A stretch of 64,000 nucleotides of DNA from Schmidtea polychroa (lineage: Eukaryota): NCBI GenBank assembly GCA_044892525.1, contig CM097885.1, positions 8,620,001 through 8,684,000 on the forward strand. Direction: 5' to 3'. A model generated the notes under the pieces. The model saw nothing but the letters and a program-made list of their open reading frames with translations. It was not told the origin of the DNA and did not search any database. The position numbers and the translations under genes were made by a program. This document shows positions 1 through 64,000 of the stretch, one piece after another (positions within the stretch are counted from its first letter, which is position 1; each line of letters opens with the position of its first letter).

Positions 1-1299
1 TTTAGATTAAAATTTATTTTTCCCAATTTTATTTAAAATTTTAAATTATGAAATGAATAAAAAATTATTTTTTCTTAATTTTCAATAATTTTATTTTTTT
101 TAAATAAAAATTTTTTATAAATTTTTTTTTAATTTTTTTTAATTTTTTTTTATAAATTTTCCTCGTTTGTAATATCATATTTAAATATTTATATTTTTTT
201 AAAATTTTTTTTAGATTAAAATTTATTTTTCCCAATTTTATTTAAAATTTTAAATTATAAAATGAATAAAAAATTATTTTTTCTTAATTTTCAATAATTT
301 TATTTTTTTTTAAATAAAAATTTTTTATAAATTTTTTTAAATTTGTTAATTTTCAATAATTTTCAATTTATTTTATTTTATATTTAAAATCATTTTTATT
401 TTTATATTTTTTTAATCTTTTAATAAATCTTTTAATAATTTTTTTATATTTAAAATTTATTTTTCTTTATTTTAATTTGTTCCTAATTTTATTTAAAATT
501 TAAAATTATAAAATTAACTTTGTCCCTTTTTAAATTAAAATTTTAAATATTATTTTTCTATTTAAATTTTACCATTTTTAAAAATTTGTTCTTAATCCTA
601 TTAAAAATTTTAAAATTATTATTTTATTATTTTTCTTTTCAATAATCTTATATTCTTAAATTTTTCTTTTTGTAAATAAAATTTTTTTAATTTTTAAAAA
701 CATTTAACATATTAATTCTATTTTAAAATTAATTTTTATTTTTTTAAATTAAAATTAAAAATTTTTTCTTGAATTATTTTTATTTTTATATATATTTAAA
801 AAATTAATTTTTCTTTTTATAATTCTATTTAAAATTTAAAAAATTATTTTTCTATATATTTTAATTTATTTATAAAGATTTGGAAATAAAGTGGAATTTT
901 GAATTTTTCTCAATGTTTTCAGTCAATACCTTGAGTTATTGGATGAAAGGACAAAAGAAGAAAAAGAGAAATGAAAAAAGAATTCAAGGAAAAAAGAAAT
1001 AAAATTGTGGGGAAAATAATTTATATTGAATCATTTTTTATTTATTTTCAATATTTATTTTTAATATGTAGCAATAATTCTTGAGACTTGAGAAGAAACT
1101 AATTGTCAAAGATTTAATGTCAAAGATTTAATGAAGACTAAAATACTGTTGCGGGAAAGTACAAAACTTAATTTAATTTGTATATTAGTATAAAAATGAT
1201 TTTTCTTAGGGCTGATTTTTTATAGGATGGGATTCCCAAATAATTTAAAAGGGGGAAATTAAATATTATTTAATTAGTATAATAACCAAAGAAACATAC

Positions 1300-4200
1300 G
1301 TTCAATTTTCATCGTATGCCTAATAGCCCATAGCGCCCATAATAAAATAGCTCGTGACGATTCTCCCCTTTTAATGAGATTCTCGAACGGAGAAAATGAT
1401 CGGTAACTGGCCATGAGGAAGTTTGGAGTGACCCATGATTCGACTGCAGTATACTGAAATAATGTTTAGCGAAATTCATATCATATCCTAAATGCATTTC
1501 ACGCAACTATAAAAGTAGTAAAACATACAATGCAATTCTCGTAAAATGACTTGTCCAATTCGCATTTCTCTTTCCATTCGAGGTTACTTATTAGTAGTAG
1601 ATTTGAAAGAATACCTCCGGCGAAATATGTCATTTGAATGTCTTCTTGAACGAGCATTTTACTGGAAATTAATTACTTTTGAAGTAGTGATACATGGATT
1701 TGTGAAATTTTTAATCAAAGAGTCACTGGCGTAGCTACCTCACTTAATTTACGCGTGTAAACTATGTGGTTTATCAAAAAAAAACCAAAATAGGTCGTTA
1801 AAGTTGCCTGAATATATTGCATTTGCGTATAATCACCAATTATAATGTTTATAATAAAATAAATAACAAAATGAAATTATAATTATAATTATCAAATTAC
1901 AATAAAAATATAGCTATTTTTTAAATTTAAAATCAAGCAATATAAAAATCAAATATAAAAATATATAAATCGATCACAGAAATCATCAATTTAAAAGTTT
2001 CTTAATTTAATTTAATTCTTAATTTAATTAATTCACGCGCGTGAATAACGGTTGGATAAGTGTTCAATATTTGAATTTCGGGTTCATAAGTTAATCGAGA
2101 TAATAAAGAGGAACAATTTACTTTAATTTAGAATTGCTATATAATTTTCATTATTAACGTAATGAATTGCGACAAAATCGTTTAGTCAATGCATTGTCCG
2201 GAAATGCTAGTTCATGTGATGTTTACGAGATTGTAAATAACACGTAAAATTAATTAAGGAAATTCATAAACCAATAAGAGATAGAAAATATTTCAAAAAT
2301 GCTTAAAGCTATTTTTATATAAATAATTTATATTTATATAGTGTAGTGTCTGTGACTTGCGACACCAAATTGACCGATCATAGAAATCGATAGAAATTCC
2401 ATGAGAGCTTTGATACCTGATATGGCGATTGTTTATGAGTTCAGCATGTCAAAGTATTGTAATCTATATCTGGATTTTTGGCTATTCAAGACTTATTGGC
2501 CGGTCAAGAGTATCACTAGCATTGGAAATCAATCCTCTAAGGAAGATTTCTTTGTGTTGATGATCAAGCTTATCAACTGAGTTTACTTATGTATCGCGTA
2601 TGTATGCACATTAAGTATTGCTTGTAATTTTTCTGTTGGGTTATTGATTTATTTATTTGTTCTAAAGAAATTCTTGTTTTAAAAGAAGTTTCGCGGATAT
2701 TTTGAGAATAAAGATTTTTAAAAACTTTCGTTTTCATTATGAAATGGTGTAATTTAAAGAATGAATATGAATTCATATGTGTTGAAAATGATATTAAATC
2801 TAAAGATATATTTTTTCATGTTAAATCTATCCCATCTTTTCTTTCAATATTCCCAGAGTTGACAGATGATCCATGACTCGAATTATGTTGGATAAATTTA
2901 ATGCACCAATGATATGTTTCAATGATAGACTTATAATTATAAGATCCTATATCACATATATTATTTATAAAATCTTCTCAAGTGGTGTTGCTGTTCGAAT
3001 TTACCAGTGGCGATGTTTGAAACAAGCATTAAACTTATTTTTTTGATTATTTAATCAATCATTTTAATTTGATTAATTTAATGTATTTTAAATTTAATTA
3101 TTAAATTGATATATTTATTAATTTGCATGTCTACAATGACTATAATGAATATATTGGATTTTCATTGAATATTTGATGCTACAGTATTTTTATAAATATA
3201 TTTTTTGTCATGATAAAAAATGTACTACACAAAAGTGCATAAATTGACCATGAATAAATATTATTTGAAATAAAGATAAAAATTGAGGGCGTTGACCGTG
3301 GAAAGGTAAAAATACAAACATATCCTACACACAACAACCCTATAAAAATTTATTATTTATAAGTATGTAATGCAGTGGAACAATGCAAATTATAATTTAT
3401 TTAAAAATGGCAACTTAAAACTTTTTTAGAAATTATGGAAAATATAGGAGAAACGCATCGAAAACCCAAAATATCTAAATACTCAGAAATTAATATAATA
3501 AAAATGATTTATCGAAGTCAAGAAACAAGGAGAAAATTACTGCGATTACATAAAAAATTCCCTATTTTTTCGTAATTGAAATCCTTTTAGAAAAGCTTCA
3601 AATATGTGTTTAAACGACAATTTAATAAGTCTTACCGTTTTCAATTATCAATCATAAATGTAATGAAATTCATAATATATACAAAATTTTGATGTGAAAT
3701 ATAACTATTAACTATCAAGTTTCCCCTAATATTTGTCTTTGCTGCGCATAATTAACCCTTTCTAAGGCAAAGGAAACTAAAAGTGATGTAGGTCACACAC
3801 ACTTGTCTGTCAGTTGTCAATAAATATAGCGGGGAAACAAATACTATAAATTTGTTTTCTTGTGGCTCAATATATGCCAGTAGTTGTACCAAAAATAAAA
3901 ATGATTACACTTAGATATTTTTATTAGTTTAAAATGGTGTACAGTATATTGCCACCACCTTAGAAAGGGTTAATAGGCTTTGAAGAGTACCGCGTGGAAT
4001 TATTTTTCTTTCGTACTAAAATATTCTATCTTTCTATATTGAATGCCCTTATTTACTGTCCATTATTATTGACATTCACTATAGACGAGGTTTTATATAT
4101 TGTTAATAAATTACTGACAAATATAATAGTTGTTATTAGGGCTGTTATTATAATAACATACATTTATAACTGATTATGTTTCAGATACACACATAATTAA

Positions 4201-7200
4201 CTACTTTTTATCTTATTGACAAATTCCCTTATTTAATGTCACCTAAGACTATATCTGCAACAATTTATGTAAGCCCTTATATTTCAGTATACATACAATA
4301 AAGGAACTATAATGCATAGTGTTGCATAATTGTAACAAAACGCCATTGTGTTTTCAAATTATTCTAATAGATGTCTCTGTACACGTGACATTGACTTTTT
4401 TGAATTTAGAAAAATCATGCATTTAAGGGTTAAGTGGAATTTCATAAATCTTACCGCTGTTAAAAATCAATCATATAAATCCAATCAAATTCATAATAAA
4501 TACGAAATTTTAATTTTAATAAAAATATTATTAACATTAACATTATTTTAAAAAACTTCGGAAAATTTGAATACAAAATATAATTATTAAACTACCAACT
4601 GCCCGTAATATTTGTCTTCTTCGCCCGTAATGTATGCGTGTGATTAGTATAAATGCAATATTATGTGTTAAATGGGTGAGGAGTAGGGGAACAGCAAGCA
4701 ATCGAACTTATGAATGCCATGTTACGGCAAATATGGTTAAACCTGGTGAATACTGAATTATTAAAAAATTTCCATTGAAAATGGAGAATGAAATTATTAA
4801 TATGGGCATTGCGAGGGATTTTAATAATAATTTTATAGATAATAGAAAATAGAATTACCCCAAGAAATTGAGGTATTCTTCTCGCAACAATGCCGATCTG
4901 CATTCTTCTTCTTCCGCAATATTATTCTGCAATTCAAATGAATAAAACGAATACATCAAAATAATGAATTGATATAAATTAGATTATTATTTATTATTTT
5001 ATTAATATTTATTATAATTATTATTATAATTATATTTATAATTGTTATTAATATTATTATTGAATTAATATTTGTTACCATAATTTTATTTATTATATCA
5101 ATATTTTTTAATTATTATTATTTTAATATTTTATTAATTATTATTTTATTAATATTTATTATTATTTTAATTATATTTATAATTGTTACTGATATTATTA
5201 GTATTATGATTATTATTATTTGTTATTAATATTTATCATTATTTTAATATTTTATTAATATTTATTTATAATTGTTATTGCTATTATTTTTTTATTAATA
5301 TTAATTATAGTATAAAGGACTTAATAATAATTATTAATAAAAATTCAATAGAAAAAGCAAAAACTGTCTGGGGGAGAAGAGGTGCAATATTTATTAATTA
5401 TTCCTTTTTTACGTCAAGTTTGTCTGGAAATGCAAGAAACGACACCGCGTGAAATTTTAAAATTACTATAATTAATAATTATTAATATCGTATTAATTTA
5501 CTATTTATTTTTTTGTTAATTTATAATCATCATTAGTTTTATTTTAATTATTTATTTATTATTATTTATTATTACAATTTAGATTATTTGTCACAAGCAT
5601 TTTGCGTAAATAGCTGTTATGAATATTAATATTTGTTACCATAATTTTATTTATTATATCAATATTTTTTAATTATTATTATGTTATTAATATTTATTAT
5701 TATTTTAATATTTTATTAATATTTATTATTATTATTTTTTATAAATACAAACTTCAATTGAAAAGAAATCAGAGGTGAAAATTGAAAAGTTCTTATAATT
5801 TTATTAATTTTTTAATTATAGTATAAAGGACTTTTGAAAATATTAGGAACTTAAATATAATAATCATTATTAATAAAAATTCAATAGAAATAACAAAAAC
5901 TGTCTGGGGGAGAAGAGGTGCAATATTTATTAATTATTCCTTTTAATGTCAATTTTGTCTGGAAATGCAATTCTTGCAAAACCAAGTGCTCATTAAAAGA
6001 AACGACACCGCGTGAAATTTTAAAATTATTATAATAATAAAAATATAAATAATAATAAATTATTTTTTTTATTTTAATTATTTATTTATTATTATAGTAT
6101 CGATATTATCATAAACAATTTAGATTATTTGTCACAAGCAATTTGCGTAAATAGCCGTTATACCAAAAATCGATCAATAACTCACCAACAGCCCGAGACA
6201 TTTGTTGTAAATGTGTGAATTGATTGTTGTCGGTGAACTCTTGAACTTATCAATCATTATGAAGTAGACAAGGAGTCCTTGTTGCTCAACGAATTTCCTG
6301 CAAGCTGCTGTGCACTCATCGGTCAAATTCCACAACGAACTGAGAGTGAATTTCAAAATGAAATCGAAAATCGGCTCTCCAGATTCCCGCAACCTCGGCC
6401 GGATCTTTGCGAGATACGATTTGCTATCGACCGATTCGAGATCTGATTGAAGGACGCAACGGCGGCATATCAATCGCAAAAGGATTTGAAAGTTCAAATC
6501 ATCATTGACCAGCTGTCGCAACTCAGATTTCGTCAGTTCCGATGCGATAACCGATATGATAATGACTCCAGCCTGATTGATGTTCTCGATATCGTAGAGC
6601 TGCATGCCTTTGAATATGAGCTGGCTCAGCTTGAGTTTGTCATAGATTGCGTTCTGGATGATGTAATCGTTACAGATGACGAGGAAAATGTTCACCACCA
6701 GCTGCTGGTTGATATCGGGCGTGTCGAGATAGATAATCAATAATCGGACAATTTCCGACAGCTGGGAAATCGACCATTTCTCTGCATAGCTACCCTTGGT
6801 CAGATTGTACACCACAGCCGTTACTGCAATCAACCATTCGTGTTTGTGCGGTTTGATGGTGCGCATGTGGCTGATTATTGTCGAATTGAGAGTTTCATTG
6901 AAGAACGGGGAGCTTTTCGTTTTGTCGAACAGCAAATGAAGCGATGTCGTCAGATAGTGTTTGTGCTTGAGAGAATAAATAAGGCAGTTTAAGATAGTGA
7001 TTTTTGTAAACGCACCAATGAATGTGATTTGGGGATTTTCTTTGATGAATCTTTTCCATTCCGGGCTATTGGAAATCTGATGATTGGCGGAATCGGGATT
7101 GTAAATGAAATATTTCAGCTGAGTTGCTTTATTCAACATTGTCAAAAGCGTTCTCGTTTTGATGTTGTTTTGATTGCCAGAAAAATCCAATAATCGAACG

Positions 7201-7934
7201 GATTTCAAAAATTTACTCGAAAGAATATCCGAATCACTACCGATTTCTATTTTCTCCGGGTCGTTGTGAGATAAATCCAAATATCGCAATTTTGTCATGT
7301 TTTTCAGGATGGAAAGGATGTTGATAAAAGCTCGAGAATCTAACATGTGAATGTCTAAAAACTCCAGTCGATTTTCAATATATGAAAGACATGATAAATC
7401 GAGAACTGTTGTTTCGGAAATATTTAATCCAACCAATGATTGGAATGATGTACATATTTGTTTCAAATGGTTTGAAGTGAGACCGGTTTTAGATAAATCC
7501 AAAAATTTCAAATTTGTTAACTGGGTTAAAAGTATAAGAGGATATTGCTTTATGGCAACTTTGCGTAGTTTTAAATACTTTACTTTGTTTTTTGTGAAAT
7601 CATTGAAATTTTCTAAAAAAACTTCCATTTCACATGACGTAGATCGAGAAGAAAAAGACGATAAGTTAAACTGTTTTAAAAATTCATAATCTCCCATTAC
7701 TGCAGAATCCAAAGTGATATTCGATATACTGGATATAATTGGGGCAAAATATCCTAATAAATGCCGATAATTTTTTGTTAGTAATATTCTTTTCAAAAAC
7801 TTTTGTGAAGCACGCTCTGGTAGGGTTACATTTTTAATGTATGCATAATATACTTCCAAATCATTTTCTAGCAATTGAAATGACAGGTTAAAAAACTTTT
7901 CTATGCACAAATCTTCTAAATTCCCGACAAGCAT
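1300..7934 (-). CDS. zyg-11: ZYG-11-like LRR + armadillo substrate receptor of CUL2 ubiquitin ligase; multi-exon, 3' end probably beyond the window start
   Basis: Exons inferred from GT-AG and phase: 7934-6186, 4926-4859, 1661-1529, 1453-1300. LRRs (LKFLDLSKT, LRYLDLSHN), LKFTLSSLWNLTDECTAACRKFVEQQGL, GLL|NNIAE, TYFAGGILSNL and ASYRSFSPF..LWALWAIRH match ZYG11 better than ZER1. Confidence 0.9.
2361..2585 (-). pseudogene. hsp90: Decayed HSP90 N-terminal ATPase-domain fragment inside a zyg-11 intron
   Basis: Reading across frameshifts and deletions gives QLISLIINT, KEIFLRGLISNASDTLD, AELINN, SGIKALME and ISMIGQFGV in HSP90 order. Confidence 0.85.
3756..3969. mobile_element. piggyBac-type MITE
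   Basis: TTAA|CCCTTTCTAAGG...CCTTAGAAAGGG|TTAA; related copy at 34893-35119. Confidence 0.85.
5285..6160. repeat. Intronic diverged direct duplication (about 5285-5620 and 5800-6160)
   Basis: Shared blocks such as AAAAACTGTCTGGGGGAGAAGAGGTGCAATATT and GAAACGACACCGCGTGAAATTTT occur twice. Confidence 0.75.
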
Positions 7935-8844
7935 CTAAAATACAAAGATTAAATGAAGCATTTTACTATTTTAAGGCAATAATTTAATTTTAACAAGTAA
8001 ATATTGACATTGTTTATTAATGGAAAAACTTTTAAATTAAAGTATTAAAAATAGAAATATTTTAAATATTATAACAAACTTTTATTGTTTAAAATATCAT
8101 AAATTAAAATTTTAAATTACATTAATTTTCAAAATTTTAATGTTTCTATAATAACTATACTATATAAAACACACAAGCTATTGAATTGTTGAAAATTTAT
8201 TTCAAATAATAAAAAATTCTCTAATAAAAAATTACAAGCTTACGAAGAAATTTACATTTTTAAAATATAACATTTTGAAAGCCTCAGAAGAGAAGACAAT
8301 ATTTTATCCAAAGATTCAGTCGTTTGCACTGTCATTGAGTAGTTTATCTTGGCTAAAATACTTAATTAATATAGTATTGTAGCTAGTGATTGATCCTGTA
8401 AATTTATTGTATTCAAAAATATAAACTTTTCTATCTAGGGACGCGTGGAGTCAGAAAATAAAATTCTACTTGAAAAATAAACCCAACAATCTAAATATTC
8501 TTCTTTACTTATTTATAACATATAAAATAATTTCCTAATCAAATTTATTGGTTTTTAATACCTTTGCTATAATATGCAGCTAGAAATAGTTCTCAAAATT
8601 ATTTTTACTAAGTTTGACTTGATATTAAAATCTCTTTAAGATGATATTTGCTTTTACTATAATTAATATTTATAAAATTTTTTTATCTATACACCAGTTG
8701 CCAATTGATAATCATCTAAGTGGCATTGATTAGACTTTTGATAATATAAATATTAACTTACTTATAACAAATTTGTGTGTGTGTCATAGCTAGAAGTGAC
8801 ATTGAATAAGCTTTGCGATTTAAAAAGGCTCTTACACTATAGAA

Positions 8845-10783
8845 CAACGGTGGGCAAATGCGGCTCTTCGTTGAGTAAACTGCGGCTCATTGATAATTGA
8901 ATTCTTGATAATCGAATTCGATTTTTTATTTTGAAATTTTTCACTAAATGTTTTGAGAAAAAATTTTTTGTTGCAATTGTATTTTCATAAATGTCAAAAA
9001 TTAACGAAACATTGTTTTTCATATTTTACTGCTTTTTAAAATTATTTTGTAGTAGGCGGCGCTTTGTTATAACAACGAGAGAGAAGAATCAAAAATAAAT
9101 TTAGTGAATTTTGATTGGTTATTATTTTGTTTGTACAAGATTGCGGTCGTTTGTATATTTTAGTATAGTTTTCTATTCGTGTTTTTTGAAAAATTTGGTA
9201 AGAAGATTTTTTTATGAAGCATTTTAAAATTTTAAACTAATTAAAATTAAATTAATGTCTTTTTATTATTTTGTTTAAATTTCAGCCATATAGTTATTTA
9301 AATTTATTATTATAATGACATCAGAAAACATCAAAAAACGAAAATACAGACAAGAAAATAGAACTTTTCAAGAAGAATGGACAGAAAAGATTTTTTTTAT
9401 TGACAATAATGGTAAATCGTTGTGTCTTATTTGTAAAGGTACAATTTCCAACTACAAAGTAACCAATTTACGTCGACACTATGAAGTACGTCATCCACAC
9501 TTATCAATTCAATATCCACTCAATTCAAACTTGCGGACAGAAAAACTTAAGTCATTGCAATCAGGGCTTCAAGCCCAACAAGGACTATTATCTACTTTTA
9601 GTCGAGAAGATGACAGTGCCAACGAAGCTAGTTTTTTGATAGCTTGGAATATAGCTCGTGCTAAACGTCCATATGGAGAAGGTGAATTTATTAAGAGAAA
9701 CTTGGAAGAAGTGATTAAAGTTTTGGATCCGCACAACTCAAAATTACATAAATTGATCTCACGTATTCCTATTTCACGTCGTACAACTGAGCGTCGAATT
9801 GGCCAAATTAGCGAAAATGTTTAAAATAATTTGATGTGTGATTTAAAAAATTGTACAGCATTCAGTTTAGCTCTCGACGAGTCTACTGACATTCAGGATG
9901 TTCCACAATTAGCCGTGGACATTATGGAACATTTGCAAACATTAAATTTGGCTTTACAAGGAAAAGAAAAGATAATTATTGATTTGTCACAAACGTTATT
10001 TAGTTTTGAAGCTAAACTTCGGCTTTTTGTGAACGATCTTAGGTCGAAAATATTTAATCATTTTCCACGAATAAAAGCTAATATAATTGATATTACAGAA
10101 GAAAAAGTAAACGAATACAGTGAAAAATTGGAAGAATTGCAAGCGGATTTCAAATGTAGGTTTCAAAATTTATAAATCTACATTTGCATTTTTTGTGAAC
10201 CCATTTATTTGTGATATTATTGAAGATGGATTTCCAATTTCTGAAGTAATACTTGTTAAAAAAGCGGTTGGGGAATTGGAGTTATTAGATATGAAAGAGG
10301 ACCAGGCTTTGCAAATGCACCATAAATCTACTTCTATAGTTGAATTTTGGAAACTCGTACCAGAGGCAAAATATCCACACTTAAAACAAGCTGCTTGCCG
10401 TCTAATTTCAATTTTTGGTACAACATATTGCTGTGAATCTTTGTACTCCACAATGAAGTTCGTAAAGTCGAAATATCGTTCACAGTTGACCAATCAGCAT
10501 CTTACAGAATTGCTGCGAACAGCTTTAACAAAGTATACACCAAATTTCAAAAATTTGACCAAAAGTCTTCGTTAATTCAAGAAATTTTATTACTTTTTAT
10601 TAATGGATTTTTATGTTTGTTACTTAATGTTTGAAATAATTATTTTGTTTTTTTTTAATAGTGTTTAAGTCTCTTTAATCAAATTAATGAAATAAAAAAA
10701 AATATGTACTTTACTATGGTGGCTCTGTAAAAAATAAATTTTCGGAAAATGGCTCTTATTGAACCCATGCGTGCCCACCCTTG
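8845..10783 (+). mobile_element. hAT DNA transposon (Charlie/SPIN/GTF2IRD2-like), internally deleted
   Basis: TIRs CAACGGTGGGCA / TGCCCACCCTTG; perfect 8-bp TSD CTATAGAA on both sides. Confidence 0.92.
9315..10575 (+). pseudogene. hAT transposase, disrupted
   Basis: BED-like CLIC..LRRHYEVRH, DESTD and IFGTTYCCESLYS dimerisation region; stop at 9822-9824, frameshift near 10170, and a large in-frame deletion at QLAV|DIMEHL. Confidence 0.9.
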
Positions 10784-11334
10784 CTATAGAAAGATAGAAA
10801 ATTTCACTGTTGAAAAAAATTAAATACACACAAACATGGTTCACAAAATTTATATAATAAAAAATACATACAATATGACATTGAATAAGTTTATGGACAT
10901 TTAATAAGTTTTAAAATTTTCAATTTTAAAACAATTAATTATAAACATGTGTGAGCATATTTCAAAATGCTTCTTCAGAATCGAATATTCCATAGGAAGA
11001 AATTCATAGAAATGTGTAAGTTTTTCACTAAACTATAGTTATTTTATAAAATCTTTATATAGAATAACCATTGCTGATAAAAAAGGATCATTAAACCAAT
11101 GGAAGATGGCCATGATTATTGCGAACTAGGCAATCAACAATTCTTACACTAATTATTGGACAGAAATAACTCGACCAAGTAGAAAGAAATTATTATTTCA
11201 CATTAAACTAAATGAAATTGTTTTTAGCAACAAATCAAAATGTTGACATTTCAACAAAGACAATTTCCAGATACCTAAATAAAGTTTAAAAGTGTAACGA
11301 AAATGTTTATATTATTTTAAAAAATTTTTGTTTT

Positions 11335-12135
11335 CTGAGTGTCTTGATTTGTGTTCGGATTTTCGTAGTGATTATACAATTTTATTAATTGATTTTTGAA
11401 AATTGGATGAAGTTTATAAAAATAAAAATTGTGTGTTTTTAAATATCGCAGTATGTATTTATAATTTGTTGCTAAATTTTGCTTAATATTTAAATGATTA
11501 AAATTTTTCATAAATGTTTTTGTTATTAGCCACATGCAACAAAGAAAGTAAAAATTTCTCTAACAAAGAAAAAAATTACTTGAAAATGCAGTGCCGAAAA
11601 TTCGTGAATATAAAAAAAACATCGATATATTTACTGATTATAGTTATTTAAATACAATGTCAATTGAAAAGACATCAGAGGTGAAAATTCTAAAATGTTC
11701 TTATAATAAGACAGAAAAAGAAATTGTGGGACTTCATTTTGCACTAGGGAAATTATGCGGAGAAATGCATGGATTGTATGTGGTGCCCCCATTTTATAGA
11801 AGTTTGCATATTTATCTATAAAATATTAAAAATTTATATATTTATGTTAAATATTTATATTAAAAAATTTACTAAGAGAAAAAAAGGTTTGTTTAAATAA
11901 TCAGAAACTAGAAACATGCGCACTTTTAAGAAGAAAAAGGAAAGGATGAAGCTCAACAATACAGAAGTATTCAGTCAGTATTGCAGCCAAATCACGATCA
12001 CAATTCTATGATTAATAAATTTTTTATTTTATTAGTTACAATATTGTAATAGAATTTTAAAATCCAACGAAATATTACAAATAATGGAATGTTTAATAAG
12101 CTAAATATAATGGCAATTATTATAACTATTTTATG
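11335..12135. repeat. About 800-bp dispersed repeat, inverted relative to 28400-29179
   Basis: Blocks such as AATAATCAGAAACTAGAAACATGCGCACTTTTAAGAAGAAAA and GGGACTTCATTTTGCACTAGGGAAAT recur as reverse complements near 28.6-28.8 kb. Confidence 0.85.
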
Positions 12136-12493
12136 TTAAATTAAATTGAAAAACAATTAAAAAAATACTTAAATAAACATGGTAAAGATTTTATTAACAA
12201 AAATGGCCATTCGTAAATCTTTTTTACTATATATTTCGATAGCATCACTATCATCATCAGGTTACCTACATTCACGACGGATGAATAACTATACAATATT
12301 GATAATTTATAAACAATTTATAAAATCTATAAATTTTTAAATTTAAATAACAATTTTAAATAATTATTTTTAAAAATAATTTTCAACAATCAATTATTTT
12401 ATACTTTTAAAATTCTTTAAAAATTTTATTTTAATTATTTAACATAACTATTATTCAATATACATCAACATACAAAAATTTAATTAAAAACAT

Positions 12494-13320
12494 TCAACAC
12501 ACACGTATTCTTGACACGTATTCAAACTGCAGATTGATTTTAGGAATAAAAGTTCTTATCAATAATGCTTCACATATCACACGCTCAAAACAATTATCAG
12601 AATTTTTTGATAAGATTTTAAAATTCGACATCACTAATTCTCTCATACAAACTTTATTATGATCCTTAATATTGGACACTCCCTTCGGTCGACAATTGTT
12701 CTTGAACTCGAGTACAGAGATGACAGGAAGTCTCTCCAATGTATGTGGCATTACACCAATTACATGTGAATCGATAAACGAGATCCGAACACAATGCAAC
12801 CTGCGTTTGAGATTTATTAACAAACATACTACTTACTTTGCATGATTTTGAAACAATTCTATAATTCAATTTACCAACCTGTTTACCAATCTTTCTTTAG
12901 AAATCTATCCTTCAGAATACGGCAATACCATCGTATATTTTGGCTCATCTTGTTGGTTAGTATCAATATTCATATTCACTACATCATTCGACATATCAGT
13001 CAATTTACATTCATTCATACTACGATTCTTAGCATTATTCATACATTTATCAACAATCTCCTTCAACATTAACAATAAAAACCGTTTTGATTAGCCATTC
13101 TTCACCAGTAATCCAACTAATTTATCTACACTTTTTACTGAATTTTTAAAAGTAGAAGATAAGCACCATGATCGATAAACCAATCCTTTCACCATATTTC
13201 TTTTATATTTAAATTCACAAAAACTCTCTAGGGTAGTATAGAGGCCGGTATCTGTTGGTTTTCTATAAATTTCTGTCTCATATTGTTCATCTTTAAATTT
13301 AATTAACAAATCAAGAAATG
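12494..13320 (-). mobile_element. Penelope-like retroelement, 3' part (RT C-terminus + GIY-YIG endonuclease), frameshifted
   Basis: FLDLLI..IYRKPTDTGLY..KGLVYR and VYRFTCNWCNATYIGETSCHLCTR..EALLIRTFIPKINLQ. Confidence 0.85.
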
Positions 13321-13322
13321 CT

Positions 13323-13550
13323 ATGGATGTGATTAATAATAATGTGATTAATATGAGTAAGATTGTTCTGCCTAATGAAGAGCTACGTATTTTAAAATAT
13401 GGTCCTAACCATTGCATAAAAAATAGGATTGATGAAAATAAATTGCGTGCAAAAATCGAATGTGTTTATTATAATATATGTAAATCAAAGAAGGATGTTG
13501 ATCTACTTACGATAAAAAGTATGCTGAGTGCAATTACGATTGAGTATATT
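13323..13550 (+). mobile_element. Penelope-like element N-terminal fragment, opposite orientation
   Basis: VINMSKIVLPNEELRILKYGPNHC resembles the VINLS..L...E..VL.KG..F pre-RT motif of Penelope-like elements. Confidence 0.65.
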
Positions 13551-14379
13551 GTGTTGGGCTAGAACTGATTTTTTTTTCAAAAATACATCAAATAAACAAT
13601 ATTAACAAAGTGCAAAACAACAAAAATATAAACACTGAAATTAAATAAAATGATACAAATGCAAGAAGTATTTCAAGAAAACTGACTCAAACATAACAGA
13701 GAAACATAAAAAATTTACAATAACAGACTCGAAGGACATAGAAAGATAGAATAATACTAAATTCTAGATGAAATTCCAGAACAGTTCTTAAAAATGGCGA
13801 CATCCATCATAAAAGCCATGTAAATCAACAAAAGTTAGTAAAAATAAATAAATTAGTTTTGAAAATAAAAATTGGGAAAAAGAATTTAGGAAAAACAACA
13901 TCCAAATAAAAATTAACTTAAATTTAATATAGAATGTTCTGGAATTGCTCCAAATCCATCATGGAGGTAAATTTAACAAAAAATAATTAAAGAATAAAAA
14001 TTTAAAAATAAAAATAAAAATTATGGCACTAAAATTGCCATTAAAATCATCAAAAATAGAAAATAGAAAATTCTAGAATAAAAAGAATTCGGGTTTGTTT
14101 TAATGCATCAATACATACACGTGTACTTGCACACACAAAAATATATACCAACGCATTTCAGTCACAAAAACACTCTTTATGCCAAAAAAGTTTTTTTGTT
14201 ACTATCTTGAAAAATTAAATCGGAAAGCAGCAGTAAGAATGTTATTTTGTTTGTTATTATATATTTATATCATGCTTAATAATATAAATTTGGGAGATGA
14301 CTTTTAATTTTTTATTGAGTATGTAAGAGGGGTCAAAATTGATCTGAATATTCTTCGATTTTGATCCGTCTTACATCCA

Positions 14380-15550
14380 AGTCATTAAAGTACAACGTCA
14401 CTGAGCACGCAGCCTTGACGTATGCAGGTCACTGCCTGGCACGCACCTTTTTAATATACGTGACCGGGTCGTCGGAGGTCGTACCGACTCTGTGGTATAG
14501 GCCACTGGGTTCGTCGATGAATTAACTCTGGGTGAACGAGTTCTTAGAACTCGTTATCGATATTATATTACGGTAGTATATTACCGATGTACATACACAT
14601 TTGGGCTTGTCGAAGTGAGCACAGTGAGGTTACGAAAGCAAGCAACTTTCCTTAAATCGACTTTGTTTTCACGTATAAAATACATATAACCTGCACACTA
14701 AAAATCAACACGAATACAGTACACTAGGTATTAAAAACGGAGTAAAGCTCCAGACTCAAGTAATCACATTGTCTGATACAAATTGTAGTTGGTTAAATCT
14801 AATATTACTAAAGATGTCAATTTGTGCGTGGAACTTATAATGAAATATGCATTTCGGAGTGAGAATTGAAACTTAAAATGAGGTGCGATGAGTTGCCGAT
14901 GATGACCATGACAAGTTCAGGGTTCCGAAATAATGAACAAATGATCACAGAAAGGACTAAACGTCGAAAACGAAAATTATGTCAGAAGAAAACAACTATA
15001 GCTTGGAACGCTACGAAATGGATATGCGCAATGCGGGAATCCACAATACATTAACTAAAATCAATTTTGGAAGTTCGAAATAATTCAAATGAAACCTTTT
15101 CCTAAATTATAAATCGGATACGAATAAATTCTAAACTCGGTAATAATGTCATAGTTAACTTCTTAAATGAAGGTTTATTTATAATCTTCTCTAATAATCT
15201 TATATTTAACTGCCTAAATAACGAGTTATTTATAATTTTTCTAATAACTAAATAAAATAATTTCCCATATGTTTTATGCTTAACATTTCTTATGATTATA
15301 CCTAACCCTTTTATAGTTGATTTTGTTCCTCATCCCTCTTATAATTTTATATGGTTAGAATTACTCAGCCATTAAATCTAGGACCTATCATGGTTACTTC
15401 AAATTTTGTTAAATTATACTTATTGAAATATCCTGCAAATCCCAAAAAATTCACCCACAATCCTTATCAAATTTAATGATTTTATTATACCAAGATTTAT
15501 AAAGATTTATCATATTAATAGTACCTAAGTACCCATTACCCATGTGGATA
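14380..15550 (-). mobile_element. Possible highly decayed LTR (Gypsy-like) retroelement remnant
   Basis: Minus strand near 15430-15455 reads FLGFAGYF (Gypsy FLGLAGYY-like); GC-richer non-coding block at 14380-14760; no intact LTR pair seen. Confidence 0.3.
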
Positions 15551-15610
15551 AGCCATTTATTTGTGTATATTTATACTAATAATTAATACTAATATATATA
15601 TATATATATA

Positions 15611-15800
15611 AAGAAAATGGATTTGTGATTTTGGATCATGATGTTTATGTGAAAAAAGTAAATGAAGTACTCTCAGGTTCTCAATTTTTAAAAATTGATA
15701 CGTTTCGAAAAAAAAGGAGATTACTATGTTGTGTGATTTGGTTAAAAATACTCATATTGATGAAGAGGTAGCAAAATTAATTCACGCAAAAGGTTCTCTC
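15611..15800 (+). mobile_element. Penelope-like element fragment continuing the 13323 piece
   Basis: KENGFVILDHDVYVKKVNEVLSGSQFLKI matches the DKGN..VI.D...Y..K...LL pre-RT motif. Confidence 0.65.
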
Positions 15801-16184
15801 TTAACTGTGTTGGTAGTTGCGACTTGTTGCGTTTCTCGATTTAATTATACGTGTTTTATTTATTCTCAATGTATTGCGTACCTTACTTTATATTATTTGG
15901 TGTATGATCATATATTTAATTCAATTTGGTGCGGTTTTAATTCTATGTATTTCCGACTCATTAAAACAAGCTCTCAATTTTTGGTTCTAACCCAACAGCA
16001 GTTTTAACATAAAGCAAGAAAGTAATTAATCTATCAATACCAAAATTTGATCTGATCTAATCATTGTGGGTATGAGGAACAGTGTTGGTGCGGCATGTAG
16101 AAGATGAGACCTTCTTATCTCTTTCGCATGAGGTTTCCCAAATACATCTTTACGTGATTACTAAAAGATATTACATATTAGATA

Positions 16185-16630
16185 AGTAGATGGATGTGAC
16201 ACCGCCAGATCATGTCACCGCTAGATCACCTACCCCCCACCCCCCCCCCCCCCGACAGAAAAATTTTTTTAAAGATTTTTTTTTCAAGGTCAAATTTTTA
16301 ACAAAGACAATGACTCATCAAGGTCATTGAAACAAAGAATTTTTTTTTGTTTTAATTATCGATTATTATTAAGTGATCTAGCGGTGACATACCATTTGAC
16401 TTCCCAGAACTTTTTCAATTTTCAAAATTATTTAAATATTTATACATCATTTTGAAGGCCAGGCAAAGATCTATCTTTTGAGCCATAGAAATAATTTTTA
16501 TCATCAGTGGTACAAAAGTTATTAATTTTTTAGTCAGAGACTGATTTATGGTTAAAATTTTCAAAAATGTTCAAAGTTTACTAAGTAATTTGCGGGTGAT
16601 TTGTCAATCATCCAATCAGGTACGACTTTG
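16185..16630 (+). repeat. Left TIR of the Polinton (about 445 bp)
   Basis: Reverse complement of 27432-28086 minus the internal duplication; followed by (ATT)n at 16685-16832. Confidence 0.93.
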
Positions 16631-16714
16631 TTTATCATTATTATTGGGAAAGATATTAACGCCCGCGCGGAATATTTTCAAAAATATTATTATTATTTTC
16701 AAAGTCTTAATCAA

Positions 16715-16832
<118 letters not shown>

Positions 16833-16913
16833 GGGTAATGCTCGCAAGGGTACTGGTCACGCTCAACAAGTCACAAGGGTATTATTAAACAAATCAACAA
16901 AACATACATTTAT

Positions 16914-17413
16914 TTAAACAATAAAATAATGTAAAATTAACAAAGGTAAACTAAATATTGATGTACTACTATTCGCAGCAATATTGTTTGAAATTGGTAA
17001 CGTCGAATTGATTTTCAGATATTCTATTGATCCTTTGATTGTTTGAATTTCTCCTAATAATAATTCGATCATTTTAACAAATAATCATGCTTCTTATCAA
17101 TAATTTTCATATTCTTTTTATTTTCAACAATAGAGTTATTGAAAACTTCAATATGATCAATCAATTTAATTTTTATATTTTGTATATATGCAAATGATAG
17201 TTCATAACTGTTTTCTAAATTCTCCAATCTTTGAGATATTCTTTTTCCTGGATGCTTTGACCATTTTGGTTTGTCAAGAATATATAAAATATCCATCAAC
17301 TTGGCTGTATTCGGACAAACACATATTGATTTATTAAAAGACTCCACTGTTATTGTTGTATTGTGTGAGCACACACTCGTTATAATAATTAGCAATATGA
17401 ATATAGTTTTCAT
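16914..17413 (-). pseudogene. Polinton accessory gene: predicted secreted/surface coiled-coil protein with a hydrophobic C-tail; one frameshift
   Basis: Signal peptide MKTIFILLIIITSVCS; a 1-nt shift at about 17072 continues the frame as MIELLLGEIQ...SSTSIFSLPLLILHYFIV*. Confidence 0.65.
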
Positions 17414-17518
17414 GGTGTATCAAATCAAAACCTTTCTTTTACATTTATAGTCTATCAACCAATCAAAATCATACGGTATTAGTATAAATAAAACATCATA
17501 TTTTAAATTATTGTAGAA

Positions 17519-18034
17519 ATGTCTCATTTTATGGAAAATCTTTTAAGCGAACTTATCAATAAGAATATTATGGAAAGCCTCAGTTTCCTGGTCGATCGGA
17601 CCGAAAAGATTATAGAAGGAAATCATATTGATTATGAGGATGTGCTCAATTCCGAATGCCTCGAAACGAAAAAATTTTATTTTCATAGGATTTTTAACTG
17701 TCTATGCGACGAAGAGATGAAGTGGACCCGAATACTAGTAGGGTTCGCTTATATGAAGATCATAATCGAAAGAAGTTTATGGGACTCTGAACATTATTAT
17801 CAGTGGTCTCAAGAAGTAATACTTTTATTAATATTTATTTTATTAATATTTATTTTCTAGATAATCAAATCAAAGTTTCAGCCATGGATTGAAGCCAATG
17901 GCGGATGGGGCGTGCTGAATCAACTCGCCAGAAATGCGAAGGAAATAGATCAACAGAAAATCAAATTTAAAAACTATTTAAAACTTGCAACAGGTGTTGC
18001 TATTTTGTATGTTTTATGCAGGTTTTTTAAATAA
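17519..18034 (+). CDS. Bcl-2 family protein (156 aa, 2 exons) carried by the Polinton
   Basis: Intron 17816-17860 (GT..TTCTAG); BH1-like DEEMKWTRILVGFAY, BH2 FQPWIEANGGWG, C-terminal anchor LATGVAILYVLCRFFK. Confidence 0.85.
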
Positions 18035-18111
18035 AAATTAATATAGTTATTTTGTTTGATTTTTAAATAAAATTTTAAATAAATTTACAAACACTAATTA
18101 ACTAAAATTTA

Positions 18112-18536
18112 TTAATTAACACATTCACAGTCATCATCTCCACATTTCATTATATTTTCAACGACATGATCAATACAATCATTCGTAATATTATCTTTAG
18201 GTTCATCTTTAGGTTCCTCTATAGGTTCCTCTACAGGTTCATCTATAGGTTCATCTATAGGTTCATAGATTTCCTCATCAATTTCTTGAGTTTCTTCCTC
18301 ATCAATTTCTTGAGTTTCTTCCTCATCAATTTCTTGAGTTTCTTCCTCATCATCAAATCCTGTATCTTGACTCTCAACTATCCAGCCGATATTTAAGGCA
18401 TTTGTAATAGATAATATGTCCTCAATTTTCACACCAGCTATTTCTGCTAACTTTTCCAACAAAAAGTTGATTACAAATTCTAAATAATAAATAATTCGGT
18501 AATTAATTAATCATGTTAACCTTTTTCTGCAGTCAT
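18112..18536 (-). CDS. Acidic low-complexity Polinton protein, 2 exons
   Basis: Exon 1 MTAEK(E), intron 18480-18520, then an in-frame ORF with (DEEETQEI)x3, EP repeats and a Cys-rich tail. Confidence 0.7.
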
Positions 18537-18669
18537 TTTCATCACTTTAAAACTATATTATAAGTTTTTTTATAGATTTTCTTTGTTAAATTTGCATGTC
18601 ATTTGCATTTATGTTGCAATTAATAAAGAGAAAAAACAAATATGACTAATACATTTATTAAATATAACA

Positions 18670-19080
18670 TTAAAATATTTGTGAAAGTCTAGCAGACATT
18701 ATTTTCCAAATAGGAGAATATACATCATTATTATCAACTTTATATCCCTGGATTGCAATTGTTATATACCAATTTTCATTTTCTTTGAAACTGATTTCAT
18801 CAAAAGCATCATAAAATCTTGCATATCTATTGTTGAACCATGCATGTTGATTACACGACAGATTCGAATCTATCCGTTTAAAAACATCATCAATAGTTTT
18901 GACATCAATCATTGAAAGCGTGCCGGATAAGAATTGAAATTTAGTTGGAATTAGCTTGACTGGTGCAACCAATTTCATATTGATTTCTTCTTTCAAAAAA
19001 TACATTTTGTAGTTGTGGAACATTTGAACTGGTTGTACCATTTCTTTAGGTTTTTCGGTGCTTGAAATTTTCTTGGTCAT
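18670..19080 (-). CDS. Polinton hypothetical protein, possibly an OB-fold ssDNA-binding protein
   Basis: Intact 136-aa ATG ORF; beta-rich C-terminus WYITIAIQGY...SPIWKI is reminiscent of viral SSBs (weak). Confidence 0.55.
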   Translation of the reverse strand: MTKKISSTEKPKEMVQPVQMFHNYKMYFLKEEINMKLVAPVKLIPTKFQFLSGTLSMIDVKTIDDVFKRIDSNLSCNQHAWFNNRYARFYDAFDEISFKENENWYITIAIQGYKVDNNDVYSPIWKIMSARLSQIF

Positions 19081-19329
19081 CGTGAATAATGAATAAATTT
19101 AAATGTTACAGGGTTTTTATACCTTTGACTCATGCCTATCAACCAATCAGATTATAGCATGTCTTTGTTTAAATTGCATTCAAAATGCATTGATGTTGCA
19201 TTGTCACATGTTTTGTTATACGTTCTATTTACAGATTTATTATTTATGTGTTTTATTATTAATGTTTAAATTATTACATGTTTTGTTATATGTTCTATTT
19301 ACAGATTTATTATTAATGTGTTTCATTAT

Positions 19330-19515
19330 TATTAATTTTTTTTACTATTATTTCTATTATTATTATTACTATTCATATTTCTATTATTACTATTATTATT
19401 ACTATTCATATTTCTATTATTACTATTATTATTATTATTTCTATTTCTATTATTACTATTATTATTATTATTACTATTACTATTATTATTATTTATTACT
19501 ATTATTTATTACTAT
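19330..19515. repeat. Imperfect (TAT/TAC)n microsatellite inside the Polinton
   Basis: Direct reading; it produces the spurious poly-Tyr ORF. Confidence 0.9.
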
Positions 19516-19553
19516 TTCAAATATAAAAAAACACAACAGATACAAAAATACAT

Positions 19554-19971
19554 TTATTCATATCCAAGATCTACAATCCGGGAGTAGTGAAACCTTCTCA
19601 GAGTTTTCACTAACTCCCATTCGACATATCGCCAATATCGATCGGCACAGCATGAGCATCCGATGATGCATTGGTACTCCGGCTCCATTTGTTTCATAGT
19701 TCTGTTGATTTTGACATCCCATAAAAATTGGTGGAATACCTCCATGATTCTTATTTGGGTTGAATAAAAAATCAAATCAGGTATGATTTCCGGTTCCCGA
19801 TCCTTGATTACTTCAGCAATTTGCGGATAATAATATTTTATCCTATTGATCATTATTTCTAAATATTTTTCTAAAATAATAAATATAAAAAAATGTGAAA
19901 ATAAAAATTTTAAATTTACCATAATCGTCAATATCTTTCATGAGATTCGCGGCGCTCGGAATTTTGTACAT
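19554..19971 (-). CDS. Polinton hypothetical protein with CxxxCxCC motif, 2 exons
   Basis: Exon 1 MYKIPSAANLMKDIDDY(E), intron 19871-19919, joined in frame to KYLEIMINR...CIIGCSCCADRYW. Confidence 0.7.
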
Positions 19972-20043
19972 AGTGAAATAAATGAATCCTAAACAAAAAA
20001 CCGTTTGTTTAAATCAATCAATAACCAATTAGAAATTAACCAA

Positions 20044-20481
20044 TTAGAAATCGACCAATGAAATTATCTCATTTCGAACATTGTCAACAAATTCTCTATA
20101 CTCCAAATTTCTCAACCCCAACATGACAACCTTTCCACTAGCAAACACGTTGACACATATAGGGTTATATTTTAATAGTCTTAGTGCCGGAAACAATTCC
20201 GGTTCAAACATACAATCACATTTTTTCGACATGTTATATAGATTGATACTATGTCCCATATCCATAGTAACGGTAATTGATTGGATTATAATATTATTTA
20301 TTCGATATTGTAATTTATTAATATCCAAAGGTTACTTACATCCCATGATTCTGCATTTACCAGTCTTGAAAAATATTATCGGATATTTCCCACTTCTATC
20401 GATAATTTGCTGGGGTTTCCCTGGTGGGAACCTCATATTCGATACATCAAAATTTCCTCGATAATTTATATTTGCTAACAT
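20044..20481 (-). pseudogene. TATA-binding-protein-like gene with one in-frame stop
   Basis: Repeat 1 IIFFKTGKCRIMG; repeat 2 IQSITVT...FEPELFPAL...VNVFASGKVVMLG (TBP: YEPELFPGL..LIFVSGKVVLTG); TAA at 20332-20334. Confidence 0.85.
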
Positions 20482-20580
20482 TATTAAATCATTTATGAAA
20501 ATTATTCTTTATATACAAATTGAGCACGAGTTCATTAAATCATCGAATATAAACAAATACACATATATAAAATTTTTGAA

Positions 20581-21207
20581 ATGGAATTAAGAAATGATGC
20601 AGTATACCAAATCGTTGGTCCGAGTGGTAGCGGAAAAACATTATTTGTTTGTAAAATTACTAAAATCAAATTTATTCAAATCAAAATTCAACAGGATTTA
20701 TTGGCATAGGGTGCTGATGAAGAACATGGATTAACTCAATCAAGTTTCTGTAAATTAAAAAACATGAAAATTGTAAAGGGATTCGATAAAAACTGGTCCA
20801 GCCGATTAAAGAAAGGTGATGTCATTATTATCGATGATTTGTATCAAGAAGCTAATAAAGAAAAAGATTTTAATAATTTATTTACAAAGATCAGCAGACA
20901 TGTCGGTGTAACAGTTATTTTCATAACACAAAATCTATTTCATCAAGGTGGGGCACATCGAACACGTAATTTAAATATACAATATTTAGTTATTTTCAAG
21001 AATCCTAGAGATGCAACAGTGATTGATTTTCTTGCACGTCAAGCATACCCTAACAATCGTAATTTTCTTATCAGTGCATTTCAAGATGCTACAAAAATAC
21101 CTCATGGATATATATTTCTTGATTTCACACAACAATGTCCCGATGATTTACGAGTAAAAACAGATATTTTCAACCCAAAAGGTGCCATGGTTTATAAACA
21201 AAGTTGA
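20581..21207 (+). pseudogene. A32/FtsK-like genome-packaging ATPase
   Basis: Walker A GPSGSGKT (20617-20640), Walker B VIIIDD, SRH..ITQN..RT..LN..Y.VIFKNPRD; compensating +1/-1 frameshifts at about 20655 and 20710. Confidence 0.92.
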
Positions 21208-21225
21208 AAACCTCTATGAATAATA

Positions 21226-21752
21226 ATGTTTCTAAAAGCAAGGGTGAAAAATATTAGGAAATTAAGAAAAAGTATTAGAAAGAGTATTAAAGTTCCAAAA
21301 GTTCCACCAACAACTAGTTATACACCGTCTAAAAAACTTGTAACTGAAAATTTCTCTGCAATGAATCTTATTTCGAAAAATCCTAAACCTAAACGTAAAA
21401 CTCGTAAAACCCGTAAAACCGGTAAAAAAGTAGTTAAAAATCATCGCAGTTTTCCATTTTTTAATGCATTGTTAAAGGCCCCGAGTATGAAAAGAATGAA
21501 TATATTGCAATCATTCCCAAATTTTGTTGTCGATGATTTACTCAATATTATACTTAAGTAGTCAAAGGCAAAATTAAAATCAGTAAATCAAAAAAGCATT
21601 TATTGAGCAAACATAGGAAACCATTGTTATCTTTAGTAAATAATAAAAATCGTAAGCAAATGAGGAAAATTATATATAAACAACAAGGTGGATTTATTGG
21701 TGCATTGATACCTCTGGCATTATCATTATTAGGTGGAGTTACACAAACATAA
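21226..21752 (+). pseudogene. Lys/Arg-rich putative core protein with C-terminal QQGG|FIGALIPLALSLLGG hydrophobic peptide; one frameshift
   Basis: Basic ORF 21226-21561 continues after a 1-nt shift at about 21558 to TAA at 21752; the xGG motif resembles adenoviral protease cleavage sites. Confidence 0.7.
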
Positions 21753-21755
21753 ACA

Positions 21756-21983
21756 ATGGGTGCTAATCCTTCATTGCCCGACATTAAATTTAATTTTAAA
21801 TCTTCTTGTTGTAATGGAGAAGATTTGGACGAACCCAGAAGACGAAGCCGGTTTCGGTGGAGTGGCAAAATTAAAGAAAAGAGTTCCGAATTCGAAAAAA
21901 GAAACCCAGAAGTGGTTATCAGATCAGCTTGCGTACAGTTTGAACAAACCAATGCGGAAAAGATTTCCAACAAGAGCGTATAA
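21756..21983 (+). CDS. Small putative myristoylated protein overlapping the integrase start in another frame
   Basis: MGANPS fits MGxxxS; SSCC; basic RRRSRFR; starts 3 nt after the upstream stop. Confidence 0.5.
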   Translation: MGANPSLPDIKFNFKSSCCNGEDLDEPRRRSRFRWSGKIKEKSSEFEKRNPEVVIRSACVQFEQTNAEKISNKSV

Positions 21984-22201
21984 AACATTTGGTATTGACG
22001 ATTTATGGCAAATGGATTTGATGGAGATGATACCTTATTCGAAAATTAGCAATGGGAATAAATATATTTTAACATGTATTAATGTATAGAGCAGGTTTGC
22101 ACGAGCAATACCAGTCAAGGCAAAATCTGCAGAAGTAATGTCCAAGGCAATTAATATTTTATTTAAAGATGGACATCCTAATAACTTGCAAACAGATTTA
22201 G

Positions 22202-22257
<56 letters not shown>

Positions 22258-22887
22258 TTAGGTAAAGAATTCTACAATAGTAAAGTTAAGCAAATCCTCG
22301 ATAAACTGAAAATAAATCACTACTCGGTACATTCTCAATACAAAGCTGCCCATGTTGAAAGATTTAATCGAACATTGAGAGATAGATTAAAGAAATTGTT
22401 CGTGCATCAAGGTAATAAAAAATGGGTAAATGCTTTACCGAAAATAATAACAAGTTATAATCATTCATCACATCGAGGACTGAATGGATTGAGACCGGTT
22501 GATATTACATCAAAAACACCAGTATCTAAGAAATCTGTAAAAATTGCAAAACCTAAATATAAAGTCGGTGACCATGTTAGAATTAGTAAAATTAGTGCAT
22601 CACCATTTATTAAAAATTTTGATACAAATTGGAGTGATGAAGTCTTTGTAATTTCAAAAATAAATACTAAACAGAATCCTGTAATGTATGTAATCAAAGA
22701 CAATGATAATAATATTGTACAGGGGAAATTTTATGAGCAGGAATTACAAGTCATTCCTCCCCCAAAAGTATTTAGAATTCAAAAAATATTGAAAACTAAA
22801 AAGGTCGGTAAGGATAAACAATACTATATCAAATGGCATGGTTATCGAAACCCGTCATGGATATCAGCAAAAGACCTAGTAAAGTGA
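21814..22887 (+). pseudogene. Retroviral-like (c-) integrase with C-terminal chromodomain; one in-frame TAG, one intron
   Basis: AGFGG..KL N-terminus; D (WQMDL), D (LQTDLG|KEF), E (HVERFNRTL); YYIKWHGY..SWI chromodomain; TAG at 22087-22089; intron 22202-22261. Confidence 0.95.
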
Positions 22888-23901
22888 ATTTTTATACTAT
22901 TTTGCCGAGCAATAGTTGTCCATTAATTCATCCAGAAAATCAAGCAAGCAAATTCATCATCGAACTCCAAAACCCTATCTATTTGGATAATGACTGGGAA
23001 GTTGCTCTGTTGGATTTTACATTTGTATACAATTTATTCCCAATCTATAGCAAATCAGTTATTGAATATAATAAGAAAGTAGCAGTTACGGAATATATTA
23101 GTGTTCTTATCGATAAAGATAGTTATAACTTGACGAGTTCATCGAAATCAAGGAAACCTATAATTTATGATGATGGTCAATATTTATACATGAATTGCTT
23201 GAATAAGCCATTCGAAATTATATTTTCTACAGTGGCTGATGCTAAACGTCTTGGATTTTCTGATTTACGTAATGTATTTAATGATACAGTCAAAAAAAAA
23301 TCTCTCTACACTTCCAAAAACTAATAATTTAGTGGAATTCAAATTTAAGCTATCATACATTGAAATAACTGAGCATGCATATACTTTTAAAGATAATTTA
23401 TATATTACAGACCTCGAACAATTACAATCTTATTTAGGTGAGAATTGTAGCGATATTTTAACAGTTTTTGAGCTTCAAAAAGATAAAGTATTTAGATTTA
23501 GTATAAATTCTAATCTTAGTCAAGTTAAATTTGACTCAAATTTGACAAAAACATTAGGATTGACTAAACCAGTATGTACACAAAATGAACAAATTTGTGA
23601 AGGAACAAACAAACCGAAAATCCTTAAACATCATCAGCAAATGTTCATTTACAGTAATATCGTGGAACCAGTTATTGTTGGCGATTCTAGTGTTCCTTTA
23701 ATGATATCTATATGGATTGAAAAACATGATCAAGATGAAGTTGTACAAATCAATGTAGAAAATCCCATGTATTTACCTGTTTCAACATCTTGTATAAACA
23801 ATATAGAAATAAATATAAGAGATGATTCTGATCAATTAATCGAATTTCCAAAAGGTTCAAAAACTCATTTGACATTACATTTTCGTAAAATAAATGGCTA
23901 A
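22884..23901 (+). pseudogene. Minor capsid protein (penton-like); frameshift in an A-run
   Basis: FYTILPSNS..PEN..SKF..L..PI.L..DWEVAL N-terminus and MFIYSNIVEP...YLPV...IEINIRD...HLTLHFRK C-terminus; shift at about 23295; start is GTG overlapping the integrase stop. Confidence 0.88.
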
Positions 23902-24262
23902 TTCTGATATTATTAGTATGTATAGTGGTAGCCAATCTGGTGGTGAATTACCATATTTTATTGGTAAACAGTACGGATCAGGATGGTTGAGAACAATTGG
24001 AAGATTTGCCCTGCCTATTCTTAAACGTATTGGTAGTTTTGGTATGAAAACTGCAAAAGATGTTATTATGAATGAACAGAAAATATTACCATCTCTAAAA
24101 TCAAATGCTTTAGCTGAATTAGGGAAAGTTTTACCCGGGGTTGCAGGTATGTTTCAAAAAGAAAAACCTCCAGCTCCAGCTCATGCTCCAAAACGTAAAA
24201 GACATGGAATATCACGTATAAACAAACGAATGAAAGGCCATGGAACTATATTTGCAAAATGA
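23894..24262 (+). CDS. Polinton core / membrane-active precursor protein
   Basis: QSGG and QYGSG motifs, amphipathic WLRTIGRFALPILKRIG, basic tail; lies between the two capsid genes with overlapping start/stop codons. Confidence 0.75.
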   Translation: MANSDIISMYSGSQSGGELPYFIGKQYGSGWLRTIGRFALPILKRIGSFGMKTAKDVIMNEQKILPSLKSNALAELGKVLPGVAGMFQKEKPPAPAHAPKRKRHGISRINKRMKGHGTIFAK

Positions 24263-25479
24263 TTTGTGGTAAATCTGAATTATGTATATTTGATAGACCA
24301 TCGCTCCAGGCTGTAATAGAATTTGGGGCATTTGAGGAAGTTTTTCCTATGAATTCAATTACCGATAGTAGAAATGATATCGTGTTTTATATTAATGGTT
24401 CGCAAACCGAATATTTAGATTTGAACGATACTTTATTGACTGTTCAGATTAAGGTTGTAGATAAAGATAGAAAAGCTTTGGATGCCAATGCAGATGTAAT
24501 ACCGAACAATTTCCTGTTTCATACTCTTTTTAAAGATGCAATGTTGGGATTTAATAATATCAAGATTGAGGGCGGAAATAATACATTCATTCACAAGGCA
24601 TTAATAGAAACTATTTTAAATTACAATTCCGATACTAAAAATACATGTCTTACTCCTATGGGTTATGGCAGTGATGATGAAAGAAAAAAGTGGGTAAAAG
24701 GCTCAAAGGTTTTCACCATGTGCTCATCATTACAACTTGATTTTATGGATCAACCAAAATATTTACTACCGGGAGTTAATGTACATATTAGACTGAAAAG
24801 GTCTGATTCTGCATTATCTCTTACTAGTGCAACTACTACACCAATATGTCAATTAGTTGATGCAAAATTATTGGTGAGAAGAGTTCGAGTAGACCCCTCA
24901 GTATTAGCAGGTCATCAATTGGGTCTTAATTCAAAACATGCAATTTATCCATTAAAAACAAAGGAAATTGTACAATTTGCTATTGCTAAAGGTGCTTCAT
25001 CATTCTATAAAGAACAAATATTTGGTGACAGAAGAATGCCTAATTTTATTCTGGTAACATTTCAAAGTGAAGCACAATATAATGGATCATATACTGCGTC
25101 CACCTCAATTTTCAAAAACTTTGGTGTTACTTCATTGACTTTGTCGAAAAATACTGATTATAGAGAAACATATATTCAAGATTTCGAGAATGATAATTAC
25201 TGTGCGACATATATGCAGAGTATTGTTAGAAATCTGGGTTATTTAGATAAAAATTTGAATTGTGGAATAACTCTAGAAGATTTTAAAAGCAAATACCCAT
25301 TTTTTACATTAGTTTTAGCCCCTGATTTTGATTTAAATCAAAGTCAATTACCTCAAAATGGAAATTTACGACTGGATATAAAGTTTGCAAAAGCTATTAC
25401 TGAACCAGTACATGTTATAATATATGGAGTATTTGAAAATGAAGTTCAAATTACTGCAAATAGAACAGTGTTAGTATAA
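24259..25479 (+). CDS. Major capsid protein (double jelly-roll), intact 406 aa
   Basis: KSELCIF..P..Q..I N-terminus, YLDLNDTLL, QPKYLLPGV..IRL.R, GNLRLDIKFA and C-terminal ITANRTV typical of Polinton MCP. Confidence 0.92.
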   Translation: MICGKSELCIFDRPSLQAVIEFGAFEEVFPMNSITDSRNDIVFYINGSQTEYLDLNDTLLTVQIKVVDKDRKALDANADVIPNNFLFHTLFKDAMLGFNNIKIEGGNNTFIHKALIETILNYNSDTKNTCLTPMGYGSDDERKKWVKGSKVFTMCSSLQLDFMDQPKYLLPGVNVHIRLKRSDSALSLTSATTTPICQLVDAKLLVRRVRVDPSVLAGHQLGLNSKHAIYPLKTKEIVQFAIAKGASSFYKEQIFGDRRMPNFILVTFQSEAQYNGSYTASTSIFKNFGVTSLTLSKNTDYRETYIQDFENDNYCATYMQSIVRNLGYLDKNLNCGITLEDFKSKYPFFTLVLAPDFDLNQSQLPQNGNLRLDIKFAKAITEPVHVIIYGVFENEVQITANRTVLV

Positions 25480-25506
25480 ATGTATATTGAAACATAAAAA
25501 GTTGTC

Positions 25507-25891
25507 ATGGAGTAAGTTGTTTTTTATACTCTGGATTTATTTAAGTAGTTCTGTTCAGGTCAATAAAATCGGAAAACAGATATTGGGAAATGAATTTGTT
25601 TGAGTTTTTCCTCTTGATAAAATTCCATATTTGAGCAATAATCAAGCAATAATCGTCAATACTCAATCGTCTCATCTTGGTGGAGAACATTGGATAGCTA
25701 TATATGTGAAACCTGGTAATATATTCGTGTTCGATCCTATGGGTTTTTATTACCCGGCTTTGTTGATATCAAAACTGCAAACAATGGGGAAACCTATTGT
25801 GTATAATAAAATTATGTTTCAAAATCCTTTGACCAAAACATGTGGTCAACATTGTTTAGCTTGGTTATTGTACAAAAAATCTGATGTTTAA
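25507..25891 (+). pseudogene. Adenain-like (Ulp1-fold) cysteine maturation protease
   Basis: H (GEHW), D (FDPMG), Q (FQN), C (TCGQHC); inferred intron 25512-25548 gives an MDSVQVNKI start; TGA at 25601-25603 replaces G of FV(G)VFPLD. Confidence 0.88.
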
Positions 25892-26154
25892 TAAATTTGA
25901 TGTTTAATAAATGTATCCTTTCCTTTGTTGTTGTGATTAATATTATTATTTTAATATTATTATTATTTTTAATTAATATTATTATTATTTCGAAAAATAT
26001 TATTATTTTTAATTAATTTTATTATTATTCATATAAATATTATTAATTCGAGATAAAGACTACCTATGCCTGAAGCATGCACAGTGCAAGTTAACAAAGG
26101 CATGACTAACAAAGACAGTCACATGTAATTTCAGAGTGATTTACATGTATGCGT

Positions 26155-26250
26155 GTGATTGGTTGAGAGAGTAAAATATTCAGTGTATATGCGTGTGTGT
26201 CTATATTCTGATTGGCTGGGACAGGAAAATATTCATTCTCTTTATAAACA
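26155..26250 (+). promoter_or_regulatory. Putative Pol II promoter (two inverted CCAAT boxes + TATA) for the terminal acidic gene
   Basis: GATTGGTT at about 26157, GATTGGCT at about 26210, TTTATAAA at 26241, ATG at 26325; similar CCAAT+TATA pairs precede the Bcl-2 and RING genes. Confidence 0.5.
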
Positions 26251-26324
26251 TTGACAAATCTAAAATTTGTCACAATTATTTTAAAATTTTCAAAAATTTT
26301 CAACAATTTTCAACAATTTTCAAA

Positions 26325-26994
26325 ATGGACAAAAATAATATTTTAAGAAGCATGATGGCTTGCGATAATGGTATATTATTTATTTTTATTTATTTTTTAT
26401 ATATTTATTTGTAGATGATTTATGGTACCAGGTGACCGAAAACGAGAATGGATTTAATTTGAATTGCACCTATGGTAATTTTATTTTTTTTTTATTTATT
26501 AATATTATTATTATTTAGATGTTATAATGTTGAGTGACGAAGAAGACGAAATAATAATTATTAGCGATGAAGAGGAATCACCAATTATTAATCATCACGA
26601 CTTATCAAGTAAATTATTATTATTTTTATTATTTAATTTAAAAAAACTGTTTTAGGAAATAGTCAAAGAGAAAATTCCCCCAATTTTGTTGGAGAAACAG
26701 AAAATTTAATAGGTGCAATCATTGAAGATACACGTAAATTTTTATTATTATTATATGTAATTTTTAAAAATTGATTTAGGAAGTTCAATTATTTTGGAGG
26801 ACATATATGATCCTATTATGGATGATCTATATGCTCCCATTAATGTGGATGTCAAGGAAATTGCTCCAGAGACAAAATTATTTAATACCCCTATTCGGGA
26901 TGCTTCTATTCATGAGGTTTTTGATGCCCCCACTTTAACCGGGGATGTCCTCTCTGAGAATGATACAGATTCAGATTCTGAATCTAAATGTTAG
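26325..26994 (+). CDS. 5-exon acidic Polinton protein (162 aa) with tandem SIM-like motifs
   Basis: Exons 26325-26370, 26415-26474, 26519-26608, 26656-26733 and 26780-26994 join without stops via four phase-1 GT-AG introns; DVIMLSDEEDEIIIISDEEES. Confidence 0.78.
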
Positions 26995-27094
26995 TATTTT
27001 TTATTTTATTTATTTTATAAATATTTATTTTAATAATTTCTTAAATTAAAAATAACATTCTGTAGAATATTTAAATTATTTTAAACATAAATTT

Positions 27095-27187
27095 TATATG
27101 AAACATGATGAAAATTATATGAAACATGATGAAAATTATATGAAACATGATGAAAATTATATGAAACATGATGAAGTTTATATGAAA
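27095..27187. repeat. 20-bp tandem repeat (TATATGAAACATGATGAAAA)x4
   Basis: Direct reading. Confidence 0.9.
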
Positions 27188-27236
27188 TTAATGATTCTAA
27201 CTAATCTAGAGAATGTTATTTTTATTTAAGTTTAGA

Positions 27237-27323
<87 letters not shown>

Positions 27324-27342
27324 TTTAATAATAATAATAATA

Positions 27343-27431
<89 letters not shown>

Positions 27432-28086
27432 CAAAGTCGTACCTGATTGGATGATTGACAAATCACCCGCAAATTACTTAGTAAATTTTGAACATTTTTG
27501 AAAATTTTAACCATAAATCAGTCTCTGACTAAAAAATTAATAACTTTTGTACCACTGATGATAAAAATTATTTCTATGGCTTAAAAGATAGATTTTCGTC
27601 TGGCCTTCAAATTGATGTATAATTATTTAAATAATTTTGAAAATTGAAAAGGTTCTGGGAAGTCAAAAGGTATGTCACCGCTAGATCACTTAATAATATT
27701 TTTGAAAAATAATAATAATTTTAACCAAATTAGTGTCTGACTAAAAAATTAATAACTTTTGTACCACTGATGATAAAAATTATTTCTATGGCTCAAAAGA
27801 TAGATTTTCGCCCGGCCTTCAAAATGATGTATAAATATTTAAATAATTTTGAAAATTGAAAAAGTTCTGGGAAGTCAAAAGGTATGTCACCGCTAGATCA
27901 CTTAATAATAATAATCGATAATTAAAACAAAAAAAAAATCTTTGTTTCAATGACCTCGATGAGTCATTGTCTTTGTTAAAAATTTGACCTTGAAAAAAAA
28001 ATTTCTTAAAAATTTTTTCCCCCCCCGGGGGGGGGGGGTAGGTGATCTAGCGGTGACATGATCTGGCGGTGACACATCCATCTACT
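27432..28086 (-). repeat. Right TIR of the Polinton with an internal about 215-bp tandem duplication
   Basis: About 27505-27697 is repeated at about 27719-27908; preceded by (AAT)n at 27237-27430. Confidence 0.93.
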
Positions 28087-28399
28087 TAAATAAGATATAA
28101 AATAACTTTTTGTAAGTTTTCTAAAATAAAATCATTCTGAATATATCCGTAATATTTGTCTAAACTTCTTATTTATTAAACTGTATCATTTTACATTAAT
28201 TCTGAAACTGAATTTTAAATTTTAACTTTGTTTCCGTCACTAATCAGAATTTTTGTTTACTTATTCTGAGAAATCCAATTCATTTTGATAAATACCACTA
28301 AATCACGAAACTCAACTTTTATTTCCACAATTTGTTAGTTGAAACCTTTTGTCAAGAGTTTTCAAATGTGTATTTTATTTTGCTCATATGCAATATTTT

Positions 28400-29179
28400 T
28401 ATAAAATAGTTTTATCAATTGCGATTATATTTAGCTTATTAAACATTCCATTATTTGTAATAATATTTTTTTAATATTTATTTGGCTTTGAAAATTCTAT
28501 TACAATATTGTAGCTAATAAAATAAAAATTTTAATTATTATAGCATTGTGATCGTGATTTGGCTGCAATACTGACTGGAAACTTCTATCTGTATTGTTGA
28601 TAAGAGTTTTGTTGTTGAGCTTCATCATTTTCGTTTTCTTCTTAAAAGTGCGCATGTTTCTAGTTTCTGATTATTTAAACAATCCTTTTTTTCTCTTAGT
28701 AAATTTTTAATATAAATATTTAACATAAATATATAAATTTTTAATATAATATATAAAACTTCTATAAAATGGGCGCACTACATACAATCCATGCATTTCA
28801 ATGCATCATTTCCCTAGTGCAAAATGAAGTCCCACGATGTCTTTTTCTGTCTTATTATAACATTTTAGAATTTTCACCTCTGATTACTTTTCAATTGACA
28901 TTGTATTTATTAAAAAATTGACTATGAATTAGTAATATTTCGATATTCACGAATTTTCGGCACTGCCTTTTCAAGTGATTTTTGTTCTTGGTTAGAGAAA
29001 TCTTTACTTTCTATTTAATCATTTGAATATTAAAGTAAATTTACTAACAAACTATAAATACATAATGCAATATTTAAAAAGACACAACTTTTATTTTTAT
29101 AAACTTCATCCAATTTATAAAATCAATTAATTAAATTGTATATTCACAACGAAAGTCCGAACATAAATCAAAACACTCA
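28400..29179. repeat. Inverted copy of the 11335-12135 repeat
   Basis: See partner; similarity stops where the AGTAG terminus at 29182 begins. Confidence 0.85.
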
Positions 29180-29181
29180 TA

Positions 29182-29838
29182 AGTAGGTAGTTAGTGCATT
29201 ACGGCAGCAATGACCCCCGGGAGGGGGGGGTTCTGCTGCTGTAGACATTTTCTGCTTTTTTGATTACATAATTGCTGCCGTAATGCCCAATGTTATTTTT
29301 TCTGGGATTTTCAATACAAAAATTTTTTTCAATACAAAAAGCCAAGGTTTATTCGGACTATAGTGAGGGGGTCACCTTGGTCCTGAGGATTTCAATAGAA
29401 AGGGTGATCTACACTAAAAAAGCGTGGTAAAATTTTGAATTGCAGTAAATTAATGGCTCAGATTTTTAAATTACAGTAAATTATGGTCTAAAAATTTTAA
29501 AATAAAGTAAATTAAGGTCTATATTTTTGAATTACAGTAAATTATGGTCAAAAAATTTGAATTTCAGCAAATTATGGACTCAGATTTTTGAAATAAAGTA
29601 AATTATGGGTCTAAAAATTGAATTATGGTCTAAAATTTTAAATTAAAGTTAATTAAAGTTCAAATTTTGAATTAAAGTAAATTATGGTCCAAAAAAATTT
29701 AATTAAAGTAAATTAAGATCTAAATTTTTAAATTAAAGTAAATTAAGGTTCAAATTAGTAAATTATGGTCTAAAAATGGAATTAAAGTAATCAATGGGCT
29801 CAAATAAGTTAATTCAGGTTCTAAAAAATTAAATTAAA
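29182..29838 (+). mobile_element. Terminus of a second Polinton-like family with about 30-bp subterminal repeats
   Basis: AGTAGGTAG start, C/G tract, repeats of GAATTA(C/A)AGTAAATTATGGTC; homologous to 55255-55550, which flanks the pPolB. Confidence 0.7.
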
Positions 29839-30285
29839 TTAAGAGTTTGGTGTTCCAGAGAGTCTAAAAATCCTGGCCCAGCTTTTCCCAGATTGGTTAG
29901 TGATTTTTGAAGCACCTGCCTTATTCAAGATATTATAAATTGATTCTAGGTCATAATAAAATAGATTTATCCGGCTGAGCTCTTCTATTTTATCCATCAG
30001 AGCTAGGGCTCTCTTGTCCATAACGGTTGATCTGTCAGTTTCTCCTCTCATACATCTACCAATGTAAGAAGCATTGCTGGAGGTGGGATTCGTTAGATTG
30101 CTGAGATCATTCCAGTTCTGAACGAGCTCCTTGCTGCTGAGGCCCTTTCTTAAGAAGAAAATTTTAATATTATTAATAGCAAATATTAAATTCTCTGGCC
30201 ATGATCCATTTGTATACAATAAAGCATCCGAGTTCTGCCCGGTGCTACCGAATGTTATATAGTTAGTTGCTAAAAGTTTTTGCAC
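29839..30285 (-). CDS. Hypothetical protein or fragment abutting the Polinton-like subterminal repeats
   Basis: 148-codon open frame with higher GC than flanks; no ATG at the 5' end; no motif recognised. Confidence 0.4.
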   Translation of the reverse strand: MQKLLATNYITFGSTGQNSDALLYTNGSWPENLIFAINNIKIFFLRKGLSSKELVQNWNDLSNLTNPTSSNASYIGRCMRGETDRSTVMDKRALALMDKIEELSRINLFYYDLESIYNILNKAGASKITNQSGKSWARIFRLSGTPNS

Positions 30286-30877
30286 ATTTTAAATTAAAAT
30301 TTATTTAATGGTGAGTCACCAATAAATGGTGAACACATCAAGCACCATTATACAAACTGTATGTCAGGGGTTTCTGGTGTAGTCACACTTACTCCTGGTA
30401 GTCAGGCGAAAAAATTCCGATTGAGGCCGGTTGGTAATACTCGAAACTTTGTTTCCTAAATAAATCTCTTGAATCGGAACAGAAGGAATATATATATATA
30501 TATAAACAACATCACATGAGCACACAAACAAGTAGACAAATGAGAAGAGCTCAATGAAGATGACAATAAAAGCCCAGAAAATTAACAATTTCGTGGAAGA
30601 TGGATGCCTTCAGAAATGATAATCGAAATGAACAAAATGGAGAAAGTACTAAAAGTTGTTAGATTGCTTAAATTAATTTATAAATGAATGTATATATGAC
30701 TCTAATTACCAGTATTGTTCTCCCTTATTGAGAATATGCTTGTAGTCCCTAGAATCTCGTTTCAATTTGACTTATTCTCGAAAGCGTGTACAGGCGTCAC
30801 AAATATACTTTAAAAGTTAATATATGCAAATAATATTAGATAAAATGATGATTTTTTAGTAGCGGCATTTATTAAAT

Positions 30878-31034
30878 TTTAAACAATTAAATGATAATTT
30901 AAGCCTGTTTCTGCGAATAATATATTTTATACAAATGAAAACATTTTCGACTATAAGATAGTTGAAAATGTTTTCATTTGTATTACATATATTATTCGCA
31001 GCAAAAGGCTTAAGTTATCATTTAATTGTTTAAA
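30878..31034. repeat. About 157-bp near-perfect palindrome (foldback MITE-like)
   Basis: AAACAATTAAATGATAA..ATACAAATGAAAACATTTTCGACTAT / ATAGTTGAAAATGTTTTCATTTGTAT..TTATCATTTAATTGTTT. Confidence 0.85.
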
Positions 31035-31044
31035 CATTAAATAA

Positions 31045-31596
31045 CTAGGTTTTCCTCGGGCGCCTACGGCGACCTTTGTTTCTGAATCCCAAGTCCTTCA
31101 TGTGAATGAGTTCAGTAAAAAGAATGAGTAATTAATTTTCAGTTCATAAGAATGATTTATTTATTACAAAATTATACACAATATTGCGCGTGAAAATACG
31201 ATTGTCGTTGAGTAAATGACGTTGTTGAGGATTTGGCTAAATTTTGATCGTGGCTTGATTTGCATTTCGAGAACGGAATGTTGCGACATAGAATTGCCAA
31301 TGCGAAATTACTGAAGTTTGAAGACTAAAGGTTCGAAAGAAATAAAATTTAATTTCTCTTACCGAATATATAGTGGAATCTTTTTGACAAAGAGATGTGT
31401 CGAATTTCAATAATTTCAGTCTTTTTAAATCACAACTGAAAATTAAGGCAATTCTGGTTTACGTTAGATAATAAACTAATAATAACTACTTACAATTGTT
31501 AATGATATAATTATAATTTTTTAAAATAATCATAGTAAGCATTTAGCGTTACAGAATCAGTGAGTGAGTGAGTGACCTGAACCTTTATATAGAAGA
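31045..31596 (-). mobile_element. Non-autonomous Helitron
   Basis: A|TC 5' end, GC-rich hairpin GGTCGCCGTAGGCGCCC then CTAG|T 3' end; helicase tail remnants HWQFYVA and TRNIVY. Confidence 0.85.
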
Positions 31597-32039
31597 TTAG
31601 AATTATTAAATTTAGAATATTATTGGATAATAATGATAATTAGATAAAAATGTTGGTAAGTACTTATAAGAGTGCTACAAGCCAGGAAAGATAAAGAATT
31701 GCTGTTCTAGAGATAAAAATAGATTTAATGAAAACGTTTATAATAGTTATTCACTTTGTTATTTTTACAATATGCGATTAAAACAGTTTTCTTAAAATTT
31801 ATATTTCACTGGCATTTTCGTTATCTTAACAAAATATTGAAATAAACATAAAAGGTAAAAAGGATAAAAGATTTTATTAAATTCTCTAATATTACAAGTT
31901 ATATAATTCTTGCCGTAACCAATCATAAGATATCAACGCTATGATTGGATAAATAATATTAATAATATAATTGGTTAAAAATTTGTAATAAAATCTTCAT
32001 CCAAATATCATATTTTGATATTATTTTGAATTGTTTAAA

Positions 32040-32760
32040 ATGATATTTTTGCATATTTTATTTAAACTTTTTCTTTGGAATTCCTTACAGGTGGGTTTGA
32101 ATAGTTTATCAAGTTGGAAACCGGCGAATTCGTCGAGTTTGTGTGAAAGCAATCAAGTTATTTCGTCAGAATCAAACCTGATTTCATGTCTTATTCACTG
32201 TGAGATTAGTAAATGTTGTCAAGCTAAATTTCTGAAAGGCCAACAAAAATGTTTGTTATTTTATTCAAAAGAAATTTTGTATCCCAATAAAGGGTTTTAT
32301 TCGCTGGCATTGAAGAATTCAACGTGTACCGATGAAATTAGTGACAATGATATAAGAATTAATGAAAAATACTTTGCAAATAATAATACAAAGACCATAA
32401 ATAATAGTTTTGAAACTTGTAAGCGTTCTAAGGCTGAGGTTGCAGAATTCAACAACTTCCACGAGGCATCAATTTTGATCAACCAAATTAAATACACTGA
32501 AACAAGTAGCCATCCTTTTGGTCTTTTTAATATTTTTGATTTTTATAGATAGAGAAACGATAAAATTTATGATCGGGGCAATACGAATTTCGGATAAACA
32601 GTTCCAATGGATGAGATCGAAAAAGGTCTTCTCTTTAAACACTACTAGTATAAAGCCAAGTTTCGAAGAATACGTTGCAGTGATTAAAGATCATAACGGG
32701 GCGACTTTAATTAGGTTTAATGTTTCACATCTTGGAGTATTATGCGAATGTTTTCCTTGA
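32040..32760 (+). CDS. Secreted PAN/apple + C-type-lectin-like protein, 2 exons
   Basis: Hydrophobic N-terminus, CxxxCxxxxCC..C PAN-like pattern, intron 32506-32548, lectin-like FMIG...FQW...GVLCE. Confidence 0.7.
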
Positions 32761-33399
32761 AATTTGCTCGGAAGAAAATTTAATAATTTTAAGAGTTTCT
32801 AAAACTCAAATAAAAAATTTTAAAAAAATATTTCGTCAAAAAATATTAAAACATAATTCTATATAAATTCATAAAATATCTAATTAAATCATTTTTATTT
32901 TATTCACTTCTGTATGACTGTACAACAGGGTAATAACTATTATCATTATTTTTCGTAACGAAACTGAAACACCTTACATTCGAGGAACAATTGTATGCAG
33001 ATAACAGTAGCAACATTAATTTTTTGGAAAATTGAAAAATTTCCCCACCTTTTTATTTTTCTTTTTCACACATCGCACAGTTTGACTATCGGTTTCAAGT
33101 TCACACTGATTTTTTATATGACGTTCTAGAGTGCTTTTAAGCACATTCCGTCAGCTGTTTCTATTTGTTTATAAACAAGGTATTTATTTACAGATAGTTG
33201 TTAATTTTTTTTCTTTGTTTTGATTATTTTGGATAAACTATCTCGTTTTCAGTGCAAGATTGCAAGTCTTACAGAGAGGAAGAAAATTACAAGATATTTA
33301 ATAACTTTTAAAGCACAAGAAAATGTCTTATAGAAATTCAAGCAACAGTGTAAAGTCAAACAGTGTATTTTGATGAATAATCTACACTTATCTTCTAAA

Positions 33400-34490
33400 C
33401 AGAAAATGGATCCAGAGATTTCATCTGTTGAAAAGCTAACCAATCTCACACAGATGCCAACAAACTGTCAAATTATTGGAATTGGTGTGGATGAAAGATT
33501 GGTTATTCATTGGTCAAACAAGCCTCTTTAGAAACTCAAGAAAATGAATCCGACTATCAAAAACTCAGCCTCAAGCCAGCTCTTTTCAATCGCAACCCAG
33601 ATAAACACATAAAACTGTCTCAGATTCTTCGGATTCTGAAACCTCTGCTTCTTTACCCAAGTCGCCAACCTCTTCTTCCACGTCATTTTCTGCTGAATGC
33701 AAAGCGAAATATCAAAGAGCAAGCAATACTACAGCGGGTTTACTAGTACAGAAAACAACATTTCTACACATAAAGCACATGACATTCTTGCAACCATTAC
33801 TGAACAGGGTCATGATGTGTCGGTTCCAAGTCAGGCGGGTGTCTGGAAACGAGTAAATTCTGAAGGAATGAAAATGAAAACCAACATTGTTCAAAAACTA
33901 CATAGCAAAGATCCCTATTGTCTCCAGTACTGCAAGGGGAAAAGTATCAAGTAGTTCTGCTGAAAAATATGACAACCGAAATCAAACTTGGTATTCTTAA
34001 ATGTGAGAGTGGTTCTGCCGCGGCCATTCACAAGTAACTACATCAGCTAATTGATGAATACATGCTTGGAAAAATATCAGCATGGTAATTGTGACACTAC
34101 CGCAGTAAATACTGGTCGTTTCCACGGGACAGTAAAGCTCATACAGGATGATGTATTGAGCAAGGCTTTTAGAAGCTACAATATATTAGCTGTCTGCACC
34201 ATGTTCTCGACCTCCTTTTGAAGCTTGTCATTAATTTTCATATTCAAGATCCAACGAGCAGACCAGAACTCAACTATTCCTTCACTGAAAAATTAACAGA
34301 AAAGTATGTCCTCTTCAGGCTGATTACCACCACGTTGCGACAGATGATGTTAACACAGGCGAGAACCCTGTATGGCGAGATGATTTTAAATTCTTATATG
34401 AACTATGTCAGGCATATCGTGATTACAAAACAACTTCACACTGGCCACGAATCAACTGGAAGAAACTCCCAAATTTACAGCAGGTAAGAT
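33400..34490 (+). pseudogene. Decayed DDE transposase (hAT-related)
   Basis: DTTAVNTGRFHG and CLHHVLDLLLK motifs across frameshifts. Confidence 0.6.
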
Positions 34491-34892
34491 GGAACTGACG
34501 TGCGATATATACTTTTTAAAATCATTTAATTCATTTGTAAACATTTTTTCATTACATGATTTTCATCAGATTATAAAAAAATATAATTGCCATCATATAG
34601 ACGTCGGTTTCGCATATATTTATTCAATTTTTAAACTTTATATTAACTTCACTTTGAATGTATGTTTCAATTTTTGTATGAGCCACGTAAATCTTAATTA
34701 ACCCATATCCCCTGATCGGATCGAGCTAAAATTTGCTAGATAGATTTGTCGTCGAGGACAATGCATTCTTTCAAAATTTTGACCAAAGGTACTATAATAA
34801 ACTTTTTTGAAAATTTTCAATTTTATTAATTTTATTAAAAAAAATTTCATTCAAAATATGAATAAAATGTTCCTTTCAAAGTAATTTCTTAA

Positions 34893-35119
34893 CCCTTTCT
34901 AAGTCAAAGGAAACTAAAAGGGATGTAAAACTCAAAGTTTATTAATAATAATTATATAATAAACAAATGATCATAAAAAAATAAAAACAGAAAAAAACAA
35001 AAGAGGCTTTTAGGGAGAAGGGGTGGCACTACCTTTCAGTGACATTGCATCAAGAAATTCCAGGATATTTTTAGTAGTTTAAAATGGTGTACAGTATATT
35101 GCCACCACCTTAGAAAGGG
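34893..35119. mobile_element. piggyBac-type MITE, second copy
   Basis: TTAA|CCCTTTCTAAG...CTTAGAAAGGG|TTAA; ends shared with 3756-3969, middle differs. Confidence 0.85.
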
Positions 35120-35437
35120 TTAACTAGATAATTTTGTGAAATATTAAATATTTCATAGCATTGAGCACAAATATTGAAATTTTAATTTTGAGAGAATGTA
35201 AGAGAGTTTTAAAAACTATGTTTTTACAGTTAGTTTTTAGAGATTTTTATTGGAAAATTCAAAAACATACACAAAATATATAGTAAATAAAGAACAGAAA
35301 ATTGGATTGGATTGGAAAAAAGTAAAAGTTGTGATTTTCTTCCCTCACATTTGATTGGTTATAGGTCGTCTTTTACATAAAATTTACATAAAATATTTGA
35401 TTTTTTTTGTTCAATATTTGTAAATTATCGCTATATA

Positions 35438-35622
35438 CCGTATTTTAGCGAATATAGTGCGCTCCCCTGGATAGTGCGCACCTAAATTTCGCGCTCGATT
35501 TGGAAAAAAAGTTTGAAAAATACCGTATTTTAGCGAATTTTGACCTGTCTTATATAATGCGCATCGGTATTTTAGAAAAAAGTACACAAAAAAAAGTGCG
35601 CACTATAATCGCTAAAATACGG
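35438..35622. mobile_element. Tc1/mariner(pogo)-type MITE
   Basis: TA|CCGTATTTTAGCGAATATAGTGCGC...GCGCACTATAATCGCTAAAATACGG|TA; an extra internal TIR copy at about 35521. Confidence 0.82.
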
Positions 35623-36624
35623 TAGTTTCTTTTAATGTTTTTAGAACGCGACACGCGCCAAACGAAATGACTAGGCGTTACGTAACCTTGATTTTTAATA
35701 AAATAATAGAATATAACTATACATCACACCATCTATACAAGAACCAGTAAAGTTGAGAATCTCAATTAATGAGACCTCAACAAACCCATTTAAAATTTAT
35801 ATAATAATTATATATTATAATTGATGACAACTTGAGATTTTTCAAGTATTTGTTAGCTAATAAAGCTGCTGGAGAAATGAAATTCAAGAGGACCTGACAA
35901 TAAAGATGCAGGAAAAATCATCGGCATTTCCAATATATTTTTAAAGGATATTTTTTAAAATGAAATTTAAAATAAGTAAAAACAAATAATTTTTTAAACA
36001 TTAAATTTAAATTATACAGAATTGAACCATTTGTCTAATTGTGGCTCTGGAAATTCTGAGTTAACGATTTTCGGCTCCCGTCGGGATAAAGTCTGGCCAT
36101 TTCTGGTATATATCGTTGAAAAGAAAAAGAAATTCTCTACGTGAAAGCTTTTGTAATATCTTTAAAATCTTTTAAACTATATAAATACTTTGTACTCTTT
36201 AATCTAACCCAACCGTTCTGGTGCTGTGACTCCTAGCGACCCCAACAATAAAATTAATATGGTTGCTCCTCAGTCGTATTTTTGCAGTTAACTGTTACGT
36301 TGTAGACTATTAAACATCTGATTTTATATATATTTTATACTTAATGGCACCATATTTTTTGTTACCAGTTTGTTATATGTTTTGGTTAATATTGTTAAAA
36401 ATGAATTTGAAAAGAAATAAAATATTTACATTTACAATATATTCAGTATGTATTGTGCAATGTATATTACACAATTAAGAGTCACACACTATCGAAGCTA
36501 TTAACTTAAAGTTGGGGCTTTAATTTATAAAATTTGAAAATAAAATAAACCTGAAGAAAGAAAAGATTTTATTAATATTAATTATAACTACGAAAATGTT
36601 AGAGTGGCAAAACCGAAGAAGCGT

Positions 36625-38090
36625 CAGTGGAAAGACTGTGCTTGCTTCTTTCTTGCTAAATCAGAAATTCTTGGAACGGTTTTTGCAAGAGCATAACGCA
36701 GATCATCTTCGGCAACAAGTCTACTTCTGTATTTTTATTTGATAACCAACACGCTTGAAAAGCCTGTTTCACAAAGGTATGTTGTTGGAAAAGGAAGAAG
36801 CAGGCGCAAAACGATTACAGACAGAACAGGATATAAATGCAAACACTTGATCCAGAATTTGGTAATTGACATTGAAGAGAAATAATATTTTCCTGCATCG
36901 CTGATAATGAGTTCAATGAATTCCTCTTGTGCATTCTCAGGAAAATCTTCAACTCTGATGGTGAATGGACTTCTAGCAAGTGCAAATGGCGTATTAGGTA
37001 AATTTGGAAAATATCTTGAAATCTCTTCTTCAAGAATTTTAAAATTTTCTTAGACAGAAATTATTGTTCTATCCATTGTTTCCTGTTCAATGTCATTTTC
37101 CTCAAAGAAAGTAGATTAGTTCGACAACATATAAATTTTATTTTCATCCAATTTCGTTCGCCAAAGTTGAAGTTTCACAGTTGGAATGCTGGGATCTTTT
37201 TTGACAATCTAGGTATGGTGCAAAAATTTAAACCAAATAAGCAATTTTGTGAAGTTGTATTTTTCGCAAAAAAGTACTTCAAAGTGTGATTTAGGTTTTA
37301 AAAAACTTTTTGATTCATCACAAAGATGAAAAACACGTTTTTTCAAACTTGCCTCTGGACAACCATCTCACATCAGTGTGGAATAGGAGAACATTATTGA
37401 ATGCATCGAACTCACTGCAAAGTTTTGAAAACAAGTGGCTGTTTAAAGCACTAGCTTTTACAAAATTCACGGCATTTACAACATTTTTTGTTAATTCTTG
37501 AAATTTTGTTTTACAAAATCTTCATTGCTAACAGTTGTCGATGAATCGTACAGTGAGTTCCTATGACTTTCGGTGATGCATTGATTACCAACCGTTGAAA
37601 TCCAGATCTACACCCTAGCATTGCTGGAGCACAAACAAACACCACAAACATTTTCCCAAGGGATGTCATGATTTTGAAGAAATGGCCCAATTGTGTCAAA
37701 TACATCGTGTGCAGCAGTCATCGTTTCAATTGGCTTGCAAAAAATAAAACTCATCTTTGAATTCGCCTTCATTAATATACCTCACGTAAACCAGTAACTG
37801 AGAAAAGTTTGCCATATCTGTTGATTCATCAATCTAGATGCTAAATATTTCCAGGGAGCAGATTTCGTTTCTTGGATTACTTGCTCAATAATATCAGCAG
37901 GCACTTCATCTATTCTTCTACTTACGGTGTTCTTAGACAAGGACATTGTATCCAATTTGTTAACATATTCAACTCCAAGCATAACTCGAACAATGTCTTT
38001 GGTCGCTGGCAAAAGCAAGTCTTCGGCAATGGTGTGATGTTTCTAGGCTTTGGCGATTCTAATAGCCACCAAATATGAAGCTTCAATGGC
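36625..38090 (-). pseudogene. Decayed hAT (Charlie/Buster, ZBED5-like) transposase
   Basis: HTIAEDLLLPA, DESTD, HCTIHRQLLA, LLLPFPTTYLCETGFS; truncated at the (TA)n tract. Confidence 0.85.
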
Positions 38091-38092
38091 TG

Positions 38093-38202
<110 letters not shown>

Positions 38203-38298
38203 TGGTGAATAGTGAAGTAAAAAATATATAAGTGTAACGAAATACACTAAATGAAACATATTTATGTCAAAATAAGCATTAAAATGATTTTATGGCTA

Positions 38299-38718
38299 CA
38301 GGCCCCGGAAGAGGGGGGTCATGAGGGTCTTTTGGCATGGGCCTCTTAATTTAGGGGACCCTAAATAACACTATTTGATACTACATCAAACGATCAAAAA
38401 AATTATTTAAGATCAACCATGATACAGGATCGTGTAAATGGTCTGACGACGCTAAATATTAATTGGGATATGGCTAGACATTTGGACTATTATCAAATTA
38501 TAAGTTCTTTTGCAGCTTTAAAGGCGAGAAAAGCGCATTTTTAAATTTTAATTAATACTACCTTGATATTTATACTTTGATATTCGGAATATATATTTTT
38601 ATTTTTGAAATAATAAATTTTATATCAGGAAAAATTTCATTTGTTGTATATTTTTCATTATATAGGGGGCCACATATAATGTCAGACCTGGGCCTCCAAA
38701 AGGCTCTAACAGGCTCTG
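38299..38718 (+). mobile_element. Non-autonomous hAT (Tip100-like) element
   Basis: CAG...CTG ends, TSD TATGGCTA/TATGGATA, transposase tail KNYLRSTMIQDRVNGLTTLNI...FAALKARK. Confidence 0.8.
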
Positions 38719-39558
38719 TATGGATATGATTATGATGGCTCGCTGTAATTGAGTAAAAACGAAGATATTCTGAATAATTAAAGTAAACCCAATTCATAGT
38801 TATAGGTTTAATGAAGGAAAAGTTTTAATATGTTATCGAGAATTGTTCGGAGAAAGGGGCCTAAGGGGAAATTGGACTGTGATATTGCATACTACTTACT
38901 GAGATTTTAATTTTTATGGATTCTGCTGTCACTGTACCTCCTCCTATCCCTTTCATCGGTAGTCCATGGACTCAAGGTACACCGGATGCTAAACTGTTCG
39001 AGGTAGGAGCCAACTTTTGCCAATATCCATCTATCTAGAAAATTATGAGCAATGGGTGACAAGTTGTTTGATAATGTTATATCGTGGTGATGAAGTAGGT
39101 TAAAAGAATTTTATGAGTCATTGTTTTAATAGCGATCCAGAACTTGTTATTTAAACCTTAAGAAATGGAAGATGGAATTTTTGAAAAAAAATAAGATTTT
39201 CATAAATATATTCCAAATTATTTAACCCTTGTTATTAAAATATCAAAATGAATTTTCTAAAATATAATTCAATTTTTAATTATTTGAGAGATTTCTGTAC
39301 TTATTTAATTTCAATTTTTCTTTCTAAATTGTTCCTTATAATTTATATTAGTTTTCCAAAATAATCTGAGTACATTTTATTATATAATTAATTTTATTGT
39401 ACATTTTGTAATAAATACTTTGAATTCCAATGTTATGATTGAAATCTTTAAAACATTAAGAAATATTTCATTTGGTTAAATTACGTTGTTTAAATAATTT
39501 AAAGTTTTAAAATAAAAATTTATTAATATTATTATTTCAGATTATTATTTTGTTTTCA

Positions 39559-54538
<14,980 letters not shown>

Positions 54539-55254
54539 TTTATTCCTGAATCCCCCCTCTATATATATATGTTTAGTAAATATCGACTCGACTTATGTTT
54601 TTGTTCTCATTACATTTCCCTTCATCATTTACCGTATAATACAAAATATTAAATTCAGTCAATTTGAAATTTAATTTAACTTTTTAAAAACAATCAATAA
54701 TTTTAAAAATATCAGATTAATAGAAATTGCTTATAATTGACAATGATGAAAGTAAATAAATGTTTACCTTAATGTTAATGTTGTCTAATTGTAATGAGAT
54801 TTATAAGGTCTATTCTATGCTTTGACCCTTGTAGCTTATTGAAATGTGAGGGTGACAGGCCTCTAATCTTGCCCAATTTGATTTATGATCTGATGGGACT
54901 GGTTGGAAATATAAAAAAATCAGTGAATGCAATATATCAATCATAATTATAATTTATTGTGCCATTAGCCCCAATTGAAATTATCAATTTTGATATAGGG
55001 CCCCTTTTTGTCAGCCATAATTTTATTTCAAAAATTGAACATATGAAAACTACAATTTTATAGTCTTTCCTACAGGTATTTAGTCAAATTTGAGATCAAT
55101 AGAATAATCCGAATAAATGAACAAGAAATAGAAAAATATTTATTTAGAATGATTGATCAATGATAAAATAAATTAATTAAAAAATGAATTATTTATTAAA
55201 TTCAATCGCTTATTTGGTCTTGGGTAAAGCTATAACGTGTCCATCACAATGTCC

Positions 55255-55690
55255 ATTTTTTGCTTTTTTCTTGATTACATAATTATTGCAGTGGGTTACA
55301 CTTTTTCCCTGGAATTTTCAATACAAATAAATTTTTGCCTGACTATAGAGAAGAGCTCTCGATGGAAGGGTTCTCGCTAAAAAGCCAAGGATTTCTCTGA
55401 CTATAGTTTTTGGTCTCCTTGGTCTTAAGATTTTCAATACAAAAAGGAGGTCCTCGCTAAATATGCGCGGTAAATTTTTGAATTAAAGCAAATTATGGGT
55501 CAAAAAATTGAATTACAGTAAATTACGGGCTCAGTTTTTTGAATTATGGTCAATTATTTTAGAACAAATACGATGACTCATCATATTTTTAGAACAAAGA
55601 CGATGAATCATCTGATGACTCACCATAATTTTAGAGCAAAGACAATGACTCATGCGATGACTCATCATATTTTAGAACAAAGGCATCAAA
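55255..55690 (+). mobile_element. Polinton subterminal region (same family as 29182) with ATGACTCAT repeats; extreme end missing
   Basis: TTGATTACATAATT, AAAGCCAAGG, GACTATAG and GAATTACAGTAAATT shared with 29250-29560; CAAAGACAATGACTCAT shared with the 16185 TIR. Confidence 0.7.
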
Positions 55691-55722
55691 ATTTATCCTA
55701 TCACTTGATTATTATCACTTGA

Positions 55723-57852
55723 TTATATCTCTGTGTTATTAAAATTGTCTGTATCCCCGGCTATGATATTTATTTGGCAATTGAACTGTGCTCGATATTT
55801 TGACAGTTCAATATATTGTAGTTCATACATTCTAAGTTTAGATAAGTCTAGCACTGTTTGACCAATGTAGCTAGGCCTATCTAAACAAACTACATCTTTA
55901 TTCAGCAAAAGGGCAATCAAATCATCAGCAATTTTAATTGAACGTCTAAATGTTGGCTTTGAAGTGTATTTAACCAATTTTTCGGCATTGTTGCACAATC
56001 TCAGATTTATTCTTTTCTTCAGATTCTCCACTGTCTTGCCGTAAACACTATTATTTAAAAGTTTATAAAAATCTCTATCTAAACTATTTTGTGATTCAGC
56101 TCGAAGTTGGGTATTTGTGTTGATATAATCCTTCAATATCGGCTTTTGTGTAAATTTTATTGCCCGATGTATATTGGTGACTTCCACTCCAAGGGCCATA
56201 TATAATTTCAAAAGTCTCCAATGAATAACATAATTAGTTTTCGCATGATGGGTTAATAATAATTTTGGTACATTTGAATCTGGTGGACACATTTTCTCTG
56301 CTACGACTGGGAAATCGTCTAATAGGTCGTGGATATTTGACGGGATGACTAAATCAACTTCCAATGTGTATCCATAAGTTAAATTTTCTAGTTTCGAACT
56401 AATACAGTCAACTAAAATGGATAATAATTCCACTTCATTATATATCCACTCAAAATCGCTACATGGCAAGTATTGGCTTAACGCCCACCCATACAGGTTG
56501 TTTATATCGATATAAAGCAACTCTGTTTCATCATCTGTTACTGCGAAGTGTTTATTTACAAATGTGAGACCACCACGGATCCCATCCTCGAAGAAATTAT
56601 ACATCTCCATGTCCATCAGTAATTCCACTGGTTCTTCTAAGGTCATGAGCGCAGATGCCCAAGACATTCCAGGGATTCCAAAAAAATTGAGTGGCTCGAG
56701 TCCATTATGTGCTTTTGATCTTGCTCGAAATTGTTGGAAAAAATCGGCAAGTAAAAACACATCAAGTTTTAAATAAATTTGTAAATAATCCATTAGAGTT
56801 TCGCAACTTGTTTCTTGCCATATTTGTTGCGCTATTATATACTCTTCATTTGTAACGCCTTCCCAAATAGCGGGCAATTCATATGTTGTTTCTAATATTT
56901 CCTCACTTGTGGCAAAATCATAAGGAAAAATTCCTTTGTTGTTTATGATGGTTCCAGTATTGAATACTGAACGGGTCAAAGGCAATTCGTTCAATGTTTT
57001 TACTGCATTATGTAATGAAGTATTGACAAACTGATATGAGTCAATAAATCTTATTGTAAATTTACCCAGCCATGCTATCAATGTTAAAAATTTCTCTGTG
57101 CTTGTTGGTATGCAGCTGAGACTCCAATGAGGAAATTGATTGAGCCCATATTTCAAAATGTGATGTAGATCATACCCTTTCAGATTATGAAATACGATGG
57201 GTAATGTTTCTCTGATTTTCCTTTGTTGATTGCATACATTGCATGAGGCTCCGAGATATTTGCCAGTGAAATGATCATGGTCTTTCACTTTCTCTGGCAT
57301 TGGCTTTTTGCACAAGTAACAATTGACAGCTGTGTGGAATTGCAGCTTTTCCTGATTTGTCAAAAATTTCATTTGACAATGCCCACTTGTCTTATAATAA
57401 ACCTTCACTATATTGTTGACAATATTTTCTACATCCATCAGAAATCTGTATACACAATCTGGTCCAATAAAATGACTATATTTCGTTGACCCAGTAAAAT
57501 TATTTACCAGTAACAGCCCCGCTGCTATAGGTAAATGTTTTTGGTGTTGTCTTTCATCAAGAGGTAAAACAGCTTCGAAGTCAGCATATATAACAAAAGG
57601 CGGAGTTACCATTTTTGACCAGTCATTAAATTTTAAATCTGAGTTTTCTGGCAACGTGTATAATGTTGTGCCCAATTGGTTTTTCTTGCATAAAGCTACA
57701 TGCCTGTCAAAAGCATCTTCTCTTCTAAAACCATTTAAACATGTCTCGCACCATCTGCATTGAATACGGACTGGGCAACTATGAGTTTTTCTACAATTCA
57801 TTAATCGCTGTAAATCTGGAACTGCAGTATAGTGGTATTGGCCATTCGATTC
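55723..57852 (-). pseudogene. Protein-primed family B DNA polymerase of Polinton type, truncated at both ends
   Basis: Exo I YADFE, EndoVII-like CYLC..DHDHFTGKYLG..CN, Exo II FHNLKGYD, KGIFPYD, Exo III YLKLDV, GIRGG, motif A DINNLYG, motif B KLLNNSVYGKT, motif C GDTD followed at once by unrelated sequence. Confidence 0.93.
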
Positions 57853-59162
57853 TAAATTTATTTTTCACCGCTATACACCATAAAAATGGACAAGGGCAGC
57901 ATTTAGCTCACTATGTAAACTTTATTTAATGAGTTACAATATTATTGAATGCCCTTAGTTATTTCAAAATTGTTCAATTTTTTTTTTATCACAATTCATA
58001 TTTTTGAAATGAAGTTTCATTTATACTTTCATTATTTTTTATAATAAAATTCATGTTGAACGTCTTAATATAGTTAAAAAATATATATATTGTCTAATAA
58101 ATTTCATTTAAAATTTGAACTTTGTACTAATTTATTATATATGGCCCTTGGAGTGAAAGTCTCAATAATTCTCAATAATTTTAAGAAATTTATTTAAATC
58201 TAAATCTAAATCTAAATATCTAAATATTTACCAATAAACATCTGATTAAATATCATTTTTTTTTACTATTTTAAATTTTCTTAAACAAAGAACTATAGAA
58301 ATATGACAATTATTTAACAATCCATATACTTTTAATTTCACTTACATGAAATACTAGAAGTTTCGTGATGCAATCAAATTTTAAATTAATCTCATCTTAG
58401 TTGATTAATGTAAAAATAATATTGCAAATAAAAATTCGATTTTAAAATGAAGTTTTATTTATACTTTCATCATTTTTTTTTTATAATAAAATTAAAGTTG
58501 ATCGTCGTAATATAGTTAAAATAAACTAACAATAACTATATTAATATTGTCTAAAAAAATAATTTCAGTAAATATATTAACTTTGTACTTTTTTTTTTCA
58601 GTTTATACATCAATATATTTGTATTTATGTGATACGTATATTATTTATGCTTCAAAGGACTTGGGCAAAAATTTGAGTTGCATAAATGAACATTTTTATC
58701 TTCAAATCTGAAATTTTTATAATACAATTAAAATTGTTAATATTATATATTGAAAATCTGAAACATCAATTGTTTTTGTAGTCATACTTTTCTTTAACAG
58801 GTAAAGTATATAATTTCTTCACCTATTTTTCATGAAAATTGTTTTAGAAAATTATTCTCAGAGATATCAAAAGCAGAAGTTTATATTTTTTTAATTTGAC
58901 ATCAGTGACAGAATTCTGTTTATTTCTGGTATAATAAATATCTTTTCTATAATTAGATTACTTATAGTAAAAAATAATATTCCTTATCAATAATTAAAAT
59001 ATTGTCTAAAAAATAATTTCAGTAAATATATTAACTTTGTACTAATTTTAATTAATAATTAATATATTACTAATTTTCATTAATTTTAAGAAATTTATTT
59101 AAATGAATTCATCTAAATATTAACATCTGATTAAATATCATTTTTTACTAATTTAAATTTTC

Positions 59163-59420
59163 TTAAACAAAGAAATATATAACTAGAAATCTAAGTTAAA
59201 TTTTGTAATTTACTTACATTTTATCTTCTTTGCGAAATATTCAATAGTTCCAGCAGCACAAGCAACTGAATCATCAACTGAATCCTCATTAAAATTTCCT
59301 GGAAAAGACAATTAAGAATAAGCAATGAATTATTATTATTTAACTTTTTCGTCCATATTCGTTTGCAGGTATCGAAGTAACAAAATGTTCTTCAATTATG
59401 ACACAATCGCTATCTAGAAA

Positions 59421-59457
<37 letters not shown>

Positions 59458-59509
59458 TGAATTAAAAAATAATGAAAATACCATTTTCGTAATCGATGTC
59501 TGTGATCAT
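59163..59509 (-). CDS. Putative tiny 4-exon acidic gene next to a Polinton-like terminus
   Basis: Exons 59509-59482, 59413-59345, 59298-59218 and 59182-59163 join by phase-1 GT-AG introns: MITDIDYENDSDCVIIEEHF...EDSVDDSVACAAG...IYFFV*. Confidence 0.5.
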
Positions 59510-59702
59510 TATTTCTAAAGTTATTTTGTAATAATGAAAATGTTTATAATGAAAAGCATACTTTATTCTCCAGCCAATTAAAATTAAGATAGAAAATATA
59601 TTACGTTGTGGTATTTTAAAATTATTTTGTGAAAAGTGAAATAAATATGTGCTTAAATTAACTATGATCATAATTACATATTTTTATTTAAAATAAATAG
59701 AT

Positions 59703-59750
<48 letters not shown>

Positions 59751-60074
59751 TTTAAATGTCTGATAATGACCATTTTATTTTACCATTTATTTTACCCTTA
59801 TTTTGATTCGATTCAATTATGTATTATATATAGTAGACTTTCGAATGATATAAAACTTGTGTGTGAGTAAAACCGTCCATTATTTATTGCTCCTTATCAA
59901 TGTTTTCATATACAGGCACACATAGATTATCTGACCAAAATAAAACAAATATATATATAGTTTTCATAAATTTTAATCAAATTACATGTATTTTCTTAAA
60001 AAATTTTGATTTTACCCTTATTTATTTCCCTTTACACACATGACTAATGAAAATAACATAATGAAAATGACATT

Positions 60075-60168
60075 GATCTTAAAATTTGACCTTAAGTTGA
60101 CCTCAAAATTTTCTATGACCTTAAGTTGACCTTAACGATGAGTCATCGTGGGCTCACTTCTACCTACT
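60075..60168 (-). mobile_element. Right terminus of another Polinton-like element
   Basis: Ends CTACCTACT (reverse complement AGTAGGTAG) and carries AAATTTGACCTT and GATGAGTCAT, as in the main TIR. Confidence 0.6.
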
Positions 60169-60756
60169 TAGGTAATTGGTTTCTGGGTAGTTCACAAGTT
60201 TGACCAAACAGACAATGACGTGATTTACTTCTTGTTTTGCGAAATTGCTTATTTCTCTGTCCCTTCATAACTGCTCTTCTGTACTCAGCTCTGGCAAAAT
60301 AAAAGTGAATCATCAAGTTAACTTTTTTAATTAGGTCCAGCAAACACTTGACATCCAATCGAAACAAATTAAATTATCTGAGTTTAGACTGACTAGTAGT
60401 ATCCATGTGGATTATGTGTTGACTGTAGTGTGTGTGTGTTAGTATTGTTCAGAAGAAATTGTCTTTGTGAGTGCTTGTGTGAAGGTGCTTCCGTGAATTA
60501 ACCTCTCTATACATGCACGCTTGTGAATAGAGCATGTCAAAAATGGTCTTTCTGCAAGCGTGTGACTGCTTGCAGGATGAATTTACAATGGCACGTGTGC
60601 GAGCATTTTTACTGGGATAGTACTAATACATACAAACAAAAGTTGGGACCTGTAAACCCTTTTAAACAGCAGTCTTTTGCAGGGATATTTCATTTTCTAG
60701 CATAAGCACAACTTTTTAGGCATGTTTGGAGAAAAAAAAAATTTCGACCCACCCTA

Positions 60757-60933
60757 GTGAGCATGCAGCTATATCAGTATATTTTTATATAGTCTGCAGT
60801 GAGCATGCAGCTATATTTTTATATAGTCTGCAGTGAGCATGCAGCTATATAAGTATATTTTTATATAGTCTGCAGTGAGCATGCAGCTATATAAGTATAT
60901 TTCATATAGTGTGCAGTGAGCATGCAGCTATAT
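60757..60933. repeat. About 33-42-bp tandem repeat, 5 units (AGTGAGCATGCAGCTATAT core)
   Basis: Direct reading; lies just upstream of the RING array. Confidence 0.9.
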
Positions 60934-60941
60934 CAATTACT

Positions 60942-60991
<50 letters not shown>

Positions 60992-61010
60992 AAAACTTTA
61001 AACAGCTTGC

Positions 61011-61118
<108 letters not shown>

Positions 61119-61267
61119 CTTTAAACAGCTTGCAAGGTTACTAGTCATGCTTATTATACATTTGATGGTTACAATTTCTACATTTTGAAAACTATATTTT
61201 GATTGGCTATCACAATTTTATAAATGTAAGAACAAAAGTAATTTAGTTATTAAGAAATTTATTACTA

Positions 61268-61906
61268 ATGATTTCTATAAATAAAACTGATGAATGTGTA
61301 ACACATTTGGTAACTTTATTATTTTGTCAATATTTTTTTTATATATACCATTTATAGCAAGGAAGTCCTACTAGAAATAAGGAAAAATTATGTCCAACCT
61401 ATTCCGAAATTTCATTGAAATTTTTTAACAACACAGTTGAAGATTTTATAAATAATCATGATACTTACAGTGATAAGCAACTCATAAATATTTTAAAGAT
61501 TTTCAAACATTCCTCTATTGAATATTTGTTTGATTTATTTAATTATGAGAAATCCATTTTAAAGTTATCTTGTTATTTAATGTACTTAGAAAAAATAGCA
61601 GTAAACAATGATTCACTGAATGAATACTTTTGGAGTTGTATGTATTTAAGGTTGAAACCTGGATATAGTAGATTGATTTATGATTGGATAGCAAAAACCG
61701 ATTTGATTGAAAATAAGCTAACGAAAAAACTGAACGAGGTTAAGAAAAGGTATTTAACTTGTTCAATTTGTAAAGAAAATCGAGTTTCGGTTTTGTATTT
61801 ACCATGTGGTCATGTAATTGTTTGTTCTAAGTGTCACGAGAAGAATGTTCGCAAGTGTCAAGCCTGTTCAACATTGATTAATGAATATCATACTATATAT
61901 ATTTAG
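61268..61906 (+). CDS. C-terminal RING-finger (IAP/MDM2-like C3HC4) protein, 196 aa, copy 1
   Basis: ATG 61268, intron 61310-61357, CSIC..LPCGHVIVCSKC..CQAC..IYI at the extreme C-terminus; no BIR domain. Confidence 0.85.
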
Positions 61907-62060
61907 TTTACCTTTGTTAATTTTACATTATTTTATTGTTTAAATAAATGTATGTTTTGTTGATTTGTTGAGCGTGACCAGTACCCTTGTGAGCATTACC
62001 CATAGGGGGACAAAATATTTTGTCGGATAGACTCGGAGTATATAGACTCGGTGTATATAG

Positions 62061-62157
<97 letters not shown>

Positions 62158-62306
62158 CTTTAAACAGCTTGCAAGGTTACTAGTCATGCTTATTATACAT
62201 TTGATGGTTACAATTTCTACATTTTGAAAACTATATTTTGATTGGCTATCACAATTTTATAAATGTAAGAACAAAAGTAATTTAGTTATTAAGAAATTTA
62301 TTACTA

Positions 62307-62945
62307 ATGATTTCTATAAATAAAACTGATGAATGTGTAACACATTTGGTAACTTTATTATTTTGTCAATATTTTTTTTATATATACCATTTATAGCAAG
62401 GAAGTCCTACTAGAAATAAGGAAAAATTATGTCCAACCTATTCCGAAATTTCATTGAAATTTTTTAACAACACAGTTGAAGATTTTATAAATAATCATGA
62501 TACTTACAGTGATAAGCAACTCATAAATATTTTAAAGATTTTCAAACATTCCTCTATTGAATATTTGTTTGATTTATTTAATTATGAGAAATCCATTTTA
62601 AAGTTATCTTGTTATTTAATGTACTTAGAAAAAATAGCAGTAAACAATGATTCACTGAATGAATACTTTTGGAGTTGTATGTATTTAAGGTTGAAACCTG
62701 GATATAGTAGATTGATTTATGATTGGATAGCAAAAACCGATTTGATTGAAAATAAGCTAACGAAAAAACTGAACGAGGTTAAGAAAAGGTATTTAACTTG
62801 TTCAATTTGTAAAGAAAATCGAGTTTCGGTTTTGTATTTACCATGTGGTCATGTAATTGTTTGTTCTAAGTGTCACGAGAAGAATGTTCGCAAGTGTCAA
62901 GCCTGTTCAACATTGATTAATGAATATCATACTATATATATTTAG
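62307..62945 (+). CDS. RING-finger protein, copy 2
   Basis: Same protein as copy 1; period 1039 bp. Confidence 0.85.
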
Positions 62946-63099
62946 TTTACCTTTGTTAATTTTACATTATTTTATTGTTTAAATAAATGTATGTTTTGTT
63001 GATTTGTTGAGCGTGACCAGTACCCTTGTGAGCATTACCCATAGGGGGACAAAATATTTTGTCGGATAGACTCGGAGTATATAGACTCGGTGTATATAG

Positions 63100-63190
<91 letters not shown>

Positions 63191-63339
63191 CTTTAAACAG
63201 CTTGCAAGGTTACTAGTCATGCTTATTATACATTTGATGGTTACAATTTCTACATTTTGAAAACTATATTTTGATTGGCTATCACAATTTTATAAATGTA
63301 AGAACAAAAGTAATTTAGTTATTAAGAAATTTATTACTA

Positions 63340-63978
63340 ATGATTTCTATAAATAAAACTGATGAATGTGTAACACATTTGGTAACTTTATTATTTTGTC
63401 AATATTTTTTTTATATATACCATTTATAGCAAGGAAGTCCTACTAGAAATAAGGAAAAATTATGTCCAACCTATTCCGAAATTTCATTGAAATTTTTTAA
63501 CAACATAGTTGAAGATTTTATAAATAATCATGATACTTACAGTGATAAGCAACTCATAAATATTTTAAAGATTTTCAAACATTCCTCTATTGAATATTTG
63601 TTTGATTTATTTAATTATGAGAAATCCATTTTAAAGTTATCTTGTTATTTAATGTACTTAGAAAAAATAGCAGTAAACAATGATTCACTGAATGAATACT
63701 TTTGGAGTTGTATGTATTTAAGGTTGAAACCTGGATATAGTAGATTGATTTATGATTGGATAGCAAAAACCGATTTGATTGAAAATAAGCTAACGAAAAA
63801 ACTGAACGAGGTTAAGAAAAGGTATTTAACTTGTTCAATTTGTAAAGAAAATCGAGTTTCGGTTTTGTATTTACCATGTGGTCATGTAATTGTTTGTTCT
63901 AAGTGTCACGAGAAGAATGTTCGCAAGTGTCAAGCCTGTTCAACATTGATTAATGAATATCATACTATATATATTTAG
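63340..63978 (+). CDS. RING-finger protein, copy 3
   Basis: One T>I change; period 1033 bp; the array runs off the window. Confidence 0.85.
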
Positions 63979-64000
63979 TTTACCTTTGTTAATTTTACAT

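Follow-up and report, generated by a model that had tools for sequence, protein, structure and literature searches.

Gene content of the element

The window, that is, the whole 64,000-nucleotide stretch of the Schmidtea polychroa genome analysed here, contains an internally deleted Maverick/Polinton copy of 11,902 bp (16185-28086), which has AGTAG...CTACT ends and a 6-bp target duplication with one mismatch (5/6 bases match). Its terminal inverted repeats lie at 16185-16860 and 27260-28086, both with approximate inner edges. The family has thousands of copies in the S. polychroa genome. Inverted repeats with AG...CT ends were found in 13 of 14 extended copies, and the 6-bp target-site duplication, judged by eye, is perfect in six of them (L024, L028, L033, L034, L040 and L041). 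Full copies are 17.2-19.7 kb long, end as the window copy does and carry pPolB. The gene is present in 13/14 extended copies and absent from the window copy; relative to the full copies L025, L026 and L040, about 5.5 kb including pPolB is missing here at an (AAT)n tract (27240-27430). A reading of the family as one devoid of pPolB was dropped because 8/9 independent extended copies have the gene. Full-length relatives have pPolB, integrase, ATPase, protease and capsid genes together with inserts at fixed codons.

The forward strand of the window copy carries a Bcl-2-like gene (17519-18034), an intronless A32-like packaging ATPase gene (20581-21207; Pfam Pox_A32 below the cut-off, E 0.004), a broken gene for a basic protein (21226-21752), a gene for a retrovirus-like integrase with a chromodomain (21814-22887; rve and chromodomain were also found in close homologues), a probable minor capsid (penton) gene (22884-23901), a small conserved gene (23894-24262) preceding the capsid gene, the intronless gene of the double jelly-roll major capsid protein (24259-25479), an adenain-like protease gene (25507-25891; Pfam Peptidase_C5 above the cut-off) and the five acidic exons of the so-called terminal gene (26325-26989). 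The penton gene is named by position and size, and its counterparts in sister families are single ORFs of 338-352 aa. The capsid protein matched, at 0.98, an ESM Atlas cluster in which PF21738 occurs in 65%; it gave no Pfam and no PDB sequence match, and 104 scored copies stand at 97-100%. On the reverse strand are an acidic-protein gene (18112-18536), a conserved gene without assigned family and with no intron seen (18670-19083; homologues in sister families), a Cys-rich gene (19554-19971) and an intronless TBP-like gene (20044-20481; Pfam TBP 1.7e-11), which corresponds to a 149-aa ORF in family D. Pfam gave no match for the separate Bcl-2 exons or the acidic, Cys-rich, penton or capsid genes, and for the Cys-rich gene no family was found, with only weak ESM Atlas leads (0.81 or less). 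In viral contigs, capsid and integrase scans found no relative, which has no bearing on virions; the protease-intron pattern gave 6 and 0 matches there, and 0/6 encode an element protein.

Nine GT-AG segments

The earlier note had described nine GT-AG segments, and all nine were confirmed, each beginning with GT and ending with AG at the place that it gave or implied. The Bcl-2-like gene has two exons (99 and 57 aa) around a 45-nt phase-0 segment (17816-17860; 44 nt in 16 other copies). The acidic-protein gene has two exons, a layout matched in a diverged subfamily, and its 41-nt phase-1 segment (18480-18520) parts the start codon from the frame. The two exons of the Cys-rich gene, which has a homologue with about 35% identity in exon 2, flank a 49-nt phase-1 segment (19871-19919) whose position is common to family D. 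In the integrase gene, a 60-nt ATT repeat in phase 1 (22202-22261) separates two exons two codons past the QTD motif, and in the protease gene a 37-nt phase-2 segment (25512-25548) directly follows the start codon, so that the first exon is 5 nt long and is followed by the main exon. The remaining four segments, all in phase 1, separate the acidic exons (46, 60, 90, 78 and 210 nt) of the terminal gene at 26371-26414 (44 nt), 26475-26518 (44 nt), 26609-26655 (47 nt) and 26734-26779 (46 nt).

When the exons were translated one by one, seven segments were in phase 1, as counted earlier, with phase 0 in the Bcl-2 gene and phase 2 in the protease gene. The phase-1 bias has p=0.008 counted per intron but is weak per gene (p=0.10; 4/6 genes), and most of the excess probably stems from the duplication of exon-intron units within the terminal gene. 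Removal of the segments does not yield working genes in the window copy: in-frame stops lie in the first exon of the integrase gene, in the second exon of the protease gene and in the ATPase and TBP-like genes, and the penton gene has a frameshift.

The AT content of the segments is 0.83-0.97, except for the protease segment (0.76). The donors are GTAAGT, GTAAAT, GTAATA and GTATTA, with a weaker GTTAAC in the acidic gene, and in their GT-AG termini, donor consensus and T-rich 3' portion the segments conform to U2 spliceosomal introns. A segment filter recovered 8/9 claimed segments, missing the protease one, and gave no hit in 4.3 kb of intron-free coding sequence from the element, both strands included. 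Segment shape by itself is no proof, because the filter also fires often in AT-rich non-coding DNA (18103-like spacers, 19250-19550). As the earlier note had suggested, the lengths are like those of short host introns: crude calling in the myosin genes of the host yielded 14 introns, which measure 34-111 nt with a median of 54. A lectin gene in the window has a candidate intron, likely at 32506-32548 (43 nt), with a weak donor in a gene without Pfam match, and a CHD-like gene is too broken for measuring host introns.

Conservation of the segments among copies and families

The earlier note had named homologues aligning through the supposed introns as evidence against them. In this comparison the introns survived: relatives without insert align continuously across the integrase, protease and Bcl-2 junctions, from exon to exon. 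Positions were also compared among copies and related families, and in sister families (58-77% identical capsid) the integrase, protease and Cys-gene introns lie at the same codon with differing inner sequence; for the acidic-gene and leader introns, conservation was seen within the family. Between copies, none of 338 splice-dinucleotide positions was substituted, while the substitution rate was 3.3% for introns and 5.3% for exons, and indels amounted to 14.6 per kb in introns against 2.3 in exons; these comparisons are not independent, because all use the window copy as reference and share ancestry, and one GA donor of the integrase fell into an alignment gap. The acidic-gene intron kept GT-AG in 17/17 anchored copies.

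For the integrase, 112/120 outside homologues matched the motif search and 110 were without insert; the remaining two were mismatched elsewhere and eight of the 120 lack the region. ORF calling, the source of these outside homologues, skews them towards genes without introns. A clean 20-codon gap was found in 8/8 aligned homologues. Family B has a 42-nt insert containing stops at the same codon, and families D and H have none. Genome-wide, 807 short inserts were found (control 0); they comprise several unrelated sequences, one type being 43 nt long and frame-shifting. The integrase intron may have arisen by one gain with a loss or by two gains; a quick integrase tree leaves W, B and H unresolved.

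The position of the protease intron is common to families W, B, D and H and to 3/4 metagenome loci (58% capsid identity). The proteases of L098 and P0159 are intronless and have the N-terminus M-N-[AS]-x-Q-I, as two joined exons would give. Genome-wide, the protease-intron motif gave 2,316 matches (control 0), and a search for intron-less junctions of the window family's form gave none. The intronless sister protein L051:4784-5215, which passes the Pfam Bcl-2 cut-off and matches Bcl-xL structures, aligns to both Bcl-2 exons in order; a search with Bcl-2 exon 1 returned only two fragments, both intron read-through. Truncation of these genes by ORF-based annotation, as predicted, is seen in the database proteins P0121 and P0122, which continue into the Bcl-2 intron for a few residues before ending, and in P0157 and P0161, where the protease intron sequence is read as the N-terminus.

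An introner origin was rejected: pairwise similarity among the nine introns is not above shuffles except between leader introns 3 and 4, with one further pair at p=0.01 among 36 tested, and since the nine otherwise share no sequence, they form no introner family.

The acidic exons and pPolB

The earlier note counted introns in six genes. The segments were confirmed, yet what was called the terminal gene most likely represents a spliced 5' leader belonging to the deleted pPolB gene, and a tenth donor, in phase 1 at 26990-26995 on the forward strand, was overlooked; its acceptor would lie in the deleted part. The leader comprises 100-230 acidic residues in 4-5 exons, varying among subfamilies, and pPolB comes after it in 13/14 extended copies. 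Nine of 15 leader sequences parse fully in phase 1 and stop-free, four are frameshifted and two gave no start; internal leader exons are multiples of 3 in 13/13 parsed sequences. The pPolB acceptors that were located are all in phase 1 (11/11). The long leader intron splits a conserved Cys codon of pPolB: Cys stands at this place in 8/9 outside proteins with the strict motif, a motif that 25/34 pPolB-domain matches lacked.

In adenovirus, the E2B polymerase and terminal-protein mRNAs likewise give a protein-primed polymerase an N-terminus that is encoded in an exon far upstream. Adenovirus, however, does not integrate, and its leader adds only a few residues, in contrast to the 100-230 acidic residues of the planarian leader.

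Discussion

It is highly probable that the nine segments are spliceosomal introns inherited from an intron-bearing Maverick/Polinton lineage, of which the window holds a dead, internally deleted copy; we infer their splicing from comparison. The introns are a property of a whole clade of families, not of the window copy alone. Since introns lie in the integrase, the protease and very likely pPolB, elements of this family likely need the host nuclear splicing machinery to multiply. In the earlier note the element was called adapted to host splicing, core genes included; the comparative evidence speaks for dependence, whereas adaptation can only be inferred.

That the integrase insert of the window family is a microsatellite expansion, translated as poly-Ile or tolerated, is very unlikely. 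It is an ATT repeat whose length is divisible by 3 and which has no stop in 21/21 copies over a range of 30-186 nt (only 30 nt in two of the 21), as such an expansion would be. However, it begins with GT in 20/21 copies, the other having a GA donor, and ends with AG in 21/21; it lies where 110 homologues have no insert, and at the same codon sister families have non-repeat inserts that contain stops or are 43 nt long. We give still less credence to the idea that the segments arose once the copies had integrated, as AT-rich insertions in the manner of introners or through decay, or that they are chance GT-AG pairs. The window copy is indeed dead, the filter does fire in AT-rich spacers, and for Maverick-like elements of dinoflagellates PMC11957031 describes introners that mostly entered after integration. 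Against this, the segments recur at the same codon in thousands of copies, in four families and in other samples, no such segment occurs in the 4.3 kb of other coding sequence, and the nine lack a common sequence apart from the pairs mentioned above, so that the idea is largely refuted by positional conservation.

It is also improbable, if less so, that the short introns are real and the terminal gene encodes a separate acidic protein ending at TAG 26992-26994, with pPolB starting from its own nearer exon. The frame of the window subfamily stops right at the tenth donor, repeats lie within the long intron, as does an opposite-strand gene in family B, and in L029 and L041 a 51-55 nt phase-1 intron immediately precedes the pPolB acceptor, its donor being a second, nearer one that comes with its own ATG. 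The nearer donor, however, has no counterpart in L024, L025 and L034; GTWAG follows the leader end in 748/770 sites, although only some subfamilies read it as a stop, while others read Lys there; and families B and D share the mini-exons, the T|GTAAGT donor and the distant acceptor. A free acidic protein and a leader-pPolB may both be produced, by alternative splicing.

If the nine segments are inherited introns, host RNA polymerase II would transcribe the element in the nucleus, and the introns would be removed by the spliceosome of the host, which deals with introns of such sizes. Unspliced, the protease would miss its start codon, the integrase active site would be interrupted, and pPolB would be without its start and first conserved Cys. 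The leader would be joined to pPolB over a repeat-rich intron of 0.7-1.6 kb. The introns would have been gained singly inside the lineage, the protease intron earlier and the integrase intron later at a G|GT site, and spread by normal transposition; the phase-1 run in the terminal gene probably grew via duplication of exon-intron units, and the window copy probably lost pPolB through recombination between two (AAT)n tracts.

Vertebrate and nematode Mavericks (adintoviruses), as far as described in the accessible texts, resemble the planarian family in terminal inverted repeats, 6-bp target duplication, a length of 17-20 kb and the set of pPolB, rve integrase, A32 ATPase, adenain protease and double jelly-roll capsid; Bcl-2-like accessory genes are also reported for adintoviruses (PMC8097293; 10.1101/2022.07.12.499685; PMC8502044). 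In these papers the core genes are described as intronless, a trait that is not definitional, with no introns in 134 intact vertebrate elements, and in nematodes introns are reported only in cargo genes (Barreat and Katzourakis PMC8097293; Widen et al. 10.1101/2022.07.12.499685; Starrett et al. PMC8502044). The planarian family differs: its integrase, protease and very likely pPolB genes are split, at positions inherited across families. Dinoflagellate Maverick-Polinton-like elements also contain spliceosomal introns within full-length elements; according to the accessible text of PMC11957031, these are copies of intron-generating transposons, mostly acquired after integration, unlike the planarian introns, which have unrelated sequences and fixed positions and which the element itself transmits. 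Ginger DNA transposons share a related integrase-type transposase and have 1-4 GT-AG introns at conserved positions, but are single-gene cut-and-paste transposons without capsid, protease or polymerase (PMC2836005, in its available portion). The portions at hand of PMC10748475, PMC12220804, PMC6431247, PMC9004415, PMC10680173, 10.1101/2024.03.25.586562 and 10.64898/2026.10.13.758929 contain nothing on spliceosomal introns in Maverick genes. In the literature searched, we found no account of core genes of Mavericks with inherited introns; hand-curated Repbase entries may already mark such exons.

If introns must be removed from the integrase, protease and polymerase, this would place Maverick expression in the host nucleus and, in this lineage, would argue against reliance on a helper virus in the cytoplasm. 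Since other DNA transposons and nuclear DNA viruses commonly have introns, the surprise is moderate. ORF-based surveys shorten these genes, and active families would be lost to any rule that demands intronless ORFs of intact Mavericks. Intron positions that are shared or lost are markers for the history of these Maverick families. Splice junctions make activity testable, since junction reads cannot stem from DNA contamination or dead-copy read-through.

An evenly balanced proposal, in our judgement, is that of a recently active Maverick clade reaching beyond the S. polychroa genome, with obligatory introns in integrase, protease and pPolB and a fast-changing acidic polymerase N-terminus produced by shuffling of symmetric phase-1 exons, in which the long leader intron could switch between free acidic protein and polymerase. 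If this is true, junction reads would be a direct assay of element activity, and these elements would be nuclear, host-splicing-dependent viruses that are unable to run in a cytoplasmic helper factory and whose host range is limited to animals splicing AT-rich introns of 35-50 nt.

Structure and state of the element

The element at 16185-28086 has AGTAG...CTACT inverted ends and a target duplication of 5/6 bases. It encodes Bcl-2-like, TBP-like and A32-like ATPase proteins, an integrase with a chromodomain, a double jelly-roll capsid and an adenain protease, and probably a penton as well. The TBP-like gene (20044-20481, minus strand) is also present in two sister Maverick families of this genome, D and H. 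For the capsid, the 781-Mb genome yielded 104 scored matches at 97-100%. Among the 14 copies of its family (family W) extended on both sides, most are 17.2-19.7 kb, six have a perfect 6-bp target duplication and 13 carry the protein-primed DNA polymerase B (pPolB). About 5.5 kb is missing from the window copy, between two (AAT)n tracts, and several of its genes carry stops or a frameshift; it is a dead, deleted Maverick. Its pPolB would have been lost through recombination between the microsatellites.

The same deleted copy occurs again about 331 kb away (L023, G000:C1:8968371-8978370) at 99.9% identity and with identical flanks, and is a segmental duplication or an assembly duplicate rather than a new insertion. 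The middle of the penton-like gene (23050-23610) is swapped among copies L025, L026, L027, L030, L034 and L040, which are otherwise 90-98% identical, and a 58% version of it exists in L124-L127. This variable region might face a receptor or the host. Sister family B has two tandem penton-like genes (L045:1793-3827). Mavericks are very abundant across the genome, with 2,316 protease-intron motifs and, at a first look, 8,817 pPolB candidates; several pPolB matches form close inverted pairs.

The nine putative introns

The nine GT-AG segments described in the earlier note are present, at 37-60 nt and with an AT content of 0.76-0.97. When exons were translated one by one, the acidic, Cys and integrase segments and the four of the terminal gene were in phase 1, that of the Bcl-2 gene in phase 0 and that of the protease gene in phase 2. 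An intron-shape filter recovered 8/9 segments and found none in 4.3 kb of the other coding sequence of the element on either strand. Since many matches also lie in AT-rich spacers, shape alone is only suggestive. The host is an animal with AT-rich DNA, perhaps a planarian judging by composition and genome size. Host introns are indeed of similar length: a crude call in myosin genes, in which some introns are doubtful, gave 14 of 34-111 nt (median 54). The lectin-gene intron claimed earlier is a plausible candidate.

In 85 gene-copy alignments, all counted against one reference and hence non-independent, splice dinucleotides had no substitution at 338 positions, with the GA donor of one copy falling within an alignment gap. 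Substitutions numbered 116 in 3,552 intron positions and 2,258 in 42,925 exon positions, and indels per kb were 14.6 in introns vs 2.3 in exons.

The protease intron begins two bases past the start codon, and no Met precedes the conserved region in the main exon. The intron is GT-AG in 20/20 copies (30-41 nt) and occupies the matching position in families B, D and H and in 3/4 metagenome loci with a 58% identical capsid; the fourth locus (L098) and a database protein, P0159, are intronless and begin M-N-[AS]-x-Q-I. Genome-wide, there are 2,316 matches to the protease-intron motif (control, 0) and none to the intron-less junction in its family W form.

Against an intron reading of the integrase insert, in family W it is an ATT repeat of 30-186 nt that is always a multiple of 3 and stop-free (21/21 copies). 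Its ends are GT in 20/21 and AG in 21/21. At the same codon, family B, which bears pPolB and has a 67% identical capsid, carries a 42-nt insert that differs in sequence and contains stops; families D and H lack an insert there. A pattern search found 807 short integrase inserts genome-wide (control, 0); these comprise several sequences unrelated to each other, one of them 43 nt long. Homologues aligning through a supposed intron, which the earlier note had named as contrary evidence, were not encountered here: a single 20-codon gap falls exactly at the insert in 8/8 aligned homologues and, in an outside set biased towards intronless ORFs, 112/120 matched a motif search and 110 of these have a two-residue spacer and no insert. 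In a quick tree, W, B and H fall together inside intronless relatives (support 85, internal order unresolved), which points to gain of the putative integrase intron in the W/B/H clade, in a number of events that this tree does not fix.

The integrase intron (22195-22266; L045:1137-1178 region) is bordered at its G|GT site by a short direct repeat, about 10 nt long in family B. If an intron arose at a proto-splice site, by duplication or by repair, such a repeat would be expected.

Among the accessory genes, the Bcl-2 gene has an intronless counterpart in family D. This protein of 144 aa scores above the Pfam Bcl-2 cut-off and also matches Bcl-xL; its residues 1-97 align with exon 1 of the window copy and residues 100-118 with exon 2. 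In 16 other copies the Bcl-2 intron measures 44 nt. Because the conserved intron of animal Bcl-2 genes sits further on, in BH2, that of the element probably does not derive from a host gene. Family D carries the Cys-gene intron at the same position and in the same phase, and its exon 2 is about 35% identical. The acidic-gene intron, supported within the family only, is GT-AG in 17/17 anchored copies and also in a diverged subfamily.

The terminal gene and pPolB

The terminal gene (26325-26989, plus strand) is highly variable between copies, yet in every version short acidic exons separated by phase-1 introns form a chain. It closes with the conserved word D-S-D-x-E-S-[KQ], after which comes T|GTAAG or T|GTTAG. 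Of 15 sequences, nine parsed as all phase 1 and stop-free, four were frameshifted and two yielded no start; internal exons were multiples of 3 in 13/13 parsed. The pPolB main exon starts 0.66-1.56 kb downstream at a phase-1 acceptor in all 11 copies where it was found, ahead of an x-[LF]-[YF]-[PQ]-x-Y-C motif and with no Met upstream. Outside proteins with the pPolB-motif domain read C-x-x-[YF]-P-x-Y-C, with Cys at the split-codon position in 8/9 of those carrying the strict motif, which is absent from 25/34 outside domain hits. Families B and D share this layout. The chain is most likely the 5' leader of pPolB; it is unlikely that it is instead a separate acidic gene and that pPolB starts from its own nearer exon. 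Two copies, L029 and L041, do have a donor closer to pPolB, preceded by an ATG of its own. However, GTWAG follows 748/770 leader ends genome-wide and reads as a stop in some subfamilies and as Lys in others, so that the donor rather than a stop is conserved.

As a leader of pPolB, the chain would have grown by exon duplication: intron-exon units are duplicated in L029 and L024, and leader introns 3 and 4 are alike. The excess of phase 1 asserted before stands as a count, seven of nine, but the duplication accounts for the run, and counted per gene it is 4/6 (p=0.10).

Palindrome-like GCAGTGAGCATGCA arrays, a candidate cis element, lie between AAT tracts in the long pPolB intron (L029, L041, L024) and also at 60756-60907 of the window.

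Other features of the window

A lone 713-aa pPolB fragment of another Maverick family, with an endonuclease VII-like stretch (55723-57864, minus strand), adjoins Maverick-type end repeats near 55500; capsid, integrase, protease and ATPase had no match in 52000-64000. Three tandem 1.03-kb units (61030-64000) adjoin GCAGTGAGCATGCA repeats resembling those of the long pPolB intron; every unit contains a RING-finger ORF of 182 aa as well as a stretch that matches the left-end region of the family W Maverick. A CHD/Mi-2-like chromatin remodeller gene (41600-54400, plus strand) is probably a decayed copy, with in-frame stops at several places and one exon present twice (44917, 45074). The remainder includes an intron-free ZER1-like frame of 586 aa (6174-7934, minus strand) and broken hAT/SPIN-type transposase pieces (9294-10575, plus strand; 36500-38100).

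Relation to known Mavericks

Polinton genes are usually treated as intronless, as the earlier note held. Barreat and Katzourakis state that intact vertebrate elements showed no introns, which agrees with Kapitonov and Jurka (PMC8097293), and Widen et al. describe intronless core genes with introns in cargo genes (10.1101/2022.07.12.499685). Introners occur in dinoflagellate Maverick-like elements, mostly gained post-integration (PMC11957031). Ginger transposases contain one to four introns (PMC2836005), Bcl-2 homologues are present in adintoviruses (PMC8502044), and Maverick expansion is reported for planarians (10.64898/2025.12.11.693146). Inherited introns in core Maverick genes had no report in the literature searched, outside which Repbase, the supplements of preprints and the 2006 paper may bear. 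By every feature that could be tested, the present element belongs to the Maverick family, and it departs from the intronless state described for it.

On sequence grounds, the segments are very probably spliceosomal introns. The proposal of a host-spliced element gains support from positions fixed across families, with the correction that the window copy itself is dead and deleted. The element would be transcribed by host polymerase II and its inserts removed by the host spliceosome; the introns may have been gained inside the Maverick lineage and then spread by transposition.

Follow-up and report, generated by a model that had tools for sequence, protein, structure and literature searches.

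A TBP-like protein encoded by a widespread clade of Polintons is a candidate late transcription factor for genes preceded by an ATAAAC box

A widespread clade of Polintons carries a gene for a protein with a predicted TBP fold, and an oriented ATAAAC box stands before the packaging, integrase and putative capsid genes of these elements. We consider it probable that the TBP-like protein is a late transcription factor that reads this box and recruits host TFIIB and RNA polymerase II. We also lean slightly towards a fuller reading of the sequence data, in which the clade possesses a one-protein orthogonal late switch: a re-specified TBP would read (T/C)ATAAAC without any other viral factor and would use host TFIIB and RNA polymerase II, and in the sub-clade at hand this TBP would be a 145-residue saddle lacking the regulator-binding helices. 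The evidence comprises a modelled fold and, from sequence comparison, purifying selection, retained TFIIB-binding glutamates, an altered DNA face, the oriented box and a canonical TATA box before the TBP-like gene itself; that another Polinton lineage in this host lacks both gene and box also counts in favour. The gene lies in a stretch of 64,000 nucleotides from Schmidtea polychroa (hereafter the window; contig CM097885.1, positions 8,620,001 to 8,684,000), for which a preliminary description had proposed either a late transcription factor specific to the element or a decoy of host TBP.

The element in the window has the terminal inverted repeats and AG...CT ends of a Polinton, and its 6-base flanks, corresponding to the target duplication, are identical at five of six letters (Table 1). 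It contains an rve integrase; protein-primed PolB, the other hallmark gene, is absent inside the window copy, whereas 17 of 20 other copies show it in the 10 kb examined. A distant relative of the putative major capsid protein (L079) has a weak Capsid_N match (E 0.007). The ATPase, integrase, putative penton and TBP-like gene are all broken in the window copy. Because PolB is absent and the ATPase, integrase and penton genes are also broken, we regard this copy as a decaying derivative, which would itself depend on other copies. As first described, the TBP-like gene is head to head with the structural block, its ATG lying 100 bases from the ATPase ATG at 20581. Of 26 metagenomic loci with both genes, 2 show the head-to-head arrangement, 23 have the TBP-like gene in tandem ahead of the ATPase, and 1 has it after the protease. 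Since only 2 of 26 loci outside the host genome share the head-to-head layout, it carries no weight, and we dropped it as a functional clue.

Table 1 Features of the Polinton copy in the window
Feature	Positions	Strand	Remarks
Whole Polinton copy	16185..28086		AGTAGA...TCTACT ends, terminal inverted repeats
TBP-like gene	20044..20481	-	145 codons, with a single in-frame stop (codon 50, 20332-20334)
Canonical TATA box TATATAAAG	20509..20517	-	About 35 bases before TBP-like ATG; putative early promoter for host TBP
Box TATAAACAA	20548..20556	+	32 bases before ATPase ATG; candidate binding site for the element-encoded TBP
A32-like packaging ATPase	20581..21207	+	Broken in window copy
Box TATAAACAA	21193..21201	+	Inside ATPase 3' end, 32 bases before next (basic) ORF
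Two small basic ORFs	21226..21752	+	Putative core proteins
Further box	21675-21683	+	Within region of the two basic ORFs
Box CATAAACAA	21748..21756	+	Before integrase region
Retroviral-type (rve) integrase with chromodomain	21814..22887	+	Interrupted in window copy
Box GATAAACAA	22813..22821	+	Inside integrase 3' end, before putative penton
Putative minor capsid (penton)	22818..23901	+	Split over two frames; named by position and size, no Pfam match
Box TATAAACAA	23793..23801	+	Inside putative penton, 100 bases before pX-like ATG
Putative pX/core protein gene	23894..24262	+	Tentative name; no Pfam match
Box TATAAACAA	24217..24225	+	Inside pX-like gene, 41 bases before capsid ATG
Putative major capsid protein	24259..25479	+	27% identical to L079 protein
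Adenain-like protease	25604..25891	+	Peptidase_C5, E 3.7e-06

Several further features of the element and its surroundings were recorded. A conserved ORF of 136 residues at 18670-19098 (minus strand), which resembles an OB-fold single-strand binding protein, adjoins the TBP-like gene in many relatives and has a canonical TATA and a CCAAT-like sequence upstream. In many environmental elements (among them L049, L060, L087 and L096) the TBP-like gene is adjoined by a conserved ORF of 150-170 residues with an exonuclease-like DxE motif near its N-terminus and no Pfam match; this ORF is a candidate partner of the TBP-like protein. An ORF at 17507-17860 (plus strand) has a weak Bcl-2 match (E 0.024, under the cut-off), and adintovirus maps in the supplement of Starrett et al., as far as available, also bear Bcl2 labels (PMC8502044). 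Long (ATT)n tracts lie inside the element at 16715-16832, 19325-19516, 22203-22257 and 27237-27431; one falls within the integrase gene and may be intronic, because the integrase match splits at the same place in other copies. Outside the element, a PolB-like stretch at 55741-57855 (minus strand) is 49-54% identical to the PolB of metagenomic relatives, with no other Polinton gene matched near it, and at 61754-63888 a short sequence that matches a RING finger of L057 occurs three times, at intervals of about 1040 bases.

The TBP-like frame runs on the minus strand from an ATG at 20481 to a terminal stop at 20044-20046. The preliminary description had seen two TBP-type repeats in about 145 codons, and both of the motifs quoted, IIFFKTGKCRIMG and FEPELFPAL...VNVFASGKVVMLG, are present in the translated frame. 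Scanned with its in-frame stop read as X, the window's sequence matched the Pfam TBP family (PF00352) in two stretches (E 1.6e-14; 53.9 bits, cut-off 22.9), and 35 of 36 PDB sequence matches of the protein were TBPs. An AlphaFold2 model built on a natural open copy with 92 relatives reached a pLDDT of 96.2. All 145 of its 145 residues aligned onto residues 66-240 of yeast TBP (1YTB; Z 13.2-13.3, rmsd 2.4-2.5 Å), and Foldseek returned TBPs in every listed row at E ≤ 0.001 (44 matches). Over residues 1-145, the Pfam and structure matches together describe two TBP repeats forming one saddle, as in PF00352. In the model, lobe 2 is complete and lobe 1 retains its β-sheet and lacks both helices, with no helix of at least four residues before residue 81. 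The protein is shorter than the TBP core of about 180 residues, as had been pointed out, but not just short: its first repeat is modelled without helices 1 and 2, and so the 145-codon protein would not have a complete N-lobe. Structure prediction, one of the checks that had been proposed, returned a clear match to the TBP fold rather than none. We conclude that the window gene is a Polinton-encoded gene whose product is predicted to adopt the two-lobed TBP fold.

We compared residues on the DNA-facing surface between 132 family rows and 24 canonical rows, using yeast numbering for replaced positions; one frameshifted row was removed, and five library rows were reassigned to the canonical set after the tree had been made. 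Phenylalanines F38, F97 and F113 are kept in the family, and the equivalent of F99 is proline in 122 of 132 rows, leaving three of the four intercalating phenylalanines of canonical TBP. The paired asparagines and hydrophobic DNA face of canonical TBP are likewise altered: the N69 equivalent is kept in 118 of 132 rows, and the N159 equivalent is serine or threonine in 131. The replacements are mostly polar, with the V122 equivalent changed to arginine (131/132), T124 to methionine (132/132), V161 to threonine or serine (131/132), L205 to asparagine (130/132), I194 to arginine (93/132) and V203 to cysteine, serine or histidine (122/132); the V71 equivalent is also fixed or biased to another residue. 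Changes at I194, V203 and L205, which are the TBPm3 positions for base pair 2, alter TBP specificity (PMC1636458, in the part of the text available). The glutamates of the C-lobe that bind TFIIB (available text of PMC7221094) are kept as in canonical TBP, E93 in 119 and E95 in 130 of 132 rows (equivalent to E186 and E188). According to the same text, helix 2 carries three of the basic residues contacted by TFIIA, TAF1, Brf1/2 and Mot1 (PMC7221094). A distant relative of 169 residues (L089) has both N-lobe helices, and linker lengths are near-canonical in distant clades of the family, so the trimming belongs to this sub-clade, whereas the altered DNA face is family-wide. We conclude from these comparisons that the predicted DNA face has been rewired throughout the family, with the TFIIB-binding glutamates retained.

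We searched the AT-rich, 781-Mb host genome for the TBP-like gene and obtained 4156 candidates, and all 150 of the best 150 that were scored are open. Because those 150 were picked as the best, which introduces a bias, we also sampled copies by their capsid gene, taking 40 of 98. Of these, 34 have the ATPase, and the TBP-like gene is present in 34 of the 34 (32 open, 1 with a stop and 1 split); the remaining 6 have neither gene. The family has at least hundreds of copies in the host genome, and the expectation of intact copies elsewhere is borne out. Seven allele types are 53-91% identical to the type in the window. For 17 of 21 allele pairs dN/dS is 0.08-0.24, the other 4 being saturated. Within families, pN/pS is 0.10 among 8 copies and 0.81 among 20 very young copies (F1b); the latter value is as expected for decay after insertion and is not itself support. 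We conclude from these ratios that the TBP-like gene is under purifying selection. TBP-like alleles are also swapped between otherwise close elements (L006, L138, L143 and L186), dS between F1 and F2 being 2.38 for the TBP-like gene and 0.46 for the ATPase, and between F1 and F1b 0.26 and 1.16; such swapping fits interchangeable alleles reading one box.

Outside the host genome, the searches recovered 107 relatives (37-63% identity) as well as 60 clusters at E ≤ 1e-30. Of 175 metagenomic loci we analysed the best 80, and a core Polinton gene is present in 38 of these (25 of 34 among loci of at least 3 kb); GTDB contributed a single contig, 3.8 kb long, whose gene order is the same. IMG/VR yielded one unrelated large-virus TBP only and no relatives of the Polinton ATPase or capsid, and no relatives were found in phage records. 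A canonical-looking TBP on a 44.7-kb viral contig (L021:9902-10447), which adjoins PolB and ribonucleotide reductase genes, is unrelated to the Polinton family. In a quick, midpoint-rooted tree (97 rows, 175 columns; 46 family rows without genomic context), the family lies within a 73-row group (SH-aLRT 99) apart from all canonical rows and from the six TBP/TRF-family loci of the host (L122-L127), of which L125 and L126 are strongly diverged. This grouping agrees with the suggestion of an element-specific origin. The stop in the window copy would accord with recent capture of a host TBP fragment, or with neutral cargo. However, this explanation does not square with a gene open in 32 of 34 copies, with the dN/dS values, with the divergence of the relatives or with a group that leaves out all six host loci; we give it practically no credence. 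A host fragment missing from other copies, which had been named as the outcome that would undo the proposal, was not what the ATPase-bearing copies revealed. We conclude that a widespread Polinton clade, as judged by sequence relationships, carries a TBP-like gene separate from host TBP/TRF and not recently captured from the host.

A shared AT-rich motif upstream of the structural genes had been suggested as a check, and such a motif was found: an oriented ATAAAC, which stands in front of the ATPase and of the greater part of the structural block. Scripts assigned the start codons, not all of them certain, and cut the upstream regions, which were thinned to dissimilar ones, from 50 to 26 for the ATPase and from 92 to 55 for the TBP-like gene. 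Of 26 independent ATPase loci, 24 have ATAAAC at positions -75 to -16, compared with a mean of 1.3 and a maximum of 4 after shuffling, and none has it in the reversed orientation. It is preceded there by T (18), C (6) or G (1) and followed by A (22) or G (3). Within 120 bases upstream, it was found for the major capsid protein in 11 of 11 cases, pX in 9 of 9, penton in 14 of 16, the basic ORF in 10 of 12, the integrase in 10 of 15 and the protease in 4 of 7. The TBP-like gene has ATAAAC within the same distance in 6 of 55 cases (shuffled 3.8), and is preceded by TATAWAW in 33 of 55 independent genes (shuffled mean 8.0). The PolB gene of L075 is also preceded by the box, and this, together with the figure for the protease, makes a division into early and late genes less clear-cut; upstream regions of PolB in the host genome were left out because their starts are uncertain. 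In the window element, 9 sites lie on the plus strand, 8 of them between 20549 and 24218, and 4 on the minus strand. The co-occurrence of gene and box should not be read as many independent events, since the loci were chosen for the gene and are related by descent. Similarly, 6 of 11 distant-clade loci and 0 of 37 near-clade loci have C before the ATAAAC of the ATPase, but we did not count this covariation of box and protein as support, because it represents one lineage split.

Where the box falls within the coding 3' end of the preceding gene, it is maintained at silent positions. In 19 related elements, the dipeptide Ile-Asn uses the codons ATA AAC in 49 of 86 cases close to the ends of ORFs, versus 14 of 195 elsewhere. 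We considered whether the box might act in RNA, as a 5' leader or 3'-end signal, or whether the protein might be a repressor or timer that sits on the box and keeps integrated structural genes off. Such roles could account for the strand specificity of the box, for its frequent location within the 3' end of the preceding gene, and for a distance to the ATG that varies between genes from about -30 to -100. A polyadenylation signal, as one form of this, was rejected, because the base before ATAAAC is never A at 25 ATPase sites and the box is present, as in divergent loci, without an upstream gene on the same strand. A pure repressor, for its part, would not need the TFIIB glutamates that nearly all rows keep. 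We regard this group of explanations as rather improbable.

The host genome contains a second abundant Polinton lineage (L258-L269 and L239-L244; at least 150 scored ATPase matches) with PolB, A32, a PLA2-integrase fusion and a jelly-roll capsid. We found no TBP profile match in 22 stretches of this lineage, two of the copies being covered between their inverted repeats, apart from a match in a neighbouring first-lineage element. ATAAAC at -75 to -16 was found in 0 of 72 upstream regions, which represent one lineage with 5-8 near-identical copies; in two of the copies listed, however, ATAAAC stands 9 bases upstream of the ATPase ATG. Nearly all genes of the second lineage start in an AT-rich ...AAAATG context, which recalls the TAAATG starts of poxvirus late genes.

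The box could alternatively be read by a host factor, be it TBP, one of the six TBP/TRF paralogues or a forkhead protein, with the element's TBP doing something else. ATAAACA fits the forkhead consensus site, and six TBP-family loci offer the host several potential readers. A forkhead reader, however, is at odds with the strict orientation of the box and with the lack of preference for GTAAAC (3/26, shuffled 0.9). Host TBP itself could read the box weakly, because TATAAACG retains 27% activity with plant TBP (PMC10005294, available text). Against any host reader stand the occurrence of the same box across distant environmental elements, the lineage in the same host that has neither gene nor box, and the canonical TATA used by the presumed early genes of the element. 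We judge a host reader to be unlikely.

A late factor encoded by the element would work as follows. Host TBP would first transcribe the TBP-like gene from its canonical TATA box. The product would then bind (T/C)ATAAAC(A) before the packaging, integrase and putative capsid genes, and the bound protein would recruit host TFIIB and RNA polymerase II to the structural block. As TBP-induced kinks lie at base pairs 1/2 and 7/8 (PMC10005294, available text), the lobe without F99 would be expected to meet positions 7-8 of the box, so that the lost phenylalanine would coincide with the C of the box. Without helix 2, the protein of this sub-clade would escape the hold of Mot1/BTAF1, TAF1, TFIIA and Brf. 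A late factor of this kind implies a preference of the protein for TATAAACA over TATAAAAG or scrambled DNA. A Pfam match to the TFIIB family was found neither among 70 scanned ORFs (62 from metagenomic Polinton loci) nor among 15 window ORFs, though a diverged TFIIB could escape such a scan. A box at -32 to -37 would leave a leader of few bases only, which counts against the proposal, as does the variable distance between box and ATG from gene to gene. Since at least hundreds of copies reside in the host genome, the family product could also act on box-bearing host promoters.

The protein might instead act as a decoy or in a dominant-negative manner, sequestering host TFIIB or the regulators of TBP and so dampening host transcription, with no role at the box. 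Retention of the TFIIB glutamates would suit such a function, and the weakly Bcl-2-like ORF makes host-manipulating cargo plausible. Yet a decoy should keep host-like surfaces, and the regulator-binding helix 2 is missing from the model for this sub-clade; the DNA face is strictly conserved in a state unlike that of host TBP; and the box would be left unexplained. We consider a decoy quite improbable. Of the two functions originally put forward, late transcription factor is thus the one we favour, and the decoy has fared poorly.

If correct, the proposal would provide a natural altered-specificity pair of TBP and TATA box and would directly attest to a self-contained early-to-late programme in animal Polintons. 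It bears on whether these elements are autonomous viruses and on how they time their capsid genes without an RNA polymerase of their own. The combination of a conserved factor and a six-letter box makes the idea directly testable, and the box could serve as a marker for annotating structural genes. The protein is also a natural experiment on TBP, bearing on the extent to which the saddle can be trimmed and on the way in which a DNA face can be re-specified at the positions of TBPm3, a laboratory mutant.

The window element resembles Polintons/Mavericks (adintoviruses, MELD viruses) in its rve integrase, A32 ATPase, adenain, putative capsid genes and terminal inverted repeats, and shares PolB with them through other copies rather than the window copy. 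The label 'TBP', for a gene that may belong to our family, appears in the legend of a MELD-virus figure (Fig. 5) of Starrett et al. 2021, and section 10 of that paper, in the text available, does not analyse the gene so labelled (PMC8502044). We found no mention of TBP in the text of PMC11161782, PMC11131425, 10.64898/2026.06.19.733378 or 10.64898/2026.10.13.758929, and no account of the family or its cognate box in the literature searched; supplements, Repbase and subscription papers beyond that search may hold one.

Like cellular TBP/TRF (PF00352, 1YTB), the Polinton protein has a two-lobed saddle, three of the four phenylalanines and both TFIIB glutamates; it differs in the proline at the F99 equivalent, in its altered DNA face and, in this sub-clade, in being 30 residues shorter. 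It also resembles the TBPs of large DNA viruses (Nucleocytoviricota, mirusviruses), with 22 BFVD fold matches at E ≤ 0.001. Loss of the N-lobe regulator signature in those proteins has been proposed to evade Mot1/BTAF1; they mostly pair with a viral TFIIB, and the glutamate is conserved in about 40% (PMC7221094, available text). In the Polinton family, by contrast, the glutamate is near-invariant and the ORFs scanned gave no TFIIB match. The large-virus TBP of L021, unlike the Polinton family, retains the canonical DNA face and falls among the cellular TBPs in the tree.

By analogy, the Polinton protein would work like the vTBPs of beta- and gammaherpesviruses (KSHV ORF24, EBV BcRF1, HCMV UL87), without being a member of that group. 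According to the available parts of these papers, herpesvirus vTBPs combine a TBP fold having a polar DNA face with a TATT late box (PMC12529657) and work in a six-protein complex (PMC7498053), and in ORF24, a large protein of several domains, the TFIIB glutamates are absent and a clash with TFIIB is predicted (PMC12529657). The Polinton protein is instead a bare core of 145-170 residues that keeps the glutamates and has no recognised partner genes, and so differs from the large, glutamate-less vTBPs with their Pol II-binding domain and six-protein complex. What it would share with them is a variant TATA box before late genes, the box being a different one, ATAAAC, and the genes behind it in Polintons being presumed late.

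What the first reader, a model, noticed from the sequence alone, without database searches (positions are those of the whole stretch)
22195..22266. Microsatellite intron beside the second catalytic Asp of the integrase
Seen: TTAG|GT(ATT)n..TTTTAG|GTAAA. The 60-nt insert is almost pure (ATT)n, starts GT, ends AG and is flanked by the direct repeat TTTAGGTA. Splicing gives the canonical TDLGKEF. Retention is in frame and adds about 18 Ile next to the active site. Inference: an intron born by duplication of an AGGT proto-splice site plus microsatellite expansion, and possibly a splicing switch on integrase activity.
Basis: partly seen in the sequence, partly recalled or inferred. Interest (0 to 1): 0.8.

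Follow-up and report, generated by a model that had tools for sequence, protein, structure and literature searches.

The report
Microsatellite intron in Polinton integrase
A virus-like jumping element (Polinton/Maverick type) with more than 1,500 copies in this AT-rich animal genome carries a pure ATT repeat two codons after an active-site residue of its integrase gene; the repeat is most likely an ordinary inherited intron that the host is predicted to splice out, but no spliced RNA has been seen.

Summary
Window 22202-22261 is GT(ATT)18TTAG, 60 nt, flanked by TTTAGGTA, two codons after the second catalytic Asp of a Polinton/Maverick integrase. It is not private: 30 of 30 copies fetched carry it (33-144 nt) and 1,551 genome sites carry the exon/ATT junction. 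All 22 nearest protein relatives read QTD-xGKEF without a gap. Integrase codons on both sides are under purifying selection (pN/pS 0.21-0.27; 0.66-1.3 in shifted frames). Sister families in the same genome have 40-43-nt non-repeat inserts at exactly this phase-1 site. These inserts carry a stop or shift the frame, yet both gene halves stay open, so an intron at this site is real there. One such family (40 nt) groups with the ATT families (100/99). The same element also has a predicted 37-nt intron in its protease gene (30 of 30 copies).

Verdict: most likely a spliceosomal intron, older than this family, whose body became a microsatellite. Its birth as a microsatellite is not favoured, and the "splicing switch" has no evidence. 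No RNA proof was obtainable. The window copy is itself dead and part of a segmental duplication. This scan already reported the same feature on other DNA of this genome (e1-9281158).

The parts
22202..22261 (+). Predicted phase-1 spliceosomal intron, GT(ATT)18TTAG, 60 nt, splitting the Gly codon (G|GT) of TDLG|KEF
   Evidence: Searches give the sequence and the repeat. The same insert is in 30 of 30 copies. Relatives lack it. Sister families have stop-bearing or frame-shifting inserts at the same site. Splicing itself is inferred, not observed.
22204..22257 (+). Perfect (ATT)18 microsatellite forming the intron body
   Evidence: Length varies from 33 to 144 nt of insert among 30 copies. Split matches indicate inserts up to about 207 nt.
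22197..22204 (+). Left copy of the direct repeat TTTAGGTA (exon-1 end + intron start)
22257..22264 (+). Right copy of the direct repeat TTTAGGTA (intron end + exon-2 start)
21814..22201 (+). Integrase exon 1 (ATG 21814-21816; first DDE Asp inferred at 22015-22017; second Asp 22195-22197). In this copy it is broken by a private stop codon at 22087-22089.
   Evidence: The stop is private: other copies are open there, and nearly all laid contigs differ at 22089.
22262..22887 (+). Integrase exon 2 (DDE Glu inferred at 22357-22359; C-terminal chromodomain; stop 22885-22887)
   Evidence: (Chromo PF00385 E 0.0013, below cut-off)
20581..21207 (+). A32-like packaging ATPase of the same element, with a private in-frame stop at 20707-20709
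   Evidence: (PF04665 25.3 bits, cut-off 22.8)
24199..25479 (+). 426-aa open frame between integrase and protease, probable capsid gene (by position only)
   Evidence: There is no Pfam hit, so the function is inferred from gene order.
25507..25891 (+). Adenain-like (C5) protease gene: ATGGA, then a predicted 37-nt intron at 25512-25548 (GTAAGT..AAGTAG), then the body. This copy has a private stop at 25601-25603.
   Evidence: (PF00770 27.2 bits, cut-off 21.3). The intron is in 30 of 30 copies, and 26 of 30 have at least 113 open codons after it.
16158..16832 (.). Left terminal inverted repeat arm (approximate), ending in an internal ATT-type array of about 16700-16832
27240..28115 (.). Right terminal inverted repeat arm (approximate), with an internal ATT-type array of about 27237-27435

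Best explanation
The 60-nt GT(ATT)18TTAG stretch at 22202-22261 is most likely a phase-1 spliceosomal intron of a Polinton/Maverick integrase gene, predicted to be removed by the host spliceosome so that the active-site motif TDLGKEF is restored. Shown directly: the insert is a fixed trait of a family with at least 1,551 copies, and its length varies by repeat slippage from 33 to 144 nt or more. Relatives outside these families have no insert there. The integrase codons on both sides have evolved under purifying selection while the insert was present. Inferred: the intron existed before the microsatellite. The ancestor shared with a sister family carried an ordinary AT-rich insert of about 40 nt at this site. 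In the lineage leading to the ATT families the body was taken over by an expanding ATT array. This left only GTA at the 5' end, a U-rich tail with TTTAG at the 3' end, and aUUAU-like branch candidates every 3 nt. Because (ATT)n of 3n length has no stop in any frame, an unspliced message would encode an integrase with 9 to 46 or more Ile next to the catalytic Asp. I take this to be a by-product, not a device. The window's own copy is a dead member: it has three private stop codons and lies in a segmental duplication.
For: (1) The insert is family-wide. 30 of 30 fetched copies have it at the same site, starting GT and ending AG. They were extracted by their flanks, not by GT/AG. The exon-1/ATT junction pattern has 1,551 hits against 0 for the control.
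(2) The insert is derived. 22 of 22 nearest protein relatives (51-76% identical) have no residue in the insert columns. The uninterrupted degenerate motif occurs 109 times in this genome. The 30 of these that I fetched are other families, 68-79% identical in DNA.
(3) The gene was functional while carrying the insert. pN/pS is 0.215 among the 14 of 30 copies with open frames. It is 0.27 among all alignable rows (24 and 23 of 27), against 1.27 and 0.66 in the two shifted frames. Even the broken copies give 0.35.
(4) Sister families have obligatory inserts at the same site and phase. The gapped motif has 784 hits against 0 for the control. Family A has a 42-nt insert with an in-frame stop in 10 of 10 copies, and both halves are open in 5 of 10. 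Family B has a 43-nt insert that shifts the frame in 3 of 3, with both halves open in 2 of 3. The halves align to relative P0001 at residues 1-129 and 131-341, so the missing Gly is split by the junction. Family A has pN/pS 0.28 and about 280 copies.
(5) Family C (40 nt, frame-shifting, non-repeat) groups with the ATT and imperfect-ATT (D) families against all others, with support 100/99.
(6) The same element family has a second predicted tiny intron (37 nt, GTAAGT..AAGTAG) straight after ATGGA of the protease gene, in 30 of 30 copies. Without it that frame has no ATG before the catalytic region.
(7) Host introns in the window's CHD-like gene, read by eye, are 49-54 nt long with loose donor sites (GTTGGT, GTAAAT, GTAGAT). 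Host myosin exon matches lie 45-51 nt apart.
(8) The insert lies directly after the strand that carries the catalytic Asp. An AlphaFold2 model of the read-through form gives pLDDT below 50 for residues 129-142, the insert and its edges (the model is weak overall, mean pLDDT 66.9).
Against: No spliced RNA was seen and none could have been seen. No listed run is on record as RNA, and read laying masks the repeat, so junctions there are not reported. The donor GTATTA matches the metazoan consensus GTAAGT at only 3 of 6 places, and a pure ATT array has no perfect yUnAy branch site (both by eye). Read-through is open in every ATT and D copy, so this family offers no frame-based proof, unlike families A, B and C. 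All 30 insert lengths are multiples of 3. That is what a translated insert needs, but it is also what trinucleotide slippage gives, and the expected number of 1-2-nt indels in this sample is only about 0.25. Both family C copies examined are decayed, so function with their 40-nt insert is not shown. Intron bodies of A, B, C and D are no more alike than shuffled sequences (the lowest is 147 of 2000 shuffles), so homology of the introns rests on position alone. A single origin of all intron-bearing families is not favoured (p-AU 0.074, 0.046).
Confidence: 0.75

Rival explanations
1. The insert is translated. It would be an in-frame coding microsatellite giving a variable poly-Ile loop that the integrase tolerates, and it is not spliced.
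For: Read-through is open in 30 of 30 ATT copies and 15 of 15 D copies. All lengths are multiples of 3. The donor site is weak. No spliced RNA was seen (under the limits stated). The purifying selection fits any functional form of the gene.
Against: The insert is 9 to 46 or more consecutive Ile two residues after the catalytic Asp, at a place where 22 of 22 relatives have no insertion at all. Its length varies about fivefold among copies whose flanking codons are under strong constraint. Related families have inserts at exactly this site that cannot be translated through. GT and AG ends are kept in all copies.
Confidence: 0.12
2. The intron would be new in this lineage, born when the AGGT-containing site TTTAGGTA was duplicated (for example by repair of a staggered break) and the filler grew into an ATT array.
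For: An 8-nt direct repeat flanks the insert, and family A has an 11-nt one (GATTTAGGTAA). Daphnia neointrons show exactly such 4-12-nt repeats of the exon end at the far end of the intron (PMC4202315, passages read). In some searches, run without family C, the ATT/D clade sat beside an intron-less family (86/79 and 87/90). A single clade of all intron-bearing families is borderline rejected (p-AU 0.046), so the site may have gained an intron more than once.
Against: Family C, with a non-repeat 40-nt insert at the same site, groups with ATT and D at 100/99, so an intron probably predates the array. The repeat TTTAG|GTA is also what the coding sequence (Asp-Leu-Gly-Lys) and AT-rich splice signals give without any duplication. 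The tree is unrooted.
Confidence: 0.15
3. The insert is an inactivating lesion or an artefact. The integrase of this family would be dead and the copies spread by another family's integrase, by segmental duplication or by mis-assembly.
For: The window copy is dead (three private stops) and it was copied by a segmental duplication (99.885% over 20 kb including flanks). The element has no pPolB of its own among the frames scanned.
Against: There are 1,551 junction sites on all large contigs. 14 of 30 copies have both halves open. pN/pS is 0.21-0.27 in the true frame only. The insert is present in independent public runs laid on the locus, whose contigs run into the repeat from both sides.
Confidence: 0.03

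Closest known systems
Core genes of animal Mavericks/Polintons (vertebrates: PMC8097293, passages read; nematodes: bioRxiv 10.1101/2022.07.12.499685, passages read)
   Same: The gene set is the same: an rve integrase with a chromodomain, an A32-like ATPase, an adenain-like protease and terminal inverted repeats.
   Different: Those papers describe the core genes as intronless. Here the integrase, and by prediction the protease, are split by tiny introns. This 12-kb element also has no pPolB among the frames scanned.
Obligatory 40-43-nt inserts at the same codon in sister Polinton families of this genome (families A, B and C)
   Same: The position, phase 1 and GTA...TTTAG ends are identical, and the length class matches the imperfect-ATT family D (42-45 nt).
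   Different: Their bodies are unique AT-rich sequence that contains a stop or shifts the frame. Here the body is a pure, length-variable ATT array that stays open when read through.
Recently gained introns of Daphnia with flanking direct repeats (PMC4202315, passages read)
   Same: A short direct repeat of the exon end recurs at the far end of the intron, the ends are GT..AG, and the bodies are AT-rich.
   Different: In Daphnia the introns are polymorphic single-locus gains in host genes. Here the intron is fixed in a mobile-element family of more than 1,500 copies and is probably inherited, and the repeat can be explained by coding and splice constraints.
Introner-bearing Polinton-like proviruses of dinoflagellates (PMC11957031, passages read)
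   Same: Both are introns inside Polinton-like integrated elements.
   Different: Those are transposon-derived introners inserted at many places. Here there is one fixed site, and a microsatellite body rather than a mobile intron element.
Retroviral integrase catalytic cores with solved structures (4pa1_A, 5t3a_A and 21 others)
   Same: The DDE core is shared, and 'QTDLGKEF' aligns with 'QTDNGPNF'.
   Different: Sequence relatedness is distant (E 1e-8 to 1e-4), and none of these has an insertion after the Asp-x-Gly.

Membership tests
Spliceosomal (U2-type GT-AG) intron | GT at the 5' end and AG at the 3' end | tested here: met
   30 of 30 copies extracted by their flanks start GT and end AG.
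Spliceosomal (U2-type GT-AG) intron | Removal restores the conserved protein and the frame | tested here: met
   The removed form reads TDLGKEF, the form in 22 of 22 relatives. Because the length is 3n, the frame is kept either way.
Spliceosomal (U2-type GT-AG) intron | Spliced RNA lacking the insert exists | tested here: inconclusive
   No run is on record as RNA. Read laying masks the repeat. No same-species protein is in the protein collection (best 79% identity).
Spliceosomal (U2-type GT-AG) intron | Homologous position in relatives where the insert cannot be read through | tested here: met
   Families A (stop), B and C (frame shift) are at the same G|GT. In A and B both halves are open and abut residue 130 of P0001.
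Spliceosomal (U2-type GT-AG) intron | Donor, branch point and pyrimidine tract like those of the host | tested here: inconclusive
   The donor is GTATTA. Three host introns read by eye have GTTGGT, GTAAAT and GTAGAT and lengths of 49-54 nt. My automatic intron finder was too noisy to use. Only near-matches to a branch site were seen, by eye.
Polinton/Maverick element | Retroviral-type (rve) integrase, often with a chromodomain | tested here: met
   In the broken window copy rve scores 22.6 bits and Chromo 19.1 bits, both below the curated cut-offs. All 120 listed relatives carry PF00665. The PDB profile search hits integrase cores.
Polinton/Maverick element | Packaging ATPase and adenain-like protease | tested here: met
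   PF04665 scores 25.3 bits (cut-off 22.8) and PF00770 scores 27.2 bits (cut-off 21.3).
Polinton/Maverick element | Protein-primed family B DNA polymerase inside the element | tested here: not met
   No PF03175 hit was found among the element's frames scanned. A pPolB frame lies elsewhere in the window, at 55723-57864 on the minus strand.
Polinton/Maverick element | Terminal inverted repeats and 5-6-bp target duplication | tested here: inconclusive
   Inverted arms of about 16158-16832 and 27240-28115 are about 90% alike. The exact ends and the target duplication were not resolved.
Microsatellite | Perfect tandem unit of 1-6 nt, with length varying among copies in whole units | tested here: met
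   Insert lengths of 33-144 nt are all multiples of 3, and 12 of 30 arrays carry point interruptions.
Introner (transposon-derived intron) | The same intron sequence inserted in many unrelated genes with target duplications | not tested
   The body is a generic ATT array, so a search for copies in other genes would not be informative.

The most novel reading that the evidence does not exclude
The ATT array is a heritable rheostat. Its length would set how well the intron is spliced. Unspliced messages would not be destroyed, because read-through stays in frame. They would instead yield an integrase with a poly-Ile plug beside the catalytic Asp that poisons the integrase multimer. Each copy's repeat length would thus tune how much active integrase the family makes. 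If so, this would also be a natural series showing that a spliceosome can remove pure (AUU)n from about 30 to over 200 nt.
Probability: 0.07. Interest if true: 0.8.

Novelty: new variant of a known kind. Interest (0 to 1): 0.5.

Why it matters
Core genes of animal Mavericks/Polintons are described as intron-free (PMC8097293 and bioRxiv 10.1101/2022.07.12.499685, passages read). They are usually annotated with intron-blind gene finders. Here the most abundant integrase families of a genome are split at the active site, so such finders would call them broken, or would call a poly-Ile protein.

If splicing is confirmed, three points follow:
- These virus-like elements depend on the host spliceosome.
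- An intron can lose all internal sequence to a microsatellite and still be kept.
- The family offers more than 1,500 natural length variants of one intron for studying minimal requirements of splicing.

Papers I found in searches did not describe a microsatellite-bodied intron in a Polinton gene. This scan itself had already noted it once, in e1-9281158.

Tried and rejected
RNA evidence:
- The look-up of sequencing runs listed no holder on record as RNA.
- Two read-laying runs were used: on the window, and on a copy with only (ATT)9, chosen to escape masking. Both masked the repeat (22193-22267; L061 4851-4898) and listed no joint across it. One dropped joint in X9 is uninterpretable. Four 'RNA?' runs gave no bridging contig. 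This is no evidence either way.
- X4 shows poly(A)-type loose ends, so it may be RNA.

Same-species spliced proteins: none of 120 collection proteins is more than 79% identical to any locus.

Host splice-site statistics: an ORF-stitching intron finder run on 11 myosin loci gave only 10 unique junctions, several of them doubtful, so I abandoned it. A paralogue-guided approach also failed. I fell back on three introns read by eye.

First selection run: using all 27 rows it gave pN/pS 0.535 (controls 1.07 and 0.77), because several rows held rearranged, unalignable segments. Those rows were filtered out.

Intron-body homology: alignment scores of A, B, C and D against shuffles were all non-significant.

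Copy with a 29-nt insert (not 3n): it proved to be a decayed copy, so it is uninformative.

An ATPase intron at the window's in-frame stop (20707-20709): rejected, because both parts are in one frame, so the stop is a private one.

When it ran, the model was of low overall confidence.

Exact element ends and the target duplication were not resolved.

Full report
WHAT IS THERE. Window 22202-22261 reads GT, then (ATT)18, then TTAG, 60 nt in all. Tandem Repeats Finder reports 22203-22257 with period 3, 18.3 copies and 100% matches. The 8-nt repeat TTTAGGTA flanks the stretch at 22197-22204 and 22257-22264. It lies in a + strand frame running from ATG 21814 to the stop at 22885-22887, which matches rve and Chromo domains weakly. 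The neighbouring genes are an A32-like packaging ATPase, an adenain-like protease and a long frame with no Pfam match. Inverted repeat arms lie at about 16158-16832 and 27240-28115. This is therefore a Polinton/Maverick-type element of about 12 kb. No pPolB was found among its frames. A profile of the integrase and 22 relatives hits solved retroviral integrase cores, and 'lqtdlGkef' aligns with 'LQTDNGPNF'. The insert thus sits between the Gly and the Lys, two residues after the second DDE Asp (GAT 22195-22197). Read through, the frame stays open and adds I18 plus Leu-Gly.

NOT PRIVATE, NOT AN ARTEFACT. The genome (781 Mb) holds many copies. All 30 of 30 loci fetched with the flanking DNA have the insert at the same site, and all start GT and end AG. 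This set includes the window's own place and a twin of it. Insert lengths run from 33 to 144 nt, always multiples of 3, and 12 arrays carry point interruptions. Split matches imply inserts up to about 207 nt. The exon-1/ATT junction occurs 1,551 times, against 0 for the control.

THE INSERT IS DERIVED. The 22 nearest proteins in the public collection are 51-76% identical and about 340 aa long. All read QTD-xGKEFY with nothing in the insert columns. Within this genome the uninterrupted degenerate motif occurs 109 times. The 30 loci fetched from these are only 68-79% identical to the window's integrase, so they belong to other families. None of the 100 listed rows is an insert-free member of the window's family.

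THE GENE WAS IN USE WHILE IT CARRIED THE INSERT. In 14 of 30 copies both halves are fully open. Pairwise pN/pS among these 14 is 0.215. With every alignable row (24 and 23 of 27, duplicates dropped) it is 0.27, against 1.27 and 0.66 when the frame is shifted by one or two bases. Copies with broken frames give 0.35. A first run that included rearranged rows gave 0.535. The differences among copies therefore arose largely in lineages where the integrase mattered, and all those lineages had the insert.

THE SITE IS AN INTRON SITE IN SISTER FAMILIES. To test this I searched the same motif with GT, a gap of 16-46 nt and AG between its halves, and found 784 hits against 0 for the control. The 30 loci fetched fall into four groups:
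- Family A has a 42-nt unique AT-rich insert with an in-frame stop (10 of 10 copies).
- Family B has a 43-nt insert that shifts the frame (3 of 3).
- Family D has a 42-45-nt imperfect ATT array that is open when read through (15 of 15).
- Two loci carry short pure ATT arrays.
A hand tally of the 100 listed rows gives about 38 A, 8 B, 2 C, 42 D-like and 10 ATT-like. In 5 of 10 A copies and 2 of 3 B copies both halves are open. The halves align to relative P0001 at residues 1-129 and 131-341, so residue 130, a Gly, is split by the junction just as in the window. Family A has pN/pS 0.28 (controls 1.40 and 1.37) and family D has 0.24 (controls 1.16 and 1.13). Family A has about 280 copies. These families can make a whole integrase only by removing the insert, so a 42-43-nt AT-only intron at this very codon is very probably spliced in this host.

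RELATIONSHIPS. The trees were built from both exons with the insert columns dropped. ATT and D form one clade (100/100), and A and B form another (100/100). Family C has a 40-nt non-repeat insert that shifts the frame, but the two copies fetched are both decayed. When C is added, C, ATT and D stand together against all other rows with support 100/99. A single clade of all insert-bearing families is not favoured: p-AU is 0.074 without C and 0.046 with C. The trees are unrooted. My reading is that the ATT families inherited an intron already present in the ancestor they share with C, and that the array is secondary. Whether the A/B intron is the same gain, with losses elsewhere, or a second gain at the same proto-splice site stays open. 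Insert bodies are no more alike than shuffled sequences, so homology rests on position.

SUPPORT FROM THE SAME ELEMENT AND THE HOST. The protease gene of this element starts ATGGA, followed by GTAAGT...AAGTAG (37 nt, 25512-25548) and then the conserved body. This layout is found in 30 of 30 copies, and 26 of 30 have at least 113 open codons after it. Without splicing that frame has no ATG ahead of the catalytic region. Three introns of the CHD-like host gene in the window, read by eye against conserved motifs, are 49, 49 and 54 nt long. Their donors are GTTGGT, GTAAAT and GTAGAT. Exon matches of host myosin genes lie 45-51 nt apart. Tiny introns with loosely defined donor sites thus seem normal here, which makes the weak GTATTA donor less of an obstacle.

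WHAT REMAINS UNSHOWN. I have no RNA evidence. No run is on record as RNA, and the read-laying tool masks the repeat. In the ATT and D families read-through is open, so the translated poly-Ile reading cannot be excluded by frame logic. I rate it at about 0.12, for three reasons. It would place 9 to 46 or more Ile right after the catalytic Asp, where no relative has an insertion. The length varies freely among constrained copies. Sister families cannot translate their inserts at all. An AlphaFold2 model of the read-through form places the insert directly after the strand at residues 124-126, with pLDDT below 50 for residues 129-142. The model is weak overall (mean pLDDT 66.9).

The intron call is supported. 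The idea that it was born by AGGT duplication plus microsatellite growth is not favoured for this lineage, because family C groups with it. The flanking repeat is what the coding site TTTAG|GTAAA and AT-rich splice signals would give anyway. Family A's 11-nt repeat, and the Daphnia precedent of exon-end repeats at new introns (PMC4202315, passages), keep a duplication at the intron's first birth possible. The 'splicing switch' has no support. (ATT)n has no stop in any frame, so in-frame retention needs no selection.

THE WINDOW COPY ITSELF. It has private stop codons in the integrase (22087-22089), the ATPase (20707-20709) and the protease (25601-25603), where other copies are open. A twin lies 330,971 bases downstream and is 99.885% identical over at least 20 kb, including the flanks. 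This copy is therefore a dead member that was last copied by segmental duplication, not by integration.

COMPARISON WITH WHAT IS KNOWN, AND NOVELTY. Vertebrate and nematode Mavericks are described with intronless core genes (PMC8097293; bioRxiv 10.1101/2022.07.12.499685; passages only). Introns in Polinton-like proviruses are in print for dinoflagellates, as inserted introners (PMC11957031, passages). Literature searches turned up no microsatellite-bodied intron in a Polinton gene. Earlier notes of this scan on the same genome reached the same reading for another copy (e1-9281158). They also reported short introns in other Polinton genes (e1-9047361, e1-7908106). Those notes call the host a flatworm, which I did not test. 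I class the finding as a new variant of a known kind. It is of moderate interest, is limited by the missing RNA proof, and is already recorded once in this scan.

Noticed in passing
window 25507-25548 (and L104-L133): The protease gene begins ATGGA and is then interrupted by a predicted 37-nt intron (GTAAGT..AAGTAG). The protease frame has no ATG ahead of its catalytic region unless this is spliced. The layout is conserved in 30 of 30 copies.
   Followed up: yes
window 12007-31994 versus G000:C1:8962972-8982971: The whole element with its flanks has a twin 330,971 bases downstream at 99.885% identity over 20 kb, sharing the private stop codons. This is a recent segmental duplication or an assembly duplication. 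Its full extent was not mapped.
   Followed up: partly
window 22087-22089, 20707-20709, 25601-25603: This copy has three private in-frame stop codons, in the integrase, the ATPase and the protease. Other copies are open at these places.
   Followed up: yes
window 20044-20508 (-): Inside the element lies a frame with a TATA-binding-protein domain (PF00352, E 1.5e-14), broken by one stop in this copy. This is unusual cargo for a Polinton-type element.
   Followed up: no
window 16700-16832, 19317-19526, 27237-27435: Three more long ATT/AAT-type arrays lie inside the same element, two of them within the inverted repeat arms. ATT arrays are therefore a general trait of this family, not only of the integrase insert.
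   Followed up: no
window 55723-57864 (-): A 713-aa frame with a protein-primed DNA polymerase B domain (PF03175, E 8e-30) and a weak endonuclease VII match lies about 28 kb from the element. The element itself has no polymerase.
   Followed up: no
window 22818-23901 (+): The two overlapping frames after the integrase (22818-23324 and 23203-23901) are one continuous frame in another copy (L009). The window copy, or that copy, therefore has a frame shift in this unnamed gene.
   Followed up: partly
window 61358-63978 (+): Three tandem 182-aa frames about 1,035 nt apart each end in a C3HC4 RING finger (PF13920, E 1.3e-9 for the first).
   Followed up: no
window 39563-45409 (+): A host CHD-like chromatin remodeller gene (SNF2 domain at 41606-42064) has tiny introns of 49-54 nt. 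It also has a GC-richer proline-rich tandem repeat at about 40519-40950 that is open in all three frames.
   Followed up: partly
window 22518 and 22786: Contigs of run X4 end in runs of A that the genome does not encode at these places. This is possibly polyadenylation inside the integrase frame, or internal priming.
   Followed up: no
window 6174-7934 (-): A 586-aa open frame matches the ZER1-like C-terminal domain (PF22964, E 1.4e-25). It is probably a host gene exon.
   Followed up: no
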